Below are positions 1 through 64,000 of a stretch of 64,000 bases of DNA, one piece after another. The position numbers and the translations under genes were made by a program. Source of the DNA: Bacillota bacterium (GTDB lineage Bacteria; Bacillota; UBA994; UBA5500); the NCBI GenBank assembly GCA_050949055.1, contig JBMNFA010000009.1:257600-321599 (forward strand), written 5' to 3'. Under the pieces are notes generated by a model. That model searched no databases. It had not been told where the DNA came from and worked only from the letters and a program-made list of their open reading frames with translations. Within the stretch, counting starts at the first letter, position 1, and each line of letters begins with the position of its first letter.

Positions 1-1553
1 TTGTGACCCTTCGGGATATTCTCTGTCGGTATCAGGCCCTGTCGCTCCCACTCATCCCACTTATCAGCCAGCGTCTGCTGGGCCTTGGTAAGCGCATCAA
101 GGTCAGCCTGATTTGGCGCACGGAAGAATCTCACCTTCTCTGTCTTAATCTGACCCGCCTTCTCGCCAGTCTTGTACCGCTGCGGCTTGCCGATCTTATC
201 AAGCTTGGGTTGAAAGCGAATTGCTACTACTGTATAAAGCCGATCCCGCCACGTTCCGTATTGGGATTCACCGCAGGCCTGGGCTTTGATTTCCTCAGCC
301 GAGATGGCTTGATGGCAATGCACACAGGAACCAACGCCACGGGTTACTGTGGCCAAGTTTGGGTCTTCCCCGTTAGGTCCCTTACCCCGTTTGACGCGGT
401 AAGGCTCAAACCACACCTTGCCGTTTTGGGGCCGGCCATCGGTGACTACGCGCACTCCCCAAGGGTCACTGCCTTTGGATAGCCAGCAAGTATTCAGCAA
501 TGGTGCTTCGCCGCCGCAATGGGGGCAGGTGACTTGGCGAACGTATATCAGACCTACCTGATCATGTTCTGGACCATTGAACAAAGGAATGACTTCTGGG
601 CAGCGCTTACAATGCGCCCGTAGCGCTAGCAGTTCTTCTGTTGGTAAGGGACTAAACGGCGTCACATCCTGCATTCTTTCTGCAACCGTTGTGACTAAGC
701 CCTGACCCCATCGGCTAATCTCCTCTGCAAGCTCGAGCCCAAACTGAAACGGATACTGGAGGGTAGCATGAAGAATGACACTCGCGACTGGGTTCAAGTC
801 ATTCGCTATCACATTGTGCCCAAGGCGCAATGCCTCAAATGGAATTGACCCGCCTCCCGCGGTTGGATCTAAAATCGTCAGCGACTTCGGGCTCACAGTC
901 GGGGCATGGCTATAAGCTCTTCCATAACCGTATAAGTCTTCTGCAGACCATCTCAGTTCCCCACCAAGTATTCTCTTGACCTCCGAAGACTTGGCAAACT
1001 CGATTCGACCATTAACGTGAGCAGGATCCGCGGCTACCCGCCCCACCTCAAGCCTAGTGCCCATATGCGGCAGAGGTTCATTAAAAGCCTTTGACTCCTC
1101 CAGCCACCTCACGACTACAGGATGGTTGGCTAACGAAGTATCTGTCTGACAAAGCTTATTGATGGTTCTCCGGTTAACCGCTCTGCGTTCTTGTTCTTTC
1201 AGTAGTGCCCTATGGACGGCCGCATCAACTATCAGGAGCTCCGCTCCATCATCAGCAGCCTCCACTTTTTCTGCCACTGAACCCACCAGCACCCACGGTA
1301 CATCCCCCACCATTGCCTCCACTTTCTCGATCCCTAGCTCCCTGAGGAAGAAATCGGGATCAGTGTCGGCTGGCAACAGGGATGCGAGGATTGCCGCTCG
1401 GCTGGGGGTCAGTGGCCGACGCGCCCACCAGACGTGCAATCGGTGCGTCGGTGGAGCTTTACCCGTGTCCCGTTCTCTTTGTGTTTCCGCTCCCACCTGA
1501 TGACAGGGAAACCCGGCTTCAATCAACCGCAAGTCGTTCTGTGGTTTGGTCAA
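1..1553 (-). CDS. DUF1156-family N6-adenine DNA methyltransferase with Zn-ribbon (partial: N-terminal ~517 codons; gene runs off the left edge)
   Basis: Minus-strand translation from TTG at 1551-1553 (SD GGAGGAG at 1558-1566) gives LIEAGFPCHQVGAETQRERDTGKAPPTHRLHVWWARRPL (DUF1156 hallmark), TILDPTAGGGSIPFEALRLGHNVIANDLNPVA (SAM-binding motif-I-like) and a CPHCGG zinc ribbon. Absent from the ORF track because no stop codon lies inside the window. Confidence 0.75.
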   Translation of the reverse strand, partial: MTKPQNDLRLIEAGFPCHQVGAETQRERDTGKAPPTHRLHVWWARRPLTPSRAAILASLLPADTDPDFFLRELGIEKVEAMVGDVPWVLVGSVAEKVEAADDGAELLIVDAAVHRALLKEQERRAVNRRTINKLCQTDTSLANHPVVVRWLEESKAFNEPLPHMGTRLEVGRVAADPAHVNGRIEFAKSSEVKRILGGELRWSAEDLYGYGRAYSHAPTVSPKSLTILDPTAGGGSIPFEALRLGHNVIANDLNPVASVILHATLQYPFQFGLELAEEISRWGQGLVTTVAERMQDVTPFSPLPTEELLALRAHCKRCPEVIPLFNGPEHDQVGLIYVRQVTCPHCGGEAPLLNTCWLSKGSDPWGVRVVTDGRPQNGKVWFEPYRVKRGKGPNGEDPNLATVTRGVGSCVHCHQAISAEEIKAQACGESQYGTWRDRLYTVVAIRFQPKLDKIGKPQRYKTGEKAGQIKTEKVRFFRAPNQADLDALTKAQQTLADKWDEWERQGLIPTENIPKGH

Positions 1554-1565
1554 TAATCTCTCCTC

Positions 1566-2174
1566 CTATTTGCGGAGTTTGGTCAGCATGCGTTGTATAG
1601 TCTTATCGCCAGGCTGGCCGCCCAACATGATACGCATGCCGGACCTGGCCCAACGACTGCCGGCGTCACCAAAGAGAACTGCTCTGGTCAGCCAATAGTG
1701 GGCTTCTTCCCGACTGAAGCGCTCTACCCGCCAGGCGATCAGCTCCACCCGATCCATATCTGCCACCCGCTCCTGCAACTTGAACAGCAGGGACAGCTTG
1801 GCACCAGCCTCATCATCCAAGGGCAGGTTGCCACGGAATTCTATACGGCCATTGCCCAGGAACTGCTGCAGCTCCAGCGGGATACCATCCTCATCGATGA
1901 TTCCGGAAACCATCTGCCTGAGCACTGGCAGGCAGCGTCGCAGCGATTGGCCATAGAGCAACCCTCTGTCTCTCAGGTAAGGCTTCTTTGCCTTCGTCTC
2001 TGACTGAAGTGTCTCATTGGGATTGCAGCGTTCCTTGACCACAAATACCGGGGATGGCTTATCTTTCAAGTCCGTAATGCGCAGAACCCATGGTGAATGG
2101 CTGCATAGCGCCTGCAATCGCCGAGCTAGGTTCTGCCTGTCTGTCAGTGTCTTATTGATTCCCTGCTTGTCCAT
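1566..2174 (-). CDS. hypothetical 202-aa protein between the methyltransferase and the ATPase (possible DUF3780-type accessory subunit)
   Basis: ORF track. Spacings of 13 nt and 12 nt to the flanking genes imply one translationally coupled operon. No catalytic motif recognised. Confidence 0.5.
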   Translation of the reverse strand: MDKQGINKTLTDRQNLARRLQALCSHSPWVLRITDLKDKPSPVFVVKERCNPNETLQSETKAKKPYLRDRGLLYGQSLRRCLPVLRQMVSGIIDEDGIPLELQQFLGNGRIEFRGNLPLDDEAGAKLSLLFKLQERVADMDRVELIAWRVERFSREEAHYWLTRAVLFGDAGSRWARSGMRIMLGGQPGDKTIQRMLTKLRK

Positions 2175-2187
2175 TGCCTTACCTCAC

Positions 2188-5100
2188 TCACTTGTTGTTA
2201 AGTTCTTTGATGAATTTGCAATCTTCTGCTGGATCGTCAATGGCCAGGAAAATGTCCGACTGTTCGTCTGGTTTGGCGACATTGACAAGTACCTCCAGCA
2301 ACTCACCCAGCGCCTGGATTGACTTGGGAGTTGCGTCGCTCAAGGTCAGCCGCAATCTACCACCTGCAGGTAGACCCAAGCCAGATAACTCCAGTTCATT
2401 GATTTGGGAGGAAGCACCGCGGCTGTAGATGCTGCCAAGACGCTTGAGCAGAGGCCACACTTTTTCCATTGCCTCAGGACCGGATAAGCGAACTCCCGGC
2501 CCGCCAGGAGAAGGCTGGTCAGGAGAAGGCTGGCCAGGAGGAAGTTGGCTAGTAGTAAGCCAACCTTTCTCTGCCACCTGTGCCCTGGTAATAAGCACAT
2601 CCTCTGGCTGCACTGTATAAATAGCAGCTGCTGCTCCTCCAACTAATGACTTAGGTTTTTCAGTTTGATCTGGAGTACCTTGATAGGCAAACAAGCTACC
2701 TTGCTGTAGCAAGCCGCCGACATTGTCCTGCCAGTCCTCAGCTGGAACTTCTCCATATTGCTCGGTCACTTGGTCCCGAACGCCCTCAGACGTTGAAGGG
2801 CCGGCACTGCCTAGGGTATAAAGTACCCTTTCCTGCAGCTTGGCTGGGTCAATTTTCTCTCCTTTTGTCCACCCTCTCTGCTTGGCTCCTTGGAGTGTGA
2901 TTAGAGAGTAGCCGCTGTTTAGCAAATCGGCGGAGAATGGCACCCCTGTGTCCTTATCGAAAAACTCGGCAGGTAGCGAACTGGCGGCGTCCCCCATCTT
3001 ATAGATGGCCCAGGTCCCCTTTTCTACCCCAGCTCGTAGCAGAGTGCCCAAAATCCTCGGACTCTCCAACACCGGCCAGTTGCGCATACAGACAAAGTTG
3101 CTGGCTAGCTTCTCAACTGTAACCGTATCGCCTTGAGCGAAGAAGTAGGTCTTCAGGTTGTTTAGGGTGGATTGGCCGGTATGCTGCGCGGTGAGCAGCT
3201 CACCATCCTCCAACAAGCCGCTCTTGATCGCCTCAATGAATGCCCGGCCAGATTCGCCAGAGGCGCTGCGGATCTCTCTGTAGACAATATGACCCGTGGT
3301 CGACGGGTAGTAAAGGCGACGATACGACTGTGCCACCAGCGTTTCCAAGCCCAATCCCTGCTGAGAGAAATGTTCGTGGACCTCCGCTTCTCGTAGGCGC
3401 CCCGGCGAGACGCCGTAAGTCTGCGGCTTGCTTTGTAACATCTGGATAGCGGACACATGCCGTGCGAAATCGAATAGGCGCTGCATAACCCTATCTGCCC
3501 CATTGGCATTCATGCCAGGAAGCTGCGCCTGCCCCATCTCCCCGGTTACTCGAACAGCATCCGGGGTCAGAAGAAAGACCAAATTCTGTTGCTCACGTGG
3601 TATGTTCGGGCCCTTGGTGGTAATCATTGCTTGTACGTCAACTGCCTCTGCCACTGGGCTAACAACAGCCAGAATAGGTCTGCCTTTTCCATCGGGTATG
3701 TGTTCCGGCAATGATACATCGTGCTCTATGTGGAAAAGGTCGGAGCGTTCAGCTATTACCTTTCGGGCAACGTCTGCCAACAGAGACTTGATCTGCTTGT
3801 CATTGACTGTGCGCCGTATGTGAGCCAGCACACTGTTAATGGTCGGTTCCTCGCTGGCAAAATACCGCCCCTGATCAGCGCGCAGATAAAAGGCACTACG
3901 TTTGATCTCTTCTAATGCAACCTGAACTTGGGCCGGAGTTAAGCCGGGCATGCTTACGGCTAATAGGCAGTCAGGTTCGTTTATGCCAAACAGATTTGAT
4001 CCCAGGCCTTGGGTGCGCCCCACCAAGCTGTGTAGAAATACCGTTTGCCAAGTGAATCTATAGAATGAATACCCTTCGGGGTGTGGATTCTCTTGATCAG
4101 CTCGCTCGGCGTTGCTTTGGCCCCCTTCCAAGCTTCCAGTATCGACGCCACCGACATCTGCGTTAAGCACAAACAGCAGATCCGAGCTTCCAGTGCGATT
4201 GAGGATCTCGTTGACCACCCGTTCCGACTTCAGCTCCAGATGGCTGGCGTGAATCATGGGGACAGCATGCTGGTTCTGCCAGAGACTGCGCACTGCTAAA
4301 GCCAACACACGCAGCACACCGCGGGTGCCCTGGAAATTCTCAGCGCCGGCTAATTTGTTATTCAAGAAATCCACCAACGTGGGATGGAAGGGGTAATTGG
4401 CCTGCAAGCGTTGACGATAGTTCTCGCTGCAGGCTTCTTGTGGCAAAAGGTTCTGGTTGCGCCGATATAACTCCATATATTCTGCTGCGGTCTCTTCGGC
4501 GGCCACACGGTCTATCAGTGAGAAGAGACGTTTGGCCAAGACTGCGGAGATCTCTCTGGCCTGTACCGGAGTAACCTGCACCGCATCGCGCGCCACCACA
4601 CTGCTGACATCCCGTATGGCGCGCTCCCCTAACCCAATCGCTTCTTCTGCCGAGATATCCTCGCCTCTCACAAGGCTAATCAACTTAGCCAAGCGATTCG
4701 TCTGCCGAGAGAATGCATCGGCGGCACTAGCTAGGGTGAGTATGATGGCGATTCCGCTATGAGTGCGGGCGTATCCATTCAACGACATCAGGAAAGCAGC
4801 CAGTTGACCGGCGCCATTTGGCCGCGCTGCTTCCAGACGGGCGGCATACTGCGCCAACTCGTCCAACATGATGATCACTTTGCGCCCTGTGAAGACGCGC
4901 TCGAAATAGGTTCGGCCTGGGGCAGCATATGACGTTGCTTCGCTTTCCACTGCGCGGTAAAGCTCTTCTCCTCCTACTTGGTAAGCGATCTCCCCCCACA
5001 AAGTGTAGGGAACTAAAGCATCGCCTTGCGGGCGATGTACGGGAATTTCGTCTCCCGGAACACCTGCCACTATTACTGAGCCAGGGTGCGGCAACAACTG

Positions 5101-5469
5101 CTCTGGAAGCAACTCATCGGTATACCCGGCCAACTTAGACCCTTGATAAGCAATGTGAGTACAAGCGATCAGTGTATGGGTCTTACCGCCACCAAACGCT
5201 GTCTCTAGGCGATGGATGGCCGGAGAGCCTGGATCACCTGCAATGCGACCAAACACTTCAGTCAGCGTTGTCCGAAGGCCCTGTGTAGGATAGGTGGCAT
5301 CGCGAAAGAACAGCTCCGCATCCGTGTAAATGCTATCAATGGGGGCCTTCCCCGAACGATAATACTGCAGGACTGGACCAAGTGATGCAGTAAAGACCTC
5401 GGGGTTAAAGGTACCCCGCAGAATCTCCTCACGCGGCATGCAGCTCTCAAGAACTGACCTCAAGTACAT
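2188..5469 (-). CDS. DUF499/BrxC-like large P-loop ATPase (1093 aa)
   Basis: ORF track. N-terminal Walker-A-like AFGGGKTHTL and Walker-B-like VIIMLDELAQY. Size and architecture are typical of the DUF499 ATPases that pair with DUF1156 methylases. SD AGGAGG precedes the ATG at 5467-5469. Confidence 0.7.
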   Translation of the reverse strand: MYLRSVLESCMPREEILRGTFNPEVFTASLGPVLQYYRSGKAPIDSIYTDAELFFRDATYPTQGLRTTLTEVFGRIAGDPGSPAIHRLETAFGGGKTHTLIACTHIAYQGSKLAGYTDELLPEQLLPHPGSVIVAGVPGDEIPVHRPQGDALVPYTLWGEIAYQVGGEELYRAVESEATSYAAPGRTYFERVFTGRKVIIMLDELAQYAARLEAARPNGAGQLAAFLMSLNGYARTHSGIAIILTLASAADAFSRQTNRLAKLISLVRGEDISAEEAIGLGERAIRDVSSVVARDAVQVTPVQAREISAVLAKRLFSLIDRVAAEETAAEYMELYRRNQNLLPQEACSENYRQRLQANYPFHPTLVDFLNNKLAGAENFQGTRGVLRVLALAVRSLWQNQHAVPMIHASHLELKSERVVNEILNRTGSSDLLFVLNADVGGVDTGSLEGGQSNAERADQENPHPEGYSFYRFTWQTVFLHSLVGRTQGLGSNLFGINEPDCLLAVSMPGLTPAQVQVALEEIKRSAFYLRADQGRYFASEEPTINSVLAHIRRTVNDKQIKSLLADVARKVIAERSDLFHIEHDVSLPEHIPDGKGRPILAVVSPVAEAVDVQAMITTKGPNIPREQQNLVFLLTPDAVRVTGEMGQAQLPGMNANGADRVMQRLFDFARHVSAIQMLQSKPQTYGVSPGRLREAEVHEHFSQQGLGLETLVAQSYRRLYYPSTTGHIVYREIRSASGESGRAFIEAIKSGLLEDGELLTAQHTGQSTLNNLKTYFFAQGDTVTVEKLASNFVCMRNWPVLESPRILGTLLRAGVEKGTWAIYKMGDAASSLPAEFFDKDTGVPFSADLLNSGYSLITLQGAKQRGWTKGEKIDPAKLQERVLYTLGSAGPSTSEGVRDQVTEQYGEVPAEDWQDNVGGLLQQGSLFAYQGTPDQTEKPKSLVGGAAAAIYTVQPEDVLITRAQVAEKGWLTTSQLPPGQPSPDQPSPGGPGVRLSGPEAMEKVWPLLKRLGSIYSRGASSQINELELSGLGLPAGGRLRLTLSDATPKSIQALGELLEVLVNVAKPDEQSDIFLAIDDPAEDCKFIKELNNK

Positions 5470-5620
5470 TCCCTCCTAAGAAGCTATTGCTTCGGTTTTC
5501 TAGCCGGTTTTCGACCGTATTAGACTCAGAACGATATTTTAGCTACTGGTATATGGAATTCCTGCGTTTGGAAGCAGTTGCTGTACCCAAGAAGCGCCTC
5601 GTATTTCGAGACGCCGACAT

Positions 5621-6004
5621 TTAGTCCATATTCCAGCCTGTGTACTCCGTGATTTGCTTGTCTTTCTTCATCCGGGCATATTCATCACGAATTTCCTCAA
5701 GAAGTAACTGCTCATTCTTCTCAGTGCGCGGATCAGGAACAACTATGATTGGCCCAAACCCGCTCCTGCCAAGAAACGACATCTGCCCATGTGGCCGCTG
5801 GTAGATAGAGAGCATGGCCTTGTCGACGCTCGGTTCATTTACCCATATGGCCACATCACATTCGAAATTAAAAGCCTCTCTTCCAACTTGGAAAGCTTTG
5901 TTAGTCAGATTGGAGCTTCCAATGACAGCTGCCTTCGGAACCTGATCCGCGAAAGCAATAGCTACTTTCGCATGCCAGTTTCCCTTGGGCGCTATGTACG
6001 GCAC
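5621..6004 (-). pseudogene. PLD-superfamily HKD nuclease remnant (127 aa, N-terminally truncated)
   Basis: HKD motif HAKVAIAFAD...VIGSSNLTNKA (HxK-x4-D-x6-GSxN) starts 10 residues after a GTG start. An in-frame stop lies only 16 codons upstream, so the N-terminal half of a Nuc-like fold is missing. Surrounding DNA is AT-richer. Confidence 0.45.
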
Positions 6005-6311
6005 GAATCTTGTGCTTGGCAGGTTTCGTGCTCTAAGTGTATCGCAGTTTATCTATCCCTTCTTTGGAGTGACACTGCAGCAGAATCAGCGGGAATGGTA
6101 TTATGCGAAGCTGGATGAACGCTTCCCTGGGTTGAAGATGAAGTATGTGCGACGGTATGGGAATGCCTATGAGTGCGTTTCACCACGGGCAAAGCAACTT
6201 TGGCGATTGTTCAGTGCTGAGTGCGACCGGCTGGGGTTGCTATATAAGATGGAGGATGTTATCCAGGCGTCGCGGAGGGGTTACCAGGCCAGGCAGTTGT
6301 CGTTCTTTTAA
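5985..6311 (+). other. possible orphan gene fragment (108-aa ORF with a protein-like C-terminal segment)
   Basis: ORF track. Low-complexity-free sequence (YYAKLDERFPGLKMKYVRRYGNAYECVSPRAKQLW) in a decayed AT-richer region. No SD, no recognised family. Confidence 0.2.
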
Positions 6312-6684
6312 ACAGCTGCCACCCTCGCGAAAGTGTGTAGATAGCTCAACGGCACTCCGTCCAATATGGCTACCCCCGCACTGGCCAGTGTGCCCGCGAG
6401 GTAGTATTCAGCCAAATCCTATTCTTTGCTGATGCGATCTTAACAGGCAATAGACTTTGCAGTGACCACAAGCGCGATCGCCGAGTACGACTGTAGCAGG
6501 AACGCAGTCTTCGGATAACGGGGGGATCCAGCAGCCAGCCGCTGGCGATTCCCTGGGCTTCCTCACCCCTGGAGACGGAATTGGCACCAGAAAACCTGGT
6601 ATGTACCGGTTGGCCATGTCTATTCTTTTCTTCAGCACTCTTGGTCTACGCCGAGATGAGCGATGCATACCCTATTCGGCTTGG

Positions 6685-7317
6685 CTATTCTCTCTCCGAT
6701 TGACAAAGGCTTCTTACGTTACCGCTGCACAGGAAGTGCATGTGTTGGCGGATCTTCTCTTCCGGCCAATTCCACCATTGAATCCTAAGCAAACTGGCAA
6801 CATCTTCGTCACTAAAACGCTTGCGAATTACTTTGGCCGGATTGCCGGCCACCATGGCATAGGGCTCAACATCTTTGGTAACGACTGCCCGGGCGCCGAT
6901 TACAGCACCGTCGCCGATGTGAACGCCGGGCATGACCATCGCTTCGGCACCGATCCAGACGTCATTCCCGATGACGGTGTTGCCCTTGCTGATATACCCA
7001 TCCCGGGTGTCGCCCCAGTTGTCTTCCGGAAAACCGTGAAAAGGAAAGGTAGAGGCCCAGTCAAAGCGATGCCCCTGATTCCCTGACATGACGAAGACAG
7101 CCCCGGTACCGATGGAGCAGAAACGCCCAATAATCAGCTTATCCTCGTACTCATTCTCTGGGTTCAGGCACCAAACGTTCTCCTCGAAGTGTTTGCCGTG
7201 ATAGTAGCCCGAGTAGTAGCTGTACTCTCCCACAATGATATGGGGATTGGTGATGTGTTCGCGAGCCGGGTAGCCCTGGAACGGACTGTGAAATGGGTTC
7301 GGTCGCACGGATGTCAC
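6685..7317 (-). CDS. vat: Vat-family streptogramin A O-acetyltransferase (xenobiotic acetyltransferase, hexapeptide repeat)
   Basis: [63 protein letters not shown] and [10 protein letters not shown] match Vat(A-H)/CatB-family signatures almost position for position. Confidence 0.88.
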
Positions 7318-7396
7318 TGCCTCTCTATTTATGATCGTCCTCGTCTCAAACCGAGAGTTGCCTGCTCAAGCGTCTCCATGAAGCTACGTTGCGTTC

Positions 7397-8344
7397 CTAG
7401 AGTGTCCGCAAGGCCTCGCTAATGATCCTCAGTTCGCGGTTAGTGCGAGCGCCGTAACCATCACCGGAACGGGCGAACCAGTCCAGCTCTAGGAGAGACC
7501 GGCAAATGCGGAGAATCTGCCAGGATTCACCCAGGCAGGCATAACGCCGTCTTGAGTCATCGGAAAGACGAGCCCAATATGCCTCACGCAGCGCTGCAAC
7601 ATCACCAAGCGGCTCATTCATCCGCAGGCTGGTGTCGACGAGCCCCACCAAGTCAAGCAATCCGGGACCGATGGCGGCTGTGGCCCAGTCTACCATTTGG
7701 ATCTGACCGCCAGTGATAAAGACGTTACCGCTATGGCTGTCACCGTGCAGCAAGGTGAGCGGATAACACTCCAACACCCCATGTATCGCGGACCAGTCCC
7801 AGAGCAGGCGTTCTTCAACATCGGCCAGCAACTCGTGCTCTACCCCGGTGAAGCAGCCGGAAGTCAGCTGCGCTCTTACCTGATCCCAAACTGTCCCAAC
7901 CAGACGACCTATCTCTGCTAGGACGTTTGGCAAGCCTGACGCCTGAGCAGCTAGACCCGAGCGGCCGCTCTGCTCATGGAAGTCAGCCAACGCCTCTGCT
8001 GCCGCTTGGTATTGCGCGGGATTCCTAGTCAGATAAAGTTGCTCACCTAGTGCCTGCTGAAGCAACAGCCAGGGCTCGCCGTCGATGACGCAGCAACTGG
8101 CAGGGGGTGCCGGAAAACCGGGCACCTGAGCTGCCAGCTGATAGACGGCTAATTCGCGAGCCAGCCCCTCCCGGGCCAGCTTGGCATAAAGTGTATGGTT
8201 GGCAGCGCCCGCTTTAGCCGTGATACGCAGAACACGGGAACTGGACCAGTCCCGGATTTCCTCTATGTCAGCGATCTCCACCGGCTCATGCAGCCAGGCA
8301 GCCACCGCTGCTTGCCACTCAACAATTAGGTCCATTTTGCTCAC
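7397..8344 (-). CDS. aminoglycoside/macrolide-phosphotransferase-family kinase (APH fold)
   Basis: Catalytic-loop motif LLHGDSHSGNVF (HGDxxxxN) and VDWATAAIGPGLLDL (D-x-x-G-D). Confidence 0.7.
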   Translation of the reverse strand: MSKMDLIVEWQAAVAAWLHEPVEIADIEEIRDWSSSRVLRITAKAGAANHTLYAKLAREGLARELAVYQLAAQVPGFPAPPASCCVIDGEPWLLLQQALGEQLYLTRNPAQYQAAAEALADFHEQSGRSGLAAQASGLPNVLAEIGRLVGTVWDQVRAQLTSGCFTGVEHELLADVEERLLWDWSAIHGVLECYPLTLLHGDSHSGNVFITGGQIQMVDWATAAIGPGLLDLVGLVDTSLRMNEPLGDVAALREAYWARLSDDSRRRYACLGESWQILRICRSLLELDWFARSGDGYGARTNRELRIISEALRTL

Positions 8345-8434
8345 CTCTCTTTACATCATCTTAAGCCGACGGTAGCGCGAACAAAAAGGGGGAACGGTCA
8401 GGACAGCTATTCTTGTTGAGTTAGTTAATTTATA

Positions 8435-8980
8435 TTATTCTCCAGCCTTGACCAGTTCAACGGCTTCCTTGCCAGAGATGTGCTCTATGTCGATGGCCAC
8501 TATGTGCGAACGTGTGCATCCGGCTACTGCCTTATGCTTGGCTTCTTCCGGCTGGTCCGCCGCATACTTCTCAATTAAAGCACTAAACGCCTCTACCCAT
8601 TCATCACCCTCTGCAATTCGAGCCTTGCCAAAGGCAATCACGCTGCGGAAGTAGGTGGTGTATTGCTCACTGACGATTTTGTCTTCATCCACTACCGAAA
8701 AGGAGGCCTTGGGGTTCTTGATGATGGCGTCAATCTTGTGTCCGGCCTTGGCTGAATGAAAATAGATCCTGCCATTCAGGTAGACGTAGCTGAGGGGGAC
8801 CGCATAGGGGTAGCCATTGTCACCCAGGCAAGCCAGGGTGCCATTGGTACATCTGTCCATCACAGCTCGGGTATCGTCGGCTGACAACAACTGCTTAGCT
8901 CGTCTCATTTCTCTGAACACCGCCTTATCCTCGCTTTCATCAGTTTGCCTGCCCGGCTGTTCGCAGCCCAGCGCGGACAT
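8435..8980 (-). CDS. pyridoxamine 5'-phosphate oxidase-like / Nim-family (5-nitroimidazole resistance-like) FMN-binding protein
   Basis: 181-aa split-barrel-like sequence (YPYAVPLSYVYLNGRIYFHSAKAGHKIDAI...) resembling Nim/PNPOx family members. Confidence 0.6.
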   Translation of the reverse strand: MSALGCEQPGRQTDESEDKAVFREMRRAKQLLSADDTRAVMDRCTNGTLACLGDNGYPYAVPLSYVYLNGRIYFHSAKAGHKIDAIIKNPKASFSVVDEDKIVSEQYTTYFRSVIAFGKARIAEGDEWVEAFSALIEKYAADQPEEAKHKAVAGCTRSHIVAIDIEHISGKEAVELVKAGE

Positions 8981-9199
8981 TTGCTCAAGCTATCCGTTAG
9001 GGGATGTATACTGCCAATGAGTGGTTCGGATTTCAGACTGCGAGCGCTATTGTCATCCTACCATGCATTCCTAGCATGGGTATCTACAGCTGTCTCAAAT
9101 GTATTACTGTGCAGAAACTGGGAGTAAGTCTTATTGCTGGTGATAACCCCTAAGACGCTATGATATAATTAACTAACATCATCGTAGAGGACTGAGGAA

Positions 9200-9865
9200 A
9201 TGAAGCTTTGTCCGGAATGCAAAAGCGATAGCCTGGCTAGAACATCATCTACGGGGCTGAGGGTAATCGTCTGTGTTGTGCTGTTGTTCATTCCCTATGG
9301 ATTTTTTTTCTGCTGGATACCGTTTATCCTTCCCCATTCATTTCGCTGCAACATCTGCGGGGCAGAGTTGAAGGCTCCCGATTTGCTAGATCTGGATTGG
9401 CGAGAACGGGATGTGCTGATGGAGCAACACCGATGGCTGGAGGCAAAGCTTAACCCCATGCTGGATCAGTGGGTGGCAGACCAGCAGGCTAACCTAGGCA
9501 AGATTGTGAAGAGCAAGGGGCAGTTCATGCTGTTGCAGGTGGCAAAAAAGGATGTAAGACCATTTAGGATAGTGGACTACACTGCTTTGGAACAGGCTGC
9601 CGAACTGGTGCTGAATGAGAAAGTCTCTGCAGAGTTCAAGATCTTTGACCTTCCACCGCTCTCGTACAGCCCCTACCGGGATAGGACTGGTCAGTCAGAC
9701 CGCCAGCAAAGGCGGTTGACAGAGTTAGGACGACAGTTGCTGACCGGGCGAGAGGTGGAACTGATCAGATCCGGCGAAGACGCTTTGCATGTGGCACTGA
9801 GCCAAGAACAGGGACTGCAACAGGTTAGGGTGAAGCGGGAACAGCCCGCCAGGTCAGAAATGTAG
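9200..9865 (+). CDS. hypothetical membrane-anchored protein with a split N-terminal zinc ribbon (CPEC...CNIC)
   Basis: ORF track. CxxC, a TM hairpin (VIVCVVLLFIPYGFFFCWIPFIL), then CxxC. AGGA SD and an AT-rich promoter-like region upstream. Confidence 0.4.
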   Translation: MKLCPECKSDSLARTSSTGLRVIVCVVLLFIPYGFFFCWIPFILPHSFRCNICGAELKAPDLLDLDWRERDVLMEQHRWLEAKLNPMLDQWVADQQANLGKIVKSKGQFMLLQVAKKDVRPFRIVDYTALEQAAELVLNEKVSAEFKIFDLPPLSYSPYRDRTGQSDRQQRRLTELGRQLLTGREVELIRSGEDALHVALSQEQGLQQVRVKREQPARSEM

Positions 9866-9924
9866 GTTTGGATCATCAGCGGTGCGGGAGGGAGCTTTCG
9901 CACCGCTGGCTGTTTGCCTGCTGG

Positions 9925-10458
9925 TTATCTTTGTTGGTCGCGATACCACTCTAGCGCCTTCCGTTCCACCTCTTTCACGAAGCTGTCCTTGCCCTCCATG
10001 TAGCCATAGATATCGTCGGGGAACTGCTGGGCCAGGCGGGCCTTCAGTTCGCCATATTCCCTGGCTGTGTCCGGGTGGGCGCGCAGGTAGTCCCTAAAGG
10101 CCAGGTGACGGTCAACTGTCTCGGGGTGATCCGCCTGAAAAGCATGCACGTGGTGGGTGCGGTGCTCGTTTCCACCCTTACGGAAGTAGCGCCGGCCGGG
10201 AATGCCACATTCGCCCATGGCTTCGTAGCCCAAGGCGGCCATCTGCTCGTTAAGTTGATCTACCTGGGTGATATCCCGGACCAACGGCATCATGTCTATG
10301 ATCGGTTTGGCCTGCAGTCCAGGCACGGAAGTGCTGCCGATGTGGTGGATGTCCACCAACAAGGGGCCAAAGACAGCCCGCAGCCGCTCCGCTTCCTGCT
10401 GGAACATTTCCGGCCATCTCTCGTCATATTCTACAACCACAATATTCCTCATACTCAT
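9925..10458 (-). CDS. grpB: GrpB-family (UPF0157) protein
   Basis: IVVVEYDERWPEMF...IHHIGSTSVPGLQAKPIIDMM...HHVHAF are GrpB hallmarks. Confidence 0.8.
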   Translation of the reverse strand: MSMRNIVVVEYDERWPEMFQQEAERLRAVFGPLLVDIHHIGSTSVPGLQAKPIIDMMPLVRDITQVDQLNEQMAALGYEAMGECGIPGRRYFRKGGNEHRTHHVHAFQADHPETVDRHLAFRDYLRAHPDTAREYGELKARLAQQFPDDIYGYMEGKDSFVKEVERKALEWYRDQQR

Positions 10459-10918
10459 CGACGCCCGGCCTCCTTCAAAAGATATGGCTTTGGCGACCAG
10501 ATGTGGTCTGATCCTGCATGGTCATATGTTCCGCTCAGCTGTGACCAGCACCTGCGCGAATTCGCGCTGGCCAAAGTTTTCTTGGAGGGTTTGTGCCTAA
10601 ATTGGCACTGGGCGACCGGAGCTAAGCCTAGAGGTCAGCCCTCCATTCGGAACAAACGACCCATCGATTAAGAATGAGTACGGGAGGGATCGCGTTGACT
10701 GAGACGAAACCGCAACCGTCGCTGGGACCAGGTTGACAGCATGCTATGCACTGCGTGGCACCCATCCCTTCTATCTGCAGGGCTTAGGCGATGCCACCGT
10801 GTTATTCAGCTCCGGCGAGCAGTTTTCTATCGTCAGAATCAAGTAAAATAGAGACAACAGGATAGGCAAACCCCCGGGGCATGCTGAGGTGCCACGGGGG
10901 TTGTTGTCTACTCATCTC

Positions 10919-11683
10919 TTAAGGTGCCACCACGCGGTTGGTCAGGGTACCCAGGCCCTCTATCTCTATCCGTATTTCATCGCCTACCTGCATGGGGCCG
11001 ATGCCGGAAGGTGTGCCGGTGAGGATGACATCGCCAGGGTGCAGGGTGATCACCTGCGAGACGAAGCTGACCAGCTGGGGAATGGTGAAGATCAGGTCGG
11101 AGGTGCTGCCGTCCTGCTTTACCTGACCGTTGAGTATAGCTTTCAGGCGCAGGTTGCTGGCGTCAATGCCGGTGACGATGCTCGGCCCCAGGGGACAGAA
11201 GGTGTCGAAGGACTTGGCGCGGGTCCACTGGCCGTCTTTGCCCTGCAGATCGCGGGCAGTGACGTCGTTGGCGATGGTATAGCCAAAGACATACTGCAGC
11301 GCATCTCTTGCATTCACCTGATGGCAGCGCTGGCCGACGACAATAGCCAACTCGGCCTCGTAGTCCAGCCGCCCCACCATCGGCCAATAGACGATGTCCC
11401 CTTGGTGCGGCAGCAGCGAGGTGTGGGGTTTGAGGAAGATAATTGGTTCGTTGGGCAGGTTCATGTCCAGCTCCATGGCGTGCCGACGGTAGTTCAGTCC
11501 CACACAGACGATGCTGCTGGGTTGGCAAGGGGTAAGCAGGGTGACGCTGTTCAGCGGGACAACCCGGTCGGTCAGTTGATGTTCGGAGAAGATGTCGCCC
11601 TGGATGACGGCAATCTGGTCGCCCTGCAGCAGCCCGTAGCAGGTGCTGCCGTCGAGGGAGAAGCGCACGTATTGTTTGGACAT
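10919..11683 (-). CDS. fumarylacetoacetate hydrolase (FAH) family hydratase/isomerase
   Basis: IVCVGLNYRRHA, KPHTSLL, DYEAELAIVVG, FGYTIANDVTARD, GDVILTGTPSGIGP. Confidence 0.88.
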   Translation of the reverse strand: MSKQYVRFSLDGSTCYGLLQGDQIAVIQGDIFSEHQLTDRVVPLNSVTLLTPCQPSSIVCVGLNYRRHAMELDMNLPNEPIIFLKPHTSLLPHQGDIVYWPMVGRLDYEAELAIVVGQRCHQVNARDALQYVFGYTIANDVTARDLQGKDGQWTRAKSFDTFCPLGPSIVTGIDASNLRLKAILNGQVKQDGSTSDLIFTIPQLVSFVSQVITLHPGDVILTGTPSGIGPMQVGDEIRIEIEGLGTLTNRVVAP

Positions 11684-12213
11684 AGGGTATCACTCCTTTT
11701 TGGGCGTTGTATGTGGGTGTACTGGGAACCGGACCAGAGTTTTGTCAGGGATAGAATACGACAGCGAGCGGGCAATTCCCTTGCGAAAGAAGACCTTTCG
11801 CCGCTCATACTCCAGTTGCCCCGGCCGATCCTGGCGGCATGGCGGAGCTGGATCATCGTCGGGTCGCGCTGGAGGTAGTTCGTGCCATAGCCTGCCACAT
11901 TCGCGCCGATACTTAGCAAGACCAACAGGGGCAGCTCGCGAATGCGGAAAAACCGAAAACACCCTCTCTGCTAATTCAGCAGGAATCTTGCTCTCAGATG
12001 ACTAATTAAGTAGCGACCACAAGTATCTCCGAGTCTTCCAGTCCTAAGGATGTCATCTATGGAAGGAAGGCCGTTAGGGTGGCAGGGGAAACCCGGTCGC
12101 CTCCCGTCTGGAAAGGAGTAATCTGCGGCCGCTGACGCATGGCTTAGCTTGCGTCCGTTTGCCTTGCGCCTCCTTTTCAGAGCATGTTTGCTACTTGGAA
12201 AGGAGGTTTTTGC

Positions 12214-12735
12214 TTGCGCGGGAAATCGCCTGCTCTGGCGCGGGGCGCAATTCTGCTTTGCCTGCTGCTTGCTGTCGGCATGGCGTTAGTCTACCCCCGC
12301 CCGGGGCTGCCCTTTGAGGTGGCAGAGGGCGAAAAGGTGCGGCGGCTGAAGCAACACGAAGTTGATGATATCGTGGGGGTCTACCTGGCAGAAAGAGATG
12401 CGGGCAGTCGCCTGGTGCAAATCGTCAGCAGCCAAGGGTTTAAAGGCCTGATGCAGTTTCAGGTGGATATAGACCTGAACACCGAACAAATCAGCCAAGT
12501 ACGGGTGTTGTCCCAACAGGAGACCGAGGATTATGGCGGCTACGTCACCGAAGGCTGGTTCTTGGACAGATTTGTCGGCAAGAACGTCGGCACCAAGCTA
12601 AGATTAGTCAAGTTAGCGGCCAGCTCGCCAGAAGAAGTGGTGGCCATCACCGGAGCAACCGTCACCAGCCGGGGGGCTCTGGATGCGGTAAACAAATGCC
12701 TAGATAACTATCAGAGACTAAAACGGGAGGATTGA
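12214..12735 (+). CDS. membrane-anchored FMN-binding-domain protein (ApbE-type flavinylation motif)
   Basis: Start TTG at 12214 after SD AAAGGAGG (the ORF track starts earlier at 12184). N-terminal TM segment, then an FMN_bind domain with VVAITGATVTSRGALDAV (S/T-G-A-T/S flavinylation motif). Confidence 0.7.
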   Translation: MRGKSPALARGAILLCLLLAVGMALVYPRPGLPFEVAEGEKVRRLKQHEVDDIVGVYLAERDAGSRLVQIVSSQGFKGLMQFQVDIDLNTEQISQVRVLSQQETEDYGGYVTEGWFLDRFVGKNVGTKLRLVKLAASSPEEVVAITGATVTSRGALDAVNKCLDNYQRLKRED

Positions 12736-13850
12736 TGATCGTGAAGTTGACCAGGAAAGCGTTAGTCTATCTGTTGCTGATGGGCCTATTGGGCCTGCTG
12801 CTTACGGGCTGCTCCAGCCCGGCACCGATCGATGAGCCCAACAACCAGGAAGATGAAGGCGTAATAGCGTTCATTGGCCTGCCGGATGGCGACAAGGAGA
12901 TCGCCGTGGCTGATCTGAAGGAAATGGAGCCATATGAGACTGAGGCGTTAGGGATCAGCTCTTCGGGCGAAGAGGCCACCCATGAGGTGAAGGGCGTGCT
13001 ATTGGCCGATCTGCTGACCGACTGGGGAGTGGAGCAGCAAAGTCTGCAGAGCATCCGTGCGGTGGCCAAGGATGGCTATGCCATGGAACTGCCGGGCGAG
13101 ATTCTGCAGGGCGAAGTGATCCTGGCCTATGAATACGATGGAGAGCCCCTGTTTGAAGAAAGCGGCCCCATCCGCTTGATCGTGCCCAATCAGCGCTCCA
13201 TGTATTGGCTGAGGGGACTGGCCAGCCTGGAGATCAGCGGCGGAGGCAGCGGAGCGACTGCAGAGACCGACGCAACTAGAATTGTGTTCATCGAGACAGC
13301 TATCGGTTTGGTGCCCCATTATGACTACACCTATTACGAGAGCAATGACCAAGCAGTGAAGGTGGACGAGCTGTTTGCCAAGCTGGGCATAGAGGCCACC
13401 GAAGGCACTGCAGCCCTGTGCGCAGCCGACGGCTTCGAGAAGAACGAGCAGGTAGCCACCCTGCGGCAAGGCTATCTCAAGTTCACTGGAGAAGCAGCAC
13501 CGCTGTTCCTCTCCCCCGACCTGCCCAAGGGCATGCATGTGAAGCAGATCCTGTGGATGGCCGTGGAAGATACGGCGCTGGTTTCCTTCGTGCATGCGGG
13601 CGAGGCGTGGGAACAGAAGACGGTGGGAGACATCTCCGGCGTGCCGCTGACCGCCATTTTAGAGCAGGTTGGGGTACAGTCGGATGTGGGCTATATTCTC
13701 AAGGCGAGTGATGACTACACGGTGGAAATCGAGGCGGCCGACGCGGCCGATGGGCTGGTCTACATCAAGGATGACGTTGTGCGGGTCAGCTTCAGCCAGC
13801 TGCCCAAGAGCAGCAGCGTCAAGGGCCTGCTGAGTATCGAAGCCAAGTAG
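12732..13850 (+). CDS. lipoprotein with two tandem sulfite-oxidase-fold (YedY/MsrP-like) domains lacking the Mo-ligand Cys
   Basis: Lipobox LLTGCSS. Domain 1: VKGVLLADLL...AVAKDGYAMELP...VILAYEYDGEPLFEESGPIRLIVPNQRSMYWLRGLASLEI, parallel to the SO-family pattern WTGVxLxDLL...LAYEMNGEPL...PLRLVVPGWYG..KWL..IEV. The CAGNRR cysteine position reads GISSSG. A second weaker copy lies at residues ~200-372. Confidence 0.6.
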   Translation: MMIVKLTRKALVYLLLMGLLGLLLTGCSSPAPIDEPNNQEDEGVIAFIGLPDGDKEIAVADLKEMEPYETEALGISSSGEEATHEVKGVLLADLLTDWGVEQQSLQSIRAVAKDGYAMELPGEILQGEVILAYEYDGEPLFEESGPIRLIVPNQRSMYWLRGLASLEISGGGSGATAETDATRIVFIETAIGLVPHYDYTYYESNDQAVKVDELFAKLGIEATEGTAALCAADGFEKNEQVATLRQGYLKFTGEAAPLFLSPDLPKGMHVKQILWMAVEDTALVSFVHAGEAWEQKTVGDISGVPLTAILEQVGVQSDVGYILKASDDYTVEIEAADAADGLVYIKDDVVRVSFSQLPKSSSVKGLLSIEAK

Positions 13851-14144
13851 CGGGCTGCAGCGAGCAGCTCCTATTCCTCAAAACCTCCTGCTATTCCCAG
13901 CGAGCTAGTAGCCTAGACCCTTCGTTGCACTCAGGGTGACAGTCGCTAGGCGACTGTCTACAGCGATTGTCATTCCGAGCGCAAGCGATGAATCTGGATC
14001 CTTCCGCGAACTTTATGCTCGCCTGTCGAAGTGCTCAAGATGACTCGGCAAAGCCTGGCAGGAGAGCCTTCACCCACGATAACCGTTCACAGGCCGGGAA
14101 CATTGTTTCCGCTTTAGAGCCAAATAAGGAGGAGACATCGAATA

Positions 14145-14645
14145 ATGAAGAAGAGTATATCCATTGCGATCTTGCTGTTGGTCACCGCGTTGGTCTTCAC
14201 CGCCTGCCAGCAGCCGGCGCAGCCGACTCCCAATCCCGATGAGCAGCAGCCCGGCGATGATGTGCTGCAGTGGGCAGTCACCTTTGTTAAAGCAGACGGC
14301 AGCACTGTGGAGCTGACCCACGCAGACGACCTGGAGCTGGTGGAAATCGAGGCTACCAAGGCACGCAAGGATGGCAGCGAAGAGAAGCAGCAATGGAAAG
14401 GAGTGCCGCTGCAGGCTGCCTTGGATTATCTGGAGTTGACGGAGTTTGAGGTAATCGCCGCTGAATCGGCTGACGGATATTCGGTAGATCTGGACAAGGA
14501 AATGGTAGCCGACGAAGGGACCATCATTGGACTGGAGCTGAACGGCGAGCCGTTGGCGGAAGACGCTGGCCCAGCCCAATTGGTGGTGGCCAGCCAGCGC
14601 TCTAACTTCTGGATTAAGCAGCTGAGCAAGATCACGCTCAAGTAG
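14145..14645 (+). CDS. lipoprotein with one sulfite-oxidase-fold domain lacking the Mo-ligand Cys (paralog)
   Basis: Lipobox VFTACQQ. WKGVPLQAALDYL...AAESADGYSVDL...IIGLELNGEPLAEDAGPAQLVVASQRSNFWIKQLSKITL. SD AAGGAGGAG upstream. Confidence 0.6.
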   Translation: MKKSISIAILLLVTALVFTACQQPAQPTPNPDEQQPGDDVLQWAVTFVKADGSTVELTHADDLELVEIEATKARKDGSEEKQQWKGVPLQAALDYLELTEFEVIAAESADGYSVDLDKEMVADEGTIIGLELNGEPLAEDAGPAQLVVASQRSNFWIKQLSKITLK

Positions 14646-14656
14646 CGTGGGCAAAG

Positions 14657-15241
14657 ATGATTAGCCGCGCGCTCAGGCGTTTTTCACTATTTCAGTTGGT
14701 CATTCTGGCTTTGGTGGCCGCCCTGGGGGTGGCCTCCAAGCCAGTGGTGGTTCCGTTGGCCCATATGATCACCGGCCCGCTGATGATTCCCGGCGGGGTG
14801 TTGGCCGGTGGCTTTTATATGCTGTGGATCGTGCTGGGGGCTGGCTTAATGGATCGCCGGGGTGGGGGGACGCTGATCAGCCTGGTACAGGCTATCCTGA
14901 TCGTCTCGCTGGGCCTCTATGGCACCCACGGCATCGTCAGCTTCCTGACCTATCTGGCACCGGGTCTGGCTGTCGACCTGGTGTTCTGGCCGGGCGGCCG
15001 TTGGCGGGGCAGTTCCCTCGCCTTCTTTACCGCAGGGCTGATGGCCAACATCTGCGGCAGTTATCTGGTTAACTTAGTGTTCTTCCGCCTGCCCTGGATT
15101 CCGTTGCTGCTCAGCTTAAGCACCGCTGCTTTATCTGGAGGGCTGGGTGGTCTGATTGCTTATGCCGTGGTGCACAAGCTGCGGCAGACGGGATTGATGG
15201 GTTTAGGCGTCAGCGAGAATGACAAGTCTTCAGTTGAATGA
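14657..15241 (+). CDS. polytopic membrane protein, probable ECF-transporter S (substrate-capture) component
   Basis: 194 aa with about 6 predicted TM helices. Size, topology and position next to the EcfA1-A2-T genes fit an S component. Confidence 0.5.
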   Translation: MISRALRRFSLFQLVILALVAALGVASKPVVVPLAHMITGPLMIPGGVLAGGFYMLWIVLGAGLMDRRGGGTLISLVQAILIVSLGLYGTHGIVSFLTYLAPGLAVDLVFWPGGRWRGSSLAFFTAGLMANICGSYLVNLVFFRLPWIPLLLSLSTAALSGGLGGLIAYAVVHKLRQTGLMGLGVSENDKSSVE

Positions 15242-15337
15242 AGCGAAGCAAATAGAACCGTCTCCGTTGTTTCGTAAATGGAGCGAGACAAAAAGAACCG
15301 TCCCTTTTGTTCCGGTGGAGAGGAGGGGTAAGTGGCG

Positions 15338-16828
15338 ATGAAGAGGATAATGGCAGTTGTGGCGCTGGTGGCCATGCTGGGCATCGGCTATTGGCTGGGG
15401 CAGAGCCATGGTATTCGGAAGGGTGCAAACCTGCCTAGTACGGCGCTGACGATTGTTGGCGATGTGGCGACGACGGTGTGGGTGGAATCGCTGCAAGGCA
15501 TGCAGCGGGAGCTGGAGACGGTCACTCTGGAGAAGGGATCTATCCAGGCGATTCCTCTGCAATCGTTAGTTCAGTTGGCGGAGCCGCTAGCGGATAAGAA
15601 CAAGGTGGTCCTACGGGGAGTGGACGGGGTGGCCGCCGAGCTGAGCCAACTGGAAGGCGCATACATCACCTATTCGGCGGAGCACGGCTGGCATGCGAAA
15701 AATCCCAACCATCCGGTGAGCAGCAACATCAAACACCTGCAGGATATCATTGTGGTGGCCGAGGGATTCTCCTGGGACCGGGGCATCAACATCATGACCT
15801 CGGAGGAGAACCTGGACAACTTCACCGTAGGACAGCTGCTCAACGACGAACTATCGCTGGTGCGGATAGTGGACGGCACGGCCACGGTGGAGCATGAAGG
15901 ACAACGGATCAGCTCGTCCGCAGTGGTCTTCAAGCGGATGCTGGGGCTCGGCCAGCTGCTGGAGCGAGTTGAGCTGCCGGAGCCAGAGAACCTGGCGGTG
16001 ATGGGTGAAAACGGCGCTTTCGTCATGGTGGACATGTCCATGGGCGGTTATCTGGAGGTGGGCGAGCACTCGGTGAACTATGTGGTCCTCGGCGACTACA
16101 GCCAGACGGTGAGGGACGTGCGAGCGATGATGTTCAACGCGCCGGAACTGTCCATCATGCAGACCTTTGATGACACGGTGCGGCGGTTGGAGAACGGCGA
16201 GAAGGTGATGATCGCCTTCTTGGACGGGCTTAGCTATCGGCAGTATCGCCGGGCCGTGGAGACTGGAATGGCACCCTATCTGCAATCGCTGCCGCCGGCA
16301 GAGAAGGCGCTGAGCATATACCAGCCGGTGACCAACGCCGGGTTTGCCGCCATGATTACCGGGCAGCCTCCGGGGGTGAATGGGGTGCACTCGCGCAGCC
16401 AACGGGGATTGAACGTGCCCAGCATCTTCGGACGGGCGGTGGAGCTGGGCCAGAAGGCCATCCTGGTGGAAGGCAATATTCAGATCCTGGACACCGAGGT
16501 GGATCCCCGCCTCAATCTGGACCAGAACCAGCAGCATGGCACCGATGACGAGGTGTTTGCCTCCGGGTTGCAGGCCATTGCTGAGCAGCCGGATCTGCTG
16601 ATGGTGCATTTCCACGGCATCGACGACTGCGGGCATCAGTTCGGACCGCTGGCAGAGCAGACGCTGCAGAAGATTCAGCAGGTGGATTCCTACCTGCAGG
16701 CGCTGGCCGCAGAGTGGGACGGCACCATCATCGTGGTGGCCGACCACGGCATGCACGTCGAGGGTGACGGCGGCAGCCACGGGCAGGCCCGGGCAGAGGA
16801 TTTTGTGGTGCCATACATCGTGAGATAA
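15338..16828 (+). CDS. membrane-anchored fusion: N-terminal SO-fold-like domain + type I phosphodiesterase/nucleotide pyrophosphatase (alkaline-phosphatase superfamily)
   Basis: ATG at 15338 after SD GGAGAGGAGGGG (the track starts at GTG 15332). N-terminal TM anchor. C-terminal MIAFLDGLSYRQY...HFHGIDDCGHQFGP...VVADHGMH (NPP/AlkP metal-site motifs). Confidence 0.6.
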   Translation: MKRIMAVVALVAMLGIGYWLGQSHGIRKGANLPSTALTIVGDVATTVWVESLQGMQRELETVTLEKGSIQAIPLQSLVQLAEPLADKNKVVLRGVDGVAAELSQLEGAYITYSAEHGWHAKNPNHPVSSNIKHLQDIIVVAEGFSWDRGINIMTSEENLDNFTVGQLLNDELSLVRIVDGTATVEHEGQRISSSAVVFKRMLGLGQLLERVELPEPENLAVMGENGAFVMVDMSMGGYLEVGEHSVNYVVLGDYSQTVRDVRAMMFNAPELSIMQTFDDTVRRLENGEKVMIAFLDGLSYRQYRRAVETGMAPYLQSLPPAEKALSIYQPVTNAGFAAMITGQPPGVNGVHSRSQRGLNVPSIFGRAVELGQKAILVEGNIQILDTEVDPRLNLDQNQQHGTDDEVFASGLQAIAEQPDLLMVHFHGIDDCGHQFGPLAEQTLQKIQQVDSYLQALAAEWDGTIIVVADHGMHVEGDGGSHGQARAEDFVVPYIVR

Positions 16829-16877
16829 TGCAAAAACGGGGACAGTCCCCATTTTTGCATTAGAGGAGGATGAGCGG

Positions 16878-17390
16878 ATGAAGAAGGTTCTAATCGGCGT
16901 GGTGGGTCTGTTGGTGGTGGTGATCGCCATCACTGGATATGTGAACTGGCGGCAGAGCGCCGCCCTGCGGGAAGCTCAGGCCAACGCTACGCTGGCAGTG
17001 ACTTGGGGCGATGACAACTCGGCCACTTTGAGCATGCAGCAGGTGCAGGCACTGCCGGCGGAAGAATTCGCGGTGGTGCAGCGGAGCAGCGACGCGCCGG
17101 ATAGCGATCAGGTGTTTAAGGGCGTGGCGCTAAAGGTGGCGCTCTCGGAACAAGGGGTGCCCTTGGACGATAGCAGCCTGGTGACGGTGAAAGCGGCAGA
17201 TGGTTATGCGGTTGCCCTCACCGGCAGCGAAGTGCTGCAGGATGAAAACGTCTATTTGGTCTACCAACGGGGAGGCGAGCCTCTGGGCACCAAGGCATCG
17301 GGTGGAACCGGCCCCTTCCAGCTGGTCATTCGCCAGGATACCTACGCCCAGCGTTGGTGCAAGTTTGTGAGCGAGATTCAGGTAAAATGA
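16878..17390 (+). CDS. membrane-anchored sulfite-oxidase-fold domain protein lacking the Mo-ligand Cys (paralog)
   Basis: N-terminal TM anchor. VFKGVALKVALSEQGV...KAADGYAVAL...YLVYQRGGEPLGTKASGGTGPFQLVIRQDTYAQRWCKFVSEIQV. Confidence 0.55.
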   Translation: MKKVLIGVVGLLVVVIAITGYVNWRQSAALREAQANATLAVTWGDDNSATLSMQQVQALPAEEFAVVQRSSDAPDSDQVFKGVALKVALSEQGVPLDDSSLVTVKAADGYAVALTGSEVLQDENVYLVYQRGGEPLGTKASGGTGPFQLVIRQDTYAQRWCKFVSEIQVK

Positions 17391-18073
17391 AGCCGCTAAT
17401 CGAGGTCAAGCAGTTATCCTTTAGCTACAGTAAGCAGTCCCCTCCCCTGTTTGAGCAGGTCGATCTGGAAATCTTCCCAGGGGAAGTGGTGGCGTTGCTG
17501 GGCAAGAGCGGGGCCGGCAAGAGCACCCTTTGTCATTGCCTGGCCGGCATCATTCCCCACCTGATCAAGGGGCAGATCAGCGGCCAGGTGCGGGTGGACG
17601 ATCTGCTCACCACGGACAGCAATCCTCCCACCCTGGCCCAAAGGGTGGGGGTTGTGTTTCAGGATCCGGATATGCAGCTGTTCATGCCCACGGTGGAGGA
17701 CGAACTGGCTTTTGGACTGGAGAATCTTTGCCTGCCGCCCCAGGAAATTGGGGAACGGATTGAGCAATGCCTACAGTTGGTGGGCATGAGCGCCAAGCGT
17801 CTGTGTCACCCCCATCAGCTCTCGGGGGGAGAGAAGCAGCGGGTGGCGCTGGCTGCTGTGTTGGCCATGAACCCCCAGGCGTTGATTTTGGACGAGGCCT
17901 TCTCCCAGCTGGACCGCGCCGGTCGCGGCGCCTTGAAGCAGATTATGCTACAGCTTAAGGACGCAGGCAAGGCGATAGTGATGGTGGAGCACGATTGGTC
18001 CAATCTGGACATCGCAGATCGGGTGCTGGTGCTGAAGGAGCGGCAACTGCAGCCTTTTCGGGGTGAACTATGA
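17387..18073 (+). CDS. ecfA: ECF-transporter ATPase component EcfA1 (ABC ATP-binding protein)
   Basis: ATG at 17387 overlaps the upstream stop (ATGA). Walker A GKSGAGKST, signature LSGGEKQRVALA, Walker B LILDEA. Confidence 0.85.
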   Translation: MKPLIEVKQLSFSYSKQSPPLFEQVDLEIFPGEVVALLGKSGAGKSTLCHCLAGIIPHLIKGQISGQVRVDDLLTTDSNPPTLAQRVGVVFQDPDMQLFMPTVEDELAFGLENLCLPPQEIGERIEQCLQLVGMSAKRLCHPHQLSGGEKQRVALAAVLAMNPQALILDEAFSQLDRAGRGALKQIMLQLKDAGKAIVMVEHDWSNLDIADRVLVLKERQLQPFRGEL

Positions 18074-18753
18074 GCGAGTGCAAATCGGTGATTGTTGCTC
18101 GGGACGTTAGTTTCAGCTATCCCAAGGGCCCCCCGCTGTTCGAACGGCTCAACTTGACGCTGTATCAGGGCGAGTTTACGGCCATCGTGGGCGAAAACGG
18201 CAGCGGCAAGACGACACTGGGCAAGTTGCTTTGTGGCATCCTGCGCCCCGCCGGGGGCAGCGTGAGCATTTTGGGGGAGGAGAGCCATAACCTCAGCCTG
18301 GGGAGCATCGGGCAGAAGATCGGCTATCTGTTTCAGAACCCGGATCAGCAGCTGTTTGCGCTGACGGTGCGGGAGGAGCTCTGCTGGCCGCTGCAGCTGC
18401 GGGGCGAAGATGCGGAGTCGGTGCGGCGGAAGGTGGGGCAGGTGCTGGGAAGGTTCCAGCTTGCGGGCTTGGAGGACAAGCTGCCCTTCCGCTTGAGCCG
18501 TGGGGAGAAACAACGGTTGGTGCTGGCGGCGATTATGCTGCAGCGGCCCAGCTACCTGATTTTGGACGAGCCCACCAGCAGCCTGGATCAGGAGCGGCGG
18601 GCAGGATTGTCCCAAGTGCTGCAGGAGTTGCAGGCAGAGGGCATCGGCATGGCTGTGATCACCCATGATTCAGATTTTCTGCAGCAGCATGCACAGCGGG
18701 TGATCCAACTGCGGGAAGGGAGGGTGGTGGCCGATGAACGGGTCTCGCCTTGA
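18070..18753 (+). CDS. ecfA: ECF-transporter ATPase component EcfA2
   Basis: GENGSGKTTL, LSRGEKQRLVLA, LILDEPTSSLD. Start overlaps the EcfA1 stop. Confidence 0.85.
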   Translation: MSECKSVIVARDVSFSYPKGPPLFERLNLTLYQGEFTAIVGENGSGKTTLGKLLCGILRPAGGSVSILGEESHNLSLGSIGQKIGYLFQNPDQQLFALTVREELCWPLQLRGEDAESVRRKVGQVLGRFQLAGLEDKLPFRLSRGEKQRLVLAAIMLQRPSYLILDEPTSSLDQERRAGLSQVLQELQAEGIGMAVITHDSDFLQQHAQRVIQLREGRVVADERVSP

Positions 18754-19465
18754 CCCCAGAACCAAGCTGGTGATCGTGCTGTCCATCTCTTCCCTGGGTG
18801 TGTTCATCGGCGACCCCTGGGTGCTGCTGGGTGTAGCCGGCGTATCCTGGCTGCTGGCCACCCTGCTGGGCGGCAACCCTGGGGGCGCCGCCCGGCGCTG
18901 GCGCCGGATGCTGTGGCTGTTTCTGCCCATCGTCTTGATGCAGAGTGTGTTTGCGCCTGGGGGCATGCGGTTATTAGGCATCGGCTCGCTGACCCTGCTC
19001 AGCAGCGGCGGACTGCTGAAGGGGTTGGCCATGCTCTGCCGGCTGCTGATTGTGGTGGTGGCCGCCAGCATCATGACCACGTCCAACTCGCGCGATGTGG
19101 TGCAGGGACTGATCCAGTGGAAGTTGCCTTATGAGATCGCCTTTATGGTCTCGCTGGCGGCGCGCTTCTTGCCCATGCTGGGCGAGGAAGTGCGTGACTC
19201 GCTGACGGCGCTGCAGCTAAGAGGCATCGAGCCAGAGGCTCTGCCGCTACGGAAACGCCTGCAGCTCTATTCGTACCTGCTGATGCCGGTGATGGTCAGC
19301 ACGGTGATTCGGGCGGAGCAGCTTTCATTGGCCATGGAGATGCGTGCCTTTCGCGCCTTCCCCACCCGTACCAGCCACCGCAGCTTGCAGCTTAGGGGAG
19401 CGGATTATGCCTGGATGCTAGGCAGCGCGGCGGTGACGGTGGCGGCCTTGGTTGCCCTGCGCTAG
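18734..19465 (+). CDS. ecfT: ECF-transporter transmembrane T component (EcfT/CbiQ family)
   Basis: 243-aa polytopic protein with conserved arginine-containing coupling helices (ARFLPML...RGIE). Overlaps the ecfA2 end. Confidence 0.75.
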   Translation: MNGSRLDPRTKLVIVLSISSLGVFIGDPWVLLGVAGVSWLLATLLGGNPGGAARRWRRMLWLFLPIVLMQSVFAPGGMRLLGIGSLTLLSSGGLLKGLAMLCRLLIVVVAASIMTTSNSRDVVQGLIQWKLPYEIAFMVSLAARFLPMLGEEVRDSLTALQLRGIEPEALPLRKRLQLYSYLLMPVMVSTVIRAEQLSLAMEMRAFRAFPTRTSHRSLQLRGADYAWMLGSAAVTVAALVALR

Positions 19466-19565
19466 AGCGGGTGTGAGAAAATAATCCGTAAGCGCTGGCG
19501 CTCAGGGTGTCCGCATCGTGTCATTCCGAGCGCAGCGAGGAATCTATACGGAGGTGAACAACAAG

Positions 19566-20321
19566 ATGCGTATCTTTTCGGTTTCCGGCATCAGCAAGTC
19601 CGGAAAGACGACTACCATAGAAGAGATCATCAAAGAACTACGGCGGCGGCGATACACCGTGGGCAGCATCAAGGACATCCACTTCGAGGCCTTTGCCATC
19701 GATGGCCCGTCCACCAACACCGCCCGCCACCGCCGGGCGGGATCAGAGCTGGTCACCGCCTGGGGGCTGGCCGAGACAGATGTTCTCTTCCCCACCCGGC
19801 TGCCCCTGGAGCAACTGCTCCGCTTCTATAGCCAGGACTTTGTGATCATCGAAGGTTTTGCCGAAGGGCCCATCCCCAAAATCGTCACGGGGCATTCGCT
19901 GGAACGGGTGGATGAGCGGTTGGACGACCTGACCTTCGCTATTTCCGGACGCATTGCCGCCGGTATGGATGAGTACCGGGGGCTGCCGGCGCTGAGCGCA
20001 CTCACCCAGGTGGCCGAACTCTGCGACCTGATTGAAGAAAAAGTGTTTGAACGGCTACCCCACTTTCCTGGAGAGTGTTGCGCCGCCTGCGGGCAGGATT
20101 GTGTGCAGCTGGCCGCTCGCATCCTCAAGGGGGAAGCCCAGCGCAGTGACTGCCGCCTGGTGGCCGAGCGGCAGAAGGTGGAGCTGTGCATCGACGGCGA
20201 GCCGATCAAGATGGTGCCCTTTGTGCAGAGCATCCTCTATAACGCGGTGCGGGGCGTGGTGACGGAGTTGGACGGTTACCAGCCGGGCAAGAAAGTGGAG
20301 ATCAAGATTGGCTCCATTTGA
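19566..20321 (+). CDS. mobB: MobB-like P-loop protein (molybdopterin-guanine dinucleotide biosynthesis protein B) with a Cys-rich C-terminal extension
   Basis: ATG 19566 after SD GGAGG (the track starts earlier). MRIFSVSGISKSGKTTTIEEII...VGSIKDIHFEAFAIDGPSTNTARHRRAGS parallels the MobB P-loop and GxDSxRHRxAG block. The C-terminal about 100 aa carry GECCAACGQDC. Confidence 0.7.
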   Translation: MRIFSVSGISKSGKTTTIEEIIKELRRRRYTVGSIKDIHFEAFAIDGPSTNTARHRRAGSELVTAWGLAETDVLFPTRLPLEQLLRFYSQDFVIIEGFAEGPIPKIVTGHSLERVDERLDDLTFAISGRIAAGMDEYRGLPALSALTQVAELCDLIEEKVFERLPHFPGECCAACGQDCVQLAARILKGEAQRSDCRLVAERQKVELCIDGEPIKMVPFVQSILYNAVRGVVTELDGYQPGKKVEIKIGSI

Positions 20322-21018
20322 AGACCTGCTGGACCCGGCTGATTGGGAGCAACTGGAGGTCTGCCGCTATCAAGTGGTGCGGCAGTTCCGCAGCAAGAGA
20401 AACCAGGTCTGTCTGGTACGGGTAAGCCGAACAGACGGGACCGCAGGGGAGCTGGTGGTGAAGCGGGCGGGAGAGCAGGTTGTGGATTTGAGTCGCGAGG
20501 CAAGTCTGCAGGCGCTGCTTCATCAACGGGGGCTAGCGGTTCCCCGGGTGCTGCTGGCAAAACCCCGCTGCCTGGTGATGCAATACATCACCGGAGAGAC
20601 CCTGGTAGACTATCTGGAGCAGGTGGAACGGGAATACCCCCTCTGCCCAGAAACGCTGCAGAGCGCAGTACGCCCGCTAGCTCAGCAACTAGCCGCCTGG
20701 TTGCAGCTGTTTTATCGGATCACCGCGGACAGCTTTGGCCGCGCCATGATCAGGGGCGACGTCAACCTGCGCAACTTCCTCGTCCGCGATGATAAAATCT
20801 TTGGAGTGGATTTTGAGGATGCCCGGCCGGGTGACATGGCCGAGGATGCAGGCCGCATCCTGGCCTTTGCCCTCACCTACGACCCGGCTTTCACCCCCTG
20901 GAAGCGAGCGATCGTAGAGGAGCTGTCCCTGGCTTTTCGGGAGGTGCTGCAGCTGGCGGCAAAGCCCCTGCAGCGCGCGATGGAGGCTGAACTGCAGGCA
21001 ATTCGCGAACGAAGATAG
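20308..21018 (+). CDS. protein-kinase-like / phosphotransferase-fold protein
   Basis: GDVNLRNFLVRDDKIFGVDFEDA (catalytic-loop-like D-x-N...N and DFE/DFG-like). Start overlaps the mobB end. Confidence 0.5.
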   Translation: MAPFEDLLDPADWEQLEVCRYQVVRQFRSKRNQVCLVRVSRTDGTAGELVVKRAGEQVVDLSREASLQALLHQRGLAVPRVLLAKPRCLVMQYITGETLVDYLEQVEREYPLCPETLQSAVRPLAQQLAAWLQLFYRITADSFGRAMIRGDVNLRNFLVRDDKIFGVDFEDARPGDMAEDAGRILAFALTYDPAFTPWKRAIVEELSLAFREVLQLAAKPLQRAMEAELQAIRERR

Positions 21019-21022
21019 CAAG

Positions 21023-21080
21023 TTACAGCGGGACGTGTACCTTGTAACCCGAGTGTTACGAGGTACACGTCCCGCTGTAA
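21023..21080. repeat. perfect 20-bp inverted repeat (TTACAGCGGGACGTGTACCT / AGGTACACGTCCCGCTGTAA) around an inner palindromic loop, between convergent genes
   Basis: Read directly. The arm is the same 19-mer family found at 55657-55716. Confidence 0.8.
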
Positions 21081-21091
21081 CATTCATTCTC

Positions 21092-22876
21092 TTAAGGGAT
21101 GGAGACCAGGATGAACATGTTATAGTCAATACCGTCGTCCTGGTTGCTGCCATGGATGGCGTGGATGCTCTGGAAGATGATGCGCAGCTGAGCGTCTCTG
21201 CCGGATGCATCCAGGGTCATCTGCTCAGGGCCCAGGAGTCTCTCGGATAAGTCCCCAGCGGCCATCAGGTTGGTAACGAAGTCATTCAGGCCGGTGGCCA
21301 CCAATTCTGTCCCCGCACTATCCTGTATGGACACCCGCGCTTCTTGTGGCGACTGGCGCTCCACTACCAGTCGGTAGGTGCTGCCCCGCACCGTGAAGCT
21401 TTGGGTGATGGTCCGTGTTTGCTGATAGCGATAGGCCGTGGCCTCCAGCAAGACGTCGTAGCCGCTGATCGGCAGCGGGCCTTGTCGATTGAGGTTGGCA
21501 TAGAAGCGAGTGATATTCTCCGCCATGTAGCTATAGGTAGGCTCAAAACCCAAGGCCTGCTCCATGTCCCGATAGGGCTCGAAGTCCTGGGGCAGCCAAG
21601 ATACTTGCGGCAGGTAGCCGCGGTGATTCAGGTAGTTGAGGATATTGGTGGTCTCCCGGCGCACGTCCAGGTCCACATCACTTTGGGGGTGCAGCTCTCC
21701 GTCCACCAGGATTCCCGCCGCTTGCAGCATCCCTTCCAGCCGCGACACCTGGCTGAGGCGCGAGACAGTGAAAGCGTCCACCGGAGGAACGATGGAGGCG
21801 ATGGCCAGGCTGGCGGCCAAAACGGCGATGATGCCGTTCCTGGTCACCGGGCGCAATGAGAGCGCGATGCCGACGATCAAGGAGAAGATGCCAAACAGAG
21901 TCAGGTAGTAGCGGGACTCGGTGATGCCATAGGCCCGCAAACGAATGGATACCGAAACCAGCTGCATGATCACCACCGGAATCAGCACCTTGGGAAAGAG
22001 GTGCTGATAGAGCACGGCCGAGCGGTTGTTCAGGCGGCTGGCCAGAACATAGACCAGCAGGCCAGCGGCGGCGTAACCCAGGATCATCGGCCCCAACTGG
22101 CCGATAGGCCATTCCCTGGTGACGCCGATCTTGACGAAATAGGCCAGCAGCACCAGGGTGTAGGCACTGATCAGCGGGATAGCGATCTGGGCCACCAGAA
22201 TCTCCAAGATACGAGGATACTGGCTGGACTCCTGGGCGGCAATCCGGTCGGCCATTTGGTCCGAGTTGAACCGGGGCAGCAGCGACAGGTAGTGGATGGT
22301 GGCGAACAGCATCCAGACGATGGCCAGCATGTAGCCAAAGGTGTCGCTGTCCACGTCGAACAACAGGATATCGATGGCCACAATCAGCGCCGCTAGTCCG
22401 GCGGAGAGCACCCCGGCGTAGAGGATGGACGTCATCGCTGACTTGAAATGGACCAAAGCCACGCTGTTGAAATCGAACCTGCCCCCAAGCGACGGCAGCC
22501 AGATGAACGCACAGAACATGGCAAAGACGGCCACTGCTGTTCTGGCACCGACCTCGTAGTCTATCGCCGGTGCCCCGGCAATGATCAGGTAGTAGCCCAG
22601 AGTGAACAACACAGACACAATGTAGACGGCGGAGCGGCGCCCGGCCAAGCTGGGAAAGCGCTCGCAGGCAAATTGCGCAGTGATTCCCAGGAAGGCTGCA
22701 AACAGGCAGACGAACATCAGCTTCTGGATCAGCAGGCTGGGGGTACTATGCAAGGAGATCATGTAACAGGTCAAAGCTGTGCTGCCAACCAGGCTAAGCA
22801 CGGTCAGCGGGAACCGCCAGATCGCCTGGCCCAACCCCCGCAGGGTGCGGGCAACTGTCTCAATCAACCTTCCCAT
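21092..22876 (-). CDS. DUF4153-like polytopic membrane protein (594 aa)
   Basis: ORF track. At least 10 hydrophobic helices then a soluble C-terminal domain. Family assignment from memory. Confidence 0.5.
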   Translation of the reverse strand: MGRLIETVARTLRGLGQAIWRFPLTVLSLVGSTALTCYMISLHSTPSLLIQKLMFVCLFAAFLGITAQFACERFPSLAGRRSAVYIVSVLFTLGYYLIIAGAPAIDYEVGARTAVAVFAMFCAFIWLPSLGGRFDFNSVALVHFKSAMTSILYAGVLSAGLAALIVAIDILLFDVDSDTFGYMLAIVWMLFATIHYLSLLPRFNSDQMADRIAAQESSQYPRILEILVAQIAIPLISAYTLVLLAYFVKIGVTREWPIGQLGPMILGYAAAGLLVYVLASRLNNRSAVLYQHLFPKVLIPVVIMQLVSVSIRLRAYGITESRYYLTLFGIFSLIVGIALSLRPVTRNGIIAVLAASLAIASIVPPVDAFTVSRLSQVSRLEGMLQAAGILVDGELHPQSDVDLDVRRETTNILNYLNHRGYLPQVSWLPQDFEPYRDMEQALGFEPTYSYMAENITRFYANLNRQGPLPISGYDVLLEATAYRYQQTRTITQSFTVRGSTYRLVVERQSPQEARVSIQDSAGTELVATGLNDFVTNLMAAGDLSERLLGPEQMTLDASGRDAQLRIIFQSIHAIHGSNQDDGIDYNMFILVSIP

Positions 22877-23188
22877 ATCTTCTGTCCCCTCTCTTTCTTC
22901 TGGGCGGAGCGGAAAACGAGAGCCAACTATATCTAGTTAGTGAATTGTGCCAGGGCGCTCGGTCATTTATGACGGCGACCTGTGCTGAGAGAATATATAC
23001 CCATTTAATTAGACGTAATGCACAATCAAAAGATGCGCCTGGGGGAAAATACCTGGCCGCGAGGACTGCGCGGCGGTACTGGGCGGACGACACCGCCGGG
23101 TTGCTTGCGAAAGCGTAGACGCTTTGGTTACAGGGCTGGCCGGTAAGTGATAAAATGGCGTTACAATGTGATCAGTGGAGGTGTGGCC

Positions 23189-24373
23189 ATGAAAAGGCTT
23201 GTTCGGGCCATCTTACTTATTCTAGCCGTTGGTCTGCTCTGGTCGCAGCCAGCCGTGGCACATGCTGCCCCCCGCCTGGCACCTCAAATTCGCCCGGAAA
23301 TGGAGTTGCTGGCCGGGGTTTTGACTCAGACAACCTGGATCGACCGGCATGGTCCCCAATCGGAGGGGAACGAGTACTATCGCGCTTTGCGAGACTTCTT
23401 CTCCGATTATCAATCGCATGAGGCAATCAAGCTGGCGCAGGAATTGACCAACCTGGGCTATACCTATGATGCGCCTATTGCCTTTATCTGTCACTTGGGC
23501 CCGTTGCCGGACTTGGAGCTGCAACACGAGTACTCGGAATACATTGTGGGCAGGGCGCACGGCAGGGAACGGCTGGAGCGGTTCCGGTCGGCCCTAAAGG
23601 ACCTGGCAGCGGAATCGAATTTCATGGAATTCTATCGGTCGTGGCAGCCCCGCTACCAGCAGTGGGTGGAGGCAGCCAACATGGACGGGGAGATGGTGGT
23701 CAACTGGTTGGAGCAATTCTTTGGCCAGGAAGCCTCAGAATTCCAGATCATTCTGGCGCCAGCCATGTTCCCGGGTGGTGGATATGGTGCCACCGTAACC
23801 ACCGCCGAGGGCGAGAAGATATCCTTTCAGGTGGTACGCGAACGGGGAGAAAGCACCGCTGAGCCGAGCTTTCCCAGCGGATTGGGTTTGGAATACCTGT
23901 CTCTGCATGAGTGGGGCCACTCGTTCGTCAATCCGGCTTTGGAGGCCCGTTCCGACCTGGTGGGCCGGCTGGTCAGGTTCTTCCGACCGGTATCCCGAGA
24001 AATGAAAGCCCAAGCCTATGGCAGCGTACATGTATTCATGAACGAGCAGGTGCTGCGGGCGGTGACCACACTGGCCGCAGAGGAGCTATATGGTCAGGAG
24101 AGATACGAGCAGTTCCTGGCCAATGAAATGGACGCTTCCTTCTACTTGACTGAGGGCATCGTGAACATTTTGCGGGACTACCAGAACAATCGTGACACTT
24201 ATCCCAACTTCGACGCCTTCGTCCCGGTGCTGCTGGAGCGGATAGGAGAATTGGCTCCCGGTCCCTGGTGGAAAGGGCTTGGCCTCTACTGGCAAGTGGC
24301 AGCCATCGTTGTCGGCATCATCCTGTTGCGCTGGTCAATGGCCAGACGTGGTCAGCAACGACACCGATCCTAA
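23189..24373 (+). CDS. secreted putative Zn-metallopeptidase-like protein (HEWGH motif; DUF4932-like) with a C-terminal TM anchor
   Basis: ATG 23189 after SD GGAGG. Signal peptide MKRLVRAILLILAVGLLWSQPAVAHA, HExxH (LHEWGHSF), C-terminal hydrophobic anchor. Confidence 0.5.
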   Translation: MKRLVRAILLILAVGLLWSQPAVAHAAPRLAPQIRPEMELLAGVLTQTTWIDRHGPQSEGNEYYRALRDFFSDYQSHEAIKLAQELTNLGYTYDAPIAFICHLGPLPDLELQHEYSEYIVGRAHGRERLERFRSALKDLAAESNFMEFYRSWQPRYQQWVEAANMDGEMVVNWLEQFFGQEASEFQIILAPAMFPGGGYGATVTTAEGEKISFQVVRERGESTAEPSFPSGLGLEYLSLHEWGHSFVNPALEARSDLVGRLVRFFRPVSREMKAQAYGSVHVFMNEQVLRAVTTLAAEELYGQERYEQFLANEMDASFYLTEGIVNILRDYQNNRDTYPNFDAFVPVLLERIGELAPGPWWKGLGLYWQVAAIVVGIILLRWSMARRGQQRHRS

Positions 24374-24448
24374 TGATTAGCAAGGGATTGCCCTGGGAAC
24401 CTCACCACAAGTTGGTGCGAGGCCTCGGCAATCCCTGTTTCTTCGCCC

Positions 24449-25327
24449 TTATGCCTGGCACATGGTAGGGAACATGAATCGCTCCGGGAATTTGAAGTCT
24501 GCAGGCAGGAAGAAGAGACCGTCCGACGACTGCCAATCCTCGCACGCGAGCGGCAGGCTAGTCTGATCCGGGGTAAAATGGAACTGCAGCCGCTTGACTC
24601 CCGCCGGGACGATGGCGGCAACGATCTGATCCAGATTGAACGGCCGGGCACTGATCACGTCGTAGAGCTGCAGCAGCTCTCCTTCCACCCGATGGATGGT
24701 GACGGCGTCCAATTCCGGCAAGTAGTAGACATCCTGACCACATAGATGCAGGCAGTAGAACATCAGCAGCCAGGCAACGTTGACTACACCCAAGGTCTGT
24801 GAAACCGGTTGGCGCTGGCGGCTGAGACGTAGCAGCGTCTGCAAGTCTGCCGGCAGCGACAGGTCCAGGCGGCGCGGGGCTTGCGGCGCTGATGCCAGTT
24901 GCCCCAGCGAGACGGAAAACTGCTGCTGCTCTAGGCGCTGGAAACCGAACCGGGGATAGAAGTCCAGCACCGAACGGTTGGCAAACAGGAAAGCCAGGTC
25001 ATAGGAGTTGGCATATTGCGAAAGGGCGAAGCGCATCAGCTTCCCCGCCAACCCCTGCCCCCGATGATCCGGGTGGGTCATCACCGTCCCCACCTGGATG
25101 GCCTTGATTGGCTTACCATGACAAACCATGTCCATGCGGCTGATGGATACGTTAGCTATCACTTGCTCATGGTACAGATAGGAGAAGCAGACATACGCGT
25201 CGCCCCAATAGCCCAAGTTGTACCAGTGCTCAAAATCGATGCTGAATATCTGTTTGGCCAGCAGCCCGAAGCTTTGACGATAATCAGCGTGATGTTTGTA
25301 GTCATGGATCAACCGGTATTCCTGCAC
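24449..25327 (-). CDS. GNAT-family N-acetyltransferase
   Basis: AIQVGTVMTHPDHRGQGLAGKLM (acetyl-CoA-binding motif A). Confidence 0.8.
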   Translation of the reverse strand: MQEYRLIHDYKHHADYRQSFGLLAKQIFSIDFEHWYNLGYWGDAYVCFSYLYHEQVIANVSISRMDMVCHGKPIKAIQVGTVMTHPDHRGQGLAGKLMRFALSQYANSYDLAFLFANRSVLDFYPRFGFQRLEQQQFSVSLGQLASAPQAPRRLDLSLPADLQTLLRLSRQRQPVSQTLGVVNVAWLLMFYCLHLCGQDVYYLPELDAVTIHRVEGELLQLYDVISARPFNLDQIVAAIVPAGVKRLQFHFTPDQTSLPLACEDWQSSDGLFFLPADFKFPERFMFPTMCQA

Positions 25328-25456
25328 TGACCATACCTCCCGGTGCGCTACAGATTGCAGTCCTTATCCTCTATGTTCTTCATCCAAGTGCCAAACGCCT
25401 GCCAGAAGCTTGCTTGGTTATTCTAATATTCGGGACACTTGGAACGGTAATCATTA

Positions 25457-25485
25457 TTGATAAATCAGCTAAACAATTATATAAT
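25457..25485 (+). promoter_or_regulatory. sigma-A-type promoter TTGATA-17-TATAAT for the peroxiredoxin gene, overlapped by a Fur/PerR-like AT-rich palindrome (AATCATTATTGATAA)
   Basis: Consensus hexamers with 17-nt spacing, 120 nt upstream of the start codon. Confidence 0.55.
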
Positions 25486-25606
25486 TAAGGACAAACACAG
25501 GGCTTGCCAGGCGTTGCCTGGGGGCTACTGTTGCGCCGTTGGCACCTCTGGCGTTTGGCCCGTTCTTGAGGGCAGGCCGACCGGCGACGAAAAGGGAGGG
25601 GATCCG

Positions 25607-26203
25607 ATGACAGTAATGGTTGGGAAACCGGCACCAAACTTCAAAGCCAGCGCCTTTCACCAAGGCAAGTTCACCAAGATTGAGCTGGAGCAGTTGCGCG
25701 GCAAGTGGGTAGTCCTTTGCTTCTACCCCGGCGACTTCACCTTTGTCTGACCGACCGAGTTGACATCGATAGCGGTTCGCTATCCTGAATTGCAGGCGTT
25801 GGACGTGGAAGTGTTGAGCTGCAGCGTGGACAGCATCCATTCGCACAAAGTCTGGCAGGAGACCGAGCTCTCCAAGATGGTAGAGGGCGGCGTGCCTTAC
25901 CCGATGCTCTCTGACCAGGGCGGCAAGTTGGGCCGGCTGTACGGGGTGTACGATGAGGATGCAGGCGTGAATGTACGTGGCCGCTTCCTGATCGATCCCG
26001 ATGGCATCATCCAGGCGATGGAAGTGCTTACCCCGCCGGTGGGCCGCAATGACGCCGAGTTGCTGCGGCAAGTGAAAGCTTACCAACATCAGCGGGCGAC
26101 CAAAGAAGTGATTCCGGCTGGCTGGCAGCCTGGCAAACCCACCCTGAAACCCTCGACCGCTTTGACTGGGCGGGTGTGGGAAGTATGGAAACCGGAGGCC
26201 TAA
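25607..26203 (+). CDS. prxU: selenocysteine-containing peroxiredoxin (AhpC/Prx1 subfamily; in-frame TGA at 25748-25750 at the peroxidatic position)
   Basis: The ORF track splits it at a TGA, but both halves share one frame. They read ...WVVLCFYPGDFTFV-[TGA]-PTELTSIAVRYPEL..., i.e. the universal FTFVCPTE motif with Sec for the peroxidatic Cys. SD GGGAGGGG before ATG 25607. Confidence 0.8.
25768..25784 (+). promoter_or_regulatory. candidate bacterial SECIS hairpin (GAUAGCG-GUU-CGCUAUC) 18 nt downstream of the UGA
   Basis: Perfect 7-bp stem with a G/U-containing apical loop at the distance expected for SelB-dependent recoding. Confidence 0.45.
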
Positions 26204-26236
26204 CCGGTCTACCGCACCCTGTCACACATACATAAA

Positions 26237-26269
26237 CCCCTGGGACGGCGCTGTCCCAGGGGTTTTTGT
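26237..26269 (+). terminator. rho-independent terminator (CCCCTGGGAC-loop-GTCCCAGGGG + TTTTTGT)
   Basis: 10-bp GC stem followed by a T-run, between convergent prx and the DASS transporter gene. Confidence 0.8.
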
Positions 26270-26327
26270 CCAGTTCGCCTAATTCGCCGCCGACTTGGCT
26301 GATTGGCCCTGCCTTCTGCAGGCCTAG

Positions 26328-27791
26328 TTACCTCACGATGCCAAACAGGTGCCACAAGGGTACACTGAGGCAGATGGCCACGGCAATAGCCGTGATAAAG
26401 ATCAGCGAAGCCCGGGCGGTATCCCCGGGAGTGATCACATCCTGGCCGGAGGAACCGACGGCCACGATGTAGGTGGCACTCTGATAAGGCAAGAAGAAAA
26501 CCAGATGTCCGATATATTGCACGGCAAAACCCAGCACCCAAACATTCAGTCCCGCCCTCCCGGCCACCGCCGCCAACACCAGAATGCAGATGGTCAGCAG
26601 CGCATTGACGGAAACAACCAGAAAGCGCAGGCCGATGGTGATGGCCATCAAGGCGGCAATGAATAACAGGCTGTTGCCACTGAGCGGAGACAGCAACAGC
26701 GAGACCTGTTGACCGAGAAAGCCGTCGATGCCCAATTCGGGGATGATTACACCCAGGTTAAGAATCACGCCCAGGAAAATTAGGGTTGCCCACCCGAGTT
26801 CGGATTGCAGCGACTTTTTGTCGACCACTCCCGTGGCCAACAGCGCTGACAGGCCAGCCAGCGCTACGATGACAGCATGGATGCCGTGCATCGCCTCTGT
26901 TACCCAGAGGGCAATAGCGACGACCAAGACGACCAGAGTGATCTTCTCTTTCCGGGAGAAGGGCCCCAACTCCTGCAGCTGCCGCTTGACCGCTGTCAGA
27001 TCGGCGGCCACCTTCTGTTTCGGGGCCATGAACAGCATGATCAACAGGAATGCCCCCAGCAGCGTCAGTACGCCGGGAACCAAGGCTGCTTTCAGCCATC
27101 CCATCCAGCTCATGGCCGCCTGCTCGCTTGCAGGCAGCATGTCCAACATCAGCAGGTTGGTACTGCTGCCGGTGAGGAAGATGGGCGCGGTGGCCACAAA
27201 GCCCAAATACATGGCCATGAACAGGCCCGCGCTGGCCTTGCTCTTCATCGGCAGCCCCATGCCCCGCACCAGCTCGGGCACAAACTTAGCCGCAATACTC
27301 ACCTTGGCCACAATGCTGGGGATAGCGGGTGCAGCGATGAGGCCGGTGATCAACAGCGCCAGCGATTGTCCCAGGTAGGTGGGGGGCATCGTCTTCAGCA
27401 TCAACAGGGTAGAACGCCGCAGCAAGCCGGATTTGGCCACCCCTAAGCCCAAGCCCATCGCCCCCAGCATCAACCACCAGGTCTTGCTATGGAAGGTGGC
27501 AAAGGCAGTCTCGAAGGGAACGATTTTCAGGGCCACCCAGCCGACGCCCATGATCAGGGCCACCACGTAGTCATCGAAGACCCGGCCGATCCAAAAACAG
27601 ATGGCCGCCGCCAGCAAGCCCAGGGTGTACATCGCCTGCGGTGACAGGTCTGCCCAAGGGGGCTGCAGAGCGATGAACAGGCCCATGGCGATTCCGACAA
27701 CGGCCATGGTCAGTTTGAGTTTGTCCAGTTGGAGCCTTTGTTTGGTTGGCTTGGAGGCAACAACAGGGTTGGTAGCAGGAATAGTGTGCAT
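26328..27791 (-). CDS. DASS/SLC13-family anion (di/tricarboxylate or sulfate):Na+ symporter-type permease
   Basis: 487 aa, about 12-14 TM, two-repeat architecture with GSSTNLLMLDML-type hairpin motifs. Confidence 0.65.
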   Translation of the reverse strand: MHTIPATNPVVASKPTKQRLQLDKLKLTMAVVGIAMGLFIALQPPWADLSPQAMYTLGLLAAAICFWIGRVFDDYVVALIMGVGWVALKIVPFETAFATFHSKTWWLMLGAMGLGLGVAKSGLLRRSTLLMLKTMPPTYLGQSLALLITGLIAAPAIPSIVAKVSIAAKFVPELVRGMGLPMKSKASAGLFMAMYLGFVATAPIFLTGSSTNLLMLDMLPASEQAAMSWMGWLKAALVPGVLTLLGAFLLIMLFMAPKQKVAADLTAVKRQLQELGPFSRKEKITLVVLVVAIALWVTEAMHGIHAVIVALAGLSALLATGVVDKKSLQSELGWATLIFLGVILNLGVIIPELGIDGFLGQQVSLLLSPLSGNSLLFIAALMAITIGLRFLVVSVNALLTICILVLAAVAGRAGLNVWVLGFAVQYIGHLVFFLPYQSATYIVAVGSSGQDVITPGDTARASLIFITAIAVAICLSVPLWHLFGIVR

Positions 27792-27940
27792 GTCAGTCTC
27801 CCCCAGGAATGCATTTAGTGCTTTGTATACATCATATCACTTCGCAGAGAAACTGAGCCCACTAATTCCGTTGACTAAATGTTTGCCTACCGCTCTTTGG
27901 ACTTTTCTAGTCCCTCACATCCCCTGCTTCATCCTCTCAA

Positions 27941-28417
27941 CTACCGATTGCGGCCGTTTCCGAAATTGACTCCGCCGTGTCTCAGTGCCCGCATTCCGCG
28001 ACCGAATCCCATGCCCTGGCCGTAGCCACCACACCCAAGTCCGGCTCCAAACTGCTTGCCAAGCCCGGCTCCGCCTACGCCGAAGCCGGGGCAGTTGGCC
28101 AGGTTTGCTTGCAGGGCTTGATAGATCTGGTCTGCTTCTTCCTGCGTCAGCTGGCCCGCGGCCACCTTCCGATCTAAAATCTCTTTCTTCAGCTCCAGCA
28201 TTTTCTGCTGGAACTCCTCCAGCAAGTCGGCCTCAGCAGCCATGGCGCCATAGCTATCGCCGCTACCGCGTTGCTCTATGATCGATTCCAGCGGCTGACC
28301 TGTCAGTTCGGCCACTACTTCTGCTGGTGTACCAGCGCCTGCAGCATAAGCGACAGCACCGGCGCCGAGAACGCCTACTAGCAGCAGGGTAATACCTACT
28401 AGCTTCTTCACATTCAT
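27941..28417 (-). CDS. secreted Gly-rich hypothetical protein (signal peptide)
   Basis: ORF track. Signal peptide, helical middle, Gly-rich tail. Sits downstream of the two-component system. Confidence 0.4.
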   Translation of the reverse strand: MNVKKLVGITLLLVGVLGAGAVAYAAGAGTPAEVVAELTGQPLESIIEQRGSGDSYGAMAAEADLLEEFQQKMLELKKEILDRKVAAGQLTQEEADQIYQALQANLANCPGFGVGGAGLGKQFGAGLGCGGYGQGMGFGRGMRALRHGGVNFGNGRNR

Positions 28418-28520
28418 GCGTTTTCACCTCGCATTTTGGGATTGTGGGCTGCGCCCCACTTTTGTTATATCGCACGAATGTGAGCAAACTGTGATCAAAT
28501 GCACGCGAAAATGAAAAAAC

Positions 28521-29912
28521 TCAACCTCGATAGCGATCCAAATCAAACCAAACGGTGGTGCCTATGCCCTCCTGGCTGTCGATGTGATGTTCCGCCTGGT
28601 GAGCATCCAAAATACCTTTCACTATAGCGAGGCCCAATCCACTGCCGTCGGAGGCCCTCCCGTCGCTGGCCTGCCCCTGGTAATACTTTTCCCAGATGTG
28701 TGGCAGGTCCGAGGGTGAAATCCCCGACCCCGTATCGCTGACGCTGACCCGCACCTTATCGCCCTCCGCAGCCGCTTTCAGCGCAATGCTTCCACCCGAG
28801 CCGGTGTGCTGCAGACTGTTCTGCAACAGGTTCTGGATCACCTGTGCGATCTTCGCCTCGTCTGCCATGGCCGCCAGGTCGCCATGCGCCTGTACCTGCA
28901 GGCCAATTCCCTGCTGCTGGGCGATGACAGCATACTTGTCAGCGAGATCCTGCAGCAAGTCAGCGACTGAAAAGGCCCGCCGGTTGACCTCTGCGTTTCC
29001 CGATTGCAGCAGCGCCAGCTGCAGATTATGGTCCACCAAGTTGGTCAGGCGTTCCGTTTCCTCAATGATCACTTGCAGCTCTGCCTCCCGCCGGCTGCGG
29101 TCATCTCCACTGATATCCCGAATGGTTTCAGCGTACCCGCGGATCACACTGAGCGGGGTGCGCAAGTCATGAGAGACATTGGCCACCAGATCCCGGCGCA
29201 GCTGTTCTATCTTGGCCAGTCGTTCCCCCAGATGGTTGATGGAGGCCGCCAGCGCACCGATCTCATCCTGGCCGGTGTACTCCACTCGGGCCGAGAAGTC
29301 ACCTTTCGCCATGCTGGCTGCCGCGCGCCGCATCTGCAGTATAGGCAGGCTAAAGCCCCTTGCCAACCACAAGGAAAGGGCTGCCGTTAACGCCAGCAGC
29401 AGAACGGTGACATACCCCAGCTGCCGCTTAAGGATGGTTGCTGTTTCTGCTACAGCGGCCATGGGCACGGTAACGATGAAAGCGCCACGACCCTCTGGCA
29501 GAGGCAGTCCCAGAAGGGTGTACTCGCTGCCGAAGCGGGGATGGGCAGCAGTCAGCTGTACCGCCTGTCCAGATAAGGCGCCCTCATACAGACTGCGGGT
29601 GACGTGCCGCATCATCGGCATGTGCCAGCCCTGGTCGCCGGAACTCAAATGCAGAGAACGACCCTGCTCGTCCAGCCACTCGATGGTCAGGTTCTGGACG
29701 CTGGCCAGGCGATCCAGCTCGAACTCCACGTCCGACCGGCTGCCCTGTCCGCTCATCTCGCCGATGGTGGTCAGTTGGCGTTTGATATCCGCGATGCGCA
29801 TATTGGCATAGAAACTCTCCAAGAAGACTATCTGCAACAGCCATAGAGCCAGCAGGATGGTGGTCACCAAGGCCATCATACCCAGCCACAGCTTGCCTCG
29901 GATACTCCTCAT
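28521..29912 (-). CDS. sensor histidine kinase (two TM, HAMP, HisKA, HATPase_c)
   Basis: H-box VSHDLRTPLSVIRGYAE and N/G1/G2 boxes (NLLQNSLQHT, DTGSGI, GSGLGLAIV). Confidence 0.9.
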   Translation of the reverse strand: MRSIRGKLWLGMMALVTTILLALWLLQIVFLESFYANMRIADIKRQLTTIGEMSGQGSRSDVEFELDRLASVQNLTIEWLDEQGRSLHLSSGDQGWHMPMMRHVTRSLYEGALSGQAVQLTAAHPRFGSEYTLLGLPLPEGRGAFIVTVPMAAVAETATILKRQLGYVTVLLLALTAALSLWLARGFSLPILQMRRAAASMAKGDFSARVEYTGQDEIGALAASINHLGERLAKIEQLRRDLVANVSHDLRTPLSVIRGYAETIRDISGDDRSRREAELQVIIEETERLTNLVDHNLQLALLQSGNAEVNRRAFSVADLLQDLADKYAVIAQQQGIGLQVQAHGDLAAMADEAKIAQVIQNLLQNSLQHTGSGGSIALKAAAEGDKVRVSVSDTGSGISPSDLPHIWEKYYQGQASDGRASDGSGLGLAIVKGILDAHQAEHHIDSQEGIGTTVWFDLDRYRG

Positions 29913-30595
29913 GGCTGTGGCACCGCCTGAAACTTATAGCCGACTCCCCATACGGTGATCAGAAACCGCCGGTACTGCCCGAGATGGTCGCGCAGCATCT
30001 TCACGTGGGTGTCCACCGTGCGGCTGTCACCGACAAAGTCGTAACCCCAAACGGAGTTGAGCAGCTGCTCTCGGGAGAAAACCTGATTCTGATGCTGCGC
30101 CAGGAAGCTGAGCAGGTCAAACTCTCGCGGAGTGAGCGTCAGCGTCTGTCCGTCGGCGGTCACCGTGCGCGATTTCAACTCTATCTGCAGACCATCCAGC
30201 ACGATCTCTGTTGATGGCGTGCTGTTCTGTTCGGTCCTGCGGATGATCGCCTTCATCCTGGCCAACAACTCCTTGGGACTGAAGGGCTTCACCAAATAGT
30301 CGTCCACGCCCAAGTCAAAGCCGAACAGGCGGTCATACTCCTCGCCACGGGCAGTGAGCATGATCACCGGCACATTGGAGGTGCTGCGAATCTCGCGGCA
30401 AACCGTCCATCCGTCCACGTTGGGCATCATCACGTCCAGGATCACCAGTGAAAACTGCTGCTCCGAGAACAACCGCAGTGCCTCGGCACCGTCCACCGCC
30501 TCCACCACCTGATACCCCTCGTGCTCGATATATCCCCTGAGCATCTGGCGCAACCGTTGCTCATCATCCACCAGCAGTATTCGCTTGCCGTTCAT
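29909..30595 (-). CDS. OmpR-family response regulator
   Basis: ILLVDDE...D...LDVMMP receiver and winged-helix C-terminus (VWGYDFVGDSRTVDTHV). Overlaps the HK start by 4 nt. Confidence 0.9.
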   Translation of the reverse strand: MNGKRILLVDDEQRLRQMLRGYIEHEGYQVVEAVDGAEALRLFSEQQFSLVILDVMMPNVDGWTVCREIRSTSNVPVIMLTARGEEYDRLFGFDLGVDDYLVKPFSPKELLARMKAIIRRTEQNSTPSTEIVLDGLQIELKSRTVTADGQTLTLTPREFDLLSFLAQHQNQVFSREQLLNSVWGYDFVGDSRTVDTHVKMLRDHLGQYRRFLITVWGVGYKFQAVPQP

Positions 30596-30651
30596 ACTAT
30601 CACCTCTCTACCCGTGACAGGCGTGCCCTCTTTCCTGTCCCTTTCGTTTCA

Positions 30652-31527
30652 CTAGATGTGTAATTCCATCCCCTCGGCAGCTACATGAAACCCGCGACGC
30701 AGTACTTCGTGCACTTCGTCGCTGTCTCTCTGGAGCAGGGGGTTGGTGTGATTGAAGTGGAAGAAGTAGACCCCGGTATGTCCAGCGTCGACCACTGGCT
30801 GTAGCAGGTCCATGGTATCTCTCACCAGGGGATGCGGGACCTGCGCATAGTCCCTACCGCGAGCGGCCAGTTCATCTGCGGCGAAGAAAGTGCCGTCCAA
30901 GAAGAGATAATCCACCTGGCGGGCAATGTCCGGCAGCGAGCGTTCCCACTGCTCCCAGCAGTCCAGGTCAGGCAGGAACAGCAGGCGGCGGCGTGGGCCG
31001 CTGACCAGAAAGGCAAAGGTCTCAGCAAACTCGTTGCGATGTGGGACCGCCCAGGGAGTGATGCTTAATCCGGCGGGCAGCGACACTGGTTGTTCGGGCT
31101 GCAGTGGCTGCAGCATGATATTCTCAGTCTGCACCAATTGGCTCCAGGGCGCAGAGTGACGCAGCAAGGCCTGCAGCCCTTGGCCTGCCCAAACAGGAAT
31201 GCCCTCGGATGCGATCGCCTCCTTGCCCAGATACATGAGGCCGGTGTAGTGTCCAATGTGGGCATGGGTAAGAAACACGCCCCGCATCAAGCCCAACTCC
31301 GGACGGGCGGCATGCAGTATGGCCAGTTGTTCCGGCAAGTGGGGCGTGGCCTCCAGCAGATACCATCCCCAGTTACACGGCAATATCAGCGCCAGGGCAG
31401 CAGCGAACCGCCGCTGGGCGGGATTTTCCCTGGCCGTTTGGCAGTATTCGCAGTAGCAGTTGGCCTGCGGAACACCAGCATCCTGTGCGGTGCCCAAGAC
31501 TTTGACGGTGATCGATTGGCTAGTCAT
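30652..31527 (-). CDS. MBL-fold metallo-hydrolase, PqqB-like
   Basis: ATG 31525-31527 (MTSQSITVKVLGTAQDAGVPQ). HxHxDH-type motif LTHAHIGHYTG. Confidence 0.7.
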   Translation of the reverse strand: MTSQSITVKVLGTAQDAGVPQANCYCEYCQTARENPAQRRFAAALALILPCNWGWYLLEATPHLPEQLAILHAARPELGLMRGVFLTHAHIGHYTGLMYLGKEAIASEGIPVWAGQGLQALLRHSAPWSQLVQTENIMLQPLQPEQPVSLPAGLSITPWAVPHRNEFAETFAFLVSGPRRRLLFLPDLDCWEQWERSLPDIARQVDYLFLDGTFFAADELAARGRDYAQVPHPLVRDTMDLLQPVVDAGHTGVYFFHFNHTNPLLQRDSDEVHEVLRRGFHVAAEGMELHI

Positions 31528-31681
31528 ACAGTTCCCCCCAAAGAATCGACGCAAGGCCACAAACGGCAAAGGGCGATCCGCTTGCGGTGCGGCCTCTATT
31601 CTATAGTCAGTGTAGCGGAAGCGCCGATCGATTCCTAGGCTAGAGGCGGCAAAAACAATGCTCGCCCACCTCTCATTTCCA

Positions 31682-31710
31682 TTGACGGCCCCCGGTGCAG
31701 CTGCTAAACT
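31682..31710 (+). promoter_or_regulatory. promoter TTGACG-17-TAAACT for the NSS transporter leader
   Basis: Hexamers with 17-nt spacing, about 210 nt upstream of the start codon. Confidence 0.45.
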
Positions 31711-31812
31711 ATTGCCTAATATACCTTGGAAGTGTACCTAGGGTTCCGCAGCCGTTGGGCTGGACAGGACCGAGCGGTACAGGCGTTTAACGCTACACCG
31801 TGGGGATAAAAG

Positions 31813-31870
31813 ACCCAAGCGGCAAGTTCCAACCGATAGGATTGGATTGTCCGCTTGGGTTTACCTTTTT
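31813..31870 (+). promoter_or_regulatory. leader terminator-like hairpin (ACCCAAGCGG...CCGCTTGGGT + TTACCTTTTT) inside the 5' UTR of the NSS transporter gene: candidate attenuator/riboswitch expression platform
   Basis: 10-bp stem, structured 28-nt loop, T-rich tail. No plus-strand gene upstream to terminate. Confidence 0.4.
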
Positions 31871-31922
31871 GGAGGCCCTTGCTTCAGTCCAATGGTAGCC
31901 CAATTGGAAAGGAGCAAGCGGA

Positions 31923-33302
31923 ATGTCAAACAAAGGTCAAGCATCTTCATCCAAGTCAACAGGGGGCAGGGACGCATTTGTCACCAGTCTGGGAGCGTTA
32001 GTTGTGACTCTGGGCTCAGCAGTCGGCCTGGGCAACATTTGGAAGTTCCCGGCACTTGCAGGCCAAAATGGAGGTGCGGCCTTCGTGCTGCTCTACCTGC
32101 TTTGCGTAGCTGGCGTAGGATTGCCGGTGTTGATTGCTGAGTTGCTGTTGGGTCGCCGCGCTCGCGCCAACGCGGTGTCCGCATTCCGCAAGCTGGCCCC
32201 AGGGAAGGCTTGGTATCTGATTGGGATCAGTGGCGTAATCGCAGCCGTGATGATCATGGCCTTCTACACGGATGTGGCCGGCTGGGTCTATTCCTACGCT
32301 TTCAAGGCTTTGACAGGAGGACTATCCGCAGACCAGAGCGGGGCAGTTTTCGATCAGACCATCGGTTCGCCAGTCAGCTCCTTGATGTGGCAGTGGTTGG
32401 CTCTGGCTGTGACCACTGGAGTGGTGGTGATGGGTGTGGGCAAAGGGATCGAGCGCGTAATCAAGCGACTGATGCCGTTGCTGCTGGTCCTGTTGATCAT
32501 TTGCGACATTCGGGCGTTGTCGTTACCAGGAGCCAGTGAGGGATTGGATTTCCTATTCCGGCCGGACTTCAGCAAACTGTCTGCGGCAGCCGTGCTGACC
32601 GCACTGGGTCTGGCCTTTTTCAAACTCTCGCTGGGCATGGGTACGATGCTGACCTACGGTAGCTACATGAATGACTCACAGAGTATCCCTGGGACGGCCG
32701 CTAAAGTCGCGCTCGCTGACACGATGGTCTCATTATTGGCGGGTATCGCCATCTTTCCAGCTGTCTTTGCCTTTGGCTTTGAGCCGACTGCCGGTCCAGG
32801 GCTGCTGTTTGTCACCATTCCCTCGGTGTTCGCAGCCATGCCCTTCGGTGGGTTCTTCACCTTCCTGTTCTTTGTGCTGACGGCTGTCGCCGCCACCGGG
32901 GCGATGATTTCGTTGGTGGAGGTTCCCGTTGCCTTTGTGCATGAGACCCTGGGCTGGTCCCGGCGCAAGGCAGGCTTGTTGACTGCCGGGGTAATGGCAC
33001 TATTAGGAGTGCCAGCCACCCTTTCCACCAACTTATGGAGTTCTGTCAAGGTGTTTGACTTGACCTTCTTTGACCTGTTTGACTTCATATCCTCCAACAT
33101 CCTCTTGCCTGTTGGCGGCATCACTATCGCTCTGTTTGTTGGCTGGGTTTGGAGCAAAGGGTTGTTTGTCAAGCTGGCCAGCAACCAGGATGCTCTGCGC
33201 AACCAGAGCCTGATGTCAGCAGTGCATGGCCTGTTGCGCTTTGTCACCCCGGTGGCTGTAACCATCGTGTTGCTGAATGGGTTGGGATTGATCAAAATAT
33301 AG
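31923..33302 (+). CDS. neurotransmitter:sodium symporter (NSS/SNF) family amino-acid transporter
   Basis: GLGNIWKFPALAGQNGGAAFVLLYL (NSS TM1 signature). SD AAAGGAG. Confidence 0.88.
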   Translation: MSNKGQASSSKSTGGRDAFVTSLGALVVTLGSAVGLGNIWKFPALAGQNGGAAFVLLYLLCVAGVGLPVLIAELLLGRRARANAVSAFRKLAPGKAWYLIGISGVIAAVMIMAFYTDVAGWVYSYAFKALTGGLSADQSGAVFDQTIGSPVSSLMWQWLALAVTTGVVVMGVGKGIERVIKRLMPLLLVLLIICDIRALSLPGASEGLDFLFRPDFSKLSAAAVLTALGLAFFKLSLGMGTMLTYGSYMNDSQSIPGTAAKVALADTMVSLLAGIAIFPAVFAFGFEPTAGPGLLFVTIPSVFAAMPFGGFFTFLFFVLTAVAATGAMISLVEVPVAFVHETLGWSRRKAGLLTAGVMALLGVPATLSTNLWSSVKVFDLTFFDLFDFISSNILLPVGGITIALFVGWVWSKGLFVKLASNQDALRNQSLMSAVHGLLRFVTPVAVTIVLLNGLGLIKI

Positions 33303-33424
33303 CTGCTTTCCCGGCGTGTTGGCTAACGCTGGCGTACATCTCTTCTAAGCTTCTGAATCTTCACCTCCCCTTTTACCCAAGAAGGCGGCCGCATCCCGCG
33401 GCCGCCTTCGCATGTTCACCCACA

Positions 33425-33982
33425 TTATAGTCTGTCTTGCCAATCCTGCCTAAGAATAGCATATTGTTTCAGGTCGTGATACTCACCTTTCACGAACATC
33501 TTCTGGCGAGCTACGCCCTCCAGCTGCATGCCCACCTTCTGCATTACCCGTTCTGATCCAATGTTCTGCAACTTGCAGTAGGCTTCGATGCGGTTCAGGT
33601 CCAGGTGCTGAAATCCAAACTGAATCACTTTGGCGGCAGCCTCTGTAGTAATTCCCTGCCCCCAATGCGCTCGCCCCAAGGCATAGCCTAACTCAGCCAG
33701 ATGGTGAATCTTCGTCCACCGGACAAAACCACACGTACCAATTACTCGATTGGTCCGCTTGAGCACGATTCCCCAGTCAAAGTGATCACCGTCGGCATAC
33801 GCCTGCTCCACAAAACGCAGGAAGCCAAGCGAATCCTGGACGTTGCGATGGGTCGGCCAAGTGACATATCTGGCTACGGCCGGGTCAGATGCATAGGCGA
33901 AGACGTCCTCAGCGTCAGCCACGTTCAACGCTCTCAGCACCAGCCGTTCCGTTTCCAGCACGGGTGGTCTCCATGGGTCCAT
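33425..33982 (-). CDS. GNAT-family N-acetyltransferase (RimJ/RimL-like)
   Basis: LETERLVLRAL...WGIV...GTCGF...HWGQGITTEAA. Confidence 0.85.
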   Translation of the reverse strand: MDPWRPPVLETERLVLRALNVADAEDVFAYASDPAVARYVTWPTHRNVQDSLGFLRFVEQAYADGDHFDWGIVLKRTNRVIGTCGFVRWTKIHHLAELGYALGRAHWGQGITTEAAAKVIQFGFQHLDLNRIEAYCKLQNIGSERVMQKVGMQLEGVARQKMFVKGEYHDLKQYAILRQDWQDRL

Positions 33983-34069
33983 TCTAGTGCCTCCTTCAGC
34001 CCCGGTTATCCATTGTCCAGGTTCCTACCGTCATCAAGCTGCTGGCCTCCAATTGAGCCATCAGCGCGG

Positions 34070-34870
34070 CTATACGTGCAAGTCGCGGCGATTGAAGTAG
34101 GCGACGCCGGCGCTGTACAGCGCAATCGCTATCGCAGCCAACACCGCCATGCCCACATAGGCAAAGCTCGAGCCCTCCAGCAGCTTATTGGGATCAAACA
34201 GTGCATAGAGCGATAAATTCCCCACCCAGCTGAACTTCTCGCCCACATCGCCTAACATCTGCAGCGCCAGAAAGGCCACCGGCAAGCCAACTCCTATACC
34301 CAAACTGTGTTTGCTTTCGTTGGCAATGCAGGAGGCAAAGAAGCCGATGCCACCGATGGCGTAATACGTGACCAGTGCATAGAGGTTGAGCTGAATGAAC
34401 TTGCCAATGTCCAAAGCGCCAGGGAAGGCAGCTTGGCATACCAATGTTCCGACGATGGTGATCAGGACAAAAAAGAGGGTGATGGATGCCAGGCTGAACG
34501 AGAGCTGGGTCTTGGCTATCTTCAGACGGGAGTTGGGAGTGGCCAGCAAGTAGGCCATGCTGCCTTTGTCTATGTGGGCAGCCAGCAACTTGTGGTTGAC
34601 CACAATGGAGATGACCATGGGAAACAGGAAGACCAGAAAACCATACATGTAATTGGCGATGAAACTGGTCAAACTGGCCCCCATGTCTGAGAATCCGAAA
34701 GCATTGATCAGCGCCTCGGGCAACATCTGCAGCATCTCCTGTAAAGTCTCGGCCCCTTCGGGGTCGTACATCCAAGTGACCATCACAAAGTAGAGGCAGA
34801 AGATGGCGGTCATGATTATCCAGATGGCGCGAGTGTTGCGGATGTTGGCCTTGAATAGGGTCCAGGACAT
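34070..34870 (-). CDS. ABC-2-type transporter permease
   Basis: 266 aa, 6 TM. Coupled to the upstream ATPase gene. Confidence 0.7.
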   Translation of the reverse strand: MSWTLFKANIRNTRAIWIIMTAIFCLYFVMVTWMYDPEGAETLQEMLQMLPEALINAFGFSDMGASLTSFIANYMYGFLVFLFPMVISIVVNHKLLAAHIDKGSMAYLLATPNSRLKIAKTQLSFSLASITLFFVLITIVGTLVCQAAFPGALDIGKFIQLNLYALVTYYAIGGIGFFASCIANESKHSLGIGVGLPVAFLALQMLGDVGEKFSWVGNLSLYALFDPNKLLEGSSFAYVGMAVLAAIAIALYSAGVAYFNRRDLHV

Positions 34871-34871
34871 A

Positions 34872-35753
34872 CTAGCTCACCCCCTTGCCGTAGAAGCGAA
34901 TGAAGGTCTGCTCCAGAGCCTGCGCCGGTGCGTCCAGACTGGTCACCTGACAACCGGCTAGGGTGGTCAGCATCTTGTGGTAGTCGTTGCTGATGAATAT
35001 CTCCACCCGATGCTCATCCAATTGCTGATGCTCCAGGCCGCTGGACTTGATCTTTTCCACGTCTAATGCGTCTGCTACCGTAACCAAATAGCTCTTGCGC
35101 AGTGACGACTTGAGAGAGGCGATGTCCTCCACCGCCACAATCCTGCCTTCGCGGATAATGGCAGCCCGCTCACAGGTGCGGTCGACCTCGTCAAACATAT
35201 GTGAAGACATCAGCACAGTCTTGCCCCGGCCTCGCTCTTCCCTGATCAGCTCCACGAACCGCCTCTGCATCAAGGGATCAAGCCCGCTAGTGGGCTCGTC
35301 CAGGATCAGCACCGCTGGATCATGCATGAAGGCGGTGATCAACCCCACCTTCTGCTTCATCCCCTTGGACATCTTGCGGATCTTGCGATCACTCTCCAAT
35401 TCAAACCGTTCAATCAAGCGATCCCTGAGGGTGATATCCGTGGTACCGCGCATGTCCGCCATAAACTGCATAAACTGCATCCCGGTCATGTTCTCAAAGA
35501 AAGCTATCTCTCCCGGAACATAGCCCAGCTGCCGCTGGATGACCTCGGTCTGGGCTCTGCAGTCAAGCCCGTTGATCCGGCAGCTGCCCTGGGTGGGGTT
35601 GGTGAACCCCAGCAGCACACGAATGGTCGTGGTCTTCCCAGCACCGTTGGGGCCAAGGAAGCCGAACACCTCGCCCTCATGCACCCGGAAGCCGACATCA
35701 AAGATTCCCTTACCATTGGAGTAAATCTTGCTTAGCTGCTTTACCTCAATCAT
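34872..35753 (-). CDS. ABC transporter ATP-binding protein (exporter type)
   Basis: ATG 35751-35753 after SD GGAGGGG (the track starts upstream). GPNGAGKTT, LSKGMKQKVGL, LILDEPTSGLD. Confidence 0.85.
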   Translation of the reverse strand: MIEVKQLSKIYSNGKGIFDVGFRVHEGEVFGFLGPNGAGKTTTIRVLLGFTNPTQGSCRINGLDCRAQTEVIQRQLGYVPGEIAFFENMTGMQFMQFMADMRGTTDITLRDRLIERFELESDRKIRKMSKGMKQKVGLITAFMHDPAVLILDEPTSGLDPLMQRRFVELIREERGRGKTVLMSSHMFDEVDRTCERAAIIREGRIVAVEDIASLKSSLRKSYLVTVADALDVEKIKSSGLEHQQLDEHRVEIFISNDYHKMLTTLAGCQVTSLDAPAQALEQTFIRFYGKGVS

Positions 35754-35838
35754 ACTGCCCCTCCTATCGATAGGGATTCCAGACCCGTGCTGATGGTAGT
35801 TGTATTCATCGAGGACACTGGCAAATCTGCAAGGGCAC

Positions 35839-36522
35839 TTAAAGGTTTTTTCCGTATTCGGGGTCGTCCTGGATGTCAAAAAGGCAACCCTCGTCGCCAC
35901 GCAACACGTGTTTGGCGTGGCGACAAAGGGCACCGTTATAAGCGCGGTATTTTGCCTCGTCTACCAAGCAATAGATCTGGCCCCAACGCTCGGAACCTTT
36001 CTCCTGCCATACCTTAGCAAAGGGGCAGTAGGTGACGCAGGTGCGTTCCTCCCCAGCTTCCCTGCGCTGCTCCGATTCCCAGCCGTATTTGGGCAAATCC
36101 GATCCCAAACCGAAGTTTCCTATGGTTAAGGTCAAGCCCATCGCCTGCACCTTGCGGCGCGCGGTAAGACCGCTTTCCGTGCCATAACGCCAGATGATCT
36201 TGCGTAGCAAAGCCTCTGCCTGTTCGTCTCCGAGCTCCTCGGCCAACACTTCCGCCGTATAGTGATAGAGCACCGCCAGGCGGCGGGCCATCACGCGCAC
36301 CTGCTCTGTCGCTTCCTCTACTGAAACAAAGCTTGCCTGGTTTTCTACCAACTTCCTTACCTCCCCGCGTTCTCTGTAGCATTGTTCGTCGAGAGAGGCA
36401 GGAGCTCCTGCCAAGCAACTGGGCCAGCACCATTGCTGCGGCCCAAGCGACGAGCGACGTGACCAGGCGATGAGGCGCAAAAAGAGCTTTCCGGGAACCC
36501 GGAAAGCCTTTGGCTCATTCAT
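35839..36522 (-). CDS. L-2-amino-thiazoline-4-carboxylate hydrolase-family-like protein (start uncertain; alternative ATG at 36291)
   Basis: C-terminal about 150 aa with the Cys pattern TCVTYCPF...IYCLVDEAKY...ALCRHAKH...GCLFD resembling the ATC-hydrolase family. The N-terminal 77 codons look non-coding. Confidence 0.45.
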   Translation of the reverse strand: MNEPKAFRVPGKLFLRLIAWSRRSSLGPQQWCWPSCLAGAPASLDEQCYRERGEVRKLVENQASFVSVEEATEQVRVMARRLAVLYHYTAEVLAEELGDEQAEALLRKIIWRYGTESGLTARRKVQAMGLTLTIGNFGLGSDLPKYGWESEQRREAGEERTCVTYCPFAKVWQEKGSERWGQIYCLVDEAKYRAYNGALCRHAKHVLRGDEGCLFDIQDDPEYGKNL

Positions 36523-36524
36523 TT

Positions 36525-37982
36525 CTAGTTCAACAGCCGGCAGAACAGTACATGATCAATGTCCATCATGGCTGCGCTGCCTGCATCATTGGTATGGGCG
36601 AATTGCAGCCTGGCGGCGACAGCACCGCGGGGCGCGCTTTCGGTAACCCCAGCATAGACCAACCACTTGAAAGGGTCTCCTTCGCTGTCGAGCGTTTGGG
36701 CGACTAGACTGAGCCCTAAGCCGATTTCGTTGCCGGTCTGGTCCAGCCAAATCACCTTTGCCAGTCCGTTAAGGTAATCGCTGCGAGCCCTCAGTGCGAA
36801 GCTAAACAGGAAGCAATGACCGGGGGCTTTCTTCAACAAGGCATCCTGATAGATGAATTCTCCCGCTTCCAGAGCTGCATATCGTACTCCCTCGTAAGCA
36901 TCGTTCGTCGAAGGCACATCAACATTGCTGGATGTCCAGAAATCTAGCCCACTTTCAAAACCCGAATTGCTGATCAGATTGCTGGTGGCAACCCTGATCA
37001 GCCAGACCTGGTCGATGTTCAGAGGTTCCACAGCATTGAACAGGACCCGGGCTCTCACGGCACCCGCCGGAGCCGGCGTCGTCAAGCCTAAGTAGGTCAA
37101 ATAACCCCCTTGATTCTGCAGTGTGTTTTCAGGGACGGCTAAAATGAAACCTGGCGGACCAATGATCGCATCATTTCGGTTCAGCCAGAGAATCTGGACA
37201 TTAGTCTCTATTCGTTCGGTCGTGCGCAGACTAAAGCCCACCAAATAGGAAGAACCTCTCGGTTGACTGGTGATGGACACATCCTGGAAAAGCGTCGAAT
37301 TGGGCTCATCTGCTTGGGCAGCCAGAGCCCCCTCCAGGGGGAACCCGAATTCTGTGTCAAAGGTCTCCGTCGTCCAGTGATTCAAGCCAATTTCAAAACC
37401 GGAGTTTTTCAACAGGTTGGGAGTGAGAACGGGGGCCAAGATCACCTGGTCTAGCTGAATGAAACTGGCCTCGTTTCCTTCCCGCTTGCTGAACAACACC
37501 CTGGCCAAAGCGGCCTGCTCTGGCGGGCGGTCCGTGATCTCGAAATAGGTCACCCGTTCGTTTTCATTGCCTGTTGCCGAACCCGGCTCAAGATACATCC
37601 GGGTGCCATAACCGATAATCCGCCCGGTGATGTCCAACCAGGCGACCTCGACGAGCAAGTGCGGGGGCGGCACATTGCTGGTTACCTCGGAGCCACGCAG
37701 GTTGAAACTAAGAAGCAATGGATAGCCCTTTACTCCATCCAGTGAAACGTCCTGCCAGAGGCTGCCTGGGTTGGGGGACATTTTGATCATCTGGGCCCCT
37801 TCAAAAGCAAGAAAGCCGACAAGGGCGATATCCCCAAAATACTCCCAGCTGTCGAACCCCTGCTCGAAACTGGGGTTTTGCACCAGGTTGAGACAGGGCA
37901 GAGGTAGCTTACGTTTCGAACTGGCCCGTTTACTCTTCGCCATGCATTTCCCTCCTCCTCGGAGCAGTTCTCTCACGATCAC
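36525..37982 (-). CDS. protein with three tandem CBM4/9-like beta-sandwich repeats and no catalytic domain
   Basis: Each repeat opens NL(V/L)xNxxFExG...W (NLVQNPSFEQGFDSW, NLLKNSGFEIGLNHW, NLISNSGFESGLDFW). Basic N-terminus, no signal peptide. Confidence 0.5.
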   Translation of the reverse strand: MIVRELLRGGGKCMAKSKRASSKRKLPLPCLNLVQNPSFEQGFDSWEYFGDIALVGFLAFEGAQMIKMSPNPGSLWQDVSLDGVKGYPLLLSFNLRGSEVTSNVPPPHLLVEVAWLDITGRIIGYGTRMYLEPGSATGNENERVTYFEITDRPPEQAALARVLFSKREGNEASFIQLDQVILAPVLTPNLLKNSGFEIGLNHWTTETFDTEFGFPLEGALAAQADEPNSTLFQDVSITSQPRGSSYLVGFSLRTTERIETNVQILWLNRNDAIIGPPGFILAVPENTLQNQGGYLTYLGLTTPAPAGAVRARVLFNAVEPLNIDQVWLIRVATSNLISNSGFESGLDFWTSSNVDVPSTNDAYEGVRYAALEAGEFIYQDALLKKAPGHCFLFSFALRARSDYLNGLAKVIWLDQTGNEIGLGLSLVAQTLDSEGDPFKWLVYAGVTESAPRGAVAARLQFAHTNDAGSAAMMDIDHVLFCRLLN

Positions 37983-38407
37983 TGTATGCGTGTTATATCA
38001 GGAGAGTGTATCGATTGTTATAGACGAACGTGCCGTGCTGGGCAGCAGGAACGACGGCCTGCGGCGGTTTACAGCACTCCCGGACAATCTCCCCAGTCAC
38101 CTCGCCGCTTGTGCCAGCCGATAAACAAGGGCACAAAAAGGCTCTCCAGGACATACCTGGAAAGCCTTTGCTGTCGATATGAAAGCGCGAGCTAGGTTAT
38201 AGACATACTCTTGAAGCGTTTTCCCCGGCAATCACAGATCCCGCCGCGGCGGCCCATTCCTTGACCTTTCAATGGAAGGATAATCGTGGTAGCCGCCCTG
38301 GTGAGCATATTCCCCTGCAACCACAGGGAACCCCATCTGCAACCCTTCCTGGAAAGCATGCTCTAGCTAGTCTTGGCTAAGTGTAGAGCGGCACGATGCT
38401 TTTTTGG

Positions 38408-39046
38408 TCACTGCGGTTTACGGGCCAACACCCAAAGGTGCTGTTCAGCGCTGCCCGCCTGTGATTCGTCAGCCACGTGGAGCAGCGTGAATCCGCATTC
38501 GCGCAACATGCACAAATTGGTTTCTGCATCATAATGGCTCCAGGCCATCTGCGCTCCTCCACACCAACCGTCTTCTGTGTCCATCTCGCCGCTGGAACGG
38601 ACCCCGACGGTGACCAGCAACATCCCTTCCGGCTTGAGCAGCCGGTAAGCCTGCTGCAACAAGCCTGCATGTTCGCTGCGGGGAAGGTGAAAGATGGCGT
38701 AAAGCGACAGCAGGCCATGGTAGGCATCCTGGCCAAAATCCAGGCGGGAGAAATCGCCCAGTATGAACTTGCCCGCTGGAACATTCAACCTGGCCAAGGC
38801 TACGTGTTTCTCCGCAATATCCACTCCGGTAACGGAGAAGCCCAGCTGTACCAACCAGCGGTCGTAAGGAACCCCCGTACCTGCCCCCCAGTCCAGGACG
38901 CGTCCACCAGCGGGCAAAGCCGCTGCAAAGCTCTGCATAAACGGCTCTGCCCACGGGTCGATGCTCGCTTCTTTGCGATAATAAGCGGCGTAGTCCCCAG
39001 TTTCATAACCCACACGCACGATGCTTCGCATATCCTGCTTAGTCAA
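38408..39046 (-). CDS. class I SAM-dependent methyltransferase
   Basis: Motif I VLDWGAGTGV, motif post-I VTGVDIAE, LLKPEGMLL. Confidence 0.85.
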   Translation of the reverse strand: MTKQDMRSIVRVGYETGDYAAYYRKEASIDPWAEPFMQSFAAALPAGGRVLDWGAGTGVPYDRWLVQLGFSVTGVDIAEKHVALARLNVPAGKFILGDFSRLDFGQDAYHGLLSLYAIFHLPRSEHAGLLQQAYRLLKPEGMLLVTVGVRSSGEMDTEDGWCGGAQMAWSHYDAETNLCMLRECGFTLLHVADESQAGSAEQHLWVLARKPQ

Positions 39047-39392
39047 GTCTTATACCTCCCTTAAGCGGTATCTTGTGGTCGCACGCGCAGCGATGTTCCT
39101 GTTCAGCTGTCGCAATATCCTGCCGAAATCCCTGGGTCGCATGGAAGCGGAACTGCGACATCGGTCCAAACGATCCACGGAATGTCTCCCTGTTGCTGAA
39201 TATAAACGGTGGTCAGAAGCAGTTGCTTCGCATGCAATGTCATCTGCTTCTCTCTTGTCTCGCACATTCCACATGAAACGTAAAGACTCCTGTTTGCGCT
39301 CAGTCAAATGTGACTCGTTCGCATCCCTTGCATAATTTCGCCGTCAAATCGTTGGCGTGGTGCCACAGCCGCGCCCGTTTTGTCTTAGAACA

Positions 39393-39427
39393 TGAAAAAA
39401 GGCCCTTCGGGAAATGCCCGAAAAGCC
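39393..39427 (-). terminator. rho-independent terminator following tRNA-Ser(GGA)
   Basis: Minus-strand GGCUUUUCGGGCAUUUCCCGAAGGGCC followed by UUUUUU. Confidence 0.7.
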
Positions 39428-39434
39428 TTCTAGT

Positions 39435-39527
39435 TCGATATAAATGGCGGAGAGGGCGGGATTCGAACCCGCGATGCAACTTTCGCCGCATACTCGATTT
39501 CCAGTCGAGCGCCTTCGACCAGCTCAG
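39435..39527 (-). tRNA. tRNA-Ser (anticodon GGA), CCA encoded
   Basis: Folded by hand: 7-bp acceptor GGAGAGG/CCUCUCC, anticodon loop CUGGAAA, long variable arm, T-loop GGUUCGAAUCC, 3' GCCA. Confidence 0.85.
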
Positions 39528-39791
39528 CCACCTCTCCGTGTTTACGGGGTTGTTATGAGGCATTGGTCTCTCCTCAGAACCGTCACAAATCCATTCGATT
39601 TGGCACTTGCACGCTCAAACAGTATACCGCACAGGCACTGTCATGTCAATGTCCACTGTCTTCCACCAGGCGCGTTGCTTTATCAAACAGACAGCGTCTG
39701 CTGTTGTAGCTGCAGCTTCAGCGGTTTATAACTTGTGTCTTTAGTGTAAGTCCCATTTACGGGAGTATTCAAGTTTTTTTGGAAGCAGCTT

Positions 39792-41462
39792 TTGCGTTGG
39801 GCTCGTAAACTGGTGAATATTTCCATGCAGGAAGTTTTGTCTCGTAAAATCGGTCTCTTGCTCATGGTCACTCTCATCGTGCTGACTCTTGTGCTAAGCG
39901 GCTGCAGCCAAAGCACCAGCACTGAGGATGAACCAAAGGACAAAATCGTACGCATCGCGCAGTGGAACCCGCCTACCGGTCTGTTCCATCCGGAGCTCCT
40001 GACATCAGATTACGACAGCTCAGTAGCCTCCCTGATTTATGAGTCTCTGGTAGAGATGAGCCCCAGCCTCGAGTTCATTCCTGCTTTGGCAGACGAGTGG
40101 ATCGTTTCAGAGGATAACCTGAGCGTTACCTTCAAGATCAATCCGGATGCCAAGTGGCATGATGGCCAGCCAGTGACCGCTGAGGATGTCAAGTTCTCTC
40201 TGATGTTTGTCGGACATAAGGATTACACCGGCCCCCGCTATTCTAACGTGGAGCCCATCCTCGGCATGCCGGAATACCATGCTGGCACAGCTGATGATGT
40301 TGCCGGTATCGAGATTATTGACGAGAAGACCGTCAAAATCACTACCGCTAAGCCCTTCGGCCCCTTCCTGCTTAATATCGGTGGACGTTATGTCATGCCG
40401 AAGCATATCTGGGGTGAGGTGGCCGTGGCCACCGCTGACCAGGAGCGCGGACTGATGGAGAACCCCGTCGGCAGCGGCCCCTTCGTCTTCAAGGAATTCG
40501 CCAAAGACCAATATGTTGCCTTGGAAGCCAATAAGGATTACTATCGCGGCGCTCCCAAGATTGACGGCATCGTCATTCAGGCCGTTTCTCAAGACACCGC
40601 TCAGGCCCAGTTGCTGAAGGGTGAGATCGACATTATGTCGGTCAGTGACTTCAACCCGGATGGATTGAAGGCTCTCACCGACGCGGGCGTGCAAATCAAG
40701 ACGGCTGGCCTGGTGGCGGTTCAGTACATGGGCGTCAACCACAGGAACCCTGACTTCCAGAACAAGCTGGTTCGCCAAGCTATGGCCCACGCCATCAACC
40801 GCCAGAGCATCGTCGACGACCTGCTCTACGGTAAGGGCAACGTTGCTGACAATCCGTTCCCAAAGACGATCTGGGCTTACCCGGGCGACGACGCCATCAA
40901 GCATTACGAATATAATCCTGAGCGTGCCATCGAGCTGTTCCAGGAAGCCAGTTACGAGTACAAGGATGGCACGATGACCAAAGACGGCAAGCCGGTCAAG
41001 TGGACCTTGAAGTACCCGGTCGGCAACAAGGTGCGCGAGCGCGCCGCCGAGCTGATTCAGCAAAACATGAAGGATATCGGCGTTGAGATCGAGCTGATGT
41101 TGCTGGAGTTCCAGGCGCTCTCGGATGCCGCCGCAGCCGGCGATTTCGATCTCTTCCTGATGGGCATGGGTACCAGCTTTGACGCCGACCAGCTGTACAT
41201 CTGGGGCCCTGGTGCTACTTTCAACTATTGTGGATTCCGGAGCGAAGAAGGCGACGCGCTGCTACAGCAGGGTGCCAGCATCGTTGACATCGAAGAACGC
41301 AAACCGATCTACAAGGAATGGGCTCTCTACATGAACGACCAGATTCCAAACGTCTGGCTGTACAACTGGGATGGCGGCCTCGCCGTTAGCCCGCGCCTGC
41401 AGGGTGTCGAATACTTTGCCGGTGGCAGCTACCACGACATCATCAACTGGGAGATCAAGTAG
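39792..41462 (+). CDS. oppA: ABC transporter substrate-binding lipoprotein, family 5 (oligopeptide/nickel, OppA-like)
   Basis: Lipobox LVLSGCSQ. Family-5 SBP length and motifs. Start could be the internal ATG at 39825. Confidence 0.8.
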   Translation: MRWARKLVNISMQEVLSRKIGLLLMVTLIVLTLVLSGCSQSTSTEDEPKDKIVRIAQWNPPTGLFHPELLTSDYDSSVASLIYESLVEMSPSLEFIPALADEWIVSEDNLSVTFKINPDAKWHDGQPVTAEDVKFSLMFVGHKDYTGPRYSNVEPILGMPEYHAGTADDVAGIEIIDEKTVKITTAKPFGPFLLNIGGRYVMPKHIWGEVAVATADQERGLMENPVGSGPFVFKEFAKDQYVALEANKDYYRGAPKIDGIVIQAVSQDTAQAQLLKGEIDIMSVSDFNPDGLKALTDAGVQIKTAGLVAVQYMGVNHRNPDFQNKLVRQAMAHAINRQSIVDDLLYGKGNVADNPFPKTIWAYPGDDAIKHYEYNPERAIELFQEASYEYKDGTMTKDGKPVKWTLKYPVGNKVRERAAELIQQNMKDIGVEIELMLLEFQALSDAAAAGDFDLFLMGMGTSFDADQLYIWGPGATFNYCGFRSEEGDALLQQGASIVDIEERKPIYKEWALYMNDQIPNVWLYNWDGGLAVSPRLQGVEYFAGGSYHDIINWEIK

Positions 41463-41642
41463 GATAGCCACCCAGCTAAGTTTTTCGCGAGTGAATAAGG
41501 AATGCGCCAGAAAGCCCTCTGCCGAGGGCTTTCTGGCTAACGCGAAGAAACAAGACTAGCCCTATTCTCTGCCAGGGTTTTTGCGGGTAAGGACTCCTTC
41601 CCTTTGTCTCACCTGTTTTATCAATCCCACGATCGCGAGGTG

Positions 41643-42617
41643 ATGCATTTGCGCACTTACCTGATTCGCCGGCTACTCTTGATGATTCCGGTGATCGTCG
41701 GCATCTCGATCATCATCTTCACCTTGATCAATATCGCCCCAGGCGACCCGTACCGCAGCATGCTGGAGACGAACCCGAACATCTCAGCCGAGGATTACGA
41801 GAACATGCTGCGGCATATTGGCTATTACGACCCGCTGCCGGTGAAGTACTTCAAGTGGGTGGGGCAGCTATTAACCGGCAACCTGGGCTACTCCATCAGC
41901 AGCAAGGAACCTATTGCCGACCTGTTGCCGCGCCGCCTTTTCAACACGCTGCTGCTCTCGCTGCCGGCGCTGATCCTCAGCACCCTGATTGCCGTGCCGC
42001 TGGGCGTGCTTTCGGCTACCCGGCAATACTCGCGCCTGGACTATTTCTTGTCTATTCTAGCGTTCATAGGGATCTCGATACCGGCCTTTTTCTTAGCACT
42101 GCTGTTCATCAAGTTTATCGCCTTTGACCTGGGACTGTTCCCTATCCAGGGCATCTCCACCGTCGCCTCCGGCTTCACCGGTTTCCGCCTGCTGCTCGAC
42201 CGCCTCTACCACATGGTGCTGCCGGTGGCCGTCCTCACTGGGGTGCAGGTGGCCTCTCGCATGCGCTATACTCGGTCGGCCATGCTGGAGGTAATCGGAC
42301 AAGACTTTATCCGTACCGCCCGCGCCAAGGGCCTGTCCGAGCGGAAGGTGATTTACAAACACGCGCTGCGCAACGCCCTCATTCCGGTGATTACCGTGCT
42401 CAGCATGTCGCTCGGCACGATTCTCTCCGGGGCCGTGCTTACTGAAACCGTGTTTATGTGGCCGGGGATGGGGACCATGGTTTACACAGCCATCTCCAAC
42501 CGCGACTATCCCGTGGTCATGGCCGGGGCGATGGTGCTGGCCGTCGTCATGCTGTTCGCCAACCTATTGGCCGACGTGATGTACGCCGTGGTCGACCCTC
42601 GCATTCGCTATGACTAA
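41643..42617 (+). CDS. oppB: ABC oligopeptide-type permease (OppB/DppB family)
   Basis: MHLRTYLIRRLLLMIPV N-terminus and an EAA-like loop. ATG 41643 chosen over the upstream TTG. Confidence 0.85.
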   Translation: MHLRTYLIRRLLLMIPVIVGISIIIFTLINIAPGDPYRSMLETNPNISAEDYENMLRHIGYYDPLPVKYFKWVGQLLTGNLGYSISSKEPIADLLPRRLFNTLLLSLPALILSTLIAVPLGVLSATRQYSRLDYFLSILAFIGISIPAFFLALLFIKFIAFDLGLFPIQGISTVASGFTGFRLLLDRLYHMVLPVAVLTGVQVASRMRYTRSAMLEVIGQDFIRTARAKGLSERKVIYKHALRNALIPVITVLSMSLGTILSGAVLTETVFMWPGMGTMVYTAISNRDYPVVMAGAMVLAVVMLFANLLADVMYAVVDPRIRYD

Positions 42618-42632
42618 GAAGGAGGTGGCCCC

Positions 42633-43541
42633 ATGACTAATCCGATCATTCCTAAACCAGCAGCTGCTAAATCGGCGGCCACAGCCAACCGCGGGCTATC
42701 TCCCTTTGCCATCGCCTGGGCCCGATTCAAAAAGAACCGCTTGGCCAAGGTGATGGCCTGCGTGGTCCTCTTCTTGGTGTTCCTGGCTCTGGCTGCGCCC
42801 CTGATATCGCCTTATGACCGCGATACACCTGACCTGAAGCAGCGCTATAAGCCGCCATCGGCCGAGCATTGGCTGGGCACCGATGAGATGGGCCGCGACG
42901 TGCTTACCCGGTTGATTTATGGTGCCCAGGCATCCCTGTCGGTCGGCCTGGTCTCCACCGGCATCTCCATCGTCATCGGCGTCACGTTGGGCGCTATCTC
43001 CGGCTACTTCGGCGGCTGGATTGACAACATCATCATGCGCCTAGTGGATATCTTCATGTGTTTCCCGTTCTTCCTGATGGCCGTGGTGATGGCAGCTGTG
43101 CTTGGCCCGGGCATCAGCACCGTGATGATTGTCTCTGGCGTGCTCAGCTGGCCGGGGCTAGCCCGCATCGTGCGTGCCGAGGTGCTGTCCATCAAACAGC
43201 GCGAGTTCGTGGAAGCAGCCCACGCCCTGGGCATCTCCAATTGGGCGATTATTACGCGCCACGTACTGCCAAATAGTTTCGCGGTGCTGGTGGTCTACGC
43301 CACCCTGGGCATCGCCGGTGGTATCCTGGGCGAAGCTGGCTTGAGCTACCTCGGGCTGGGAGTGAAGATGCCCATGCCCAGCTGGGGCAACATGCTGCAG
43401 TCGGCGCAGAACTTCACTTCACTGGTCAATTATCCTTGGCTCTGGATTCCCCCCGGCATCATGATTCTGGTCACGGTGCTATCCATCAATATCCTGGGCG
43501 ACGGCTTGCGGGATGCCCTCGACCCAAAACTGAAGAAGTAG
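42633..43541 (+). CDS. oppC: ABC oligopeptide-type permease (OppC/DppC family)
   Basis: ORF track. Typical OppC topology and EAA loop. Confidence 0.85.
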   Translation: MTNPIIPKPAAAKSAATANRGLSPFAIAWARFKKNRLAKVMACVVLFLVFLALAAPLISPYDRDTPDLKQRYKPPSAEHWLGTDEMGRDVLTRLIYGAQASLSVGLVSTGISIVIGVTLGAISGYFGGWIDNIIMRLVDIFMCFPFFLMAVVMAAVLGPGISTVMIVSGVLSWPGLARIVRAEVLSIKQREFVEAAHALGISNWAIITRHVLPNSFAVLVVYATLGIAGGILGEAGLSYLGLGVKMPMPSWGNMLQSAQNFTSLVNYPWLWIPPGIMILVTVLSINILGDGLRDALDPKLKK

Positions 43542-43554
43542 GGAGGGCTCACCG

Positions 43555-44541
43555 ATGGCACTATTGGAAATCCGCGACCTGCACGTGGGCTTTCGCTCTG
43601 AAGATGGCATTGTGCCCGCGCTGCGCGGTGTAGATATTACCCTGGAAAAAGGCCAAGTGCTCGGCCTGGTGGGCGAATCAGGCTGCGGCAAGAGCGTCAC
43701 CAGTCTGGCCATCATGGGCTTGCTGCCTCAACCAAATGGCCTGGTCACTGGCGGTGAGATTATTTTCAACGGCAGAAACCTGCTAGAATACACCCATGAC
43801 GAAATGCGGAGGGTACGCGGCAACGAGATCTCGATGATCTTCCAGGAACCGATGACCGCCCTGAACCCGGTGTTTCGCATCGGCGAGCAGATCGGCGAAG
43901 TACTGGAAGAACACCAACGGCTGCCACTAAAGAGCGCCCAGAATCGCCACCGCTGCATCGAACTGCTGGAAATGGTGCGCATCCCGCGGGCAGATAAGTT
44001 GGTGGACGAATACCCGCATCAACTTTCCGGTGGCATGCGCCAAAGGGTGATGATTGCCATGGCCCTGGCCTGCAATCCGCGGCTGTTGATTGCGGACGAG
44101 CCGACCACCGCCCTGGATGTGACCATTCAGGCCCAAGTGCTGGATCTGATGCGCGGCCTGAAATCCGAACTCGACACCGCCGTGCTGTTTGTCACCCACG
44201 ACTTGGGTGTTATCTCCGAGATGGCCGATATGGTGGCTGTGATGTATGCTGGCAAGATTGTGGAACAGGCTGAGGTGCACACCCTGCTGACCAAACCACA
44301 GCACCCCTACACCATCGGTCTGATTAAGTCGCGCCCAGCCACCCTGCAGCGTGGCGAAGCGCTGTATTGCATCCCCGGTATGGTTCCAGCTGCCAATGCC
44401 ATGCCCCCCGGCTGCGCCTTTGCGCCTCGCTGTTCCTACGCCACCGCCGCCTGCAGCCAGAACGACAACATTCCGCTGCGGCAGGTGGAAGAGGGGCATC
44501 AGGTGCGCTGCATCCATTTGGAAAGGGGGCTATGTTCATGA
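43555..44541 (+). CDS. oppD: ABC oligopeptide-type ATPase (OppD)
   Basis: [21 protein letters not shown]-terminal oligopeptide-ABC extension. Confidence 0.9.
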
Positions 44542-45527
44542 CTACCCCGTTGATCACCGTACAAAATCTGAAAAAGTGGTTTCCCATCACCGGCGGTATC
44601 TTTTCCCGCCATGTGGGTGACGTCAAGGCAGTGGATGGCGTCAGCTTCCACATCAACCGCGGTGAGATCTTTGGCCTGGTGGGCGAATCCGGCTGCGGCA
44701 AATCCACCATTGGGCGCAGCATCCTGCGCCTGACCCAGCCCACAGCTGGCCGCGTCACCTATGAGGAGAAGGTCATCTTCGACGTGGAGCAGCGCCAATA
44801 CCTGCCTGGCGCAGAGATGCGCCTCTTGCGCCGCAACATGCAGATCATCTTCCAGGACCCCTTTGCCTCGCTCGACCCGCGCATGAATGTGGGTGCCATC
44901 GTGGCCGAGGGGTTGATCTCCCATGGCATTGCTAAAGGCAAAGCCGCCTTTGAGCAGGCCCAGGAGCTGCTGCAGTTGTGCGGCCTGCCGGCTGAATCAG
45001 TCTACAAATATCCGCACGAGTTCAGTGGCGGTCAGCGCCAGCGCATTTCCATCGCTCGCTCTCTGGCTTTCCACCCGGCTTTCGTCGTCGCGGACGAGCC
45101 GATTGCCGCCCTGGACGTTTCCATTCAGGCGCAGATTTTGACTCTGATGCAGGAACTGAAGCAGCAGCTGGGGCTGACCTATCTCTTCATTTCGCACGAC
45201 CTGGGGGTGGTACGCTATTTCTGCGATCGCATCGCTGTCATGTACCTCGGCACCTTCGTGGAGACTGGCAGCAGCGACCAGCTCTTTGATAACCCACTGC
45301 ACCCCTATACGAGGGCGCTGCTTTCCGCCATGCCGGACATCGACCAAGGTAGACGCAAGGAGCGTATCATCCTGCAGGGCAACGTTCCCAGCCCCGCCAA
45401 CCCGCCCAGGGGCTGCAAGTTCCACACCCGCTGCCCGGTGGCCCGGCCCGAATGCTCCCAGGAAGTGCCGCAGTTGCGCGAGCTCGACGCTGGGCACTCA
45501 GTTGCGTGCCTGTTCGCGGGCCGATGA
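44532..45527 (+). CDS. oppF: ABC oligopeptide-type ATPase (OppF)
   Basis: ATG 44532 ([15 protein letters not shown]) after a [28 protein letters not shown]. Confidence 0.9.
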
Positions 45528-45739
45528 GAGACCCTGAAGCAATGAGGTCGCTTCCTAAGGCTCCACGTGCCCGCGACTCGCATTGTAACCCCACTCCCGC
45601 GGATGATTACCGCCGCATTACCTGGCGCGAGTTCATCCAGCTCTGCCTGGCTATGTATCGTCAGGTGATTCCTGGCGTGCTGGTGCTCAGCGGTCTGCTG
45701 GTCGCCGTGATGTTGCTGCTTTGCTGGCTGATGAAATGA
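45524..45739 (+). CDS. possible 71-aa small membrane protein translationally coupled to oppF (ATGA overlap)
   Basis: Its ATG overlaps the oppF stop. C-terminal hydrophobic helix VIPGVLVLSGLLVAVMLLLCWLM. No homology support. Confidence 0.25.
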   Translation: MRDPEAMRSLPKAPRARDSHCNPTPADDYRRITWREFIQLCLAMYRQVIPGVLVLSGLLVAVMLLLCWLMK

Positions 45740-45772
45740 CGTTCCGCGACCGATTGGATAAAAACAAATAAA

Positions 45773-45810
45773 GGATCCGAAGTCTTGCCACTTCGGATCC
45801 TTTTGTTTTG
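45773..45810. terminator. bidirectional rho-independent terminator (GGATCCGAAG-loop-CTTCGGATCC, T-run on one side, A-run on the other)
   Basis: Closes the opp operon on the plus strand and the tRNA-Ser(CGA)/tadA transcript on the minus strand. Confidence 0.8.
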
Positions 45811-45841
45811 TGCTAAAACTTGAAAGCAATGTTAAATTATC

Positions 45842-45932
45842 TGGCGGAGAGAGAGAGATTCGAACTCTCGGAGCAGGGTCACTGCTCACCCGCTTTCGAG
45901 GCGGGCGCCTTAAACCACTCAGCCATCTCTCC
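45842..45932 (-). tRNA. tRNA-Ser (anticodon CGA), CCA encoded
   Basis: Acceptor GGAGAGA/UCUCUCC, anticodon loop CUCGAAA, long variable arm, GCCA end. Confidence 0.8.
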
Positions 45933-45933
45933 G

Positions 45934-46398
45934 CTAAGTGTTTTGACGCAGTTCCAGGAAAAACTTGCGCAGGAGCTGGCTGCTGGCATCCGCCAATACG
46001 TCAGGAATCACTTCCACCTGGTGGTTCAACCGTTGGTGTTGCACCAGGTTCAGCACACTGCCGCAAGCGCCTGCCTTGGGATCGGCTGCCGCATAAACCA
46101 AGGTAGGAATGCGGGCCAAAACGATGGCACCGGCGCACATGGCGCAGGGCTCCAGCGTGACGTAGAGGGTGCAACGGGTTAAGCGCCACCCACCCAGATG
46201 CTGATTGGCCAATCGAATGGCTAGCAACTCGGCGTGGGCCGTGGCATCGTGGGTCGTCTCGCGCAGGTTATGCGCTCTGGAGATGATCTCACCGTCGCGC
46301 ACGATCACCGCACCGATAGGCGTTTCACCAAGGGCGTAGGCTAACTTGGCCTCGTTCAGTGCCTCGCGCATGAAAAGCTTGTGTTGCTCCACGCGCAA
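45934..46398 (-). CDS. tadA: tRNA-specific adenosine(34) deaminase TadA
   Basis: HAELLAI...LYVTLEPCAMCAGAI (CDA zinc motif HAE...PCxxC), 154 aa. TTG start with AGAGGG SD. Confidence 0.88.
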   Translation of the reverse strand: MRVEQHKLFMREALNEAKLAYALGETPIGAVIVRDGEIISRAHNLRETTHDATAHAELLAIRLANQHLGGWRLTRCTLYVTLEPCAMCAGAIVLARIPTLVYAAADPKAGACGSVLNLVQHQRLNHQVEVIPDVLADASSQLLRKFFLELRQNT

Positions 46399-46498
46399 AA
46401 CCCCTCTTTCGCTGCCGAAATTCGTGCGCTACGCACAGACAGCTCTAATTCAAGTTGCAGAAGTGCCTATATGCAGACCATTGAAGGTTAACTGCCAG

Positions 46499-46574
46499 TG
46501 GTGCACCCGGAGGGAATCGAACCCCCGACACGCGGTTTAGGAAACCGCTGCTCTATCCCCTGAGCTACGGATGC
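46499..46574 (-). tRNA. tRNA-Arg (anticodon CCU)
   Basis: 76-nt cloverleaf, anticodon loop UUCCUAA, CCA encoded. Confidence 0.85.
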
Positions 46575-46661
46575 AAGCCATCAAAGAAAACAAAAAACAT
46601 TTGCCGCCCAGAAAAAGAAAAGCGAAACAAAAAGAACCGTCCCTTTTGTTTCAGTAAGGAG

Positions 46662-46738
46662 TGGCGCGCCCGGCAGGATTCGAACCTGCGACCACCGGAT
46701 TCGTAGTCCGTTACTCTATCCAGCTGAGCTACGAGCGC
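46662..46738 (-). tRNA. tRNA-Arg (anticodon ACG; the TadA substrate)
   Basis: 77-nt cloverleaf, anticodon loop CUACGAA, CCA encoded. Confidence 0.85.
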
Positions 46739-46746
46739 ATGAGAAA

Positions 46747-46841
46747 TGGCGGAGAGGGCGGGATTCGAACCCGCGACACAGGTTTAAGCCCGTGTAATCG
46801 CTTAGCAGGCGACCGCCTTCGACCTACTCGGCCACCTCTCC
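46747..46841 (-). tRNA. tRNA-Ser (anticodon GCU)
   Basis: 95 nt, long variable arm, anticodon loop CUGCUAA, GCCA end. Confidence 0.85.
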
Positions 46842-46910
46842 GCATCGCCTAACTATCATAGCACAGAATGGGGTTGCCTTCAACTGCAACCTTCTGGCAG
46901 CAGATAGTAA

Positions 46911-46999
46911 TGGCGGAGAGAGAGGGATTCGAACCCCCGGTCCCTTGCGGGATCACTAGTTTTCAAGACTAGCGCCATAAACCGCTCGGCCATCTCTCC
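46911..46999 (-). tRNA. tRNA-Ser (anticodon UGA)
   Basis: 89 nt, anticodon loop CUUGAAA, 7/5 acceptor/T arms so not tRNA-Sec, GCCA end. Confidence 0.85.
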
Positions 47000-47069
47000 G
47001 CATTTGCGAGTATCGCAAAAAACAGTTTACCACAGAACGATGAAAAGTGTCAATTTTGGCGGTCTGCCA

Positions 47070-48347
47070 TCATCTGGCCGGATCGATTTTATCTATGCCC
47101 AAATAGGGCCGCAGCACTTCTGGCACAATTACGCAGCCAGCGGCAGTCTGATAGTTTTCCAATATGGCCGCCACGGTGCGATCGATGGCCAGACCGGAAC
47201 CGTTCAATGTGTGCACGTATTCCGGCTTGGCTTTCGGCTCCGGCCGGAAACGGATGTTGGCCCGCCGCGCCTGGAAGTCTTCGAAATTGCTCACCGATGA
47301 GATCTCCACGTAGCGATCGTAGCTGGGCATCCATACCTCGGGATCATACTTCTTGCTGGCGGTGAAACCGAGATCGCCGGTGCACATCTGCATGATGCGA
47401 TAAGGCAGGCCCAGCAGCTGCAGGATGTGTTCGGCATCGCCCAGCAGCTTCTCCATCTCTGCATAGGAAGTTTCGGGGTGAACAAACTTGACCAGCTCCA
47501 CCTTATGGAATTGGTGCATGCGGATCACTCCCCGCGTGTCGCGCCCCGCCGAGCCGACCTCTGAACGGAATGAGGGACAGTAGGCCACGTGATAGATGGG
47601 CAGGCGGCTTCCATCCAAAATCTCGTCCCGATAGAGATTGGTCACCGGAACCTCTGCCGTCGGGTTGAGGAACCAGTCTTCGTTGGCCAGCTTAAAAGCA
47701 TCTTCTTCAAACTTGGGCAGTTGACCGGTGCCAGTCATGCTGGTGCGGTTGACGATGTAAGGTGGGGCCACCTCGGTATATCCGTGTTGGTTGATGTGTA
47801 CATCCAGCATGAAGTTGATCACCGCCCGATGCAGGCGCGCGCCCCAGCCTTTGTAGACCACGAAGCGGGCACCGGTCACCTTTACCCCGCGCTCCCAGTC
47901 GATGATATCCAAATCGGTGCCAATTTCCCAATGGGGTTTGGGCACAAAGTCGAAGGTGGGCGGAGTACCCCAATCACGCAAGAAAACGTTCTCCTTGTCG
48001 TCTGCGCCTACCGGCACGCTGGCATGGGGCAAGTTGGGGATGGTGAGCAGCTGGTATTCCAACTCTTCCTCCACTGTCTTTAGCTCGCCATCCAACTCCT
48101 TGATGCGTTGGCCCACCTGTTTGGTCTCTTCGATCAGCTCGCTGGCATCTTCTTTGGTACGCTTGCGGCGGGCAACTTCTTTGGAGGCTAGGTTGCGTTG
48201 ATTCTTCAGCTGTTCCACTTCCACCAAGATATCGCGGCGGCGGGCATCCAGTTGCAGGAACTGATCCAGGCTAGCCTGCTCCCCTTTGCTCTCGATCGCC
48301 TGTTTCACAGTGTCCACGTTGGCTCGAATGAATTTGGCATCTAACAT
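47070..48347 (-). CDS. serS: seryl-tRNA synthetase
   Basis: ATG 48345-48347 ([12 protein letters not shown]...). Class II motifs [27 protein letters not shown]. Confidence 0.95.
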
Positions 48348-48399
48348 GCTTCTACCGTCTCCTTTCAAAAAACAATCTAGGCATTGCATCACGCTATCA

Positions 48400-48727
48400 T
48401 ATCGCCTGCATCCCGTGGCGTGGCCACCATGCAGAACCATCAAGTCCCTTCTCTGCGACCGGAACGACAGTTGGGCCGGGGGTTCCGCAAACTATGTAGC
48501 CAGAAAAAACAACGTCCCTCACATCTCTGTGAGGGACGAGCAAAACCCGCGGTACCACCCTGTTTGGCCACACTGCGGTGTGACCCCCTTGCTGCAGATA
48601 ACCGCTGCTGCGGAGCCAGGATTAGGCTGGCTAGCTCGGAAGTGGACTTGCCTGCGCCAGTCGCGATTTGCACCAACCATCGCGTCTCTATATCTGGCCG
48701 TCAAACAAACGTCTTCGTCATGGCTTT
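48400..48727 (-). promoter_or_regulatory. T-box riboswitch leader of serS (T-box AGGGUGGUACCGCGGG; terminator CGUCCCUCACA-GAGA-UGUGAGGGACG + UUGUUUUUU)
   Basis: Canonical T-box sequence seen as its reverse complement at 48547-48560. Intrinsic terminator at 48507-48546. About 380-nt leader between promoter and start codon. Specifier not resolved (UCC in ACUUCCGAG is a candidate). Confidence 0.8.
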
Positions 48728-48734
48728 GGTTTGT

Positions 48735-48773
48735 AGTATACCACCGCTTCGGATAAGATACAACTGAATTGCC
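48735..48773 (-). promoter_or_regulatory. promoter TTGTAT-17-(TG)TATACT driving the serS T-box leader
   Basis: Minus-strand hexamers with an extended -10 TG. Confidence 0.5.
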
Positions 48774-48880
48774 CCACGCGCAAGGGATTCCTGCCCGAAT
48801 GGTGGTTTACTTGCTCTGTTCGGTGGTATACACTTGGGGTGGGATATTGAATACAATACAACAAAAAGGAGTGAATTACT

Positions 48881-50074
48881 GTGAAAGAACGTCTGTCTTC
48901 TCGGGCACAACAGATTAGCCCATCGGTGACGCTAGCCATCGATTCCAAAGCTAAGCAGATGGTCAGCCAGGGTGTCGACGTGATCAGTTTCGGCGTTGGC
49001 GAACCGGATTTTGACACTCCGAAACATATTCGCGACGCGGGCATTGAAGCCATTGAGACCGGCTTTACCCGCTACACGGCGGCAGCCGGCATCAACGATT
49101 TGAAGGCCGCCATTTGCGCCAAGTTGGAGCGCGACAATGGCCTCACCTACACCCCGGATCAGATCGTGGTCAGCAACGGTGCCAAGCACTCGCTGTATAA
49201 CGCCTTGATGGTCCTGGCACAAGAAGGCGATGAGGTGATCATCCCCACACCTTATTGGGTCAGCTATTCCGAGATGGTGAAGATGACGGGCGCTACCCCG
49301 GTCTTCATTGAGACCAAAGAAGAAGAGGACTTCAAACTGCAGGTGGCAGATCTGGAAGCTGCCATCAACGACAAAACCAAGGTCTTGATGCTGAACAGCC
49401 CCAGCAACCCCACCGGCATGGTGTACACCAAAGAAGAGTTGACCGCTATCGGTCAGGTCTGTTTGAAGCACAACCTGTTTGTGGTCACCGACGAGATTTA
49501 TGAGAAGCTGGTCTATGATGGAACCGAGCATCACAGCATTGCCAAACTGGTGCCGGAGCTGAAGGATCAGGTGGTGTTGATCAACGGTATGTCCAAGGCA
49601 TACGCCATGACTGGATGGCGTATTGGCTATACCGCCTCGCACGCAGCCGTCGCCAAGGCGATGGGCAGCATGCAGAGCCACGCCACCTCCAACCCTAACT
49701 CCATCGCCCAGAAGGCCAGCGTAGCTGGTTTGAACGGCCCAGAAGAGCCGATCAAGGCGATGGTAGCCGAGTTCTCCAAGCGGCGTGATTTCATGGTGGA
49801 GCGGGTAAACCAGATCAAGGGTCTCTCCTGCCGCAAGCCGCAAGGCGCCTTCTACGTGATGGCCAACGTGCAACAGCTGTACGGCAAGACCATCGGCGGC
49901 GAAGTGATCAAGGACGATCTGCAGTTTGCCGGCCTGGTTCTGGAGAAAGCCCATGTGGCAATCGTTCCTGGCGCAGCCTTTGGCTCTCCTGGCTTTGTGC
50001 GGTTGTCCTACGCCACATCCATGGAGAAGATCAAAGAGGGGCTCGACCGCCTCGATCAGTTCATCAACGGCTAA
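48881..50074 (+). CDS. aspB: aspartate/aromatic-family PLP aminotransferase (class I)
   Basis: GTG start after SD AGGAG. SPSNPTGMVYT, NGMSKAYAMTGWRIGY (PLP lysine motif). Confidence 0.88.
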   Translation: MKERLSSRAQQISPSVTLAIDSKAKQMVSQGVDVISFGVGEPDFDTPKHIRDAGIEAIETGFTRYTAAAGINDLKAAICAKLERDNGLTYTPDQIVVSNGAKHSLYNALMVLAQEGDEVIIPTPYWVSYSEMVKMTGATPVFIETKEEEDFKLQVADLEAAINDKTKVLMLNSPSNPTGMVYTKEELTAIGQVCLKHNLFVVTDEIYEKLVYDGTEHHSIAKLVPELKDQVVLINGMSKAYAMTGWRIGYTASHAAVAKAMGSMQSHATSNPNSIAQKASVAGLNGPEEPIKAMVAEFSKRRDFMVERVNQIKGLSCRKPQGAFYVMANVQQLYGKTIGGEVIKDDLQFAGLVLEKAHVAIVPGAAFGSPGFVRLSYATSMEKIKEGLDRLDQFING

Positions 50075-50131
50075 GCAAGCAGAAACAGAGAGTGTCAGGG
50101 GGAGAGCGTTTGCTCTCCCCCTTTGTCGACC

Positions 50132-50722
50132 CTATACTGACTCGGCCGCCAGCAGCTTTCGCATCTCCAAGCGGGCGCGATAGAGCCGACAGCGCACCGA
50201 CTCGATGGAACACCCAAAAGCCTGCGCCAATTCCTCGTAGGAGAATTGCTTCACGTATTTTAGAACCAAGAGCCGCTGGTAAGGTTTTGGCAGCCCAGCC
50301 AAGGCAGCTGTTATGGAGCGCCGCAAATCCTGCAATTCCAGGCGGCGGGCGATGTCCTCTCCTTGGGCCAGTCGCTCAACCTGGCGGGATTCGCCAAAGT
50401 CGCCGTCCATGGAGATGAAGCGCAGGCGAGAACTCTTCTTCAGGCGGTCCTTATGGACATTGGCCATGATCCGACGGACCCAGGTGGCGAAGGAGGCTTC
50501 TCCGCGAAAGTTGGGCCAGGCACTGTAAGCCTTAGCCAGGGCTTCTTGCACCAGGTCTTCAGCCTCCTGCAGACTGCCAGTCCAACGGCGCGCCTGCGCC
50601 CGCAGCGCCTCCCAGCAGGAATAGAGTGCTTGCTCGAATGCAGTTGCCGAGAAATCGGTGTTCACACCCAGCCCTCCCTTGCATGAATCAGTAGTGATAG
50701 GCAATAATAGAAAATGGTCCAA
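50132..50722 (-). CDS. ECF-type RNA polymerase sigma-70 family factor (start uncertain)
   Basis: Region 2 (DLVQEALAKAYSAW) and region 4 HTH (SYEELAQAFGCSIESVRCRLYRAR). Confidence 0.8.
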   Translation of the reverse strand: MDHFLLLPITTDSCKGGLGVNTDFSATAFEQALYSCWEALRAQARRWTGSLQEAEDLVQEALAKAYSAWPNFRGEASFATWVRRIMANVHKDRLKKSSRLRFISMDGDFGESRQVERLAQGEDIARRLELQDLRRSITAALAGLPKPYQRLLVLKYVKQFSYEELAQAFGCSIESVRCRLYRARLEMRKLLAAESV

Positions 50723-50747
50723 TTTACCAAAGGGATTTGATGTACAT

Positions 50748-52859
50748 ATGGCTATTGCTAAATCTGATCGTCAATCTAAGAGGCCGCGACTGCTGAAATG
50801 GCTGAGCAGAATCGCTTTGGCTGGTGCCTCATTGGCCGTTATATTAGTTATTCTGCTGATCAGCTACGTTACCTTCTGGCCGTTTGAAGTTGTTCCCCAA
50901 CGGTTAACCACCAATGTGTTGGCAGACGACGGAGAATTGTTGACCAGCATCTACGTAGAGAATCGACGGCCGGTTACATTGGATGAAATCTCACCGCATT
51001 TCTTGCAGGCGGTGATTGCGGTGGAAGACGCCCGCTTCTATCGACATCATGGCATCGATTTCATCCGCCTGGGCAGGGTGGCGCTGAATTTCCTGCAGAC
51101 CGGATCAAGGGCGCAGGGCGCCAGCACCTTAACTCAGCAGTTGGCCCGGTTGCTCTATCTATCGCTGGACAAGAGCTTCGTACGCAAGGCCCAGGAGGCG
51201 GTAATCGCCCTGCAGCTGGAGCAGCACTTGAGCAAGGACGAAATCCTGGAGATGTATGTAAACCAGAATTATATGGGGCACGGGTTGTATGGCATCCAGA
51301 ACATTTCCCAGTTCTATTTCGGGAAGGATGCCAAGGACCTCAGTTTGCCCCAGGCAGCCATGTTGGCCGGGGTGATTCAAAACCCGGAAGGCTATTCGCT
51401 GATCCGCAACTTCTCCGCTGCCCGCAACCGACAGCGCATAGTGCTCAACCGGATGGTGGCCGTGGGTGCTATCACCCAGGAGCAAGCGGAAGCAGCCTAC
51501 GCCGATGAAGCTGCGGTCACCCCCATCCGGCAGCAGGGGAGCCAGGTTTCAGCCGGCTATGTCAAGGAAGCCATCGTCAGACATCTGAACAACAACTACT
51601 TGAACGGCACCCAGTATGCCTATCGCGGCGGGTTGACGGTGCAAACCACCATCAACCGCAAGTTGCAGGCGGCAGCAGAGAAAGCAGTGAAGGACGGGTT
51701 TGCTTATCTGGACAGCGCCGGGATATTGAGGAAGGACCAGGATGGCAATCTGTTAGCCAATGTCGCCCTGGTGGCCATCGACCCGCGTAGCGGAGAGATC
51801 AAGGCGATGGTCGGCGGCAAGAGCTACAGCGAGAGCACCTATAACCGGGTCTATGCCGAGAGGCCGCCCGGCTCAGCCTTTAAGCCATTGATTTACGCGG
51901 AGGCCTTGCGCCTGGGTAAGACGACGTTAGCCACCCCAGTGCTGAGCGCACCGACCACCTTCGAGATTCCAGGGCAAGAACCCTGGCAGCCCAGCAATTT
52001 CGGCGGCAAGTTCGCCGATGAAGAGCTGAGCGTGCGGGAAGCCATCGTCCGCTCGGACAACGTGATCGCCGCCAAAGTGATGGAAGAACTGGGCCCCATC
52101 CACGTGGTGGAGTTGGCGCAGGCGTTAGGTATCGACCTCAAGCCCAGCGACGCGGTGCTGTCGCTCAGCTTGGGAACCAAAGATGTCTCGCCGCTGGAGT
52201 TGGCGGTAGCTTTTGCGGCCTTCGCCAACGGGGGGATGAAGGTGGAGCCGGTGATGATTCAGCAGGTAAACGGCCCCAGGGGAGAAGCCTGGGAAACGGC
52301 CAAGGTGTCATCCCCTACCCGGGTGCTGGACGAGCGCATCGCTTGGCTGATCACCGACACGCTGCGGGACGTGCTCACAGACGGGACGGGACAGCCGGTG
52401 CTGCAATGGTACAGTGACTCACGAGCGGCAGCCAAGACTGGCACCACCGATGCCAACGGGCGAGTGAACAGCGCGTGGATTGCAGGATACACACCGGACC
52501 TGGTGGCTGTGGTCTACATCGGAGCGGATGACTATAACCAACCGATCGCCGCCAATAACCGCGTGGGCGGGGGCAGCATTGCCGGACCGGTCTGGGGCAA
52601 GTTCATGGCCGAAGCGGCGAAGATTTTGCCCAAGTCCCCATTGTTGGAGCAACCGGAGGGAATAGTGCAGGCAGAGGTATGTGCCAGTTCCGGACAGAAA
52701 GCCACTTTCCTCTGCCCGCGCGAGGAACGGTATGAAGAGTACTTCCTGACAGAGTACGCACCCACCGGGGGCTGCCCAGAGCATGGCGGCATCCCGCTGC
52801 CCGACGACGGGCTTTCCTGGTGGCAGCGACTGTTCCCAGGGCTGTTCGGAAATCCCTAG
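50748..52859 (+). CDS. class A penicillin-binding protein (PBP1A: glycosyltransferase + transpeptidase)
   Basis: ATG 50748. GT51 motifs EDARFYRHHGID, GASTLTQQLAR. Transpeptidase SAFKP, SDN, KTG(T). Confidence 0.92.
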   Translation: MAIAKSDRQSKRPRLLKWLSRIALAGASLAVILVILLISYVTFWPFEVVPQRLTTNVLADDGELLTSIYVENRRPVTLDEISPHFLQAVIAVEDARFYRHHGIDFIRLGRVALNFLQTGSRAQGASTLTQQLARLLYLSLDKSFVRKAQEAVIALQLEQHLSKDEILEMYVNQNYMGHGLYGIQNISQFYFGKDAKDLSLPQAAMLAGVIQNPEGYSLIRNFSAARNRQRIVLNRMVAVGAITQEQAEAAYADEAAVTPIRQQGSQVSAGYVKEAIVRHLNNNYLNGTQYAYRGGLTVQTTINRKLQAAAEKAVKDGFAYLDSAGILRKDQDGNLLANVALVAIDPRSGEIKAMVGGKSYSESTYNRVYAERPPGSAFKPLIYAEALRLGKTTLATPVLSAPTTFEIPGQEPWQPSNFGGKFADEELSVREAIVRSDNVIAAKVMEELGPIHVVELAQALGIDLKPSDAVLSLSLGTKDVSPLELAVAFAAFANGGMKVEPVMIQQVNGPRGEAWETAKVSSPTRVLDERIAWLITDTLRDVLTDGTGQPVLQWYSDSRAAAKTGTTDANGRVNSAWIAGYTPDLVAVVYIGADDYNQPIAANNRVGGGSIAGPVWGKFMAEAAKILPKSPLLEQPEGIVQAEVCASSGQKATFLCPREERYEEYFLTEYAPTGGCPEHGGIPLPDDGLSWWQRLFPGLFGNP

Positions 52860-53572
52860 GGCTGCCAGGGGACCAACTTGCCTTCGAGGTAATGCGGGAC
52901 TAGCCGGCTGACGTTGTGCTCGGCAGCGTAGCGGACGTCGGCTCCCATGCCCAACTTGGTGAGTCCCTGCCCGCTGGCGGTTCGAAGCAGCGCTGAGGGC
53001 AGGTCGCAAGCTACCTGCAAGTAAGAGAATAGCGCAATCTGAGCCGCGTCTGTCACCTCGATGGCGACGCGGCTTTGCATTTCCTTGATTAACGCTCCGG
53101 CACAGAACACATCCTCCGCTGCCACCTGCCCCCTGGTGCCAGAACAGACCAGCAATACCGGTTGTGCCTCCTGACAAAGGACGGCTGCCAGCGCGGCAGC
53201 GTTGCGCAAGCTGCCCACCAGCACCCGGCGACCTGCCTGCACCTGCTTCAGCGCGCGGGTGCCATTGCTGGTGGTGTAGACCACGGGTAACGGCTGCTCA
53301 ATCCGACGGTATTCCAGTGGCGAATTGCCGAAATCGAAACCTTGTGGGCGAACTCGATGGCGTTCGCCACCCAGATAACATTGGCCCCGCAGGCTCTGGT
53401 GCAGGGACTGCGCTTCTTCCAGCGTGGCTACTGGGATAAGCCAGGGAATGTGGCATTCCAGAGCGGCCAGAATGGTGGTGCTGGCCCGCAGCACGTCGAT
53501 CACCACCACGTTTACATCGGTGAGAGGGGCCGCTGGCAGACCCTCCAGCGTAAGACAAGCATCGACCCGCAT
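52856..53572 (-). CDS. 2-phosphosulfolactate phosphatase (ComB) family protein
   Basis: ATG 53570-53572 after SD GGGAGGAG. ComB-like VIDVLRASTTI, GGERHR, DFGNSP. Confidence 0.65.
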   Translation of the reverse strand: MRVDACLTLEGLPAAPLTDVNVVVIDVLRASTTILAALECHIPWLIPVATLEEAQSLHQSLRGQCYLGGERHRVRPQGFDFGNSPLEYRRIEQPLPVVYTTSNGTRALKQVQAGRRVLVGSLRNAAALAAVLCQEAQPVLLVCSGTRGQVAAEDVFCAGALIKEMQSRVAIEVTDAAQIALFSYLQVACDLPSALLRTASGQGLTKLGMGADVRYAAEHNVSRLVPHYLEGKLVPWQP

Positions 53573-54033
53573 CTTTATCACTCCTCCCGGGACTAGGGGA
53601 TGGCCCCTGCTCCCGCTCTTTTCATCTGTCCTGGTTGCAGCGCACTGCAGGCGGCGGCCAGGGGGCTGGTTCAGGCGCGGCTTATCCGCAAGAGGTGGGC
53701 CTTTCAGCACATGGGCCGACTTACCCAGGCACGCGCATGACCCACGTAACTCTTCTATTCCACCAAACGGCGGCCATTCCTGTCTGGGAATGGCCGCTGC
53801 AAGCTCTACTTTCTACTGATCCTCACCTTCCCCTCTTTGTCGGGCCCCTGCTGCACGTATTGCGATAAGGTTGGCCGAGGCGCTCAGCGTGCTGCTGGTA
53901 ATTGAGGGGCAACGGGTCATGATCGCTGATCAGCATCGGGGGCTCCCCTCCCCCGCCTGTGGCACGTCCGGGTTGTCAAACTCAGAAACCCCTTCATACG
54001 ATAAAGGGATCAAGAACACGGAGGTGCAATCAG

Positions 54034-54948
54034 ATGCAGGCAATCAAGAAGACCCGGGTAGCAGTGGTTGGGTTGGGCAATGTGGGTAAAGGCGCATTGG
54101 ATGCTATAGAGACCGCACCGGATATGGAATTGGCGGGAATTGTGGTTAGGGAACATAGGATCAGCGGCCTGCGCAAGACCTATCCTGCGGTGGCAGTGGT
54201 CAGCGACATCAGGCAGCTGGAAGAGGTGGATGTGACAATTCTGGCCGCACCCAGCCGCAGCGTCCCGGAGTTGGCCCAAGAGGTGCTGGCTCTAGGGATT
54301 TGTACGGTGGACAGCTTTGACATTCACGGGCAGGAGCTGTGGCAGTTACGCCAGGACTTGGAGGAGGTGGCCAGGGCGGCGGGAGCGGTGGCAATTTCGG
54401 CGGCGGGATGGGATCCGGGAACTGATTCCATGATTCGCGCCATCTTTGCCATGCAGGCGCCGCGGGGCATCAGCTACACCAACTTCGGGCCGGGCATGAG
54501 CATGGGCCATACGGTCGCAGCGAAGCAGATCCCCGGAGTGAAGAATGCTCTCTCCATGACGTTGCCCCAGGGTTTGGGCCAGCACAAGCGGGCAGTCTAT
54601 GTGGAGTTGGAGCCAGAAGCAGAGTTGGCCGCCGTTAAGGAGGCCGTTTTGCGTGACCCCTATTTCAGCCATGACGAAACGCAGGTGTTGGCCGTGGCGG
54701 ACGTGGAGGAGCTGATGGACTTTGGTCATGGGGTGCTGCTGGAGCGGCGGGGCGTAGCTGGGAAGACGGGCAACCAGGTCTTCCGCTACGAAAGCCGGAT
54801 GACTAATCCGGCGGTCACCGGCCAGGTACTCGTCTCAGCTGCCCGGGCTACACAGCGCTTGCCTGCCGGCGCATATACCATGCTGGAGGTACCGTTGGCC
54901 TGTTTCTTGCCGGGGGAATTGCAGGATATTGTGGAGAGACTGGTTTAG
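54034..54948 (+). CDS. ddh: meso-diaminopimelate D-dehydrogenase
   Basis: ATG 54034 after SD GGAGG. RVAVVGLGNVGK, GWDPG, GPGMSMGHT, IPGVKNA, AGAYTMLEV parallel Corynebacterium Ddh. Confidence 0.85.
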   Translation: MQAIKKTRVAVVGLGNVGKGALDAIETAPDMELAGIVVREHRISGLRKTYPAVAVVSDIRQLEEVDVTILAAPSRSVPELAQEVLALGICTVDSFDIHGQELWQLRQDLEEVARAAGAVAISAAGWDPGTDSMIRAIFAMQAPRGISYTNFGPGMSMGHTVAAKQIPGVKNALSMTLPQGLGQHKRAVYVELEPEAELAAVKEAVLRDPYFSHDETQVLAVADVEELMDFGHGVLLERRGVAGKTGNQVFRYESRMTNPAVTGQVLVSAARATQRLPAGAYTMLEVPLACFLPGELQDIVERLV

Positions 54949-54962
54949 AGCGTGGGGCGTGC

Positions 54963-55604
54963 TCAATCGGCATCGGTGACGATGACCAGCAGGATGCCGT
55001 CGGCTAGTTGAATGGATACCTCATCCTGCAGTGGGATGTTGCTGATGCCGATGGAATCCCCCCAGCGCAAAGTACGGTTGGAAAGTGAATAGTAAAATCC
55101 GGTGAGGGTAACGCCCTTCACCTGCTCGGTCAGGGGCAGCAGGGAGACTAGGCGATCCCGGCTGCCTCGCAACGTCAACTGGTCTTGCACCAGATAGACA
55201 TCGGTCCGCCCATCGGTGAGACCGATGTTTACGCCTTGACGCACATAGGGCGGCAGGATGAACAGATTGGCCAGGGCATGGTCCAGCCGCCCGCCAAACG
55301 CCCCCACCAGCAGAATCTCGCGAAACCCAGCCGCTATAGCTTCCTGCAGCGCCAAGTCGGTATCTGTATGGTCCTTTTCGGCAGGCAAAGTGAGGCGCCT
55401 GATGCCCAGCTGATCCGCTTGCTGCAAGTAGCTTGGGGGCAGCGAGTCGAAGTCTCCCACCATCAGGTCCGGAACCAAATCCATACTCAAGACCTTGGCA
55501 AAAGCTCCATCGGCAGCAACTAACCAGTCCCCCGGCTGCAGCCTGGCCTTAACGCCGGCCAGATCGCTATATTCCCCATTGCTGAACACCACGGCACGGG
55601 CCAT
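54963..55604 (-). CDS. thiN: thiamine diphosphokinase
   Basis: VGDFDSL, EKDHTDTDLAL, GAFGGRLDH. Confidence 0.8.
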   Translation of the reverse strand: MARAVVFSNGEYSDLAGVKARLQPGDWLVAADGAFAKVLSMDLVPDLMVGDFDSLPPSYLQQADQLGIRRLTLPAEKDHTDTDLALQEAIAAGFREILLVGAFGGRLDHALANLFILPPYVRQGVNIGLTDGRTDVYLVQDQLTLRGSRDRLVSLLPLTEQVKGVTLTGFYYSLSNRTLRWGDSIGISNIPLQDEVSIQLADGILLVIVTDAD

Positions 55605-55645
55605 CGGTGCCTACCTCCTTCAAATCGGGTGATGTTTCGGGTGTG

Positions 55646-55716
55646 GAAGGTTACAAGGTACGCGTCCCGCTGTATCCTTCGGGTGGCGAAGGATACCGGG
55701 TACGCGTCCCGCTGTA
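55646..55716. repeat. two direct copies of the 19-mer GGTACGCGTCCCGCTGTAT flanking a CCTTCG...CGAAGG hairpin (same repeat family as 21023-21080)
   Basis: Read directly. Intergenic between thiN and the ABC-2 permease gene. Confidence 0.8.
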
Positions 55717-55720
55717 TCGT

Positions 55721-56785
55721 TTATTCTTCGCGGCCTAGCAGGGAAGCGGCCAACTGCAGGCTGACAACGCCGGTGATCAGCAGGTATCCGACGGAGAAGG
55801 CGCTGGGGTCGACCCCATGAATCAGATACTCGCGCACAACCTGGGCGCTGATCAGCGTGGGCACGGTGCTGGTCAGGCGCTCCAACCAGACCGGCAGGGT
55901 TACAGGCAGGGAAGCCAAGAACATGGCCGGCAGCGTGAGCACAAAGCGCCAGCCGTTGCCCTCGTTGGCCCCGCGTACGTAAGTGCCTACCAATAGACCG
56001 AGCGAAACTGAGTTAAAAGTAACCAGCAGCATGGTCAGATAGAATACCGGGTCGGCCAGAAAGGCTGCCGGCATCAAGAGCCAGATCAACAGCACGATCA
56101 GGGTTAGCGGCAACAGGCTGCTGAACAGGGCGGCACCCAACTTGGCCCAGATGATCCCCTGGTCTGACAGCGGCGACTTGCGCAGGGAAACCAGCGTCTT
56201 CTTGTCCCGTTCCATGCTGATGCTCTGCTGTCCTAGGCTGAGGGCAGTCATTACCCCCATGATCACAAACAGTGATGAAAAGACTAGCTGTGCCGCCGAG
56301 CTCACCTGTTCCCCCGTATCATGGGCTTCCCAGCGAATTGACGCCAGCACTTCCCCGGGGTCAGGCATCATCTGGGAAAGCTTCTGCTCGGCCAAGCGAA
56401 GATTCAGCTGCTGCACAAACTCTGCAAACAGTGCTTCTGCCACTGCCCCGGCGGTGTTGGCTGTATTGGCGTACATCCGTGCCGAGTCCGGCTGCAGCAG
56501 GATGTAGGCATGCAGTACTCCGGCTTGCAGCCTGCGCTCCGCCTCCTCTGCCCCTAGGCGGTAGGTGGTCAAGTGTATCTGCTCGTTGTCCTGTTTGGCC
56601 GCCTGCTCCAAGTAGGTGATCAGTTGCACATCGCCCACCAGACCGACAGCCACTTCCATTGCCTGCCCCTGCAGGTAAATGTTCACCGCCAACAGGATTA
56701 TGGGCAGCATAATCATCCACAGCAGTTCCCGCCGATTGCGCAGCACCGTACGAATATCCTTACGCAACAGAACCAGCGCTCTCAT
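55721..56785 (-). CDS. ABC-2-family transporter permease
   Basis: 354 aa, 6 TM. Confidence 0.7.
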   Translation of the reverse strand: MRALVLLRKDIRTVLRNRRELLWMIMLPIILLAVNIYLQGQAMEVAVGLVGDVQLITYLEQAAKQDNEQIHLTTYRLGAEEAERRLQAGVLHAYILLQPDSARMYANTANTAGAVAEALFAEFVQQLNLRLAEQKLSQMMPDPGEVLASIRWEAHDTGEQVSSAAQLVFSSLFVIMGVMTALSLGQQSISMERDKKTLVSLRKSPLSDQGIIWAKLGAALFSSLLPLTLIVLLIWLLMPAAFLADPVFYLTMLLVTFNSVSLGLLVGTYVRGANEGNGWRFVLTLPAMFLASLPVTLPVWLERLTSTVPTLISAQVVREYLIHGVDPSAFSVGYLLITGVVSLQLAASLLGREE

Positions 56786-57684
56786 CGACCGCCCTCCTGA
56801 TAGACCCGCTGATAGATCTCCTCCAATGCAGCCGTTTGCTTGCTGATATCCAATACATCTATGCCCTGTTCCACCAGCGTGCGCAGCACCGGATTCAACC
56901 GCTCCGGCTGGTCTGGCACTGCCAGCGTCTGCGGCAGCTGGTCGCTGGCCAAATTGCTTAGGCTATCGGGCACCTGCTCCACTCTGATCAGCAGGCGGTC
57001 CTGAAAGCCGTAGCGTCGCTTGATCTCGGTCATGGTACCTGACGTGACCAAACGCCCCTCTTTCATGATGCCAATTCGATGGCAGAGACCAGCCAGCTCT
57101 TTCAGGTTGTGCGAGGAGATGATCACCGTCAGGTCGCCCTCGGTGAGCAGATAGGCGATAAAGTCACGCAACCCCTGCATAGCCACCGGGTCCAACCCGG
57201 AAAATGGTTCGTCCAGAAACAGCAGCTTCGGCCGATGAATGCAGGCGGAGAGAATGGAGACCTTCTTGCGCATGCCAGTGGACAGTTTGCCCACCAACTG
57301 GTGGCGCCACTCTTCCATCTCAAATCGCTGCAGCAACTCCCGCACAGGCGCTTTCACGCTGTAGAGGTCTGCAAAGAAACGCAGCGTCTCCTCGACGGTC
57401 AATTCATGATAAAGACGCAGATCTTCGGTCAGCAGGCCGGTGATGGTACGGATTTTGGACCTTTGCTTGACCAAGTCGTGTCCCAGGATGAGAGCGCTGC
57501 CATCGGTGGGAGTGAGCAACGTATTCAGTAGCATGAAAGTGGTGGTCTTTCCGGCACCGTTATGGCCGATCAGACCAAAGATGGTGTTCTCCGGAATGGT
57601 GATGGATAGGTTCTTGACAGCTACTGTGCTGCCCAAGCGGCTGATGAAGGCCTTGGTCAAGCTGTCGGTGGTCACTGCGTTCAA
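56782..57684 (-). CDS. ABC transporter ATP-binding protein
   Basis: GHNGAGKTT, LSTGMRKKVSI, LFLDEP. Confidence 0.85.
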   Translation of the reverse strand: MNAVTTDSLTKAFISRLGSTVAVKNLSITIPENTIFGLIGHNGAGKTTTFMLLNTLLTPTDGSALILGHDLVKQRSKIRTITGLLTEDLRLYHELTVEETLRFFADLYSVKAPVRELLQRFEMEEWRHQLVGKLSTGMRKKVSILSACIHRPKLLFLDEPFSGLDPVAMQGLRDFIAYLLTEGDLTVIISSHNLKELAGLCHRIGIMKEGRLVTSGTMTEIKRRYGFQDRLLIRVEQVPDSLSNLASDQLPQTLAVPDQPERLNPVLRTLVEQGIDVLDISKQTAALEEIYQRVYQEGGR

Positions 57685-57690
57685 TGATGT

Positions 57691-58179
57691 CTAGCCTCCC
57701 TGATGCTGCTGGTCCCGCCAGAAGGCAGCGATCGCTTGCTGATAGATCCACTTCACCGGGCGACCGCTGGTTTTGGCCAGGCGTCGGCAATCCTCATATT
57801 CGGGAGCCACGTTGTGCAACTTCTCTCCCAGGTAGCCCAGCTTTATCCGTACGCTTCCACCCGGCACCTGCACAGCTACCTGCCTGCGCTCCAACATCCG
57901 TCGCCAAGCCAGGCTGTGGCGGACACCCAGGCTACTACTTTGCTCCAGGATGACGGCTGAGAGCTGCTCCGCCCGCTCCGGTCGGCAGATAACGGTGAGC
58001 AGGATGCTCGGGCGCTGCTTCTTCATCTGTACCGGCTGCAGCAGCACATCCAGTGCTCCCGCCGAGAATAGCGATTCCATGATATCCTGATACAGTTCCG
58101 GGTTCTGGTCGTCCAAGTTGGTTTCCAGCACGACCACCTGATCCGCTAAGTAAGCCGACTGCCAGCCAGCAACTGCCGG
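57691..58179 (-). CDS. larC: LarC C-terminal domain segment (nickel-pincer cofactor nickel insertase), in the same frame as and directly after the in-frame TGA of the N-terminal segment
   Basis: VVLETNLDDQNPELYQDIMESLFSAGALDVLLQPVQMKKQRPSILLTVICRP matches the LarC C-domain. Frame is open from 58179. First in-frame GTG at 58137. Confidence 0.75.
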   Translation of the reverse strand, partial: PAVAGWQSAYLADQVVVLETNLDDQNPELYQDIMESLFSAGALDVLLQPVQMKKQRPSILLTVICRPERAEQLSAVILEQSSSLGVRHSLAWRRMLERRQVAVQVPGGSVRIKLGYLGEKLHNVAPEYEDCRRLAKTSGRPVKWIYQQAIAAFWRDQQHQGG

Positions 58180-59148
58180 TCAGTAGTTGCTCTCTGGCCT
58201 GGTCTCGGGTTCAGCCTGGTGTTCCCCATTCCCGCAGGGGCAGCTCTGCGTGTGGCCGCTTTCCGCTTGCTCTGGACCATGGCAGCTGTGAGGATGAGTA
58301 TGATCATGGTGATCACTGTGGGGGTGAGCATGATCATGGTGGTGATCACTGTGGGGGTGAGCATGATCATGGACATGAGCGTGCACTCCCCCATGGCTAT
58401 GCTGCGGAGACGCGGCTACGCCGACGCTACTCTCGCCGATGACAACCCGCAACACGTTGGCTACCGGCAGATCTTTCTGACCAGCTCCATAACCCACCAT
58501 CTGGGGCTTGAGCTGAGGGAAAACGCCAAAGTCCTCTGCCAAAGCAACCATCAGGGCGGCACCAGTCGGCGTCACCAGCTCCGCGCGTTGGCCGTTATCG
58601 TAGAGGGGAACGTTGCGCAGGGCCAGCAAGGCCAGCGTGGCCGGGGCGGGTACAGGAATGATGCCATGGGCAGAGCGCACCTGGCCGCCACCGGTGGGCA
58701 GGGCGGAGCAGAACACCTGCTCTATTTCCAGGGCATGCAGTCCGATGCAGGCACCGACGATGTCCACGATGGCATCAACCGCCCCCACCTCGTGGAAGTG
58801 CACCTCTTCCGGGGTGCTGCCATGAATCCTGGCCTCCGCCTGGGCCAAAACCGTGAACACCTGCAGGCTCCGTTCCTTGACGGCGGCGGGCAGGCCGCTC
58901 TGTTCGATGATCTGGCTGATCTCCGGCAGCCCACGGTGTACGTGGCCCTCTTCCGCGTTCACTTGCACCGAGGTGGCCGCCAGGCCGCATTTCTGCACCT
59001 TGCTCACCGACAGGCTGAACTCCGGCAGATGCAGCTGGTTTAGTCCGTCCTCCAACACCTCCAGGGGCAGCCCCGCATCCAGCAGCGCCCCCAACGTCAT
59101 ATCCCCGCTGATCCCAGAGAAGCAATCAAAATAAGCTACTTTCATCAT
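58180..59148 (-). CDS. larC: LarC N-terminal domain segment (DUF111) with a His-rich linker, ending at TGA 58180-58182
   Basis: MMKVAYFDCFSGISGDMTLGALLDAGLP, HFHEVGAVDAIVDIVG. The His-rich tail is encoded by tandem repeats. Confidence 0.8.
   Translation of the reverse strand: MMKVAYFDCFSGISGDMTLGALLDAGLPLEVLEDGLNQLHLPEFSLSVSKVQKCGLAATSVQVNAEEGHVHRGLPEISQIIEQSGLPAAVKERSLQVFTVLAQAEARIHGSTPEEVHFHEVGAVDAIVDIVGACIGLHALEIEQVFCSALPTGGGQVRSAHGIIPVPAPATLALLALRNVPLYDNGQRAELVTPTGAALMVALAEDFGVFPQLKPQMVGYGAGQKDLPVANVLRVVIGESSVGVAASPQHSHGGVHAHVHDHAHPHSDHHHDHAHPHSDHHDHTHPHSCHGPEQAESGHTQSCPCGNGEHQAEPETRPESNY
58301..58372. repeat. tandem direct repeat (period 30/33 nt, about 2.3 copies) encoding the HAHPHSDHH His-rich linker of larC
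   Basis: TGATCATGGT(G)GTGATCACTGTGGGGGTGAGCA repeated. Coding, not CRISPR. Confidence 0.85.
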
Positions 59149-59985
59149 CTAGACACCTCGCTTGCGATTGATCAGGCTGGCAGCATAGCCAGCCCCGAAA
59201 CCATTATCGATGTTTACCACAGTGACGCCGGCAGCACAGCTAGTCAGCATGCCCAACAGCGCCGACAGGCCCTGGAAGTTGGCACCATACCCTACGCTGG
59301 TGGGCACTGCGATCACCGGCACATCCACCAGACCGCCTACCACACTGGCCAGCGCCCCTTCCATCCCGGCTACCACCACCACAACCCGCGCCTGTTGCAG
59401 GCGGTCCCGCTTGTCCAGCAAGCGGTGGATACCGGCTACGCCCACATCGTATATGCGCTCCACCGCGTTGCCCATGATGGCAGCGGTGAGGGCAGCCTCT
59501 TCCGCCACCGCCATATCTGCCGTGCCGGCTGAGACGACCAGCACCAGTCCTTCGCCATAGGCAGTGCTGCGATCCCGCCAAACGGTGATCGCCTTCGCTT
59601 CTGGATGGTACTCCGCCAGTGGCAGCACCTCAGCCACAGCCTGATAAGTGGCGCTGCTGGCGCGGGTGGCCAGCACGTTCTGGGAGCGGTCAGCCAACCG
59701 CTTCATGATGGCGACAATCTGTTCTGTGGTCTTGTTGGGACAGTAAACCACCTCTGGAAACCCAGACCGGATACCACGATGATGATCCAGCTTGGCAAAG
59801 CCCAGGTCTTCGTAGGGAAGATCTTTCAGTCGCCGGAACGCTGCCTCCGCCTCCACTTCGCCGGAAGCCACCTGTTGCAGCAGTTGTCTTAAAGTTGCCT
59901 GATCCAATAGTCCGTCCTCCCAAAGGTTATTGCGTTGCTGAAGCTGTGGGTGCAGGAATAGTCTCATCCTGTCCCGAAGTCTCAT
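59149..59985 (-). CDS. larB: LarB (nickel-pincer cofactor biosynthesis carboxylase/hydrolase, PurE-like)
   Basis: PurE-like fold block VVSAGTADMAVAEEAALTA...VAGMEGALASVVGGLVDVPVIAVPTSVGYG. Position immediately upstream of larC. Confidence 0.75.
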   Translation of the reverse strand: MRLRDRMRLFLHPQLQQRNNLWEDGLLDQATLRQLLQQVASGEVEAEAAFRRLKDLPYEDLGFAKLDHHRGIRSGFPEVVYCPNKTTEQIVAIMKRLADRSQNVLATRASSATYQAVAEVLPLAEYHPEAKAITVWRDRSTAYGEGLVLVVSAGTADMAVAEEAALTAAIMGNAVERIYDVGVAGIHRLLDKRDRLQQARVVVVVAGMEGALASVVGGLVDVPVIAVPTSVGYGANFQGLSALLGMLTSCAAGVTVVNIDNGFGAGYAASLINRKRGV

Positions 59986-60014
59986 ATCACAATTATAGCG
60001 AAAAGGAGTTGAGA

Positions 60015-61994
60015 ATGTTGCGAAAAACCCTGGAAATGGTCCAGCGAGAGTTCTCCGGCCAGAGAGCATTTAACCATGTGGCCGAGGTCTGCCAGCATCA
60101 TCGCATCCAAGCTAGCCCCGGCTTCCGGCAAGCGGCCATCTATTGTCGACAGGTGCTGGAGGATTGTGGCCTGGACGCCGAGATTATCACTTTCCCGGCT
60201 GATGGCAAAACCATGTATTGGACCCAACAGATGTTTGAAGAGTGGGATTGCCAGCAGGCCCGGTTGGATTTGCTTTTCCCCCAGGCGGAATGCCTGGCTG
60301 ACTTTTCTGCCGAGCCGATGTCCTTGATCCAGCGCAGCGTCAGCACACCGCCAGAGGGTATTGAGGCAGACATCGTCTGGCTAAATCAAGGTGACGACCC
60401 AGAACCCTACCAGGGTTGGGACCTGAACGGCAAGCTGGTGTTCACCGACGGTGACTGGAATAAGGTGCGGGCCTGGGCGGTGGAAAAGCAGGGCGCTTTG
60501 GGCATCATCAGCGACCGCCTGATGGAGTTCCCGCCGGTTCGCCACCGTTTTGATATTCCCGATGCCCTGATGTACACCTCCTTCTGGTGGACAGGCCATG
60601 AGCAGCGCTGCTTCGGCTTTGTGCTCTCACCCAAGGCTGGCGACAAGCTGCGCCGCCAGTGTCAGGAGATGTGGCAGGCCCATCAGCAGGATGGAAGCCG
60701 CCCCGCTTATCCGCGGGCGAAGGCTGTGGTACAGGCCTCCTGCTACAGCGGTTCACTGGAGGATGTAACGGCGCTGATCCCTGGGGAAAGCGATGAGGAA
60801 GTGATCATCGCCGCCCATCTCTGCCATCCGCGGGCGTCTGCCAACGACAACGCCTCCGGGGTAGGCACGGCACTGGAAGCTGCCCGCGCCCTGCAGAGCC
60901 TGATCCAAAAGGGGTGCTTGCCCAAGCCTAAACGGGGCATACGCATTCTCCTGATCCCCGAGATGACCGGCACCTATGCCTACCTGGCTACGCGGGAAGA
61001 TCAGATTGGCAAGATTAAGGCGGCGATCAATCTGGACATGGTGGGCGAAAATCAGGCATTGTGTCAAGGTCCGCTGGTGGCGGAATATCCGCCCCAAGCC
61101 GCCACATCCTTCGTGGGCGATGTCCTGGCTGCCATCATGGGGCTGGTGGCCGAGGAGAGCACCAACCTGGGCGGCAGCTCTGCCTATGCGCTGTTCAAGC
61201 ACACTACGGCGCCGTTTTCTGGAGGCAGCGATCATTACATCTTCTCCGACCCGACGGTGGGGGTGCCTTGCCCGATGCTGATCCAATGGCCGGACAAGTA
61301 TTATCATACCAGCGAAGATACATTGGACAAAGTTGACCCGGAGATGCTCTACCGGGTGGGCTGCATGACCGCCACCTACGCCTACTACCTGGCTAATTTG
61401 GGGTGGTCGGAACTGCCCTGGTTGCTCGCTGAGTGTCGAGGCCGCTATCTGAATCAGGTGCAACGGCTGCTCACCCCGCAGGGCGACCCGCGGCCTGCCT
61501 GTGAACTGAAGGAGCAGCTGGACTACCTGCTGCAGCAACGGGTTGACCAGCTGTCCGATCTCCGCCGCTTCGTGCCAGCGGATCAAAAGACCGCACTGAA
61601 GCAGGAACTAGAGCGAGAGCAGCAATTGCTGACCAGCGTCACCGAGCAGCTGTGGCAGAGATACGTCGGCGATCAACAGGTCACGGCCGCCGGGAGGGAA
61701 GTCCCTGCTGAGTACCAGGTTATACCCAAACGGCTGTTCAAGGGCCCGGTCAGCATGCGCGGCAAGCTGGAGCTGTTGAGCGAGGCGGAGCGGGCGGAAT
61801 ATGCCGCGTATGCCAAACAGCATGCGGCGGCAGCCAAGATAATGCCCACCTATTTGGTCTATTGGGCGGACGGCCAACGCACGGTGGCCGAGGTGGATCA
61901 TCTGGTGAAGATGGAGACGGGCATCAGTGACCCGGCGTTTGCCTTACGCTACTTCCAACTGTTGGAGCGTTTGGGTTTAGTGACCTGGGCATAG
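60015..61994 (+). CDS. M28-peptidase-like / DUF4910-type aminopeptidase-like hypothetical protein
   Basis: ATG 60015 after SD AAAGGAG. His/Asp/Glu-rich central block (AAHLCHPRASANDNASGVG...DMVGEN) reminiscent of M28 metal ligands. Family from memory. Confidence 0.4.
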   Translation: MLRKTLEMVQREFSGQRAFNHVAEVCQHHRIQASPGFRQAAIYCRQVLEDCGLDAEIITFPADGKTMYWTQQMFEEWDCQQARLDLLFPQAECLADFSAEPMSLIQRSVSTPPEGIEADIVWLNQGDDPEPYQGWDLNGKLVFTDGDWNKVRAWAVEKQGALGIISDRLMEFPPVRHRFDIPDALMYTSFWWTGHEQRCFGFVLSPKAGDKLRRQCQEMWQAHQQDGSRPAYPRAKAVVQASCYSGSLEDVTALIPGESDEEVIIAAHLCHPRASANDNASGVGTALEAARALQSLIQKGCLPKPKRGIRILLIPEMTGTYAYLATREDQIGKIKAAINLDMVGENQALCQGPLVAEYPPQAATSFVGDVLAAIMGLVAEESTNLGGSSAYALFKHTTAPFSGGSDHYIFSDPTVGVPCPMLIQWPDKYYHTSEDTLDKVDPEMLYRVGCMTATYAYYLANLGWSELPWLLAECRGRYLNQVQRLLTPQGDPRPACELKEQLDYLLQQRVDQLSDLRRFVPADQKTALKQELEREQQLLTSVTEQLWQRYVGDQQVTAAGREVPAEYQVIPKRLFKGPVSMRGKLELLSEAERAEYAAYAKQHAAAAKIMPTYLVYWADGQRTVAEVDHLVKMETGISDPAFALRYFQLLERLGLVTWA

Positions 61995-62070
61995 TATAAC
62001 CGTGGCGAAATGCCGCAGGCCTAGCGACGGGCAGGCCTGCGGCCATGGCCAAGGTGTGAGGAGGAATGAC

Positions 62071-63009
62071 ATGCACATACTGATCACTCAAAAGCCAACC
62101 GAGGAACAGCTATCTGCAATTCGGGAACTGCTTCCCGAGGCAACGATCACGGTCACCCGGGAAGAAGAAGAGATCAGGCAAGCGATGCGCACTGCGGAAG
62201 TGATCTGGGGAAGTCACTATTTGCCCGAGATGCTGCCGGAGGCAAAGAGCCTGCGCCTAATTCAGGTAGCCTTTGCCGGAGTGGATCGACTGATGGTGCC
62301 GCAGCTGCTGGCCCATAAAGCCGTGCTGGCCAACGCCCGGGGCATTCACGGAACAACCATTGCCGAGCACGTGTTCATGTTGATGCTGGCTCTTGCCCGT
62401 CAGCTGCCTGCCACCATGCGAGCAGCTGACCGCAAGGAGTGGACAAGGACCGGAGCCGCGGTACTGGAAGGCAGTACTATGGGAATAGTCGGTTACGGCA
62501 GCATCGGACAAGCCATCGCCAGACGGGCTAAAGCCTTTGGCATGCAGGTATTGGCCACCCGTCGCCATGCCCAGCCCGATCAGTGGGCTGATCAGGTGTG
62601 GGATAATAGCGGCCTGCCCGACCTGCTAAGGCAGTCGGATTACGTGATCTTGGCAACTCCACTCACCACGGAGACCTATCATCTGATTGGCTCCGAGGAG
62701 TTGGCCATGATGAAGGACTCGGCGGTGTTGGTGAATATCGCCCGCGGCGCTGTGGTAGACGAGAAAGCGTTAATCGCCTGTCTACAAGCAGGAGGAATCA
62801 GGGGTGCCGGATTGGACGTATTTGAAACGGAGCCGCTGCCTGCGGACAGTCCTCTCTGGTCGATGCCCAATGTGGTGATCACTCCGCATCAGGCAGGCAG
62901 CATGCCAGACTATGACCAACGGGCCTTCGCCGTCTTCATGGACAACCTGAAGCGCTTGCAGGCTGGCGAACCACTGCTAAACGTGGTTGATAAGCAAGCG
63001 GGCTACTAA
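62071..63009 (+). CDS. D-isomer-specific 2-hydroxyacid dehydrogenase (NAD-binding)
   Basis: ATG 62071 after SD GAGGAGG. GIVGYGSIGQAIARRA (Rossmann), catalytic R/E/H triad context ARGAVVDE...TPHQAG. Confidence 0.85.
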   Translation: MHILITQKPTEEQLSAIRELLPEATITVTREEEEIRQAMRTAEVIWGSHYLPEMLPEAKSLRLIQVAFAGVDRLMVPQLLAHKAVLANARGIHGTTIAEHVFMLMLALARQLPATMRAADRKEWTRTGAAVLEGSTMGIVGYGSIGQAIARRAKAFGMQVLATRRHAQPDQWADQVWDNSGLPDLLRQSDYVILATPLTTETYHLIGSEELAMMKDSAVLVNIARGAVVDEKALIACLQAGGIRGAGLDVFETEPLPADSPLWSMPNVVITPHQAGSMPDYDQRAFAVFMDNLKRLQAGEPLLNVVDKQAGY

Positions 63010-63200
63010 CATAGTGCAGGGGCTGTCGGTGGACAGCCCCTTTGAACTCCCCCAGTCACTGCGTCTGAGTGGGGGCCAAGACTCCCCAATCGCTTCGCGA
63101 CAGCCCCCTTCACAAGGGGGCCGAGACTCCCCCAGTCACTGCGTGACAGCCCCCTCCGAGAGGGGCCAAGACTTGCCTCCCTCTGATGAGGGAGGTGGCA
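63010..63200. repeat. cluster of four GC-rich hairpins with internally repeated segments (ACTCCCCCAGTCACTGCGT x2, GGGGCCAAGACT x2, GACAGCCCC x3) between convergent genes
   Basis: Read directly. Likely terminator or REP-like region. Confidence 0.6.
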
Positions 63201-63236
63201 CGACGTAGCCGTGACGGAAGGAGAGAATGCCCGGCG

Positions 63237-64000
63237 TCAGGTTGGACCTACCCAAGCCTGCCCTACCCGCAGGCGCTCCATCCGCTCAACCACCTGCTTC
63301 CACTGGTCTCCGCCCAACTGATGCAACAGCTGATCGCAGACGACCCAAGCGGCCATGGCCTCACCGACGATGCTGGCTGCCGGCACGGCACAAGCATCTG
63401 CCCGCTCCCGCGCAGCGATTGCCGGTTGTCTGGTATGCCAACGGAAGCTCTGCAGGGGTTTGACTATAGAGGGGATCGGCTTCATGAAGCAGGTAAGCAG
63501 AATAGGGGCACCGTTGCTCATGCCCCCTTCGATGCCGCCAGCATGATTGCTGGGACGAGCGACTGCCCCGTTGGACACTGAGAACTCATCGTGCGCTTGG
63601 GAGCCGGGCACCCGGCTTTGCCGGACGCCCGCGCCTATTTCCACCGCCTTAATGGCCGGAATGCTGATCATGGCCTGGGCTAGCAGCCCATCCAGACGGC
63701 GGTCCCAATGCATGGGACTACCCACCCCGGCGGGGAGGCCCCTGACAGCGACCTGGAAAGCCCCTCCTACCGAATCCCCGGTTTGCATTGCCCGGTCGAC
63801 CTCCCCCGACATTTCCCGGGAAATATCGCGGTCAGGACAGCGCAGCGGGGATTGCTCAGCCTGTTCATCCTCCCAAGGAAGATCGGGTGGGGCGCTGACG
63901 GTCCCAATGGCGATTACCCGGCTATGTACGCTCACCCCCAAGGCAGCGAGCAGCTGCCGGGCCACTCCCCCTACCGCCACTCGGGCGGCAGTCTCCCGAG
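63237..64000 (-). CDS. aroC: chorismate synthase (partial; N-terminus beyond right edge)
   Basis: NHAGGIEGGMSNG and KPIPS motifs. The reading frame continues to the window end. Confidence 0.85.
   Translation of the reverse strand, partial: RETAARVAVGGVARQLLAALGVSVHSRVIAIGTVSAPPDLPWEDEQAEQSPLRCPDRDISREMSGEVDRAMQTGDSVGGAFQVAVRGLPAGVGSPMHWDRRLDGLLAQAMISIPAIKAVEIGAGVRQSRVPGSQAHDEFSVSNGAVARPSNHAGGIEGGMSNGAPILLTCFMKPIPSIVKPLQSFRWHTRQPAIAARERADACAVPAASIVGEAMAAWVVCDQLLHQLGGDQWKQVVERMERLRVGQAWVGPT

Follow-up and report, generated by a model that had tools for sequence, protein, structure and literature searches.

A PrxU-family peroxiredoxin gene with an in-frame UGA, probably read as selenocysteine, at the peroxidatic position in an uncultured Bacillota bacterium

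Does the TGA triplet at 25748–25750 end a short gene, or does it encode the selenocysteine (Sec) of an intact peroxiredoxin? The question arises in a 64-kb stretch of DNA from an uncultured Bacillota bacterium, which was analyzed as a whole and is referred to here as the window. The window is G+C-rich. Two open reading frames, at 25457–25750 and 25760–26203, follow one another in the same frame, as a sequence-only reading of the locus had claimed, and translation through the TGA at 25748–25750 joins them. From the ATG at 25607 to the TAA at 26201–26203, the plus strand holds a single frame of 199 codons in which this TGA is the sole internal one. The joined product reads ...LCFYPGDFTFV-U-PTELTSIAVRYPEL..., which contains the segment ...FYPGDFTFV-U-PTELTSIAV... 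given in the earlier reading. Public gene calls, made on metagenome contigs of up to 11.6 kb from the same organism, divide prxU into pieces of 47 and 147 amino acids. We put the probability that this is an intact gene for a PrxU-family peroxiredoxin, functional and Sec-decoded, at about 0.9. The coding elements of the gene are as follows.

25594 to 25601, plus strand: Shine-Dalgarno sequence GGGAGGGG, read from the sequence; the ATG follows after 5 nt and lies 7 nt from the GGAGG core
25607 to 26203, plus strand: prxU coding sequence, 198 codons including Sec48, then the TAA stop
25748 to 25750, plus strand: UGA codon (Sec48) at the peroxidatic position, placed by alignment with the Cys of solved structures and by conservation of TGA in homologues

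The joined protein, with Cys put in place of the stop, scores 341.9 bits against the NCBIfam model NF040737 (peroxi_PrxU), for which the equivalog cut-off is 270, bearing out the PrxU-type identity proposed earlier. The next best model, AhpC TIGR03137, gives 194.6 bits, under its equivalog cut-off of 272. Pfam matches are to AhpC-TSA and 1-cysPrx_C, and the best relatives with solved structures are Prx1-type 2-Cys peroxiredoxins, which align with residues 4–184 at E values of 2e-49 to 1e-43. In these alignments the UGA falls exactly on the peroxidatic Cys, within FTFVCPTE, the position that had been claimed for it from the sequence. The active-site motif PxxxTxxC appears in the window protein as P41-x3-T45-x2-U48 (TxxU), and the catalytic residues Pro41, Thr45, Sec48, and Arg124 are all present, with P41, T45, and R124 conserved among the family. 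The window protein shares with typical 2-Cys Prx1/AhpC proteins (PDB 4fh8, AcePrx-1; 1qmv, human PRDX2; 1we0, AhpC) the fold, the PxxxTxxC-type site, the conserved Arg, and the C-terminal 1-cysPrx_C domain. In contrast, the two residues by which a typical 2-Cys peroxiredoxin is recognized, a peroxidatic Cys and a C-terminal resolving Cys, are here Sec and Ile169, respectively. The product of prxU is thus very probably a peroxiredoxin of 198 residues that has the Prx1/AhpC fold and carries Sec48 where the peroxidatic Cys would be.

The long form of PrxU described by NF040737 carries an N-terminal extension of ~30 residues with a conserved Cys (GCxRP). The window protein, which lacks this extension and whose match to the 233-position model begins at profile position 31–35, is a short form. 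Among the matches listed, 34 of the 83 Sec forms (~40%) have an upstream in-frame motif of this Cys-containing kind. Short forms are common in the family, and the missing extension does not exclude membership of PrxU. The in-frame stretch at 25457–25606 was considered as such an extension and rejected: adding it to the protein does not move the start of the NCBIfam match below profile position 31, and the promoter described below sits inside it. In the closest genome among the matches listed, a Bacillota metagenome-assembled genome (L001) whose PrxU shares 92% amino-acid identity with the window protein, a stop codon stands immediately 5' of the prxU ATG. Both this genome and a second one, which encodes an 88% orthologue (L090), have AGGGAGG-type sequences at the same place as the Shine-Dalgarno sequence in the window.

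The split annotation could also be taken at face value, with the locus giving a 47-residue N-terminal peptide and a separately initiated 147-residue protein. The frame at 25760–26203 does open with a TTG start codon, and in public contigs it has been annotated as a gene. However, TTG 25760 has no preceding Shine-Dalgarno sequence, and the C-terminal fragment would have neither the active-site loop nor one half of the fold. In the conserved frame this TTG codes for Leu52 (of ELT), and relatives have CTG, TTA, or ATT instead, with the orthologous fragments called from other starts at lengths of 137 and 142 amino acids. Two separate products are for these reasons a highly improbable outcome.

Homologues were sought by scanning one genome per bacterial species. 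Among the best 80 of 588 confirmed relatives, the codon is TGA in 82 of 83 homologous genes and TGC in one, a recurrence that places the position of the UGA far beyond chance. The loci listed from these best 80 include members of Bacillota, Chloroflexota, Actinomycetota, Desulfobacterota-type bacteria, Acidobacteriota, Ignavibacteria, Zixibacteria, and Calditrichota. Between the window and the closest genome, ~72–77% of synonymous sites are changed, while pN/pS is 0.07 over the whole of prxU, 0.117 for the 47-codon part 5' of the UGA, and 0.053 for the 150-codon part 3' of it. The low values on both sides of the UGA indicate that both halves are translated and under purifying selection.

These comparisons bear directly on the possibility that an AhpC-type gene has acquired the TGA as a nonsense mutation peculiar to this lineage, with its downstream part no longer translated. 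The 47- and 147-amino-acid pieces produced by gene callers agree with such a pseudogene, as does the fact that Sec machinery is not seen in the 64-kb window. Against it are the same-codon TGA in many phyla, the strong constraint on the 150 codons that follow the TGA, where synonymous divergence is close to saturation and the comparison with the closest genome shows neither a frameshift nor an extra stop, and the compensatory changes that maintain a hairpin downstream of the UGA. The orthologues, which had been named as the test for a nonsense mutation, therefore speak against one, and at the level of sequence comparison the pseudogene reading is effectively refuted.

Insertion of Sec in bacteria is expected to involve an RNA hairpin downstream of the UGA, and one candidate lies within the coding sequence.

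25768 to 25784, plus strand: predicted bacterial SECIS-type hairpin, 7-bp stem GAUAGCG/CGCUAUC with a GUU loop, placed by folding and by fit to the bacterial SECIS (bSECIS) model

The hairpin consists of GATAGCG at 25768–25774, GTT at 25775–25777, and CGCTATC at 25778–25784, so that the perfect 7-bp stem with a GUU loop that had been described 18 nt after the UGA is indeed present. The gap between the UGA and the stem is 17 nt, with the stem starting at the 18th nucleotide, and the gap between the UGA and the apical loop is 24 nt. In the published bSECIS model, the loop has the form N1-G-U-N-N2 and lies 16–37 nt from the UGA (PMC13188914, Fig. 2). With its G-GUU-C loop, 7 bp, and spacing of 24 nt, the window hairpin fits this model, and its predicted energy of -7.3 kcal/mol as a bare hairpin (-8.4 kcal/mol with dangling ends) is at the model's limit of -7.5 kcal/mol. 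It resembles the bSECIS consensus in being a stem-loop just 3' of the UGA within coding sequence, but differs from that consensus and from the Escherichia coli fdhF SECIS in having neither a bulged U nor a conserved lower stem. The fdhF hairpin starts 11 nt after its UGA, compared with 17 nt in the window. An extended lower stem that would enclose the UGA (predicted at -15.9 kcal/mol) was dropped from consideration, its partner sequences not being conserved in the closest genome.

Taken alone, the hairpin is weak evidence, and it gains significance only from comparison with orthologues. The local 56-nt fold has a z-score of only -0.36, and 184 of the 2011 TGA triplets in the window (9%) precede a hairpin that fits the bSECIS model, with 6.6% preceding one at least as stable as that in prxU. 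Hairpin statistics by themselves were accordingly rejected as evidence. A scan for perfect stems gives too low a count, because some family hairpins have a mismatch inside the stem (40 of 83 fit the model among the matches listed), and covariation counts were therefore used instead.

In PrxU orthologues the loop of the hairpin falls on codon +7 or codon +9 relative to the UGA. The register seen in the window occurs in 14 genomes and places the loop on a Val codon, the ninth after the UGA (codon 57). Across the 15 orthologues sharing this register, 94.3% of stem cells pair, compared with 23–39% when the partner is slid, and three pairs show compensatory changes (C-G/G-C/U-A; A-U/G-C/G-U; C-G/G-C/U-G). 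The third stem codon, in the 3' arm, specifies Arg, Ser, or Gly depending on the genome, with its 'GC' nucleotides invariant, and the Ile/Val stem codon ends in A throughout, which together point to a constrained RNA rather than a constrained protein. The hairpin uses rare codons: ATA makes up only 9% of the Ile codons in the window and GTT 13% of the Val codons. Between the window and the closest genome, codons 54–59 show zero synonymous changes, compared with ~72% elsewhere, and in the 88% orthologue the changes within the hairpin are confined to the loop and the closing pair. A second register, found in 68 Sec-type genes among the matches listed, has the hairpin two codons nearer the UGA, with an AGUU or GGUC loop. 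Here, 91.6% of cells are paired, five pairs are compensatory, and two third-codon positions covary perfectly (A..U / G..C). The comparison of bSECIS structure across orthologues that the sequence-only reading had called for thus finds the hairpin kept by compensatory changes in both registers. Among five relatives with Cys in place of Sec, the hairpin is absent from three, a remnant in one, and intact in one (L066).

Translation through the UGA need not in principle mean Sec. The codon could be read by a near-cognate or suppressor tRNA carrying Trp, Cys, or Arg, as might happen in a lineage whose Sec machinery has been lost, and we regard this as improbable. The same low probability attaches to its expected consequence, a peroxiredoxin with little or no activity. 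Many homologues, as translated by public pipelines, do have Trp at this site: of the best 120 database proteins, 76 have the exact active-site motif, with the residue given as Cys in 22 and as 'Trp' in 53. However, these Trp calls are artefacts of applying genetic code 4 to TGA, as seen in the one 'Trp' protein that was checked. TGA is the ordinary stop codon in 15 of the 46 other genes in the window, which indicates that the standard genetic code is in use. Catalysis would be lost with Trp or Arg as the peroxidatic residue, yet conservation extends over the entire active site, and the RNA-level constraint on the hairpin among the closest relatives of the window would serve no purpose without SelB. 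Finally, prxU adjoins selC and selA in a relative.

That relative is Alkalibacter mobilis (L078), a cultured member of the Bacillota that has the hairpin in the same register as the window. In its genome, tRNA-Sec lies no more than 140 nt beyond prxU and selA (PF03841, 484 bits) comes next, an adjacency that gives indirect support to the Sec reading. Within the 64-kb window, no selA, selB, selC, or selD was found by ARAGORN, Rfam, or Pfam and NCBIfam searches of ~40 open reading frames, and tblastn and blastn searches of the window with Alkalibacter selA and selC gave no match. The window has six tRNA genes, none of which is tRNA-Sec. Because this stretch of an uncultured genome is without selA, selB, selC, and selD, we infer Sec insertion at the UGA in the source organism from the gene and its relatives. 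A search of the window for other genes with an in-frame TGA returned only the LarC1/LarC2 junction, which fails the SECIS fit.

On the Sec reading, a ribosome arriving at the UGA at 25748–25750 would encounter the hairpin at 25768–25784, which would recruit SelB with GTP and Sec-tRNA(Sec), and Sec would be inserted in place of termination. Lacking selenium or the Sec machinery, translation would end after 47 residues. By the chemistry of the family, the selenolate in the Pro41/Thr45/Arg124 pocket would attack H2O2 or an organic hydroperoxide and become a selenenic acid.

Typical 2-Cys enzymes have their resolving Cys in EVCPAGW. The window protein reads EVIPAGW, and Ile169 aligns with that Cys, confirming the replacement that had been noted. 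Most PrxU proteins have T, M, or I here; among the matches listed, the residue in the 83 Sec forms is T (40 forms), M (22), I (3), L (1), or C (4), and in 13 the motif was not found. The protein had on this ground been called a '1-Sec' peroxiredoxin. The loss of the canonical C-terminal resolving Cys stands, but the '1-Sec' label is not established, because 80 of the 83 Sec forms among the matches listed have Cys38, which lies ten residues N-terminal to Sec48. Typical 2-Cys peroxiredoxins have instead the Phe of VLFFYP at this place. With no C-terminal resolving Cys, the selenenic acid could be resolved either directly by thioredoxin or by way of Cys38, and a thioredoxin-type reductant would then complete the catalytic cycle. 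NCBI names the NF040737 family 'thioredoxin-dependent peroxiredoxin', which implies the direct route. That Cys38, on strand beta-3, is itself the resolving residue, through an intrasubunit selenenylsulfide with Sec48, is a speculative proposal that we consider unlikely. If true, PrxU would represent a mechanistically distinct, atypical 2-Cys (Sec/Cys) class, whose resolving position no described Prx subfamily uses.

The signals around the coding sequence would allow prxU to be expressed as a unit of its own.

25445 to 25459, plus strand: possible Fur-family (PerR/Fur/Zur-type) operator CGGTAAT-C-ATTATTG, overlapping the -35 box
25457 to 25485, plus strand: predicted sigma-70-type promoter, -35 TTGATA (25457–25462), 17-nt spacer, -10 TATAAT (25480–25485)
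25475 to 25486, no strand assigned: perfect 12-bp palindrome AATTATATAATT, spanning the -10 box
26237 to 26267, plus strand: predicted intrinsic terminator, 11-bp G+C-rich stem, 4-nt loop, then UUUUU

The promoter, earlier described as near-consensus, matches at 11 of 12 positions and is the sole hit in 25300–26400, where shuffled sequences give a mean of 0.3. The strong terminator also proposed is likewise borne out: its stem (26237–26262) has a predicted energy of -28.4 kcal/mol with z = -5.57, and 0 of 200 shuffles were as stable. This stem begins 34 nt past the stop codon, and the minimum free energy fold adds three A-U pairs beneath it. The terminator was missed by a consensus scanner. 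Transcription would run from the sigma-70 promoter to this terminator, and the flanking genes, a divergent acetyltransferase gene and a convergent DASS-family transporter gene, indicate that prxU is monocistronic. Neither a thioredoxin partner nor a regulator is encoded near prxU.

The suggestion of a Fur/PerR-like box at the promoter fared less evenly. The promoter contains no match with three or fewer mismatches to the Bacillus subtilis 7-1-7 consensus for PerR (TTATAATNATTATAA) or Fur (TGATAATNATTATCA), and the candidate operator shares only 10 of the 14 positions of the B. subtilis Fur consensus, which explains why it was missed at that threshold. What stands is a core of the Fur-family type, TAATCATTA (TAAT-C-ATTA) at 25448–25456, that overlaps the -35 box and recurs in the 88% orthologue. 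There, TGATAATCATTATTGA overlaps the TTGATT -35 box of that gene in the same arrangement as in the window, and a related box occurs in a third genome (L047). A TAAT-N-ATTA core upstream of prxU is found only in the window and these two genomes, with a background expectation of 0.012 per 270 nt. Of the related loci that were fetched, 12 have Fur-family genes no more than 3 kb away from prx, and the 64-kb window contains none. Control by a PerR-like repressor is plausible from these sequence features, and an operator of this type over the -35 box may give peroxide- or metal-responsive transcription. The 12-bp palindrome AATTATATAATT is unique in the window (0.02 expected at one mismatch or fewer); it is not conserved in the closest genome or in the 88% orthologue.

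Sec-containing peroxiredoxins had been described in the sequence-only reading as known from only a few anaerobes, a statement that is outdated. PrxU was reported from Eubacterium acidaminophilum in 2001 (Sohling et al, 2001, Biol Chem 382:979, as cited in PMC9312934 and PMC13188914), 12 genes had been recognized in finished genomes by 2006, including those of Syntrophomonas, Alkaliphilus, and Symbiobacterium (PMC1794560), and recent reviews count Sec peroxiredoxin among the experimentally verified prokaryotic selenoproteins. The window gene resembles the E. acidaminophilum PrxU and the NF040737 family in its TxxU site with the UGA at the peroxidatic Cys, in lacking the canonical C-terminal resolving Cys, in its intragenic SECIS hairpin just downstream, and in its anaerobe-type Bacillota host. 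It belongs to this family without complication, as a short form, and is ordinary, because the family is well known, curated, and widespread. No new selenoprotein question is opened by it, the family having been known since 2001, being abundant in metagenomes, and having its own NCBI model. The two hairpin registers would document a SECIS element moving within conserved coding sequence. The value of the finding lies chiefly in annotation, where an intact gene is either split into pieces of 47 and 147 amino acids or given an active-site Trp under genetic code 4. For the organism, the presence of prxU marks a probable selenium user and a probable oxygen-sensitive anaerobe that uses a selenoenzyme for its defence against peroxide.

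Across the orthologous family of prxU, the selenocysteine peroxiredoxin gene of the window, the SECIS hairpin lies in two registers within codons +5 to +11 downstream of the UGA (alignments A2, A3), each of which shows its own covariation. The loop falls on Val codon +7 in 68 genes of the related loci and on Val codon +9 in 15 genes (from 14 genomes and the window), as well as in the related locus L089 and the 88% orthologue L090. Genes with the +9 register come mostly from Bacillota, with exceptions that include L046 (Sumerlaeota), L050 (Atribacterota), and L080 (Anaerolineaceae). Three genomes carry two prxU paralogues a few kb apart, and each paralogue in these pairs has its own TGA and its own hairpin:

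L033, 581 and 3130: prxU paralogue pair
L049, 2140 and 3142: prxU paralogue pair
L057, 166 and 1165: prxU paralogue pair

Among the 120 closest database proteins (P0001-P0120), at least 53 have a tryptophan at the active-site position. For P0001, the one Trp protein that was checked (L089, 55-645), this position is encoded by TGA, and the DNA yields a match to the protein under genetic code 4 only. Therefore, public metagenome gene calls mistranslate the PrxU selenoprotein.

Upstream of the window gene is an inferred 5′ UTR, which is open in the prxU frame by happenstance, has no Rfam match, and is unlike those of L090 and of L001, the 92% orthologue:

25486-25606, plus strand: inferred prxU 5′ UTR, ~115 nt, G+C-rich

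A single TGA also divides larC, the nickel-pincer cofactor gene, into LarC1 (322 amino acids, with a His-rich stretch at its end) and LarC2 (148 amino acids), which share a common frame:

57691-59148, minus strand: larC, split into LarC1 and LarC2, TGA at 58180-58182
59149-60069: LarB, directly upstream of larC

Directly after the larC TGA, CCGGCAGTTGCTGG can fold into a hairpin of 5 bp with the loop AGUU, but its distance from the TGA is shorter than the bacterial SECIS model allows. With this arrangement, LarC1 and LarC2 could be made as separate polypeptides, or the stop codon could be read through; a frameshift joins the two LarC halves in Lactobacillus plantarum.

Other loci in the window include a molybdenum/tungsten-cofactor (Moco) riboswitch and the gene cluster that it precedes, which encodes an FMN-binding protein, two proteins with molybdopterin-oxidoreductase domains, MobB, and ECF/ABC-type transporter components (ABC_cobalt, two ABC_tran, and CbiQ). 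A DUF499/DUF7744 protein, which scores below threshold against the NCBIfam model 'anti-phage-associated DUF499' (157.9 bits, cut-off 1200), adjoins a DUF7680 protein, and the two may form a defence-system pair:

12015-12134, plus strand: Moco riboswitch, 73 bits (gathering score 36)
12184-21018, plus strand: gene cluster preceded by the riboswitch
1566-5469, minus strand: DUF499/DUF7744 protein, 1093 amino acids

Three tRNA-Ser and two tRNA-Arg genes are clustered beside serS, with a fourth tRNA-Ser elsewhere; no tRNA-Sec is found among these Ser/Arg tRNA genes of the window:

45842-48443, minus strand: Ser/Arg tRNA cluster (45842-46999) and serS
45934-46398: tadA, between two tRNA genes of the cluster
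47070-48443, minus strand: serS, adjoining the cluster
39445-39537: fourth tRNA-Ser

In Alkalibacter mobilis (locus L078, NZ_JADNRK010000009.1), a prxU with the TGA is adjacent to genes for tRNA-Sec and selA:

3001-5336: prxU, tRNA-Sec, and selA
3739-3835: tRNA-Sec
3903-5336: selA

This adjacency is a direct genomic link between the peroxiredoxin family and the selenocysteine machinery.

Follow-up and report, generated by a model that had tools for sequence, protein, structure and literature searches.

Is a larC gene that is interrupted by a single in-frame TGA a natural two-piece gene, a fused gene whose stop codon is recoded, an allele that is losing its function, or an artefact of assembly? 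The question is raised by a locus on the minus strand of the window (the whole 64-kb stretch of DNA analysed here). LarC inserts nickel, forming the nickel-carbon bond of the lactate-racemase nickel-pincer cofactor. In a 2026 cryo-EM study of the fused Moorella thermoacetica LarC, the covalent interdomain linker was critical for activity (PMC13510736).

The two pieces share one frame: a LarC1-domain ORF covers 59148..58183, a LarC2-domain ORF ends at 57691, and the TGA at 58182-58180 is the sole stop between them. This confirms the arrangement given in the initial annotation, namely two same-frame ORFs (59148..58180, and one ending at 57691) parted by that TGA. The larC1 ORF (58180..59148, minus strand) encodes 322 amino acids followed by the TGA stop, comprising the LarC1 catalytic domain (residues 1 to ~240) and then a His/Cys-rich linker tail of ~80 amino acids. 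It has an SD, GAGGTG, 5 nt upstream of its ATG, with an SD energy of -12.7 kcal/mol; this and all other SD energies were computed against an assumed 16S 3' end and not one read from the genome. The TGA (58180..58182, minus strand) has the context UGA-C, lies in the LarC1-LarC2 interdomain linker and is strain-variable. It is followed by a 14-codon segment, PAVAGWQSAYLADQ (58138..58179, minus strand), that reaches to the first GTG, and then by the larC2 ORF (57691..58137, minus strand), which encodes 148 amino acids from GTG 58137 or 146 from GTG 58131 and contains the complete CTP-binding LarC2 domain up to a TAG stop at 57693-57691. The whole linker is ~95 residues long, His/Cys-rich, repeat-bearing and broken by the UGA. 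The repeat at 58286-58372 (Tandem Repeats Finder: 33-nt unit, 2.7 copies, 89% matches) encodes the HAHPHSDHH-type His-rich motif described originally, but the TGA does not lie inside it as was then supposed: it lies 104 nt (~35 codons) downstream of where the repeat ends, in a part of the linker tail that has no repeats.

The neighbouring genes form an operon with larC. Directly upstream is larB (59149..60069 on the minus strand as a mechanical ORF; NCBIfam LarB equivalog, 302 bits against a cut-off of 175; Pfam AIRC), whose TAG stop abuts the larC1 ATG and whose true start is probably near 59967, going by the 272-aa gene call of a near-identical contig (L093). The next gene of the operon encodes an ABC-transporter ATPase (56782..57684, minus strand; Pfam); its SD, GGGAGG (SD energy -10.9 kcal/mol), sits within the final larC2 codons, and gene order is conserved in relatives. 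No promoter-like or terminator-like site was found on the minus strand inside the operon, including between the two larC pieces, and neither larE nor larA was found among the neighbours scanned, which were in the annotated part of the 64 kb.

Both pieces match the LarC1 and LarC2 domains to which they had been assigned. The PF01969 profile is divided between them, with positions 1-235 in the first piece (313.7 bits) and 239-375 in the second (161 bits). Additionally, the first piece is NCBIfam nickel_LarC1 (TIGR00299; 222 bits against a cut-off of 90) and the second is nickel_LarC2 (NF052512; positions 3-118 of 118, 145.7 bits against a cut-off of 50). The larC1 product gives a 245-bit match to M. 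thermoacetica LarC (PDB 12bi), and the residues E104, H108, H116, H118 and H160, which are essential in that enzyme, are conserved in the window and do not vary among 13 homologues; the H70/H72 motif is displaced, reading HVHR in the window versus HRH in M. thermoacetica. The larC2 product matches both the LarC2 crystal structure 6bwo and the cryo-EM structure 12bi, its motifs are intact, it has no additional disabling changes, and its dN/dS relative to the related locus L081 is 0.107. With the LarC1 catalytic residues and the LarC2 motifs intact, both halves look functional. In the NCBI annotation, only the 322-aa piece is called LarC.

The UGA stop is real and strain-polymorphic. The initial annotation had proposed a comparison of larC among related strains, and this comparison found TGA in the window and in contig L095 and CGA in contig L093. 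L095, from an independent metagenome assembly of another sample, is 99.2% identical to the window and differs from it by 10 private SNPs and one additional in-frame 33-nt repeat unit, the copy number of the repeat being strain-variable. L093 is 99.9% identical and has CGA (Arg) at the site, which gives an uninterrupted LarC of 485 amino acids (P0242); within larC, the TGA and CGA alleles differ by 2 nt. TGA is therefore present on at least two haplotypes (10 differing sites in 2 kb), and is apparently the commoner allele among the assemblies seen. In a tree of the three haplotypes the window sequence is at the node, and the signals for the ancestral allele conflict, midpoint rooting giving TGA and the outgroup codon, CGG in L090, giving CGA. 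An assembly or sequencing error in the window, one of the original suggestions, could draw on the near-identical contig with a sense codon and on the nearby repeat region, but the difference is a substitution rather than an indel, it is 104 nt from the repeat, the TGA recurs on a different haplotype in an independent assembly, and on further contigs (P0246) gene prediction gave LarC2 as an ORF of its own with a complete 5' end. Such an error is very improbable.

Split larC genes are the rule among close relatives, and the split at this junction is clade-wide. In all 12 of the closest homologue clusters (63-78% identity) the split comes after the His-rich tail, and LarC1 is 251-325 amino acids long; a separate LarC2 ORF adjoins in each of the nine clade relatives that were fetched, and no fused member was found in the 90% clusters of clade relatives. 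By comparison, a scan of a genome collection with the LarC1 protein, in which the matches listed were distant LarCs and included no close relative, gave fused LarC in 78 of the 80 distant loci (at most 56% identity) among those matches. A metagenome scan with a DNA pattern for the clade motif YDNGQR.ELVTPTGAA matched just one contig, and this was identical to the L085 lineage.

The form of the split varies within the clade. In the subclade formed by the window, L081, L082 and L090 (group A), LarC2 follows an in-frame TGA. The codon is at linker position -13 in the window and six codons further downstream, at position -7, in the other three, where it occupies a Trp position that is TGG in the window and in L087. 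In L081, L082 and L090 the TGA has been kept despite a dS of ~1.5 between them, with a LarC2 dN/dS of 0.067; over all comparisons LarC2 dN/dS ranges from ~0.07 to 0.11, which indicates purifying selection. To judge from these substitution rates, function can persist in the long term alongside an in-frame TGA in L081, L082 and L090. In L085, LarC2 is in another frame with its own ATG and a 41-nt overlap with larC1. Five older relatives carry LarC2 as a second ORF. Such second ORFs in the older relatives share an overlap with larC1, and their SDs are weak (-6.6 to +0.4 kcal/mol); in the oldest, the letters of the larC1 TGA form part of ATT GAT, which the overlapping second ORF reads as Ile-Asp. 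By contrast with the single in-frame TGA of the window, L078, a Gallacutalibacter MAG, has an A9 run and a frame change at the LarC1-LarC2 junction. That all LarC1 ORFs end in TGA was considered as evidence for a special stop and discounted, since the TGA of the oldest relatives belongs to those Ile-Asp codons and, for the others, background TGA usage of ~33-60% makes it non-significant.

In some relatives (group C) the second ORF bears an extra domain of ~190 amino acids together with LarC2; that of L088, for instance, encodes 351 amino acids. Pfam and custom HMM alignments extend collinearly from LarC2 back to the last third of LarC1 in these proteins, whereas the extra domain alone gives an HMM E of ~0.5. 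Its interpretation as a degenerate LarC1 copy has weak support (hhalign E=0.003, probability 11%), and a database search with the domain found nothing. The PAVAGWQSAYLADQ segment of the window is the leftover C-terminal end of this extra domain known from older relatives, and it retains a protein-coding pattern of substitution: set against L087, a 10-codon stretch immediately before the first GTG (-8 to +1), wholly past the TGA, has 6 codons with synonymous and 2 with non-synonymous changes (p=0.02, third-position test). The codons after the TGA still look protein-constrained, which argues that the window stop is young on the time scale of the clade and leaves the lasting viability of this particular allele presumptive. 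A recent mutation had been among the explanations first listed, and its nonsense form is partly borne out by these coding-like codons and by the CGA of the 99.9%-identical strain; slippage in the repeat does not apply.

If LarC2 is made separately in the window, then it needs a start codon of its own. The first in-frame start past the TGA is GTG 58137, at the 15th codon, and a second GTG, 58131, follows two codons on. The initial annotation had noted a GTG 15 codons downstream with no SD. This is correct for 58137, but 58131 is preceded by AGGTGGTC (58132..58139, minus strand), an SD-like sequence that ends immediately before it and forms a duplex of -8.4 kcal/mol, compared with -10.9 to -13.8 kcal/mol for five neighbouring starts on the same assumed anti-SD. 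A value of -8 kcal/mol is reached by 13% of internal start-like codons by chance, so AGGTGGTC is not significant against these. The motif is also found in L081 and L082, with a weaker version in L090; the combination of an SD-like AGGTG and a GTG is present in group A and absent at the same codons in relatives with another start. The two GTGs correspond to V338 and V340, are aligned to positions 1 and 3 of NF052512, and align to the initiator Met of the stand-alone LarC2 of Thermoanaerobacter. In relatives with a long-standing split, a start lies directly before an invariant Asp (GTG at -1 in L081, L082 and L090; ATG at -2 in L085). The window has no start codon directly before this Asp, which is upstream of its sole starts, and LarC2 made in the window would therefore lack it.

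The preferred reading, held with evenly divided confidence, is that of a natural two-piece LarC in which LarC1 would end at the UGA and LarC2 would come from a separate, re-initiated start. A polymorphic UGA in a long, flexible linker would split a fused larC in two. LarC1 (322 amino acids; catalytic domain plus His-rich tail) would terminate at the UGA, and ribosomes on the same mRNA would start again 45-51 nt further on, with GTG 58131 a likelier start than GTG 58137. The product would be a stand-alone LarC2 of 146-148 amino acids, with an N-terminus matching those of the stand-alone LarC2 of Thermoanaerobacter and of the sister lineages. It would then join LarC1 in a non-covalent assembly of a LarC2 hexamer core with LarC1 trimers, and a minor fraction of ribosomes may read through the UGA-C to give the 485-aa fused form. 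We infer all three elements of this scheme: the start codon used, the mechanism of re-initiation, and the assembly in trans. Against it, the SD-like site is moderate, and weak in L090, and deletion or alteration of the covalent linker in M. thermoacetica LarC leaves less than 10% of activity (PMC13510736).

Other ways of translating past the stop have to be weighed alongside this two-piece arrangement. Selenocysteine insertion, suggested at the outset, is so improbable as to be nearly negligible. The UGA does lie in frame within a metal-binding tail that holds Cys residues nearby (SCPCG), and the TGA of the sister lineage aligns with a Cys codon in L083. However, the position is in a non-conserved linker, the codon homologous to the window TGA is Arg (L093, L090) or Gly (L081, L082) rather than Cys, and the natural sense variant is likewise Arg. 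The initial annotation had itself seen no convincing SECIS, and this holds: downstream of the UGA in four loci, folding energies equal those of shuffled controls and no hairpin is conserved. As for the premise in the initial annotation that the organism already recodes UGA, no tRNA-Sec is present among the 6 tRNAs of the 64-kb window, and no selenoprotein was found among the candidates scanned in it. Reassignment of UGA is ruled out, as TGA ends about one third of long ORFs and is not scattered inside genes. Functional read-through of the UGA-C, probably as Trp, Arg or Cys, would give the 485-aa fused LarC and an excess of LarC1, with LarC2 not initiated separately; the outcome would resemble the LarC1 and LarC mixture that programmed frameshifting yields in L. 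plantarum. Every group A locus keeps its two parts in exactly one frame even though two different TGA positions occur, and in the sister lineage the TGA stands in place of a Trp codon. Of the stop codons, UGA is the one that tRNA-Trp misreads most readily, and among terminator contexts in E. coli UGA-C is reported to be the weakest. The coding pattern past the TGA, the invariant Asp upstream of the only start codons, the natural CGA allele (a fused protein is tolerated) and the importance of the covalent linker in M. thermoacetica (PMC13510736) all point the same way. But the stop position varies (-13 versus -7), as does the next base (C in the window; A, A and G in L081, L082 and L090); the RNA downstream has no conserved or unusually stable structure (z = -0.11 to +1.43); the four codons past the TGA in L081, L082 and L090 lack a coding pattern; read-through is impossible for relatives whose LarC2 is out of frame (L085, group C); and a young stop explains the window coding pattern equally. 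Apart from the in-frame arrangement, nothing signals leaky read-through positively. Read-through as the sole source of LarC2 is considered unlikely.

A more elaborate form, in which a leaky in-frame UGA has been selected to set the ratio of free LarC1 to fused LarC1-LarC2, as a convergent read-through counterpart of the L. plantarum frameshift, is speculative and decidedly unlikely. If true, linker codons of the clade would alternate again and again between stop and sense (TGA/CGA in the window, TGG/TGA in the sister lineage), and this alternation would tune, or switch at the population level, the assembly of the nickel-inserting complex. A young loss-of-function allele is also unlikely but keeps real weight. 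Here, a C-to-T transition would have changed CGA to TGA in a recently fused larC, LarC2 would not usefully be made, and synthesis of the nickel-pincer cofactor would be in the course of being lost. The 99.9%-identical strain with a full 485-aa ORF, the homologous Arg codon (CGG) in L090, the coding pattern downstream, the lack of a start before the invariant Asp, the moderate SD, and the naming of the 322-aa piece alone as LarC are all consistent with this. Yet TGA is carried by more than one haplotype and is apparently the commoner allele, LarC2 has acquired no further disabling changes, sister lineages with an in-frame TGA six codons away keep LarC2 under strong purifying selection, and separate pieces work across the clade.

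Comparison with known systems bears on the two-piece reading. In Lactiplantibacillus plantarum, LarC1 and LarC2 are two ORFs joined by a programmed ribosomal frameshift, and a mixture of LarC1 and LarC is made (PMC13510736). It is the same enzyme, split at the same place just before the first LarC2 strand: the L. plantarum LarC2 crystal construct starts with ADAVLMIEANLDDQ, which aligns with ADQVVVLETNLDDQ in the window. Similarly, its first piece, LarC1, finishes at a stop codon and includes the nickel-binding, His-rich region (PMC13510736). In contrast, its two ORFs do not share a frame and ribosomes get past the stop by the frameshift, whereas the window pieces are in the same frame; at their junction no slippery site is evident, and none is needed. 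The likeness to L. plantarum drawn in the initial annotation therefore stands as to the two-piece arrangement, in which close relatives are all split at the same place, and fails as to the frameshift. Stand-alone LarC2 proteins (NF052512; for instance, the 143-aa "LarC family nickel insertion protein" of Thermoanaerobacter) likewise present the ~145-aa domain as its own polypeptide, with N-termini reading M(I/V)LETNIDD in Thermoanaerobacter and MLETNIDD in P0173, compared with VLETNLDD at GTG 58131; they differ in that the window start has a moderate SD and is inside a recently continuous ORF. The fused M. thermoacetica LarC (cryo-EM 12bi-12bl) has the same two domains and conserved catalytic residues, and its single-chain architecture is shared by the CGA allele (P0242), but its linker is of 13 residues and alteration-sensitive (PMC13510736), unlike the ~95-residue linker with a UGA in the window. 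Finally, the locus resembles translational coupling and re-initiation in bacterial operons, in that a start whose SD is weak or moderate comes within ~50 nt after a stop, with no promoter in between; the distance of 45-51 nt is greater than in the overlapping or abutting junctions of the older relatives.

Overall, the larC of the window is best taken as a naturally occurring form of an already known split-gene layout; it is not an assembly error. For annotation, the 322-aa "LarC" and the uncalled LarC2 ORF belong together, and a pseudogene flag should not be applied without evidence. Members of the clade occur in three states, with LarC1 and LarC2 as separate polypeptides, parted only by an in-frame UGA, or fused (in one near-identical strain). 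The clade is thus a natural counter-example to the linker requirement that is worth testing. The TGA and CGA forms are matched natural alleles for asking whether LarC1 and LarC2 work in trans and whether some fused protein is needed, and the alleles of this clade bear on why two-piece LarC arose repeatedly.

If larC is interrupted by a single in-frame stop, then its two halves are expected to lie in one frame on either side of it, and this is what was observed. The TAG of larB (NCBIfam LarB equivalog) directly precedes the larC1 ATG on the minus strand. The larC1 ORF (59148..58183; 322 aa) aligns to positions 1-235 of Pfam PF01969 and to NCBIfam nickel_LarC1. After its TGA (58182-58180), the same frame is open for 162 codons to a TAG (57693-57691), and this part aligns to positions 239-375 of PF01969 and to NCBIfam nickel_LarC2; it also matches 6bwo, a crystal structure of L. 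plantarum LarC2, and 12bi, of M. thermoacetica LarC. E104, H108, H116, H118, and H160, which proved essential in the M. thermoacetica enzyme, are kept. The His- and Cys-rich interdomain linker (~95 codons) contains 2.7 copies of a 33-nt tandem repeat (58286-58372). The initial annotation placed the TGA inside this His-codon repeat, but it sits outside, 104 nt downstream. An inverted repeat (58161-58198, minus strand; AGCAACT / AGTTGCT, outer GCCAG / CTGGC) could form a hairpin with the TGA in its loop; over 100 nt, folding was not significantly more stable than for shuffled sequences (z = -1.0), and the inverted repeat was not seen in relatives.

The TGA is followed by 14 codons (PAVAGWQSAYLADQ), a GTG (58137), a GTC, and a second GTG (58131). 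The earlier statement that the LarC2 start has no Shine-Dalgarno (SD) sequence holds for the first GTG, but the second is preceded by an SD-like AGGTGGTC, with a pairing energy of -8.4 kcal/mol to the usual 16S 3' end. For comparison, the range is -10.9 to -13.8 at five neighbouring gene starts, and chance alone brings 13% of internal start-like codons to -8. Between larC1 and larC2, neither a promoter-like nor a terminator-like site was found, and the SD of the next gene, encoding an ABC ATPase, falls within the last larC2 codons.

The stop varies between closely related strains. A 485-aa protein (P0242) falls in the same 90%-identity cluster as the 322-aa one, and its contig (L093, from JGI metagenome 3300060804) matches the window at 99.925% identity across 5.3 kb. 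Within larC there are only two base differences, one of which changes the TGA to CGA (Arg) and gives an uninterrupted fused LarC. Contig L095 (JGI 3300062814; 99.2% identical) also has the TGA; it carries 10 private SNPs and an additional 33-nt repeat unit, which is in frame. Additionally, P0246, from another data source, is a separately called, 5'-complete LarC2 ORF of 146 aa, which implies that the stop is present on further contigs. The recurrence in L095 and the separate P0246 ORF therefore exclude the assembly or sequencing error that had been proposed; the L093 and L095 comparisons do not support it, and it is rated as very improbable. The TGA/CGA site is thus a natural polymorphism. The window haplotype lies at the node of the three-sequence tree, and midpoint rooting favours TGA as ancestral, whereas the CGG (Arg) codon of the outgroup L090 speaks for CGA. 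The repeat has 2.7 units in the window and 3.7 in L095 (1143-2144), always in frame in these 99%-identical strains, and so the length of the nickel-binding tail varies within the population. Annotation of the locus is inconsistent across sources, since the only cluster member with an NCBI name or accession is the 322-aa piece, named LarC, and the LarC2 ORF (57691-58137) is in the protein collection only as JGI and Logan gene calls (146-152 aa, differing starts).

In each of the 12 closest LarC1 clusters (63-78% identity), the protein is 251-325 aa long and stops after a His-rich tail, and no fused variant is among them. LarC homologues further away are fused (~400 aa). Among the matches listed, 78 of 80 LarC loci of other phyla are fused in one frame; one of the remaining two is cut by a contig end, and the other, in a Candidatus Gallacutalibacter MAG (L078:4040-4140), has LarC1 and LarC2 in different frames, shifting at an A9 run (GGTAAAAAAAAACATCAGAGCTGA) that is either a candidate slippery site of the L. 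plantarum kind or a sequencing error in the homopolymer.

Nine relatives share the gene order 2-hydroxyacid dehydrogenase, DUF4910/M28 peptidase, larB, larC1, and larC2, followed by an ABC transporter except in L085 and on early-ending contigs. Their junctions differ. LarC2 follows an in-frame TGA in the window, L081, L082, and L090; in L085 it lies in another frame, with its own ATG and a 41-nt overlap with larC1; and in five relatives the second ORF (~350 aa) consists of an extra ~190-aa domain (L083:4975-5550, L087:4447-5034, L088:4869-5468, L089:4773-5387, and L091:1633-2220) and then LarC2. In four of five neighbour-joining gene trees, the in-frame TGA group is a clade nested inside the group with the extra domain. 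This makes the three-part layout the older one, with independent deletions of the extra domain in the in-frame TGA group and in L085. The L087 extra domain has at its end GWQSSYLQDQV, a homologue of the window peptide GWQSAYLADQV after the TGA. The extra domain opens with a 'HIDVHS.L.L...AAL'-type motif, like the LarC N-terminus. It has weak, collinear similarity to the last third of LarC1 (hhalign E=0.003), scores E of about 0.5 alone against the LarC HMM, and gave no hits in a database search; it may have arisen as a degenerate copy of LarC1 and serve as an adaptor.

Codons were aligned without gaps, with the invariant Asp that precedes the first LarC2 strand as the anchor. At position -13, the codon is TGA in the window, CGA in L093, CGG (Arg) in one sister lineage (L090), and GGA in two others (L081 and L082). 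At position -7, it is TGA in L081, L082, and L090, TGG (Trp) in the window and L087, and TGC in L083. Sister lineages therefore have different in-frame stops, six codons apart. The L081 group has kept its stop although dS among members is ~1.5, and its LarC2 is under strong purifying selection (dN/dS 0.067); thus, a linker UGA is compatible with long-term LarC2 retention. Between the window and L081, dN/dS is 0.107 for LarC2 and 0.115 for LarC1. A start directly precedes the invariant Asp in the L081 group (GTG at -1) and L085 (ATG at -2), and none does in the window. Across codons -8 to +1, the window and L087, whose lineages are saturated in dS, differ by 6 synonymous and 2 non-synonymous codon changes, with 7 of 10 base differences at third positions (p=0.02). 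This pattern indicates that the stretch was translated for most of the window's history, and the window stop would be either young or read through. No coding-type substitution pattern was found in the four codons after the TGA in the L081 group.

Overall, a two-piece enzyme is favoured, with about an even chance of being correct. LarC1 translation would terminate at the UGA, and ribosomes would re-initiate at GTG 58131 or 58137 of the same mRNA to make LarC2. This LarC2 would begin where stand-alone LarC2 proteins of Thermoanaerobacter and other lineages do, at M(I/V)LETNIDD, matching the start of the NCBIfam LarC2 model. In older relatives, the second ORFs overlap larC1 and likewise have weak SDs, which suggests that translational coupling is habitual in this operon. 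The initial annotation had listed a natural two-piece arrangement as one possibility, as reported for L. plantarum, where recoding joins the pieces. The clade is indeed split at this junction, at the same point as in L. plantarum. There, the two ORFs lie in different frames and a programmed ribosomal frameshift bypasses the stop (PMC13510736); in the window, both parts share one frame, and no signal for recoding is evident.

A young loss-of-function allele, which would fit the recent stop and the modest start signals, is unlikely but worth considering. Slightly more doubtful is UGA read-through, leaky or selected, that would produce a fused LarC. Consistent with it, the layout is strictly in frame, UGA replaces Trp in a sister lineage, the CGA allele is tolerated, and a covalent linker is reported to be important in M. 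thermoacetica LarC (PMC13510736); however, comparison of TGA positions and contexts in relatives revealed no conserved stop context, and no conserved RNA structure was found downstream. Selenocysteine insertion, also raised initially, is the least probable reading, supported neither by the tRNA scan of the window nor by folding downstream of the UGA or the homologous codons.

Divergent from larB-larC (59895-63009, plus strand) are genes for a DUF4910/peptidase-M28 protein (699 aa) and a D-2-hydroxyacid dehydrogenase, a pair found there in the window and eight of the nine relatives. Neither larA nor larE adjoins larB-larC. NAD-type oxidoreductases encoded beside lar genes are reported to be able to use the nickel-pincer cofactor (PMC13524815), which makes the dehydrogenase a candidate for such use. 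The ABC ATPase and ABC-2 permease after larC2 (55721-57684, minus strand), in the same operon in most relatives and absent from L085, are possibly metal-related. Elsewhere in the window are a Moco/tungsten riboswitch (Rfam RF01055, 73 bits; 12015-12134, plus strand), followed ~570 nt downstream by an ORF (12708-13850) with a molybdopterin-oxidoreductase domain, and a 1095-aa protein with DUF499 and DUF7744 domains (2188-5475, minus strand). Three tRNA-Ser and two tRNA-Arg genes cluster (45842-48491, minus strand) directly beside seryl-tRNA synthetase (47070-48491), with a fourth tRNA-Ser at 39445-39537; no tRNA-Sec is among these tRNA-Ser and tRNA-Arg genes.

NCBI models LarC1 and LarC2 separately, and two-piece LarC is therefore a recognised arrangement. 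New here are the in-frame UGA form of split larC, its strain-level toggling with a sense codon, and a whole clade that has long been split, some members with an additional uncharacterised domain on LarC2. The locus is valuable mainly because it offers a natural test of the need for a covalent link between LarC1 and LarC2.
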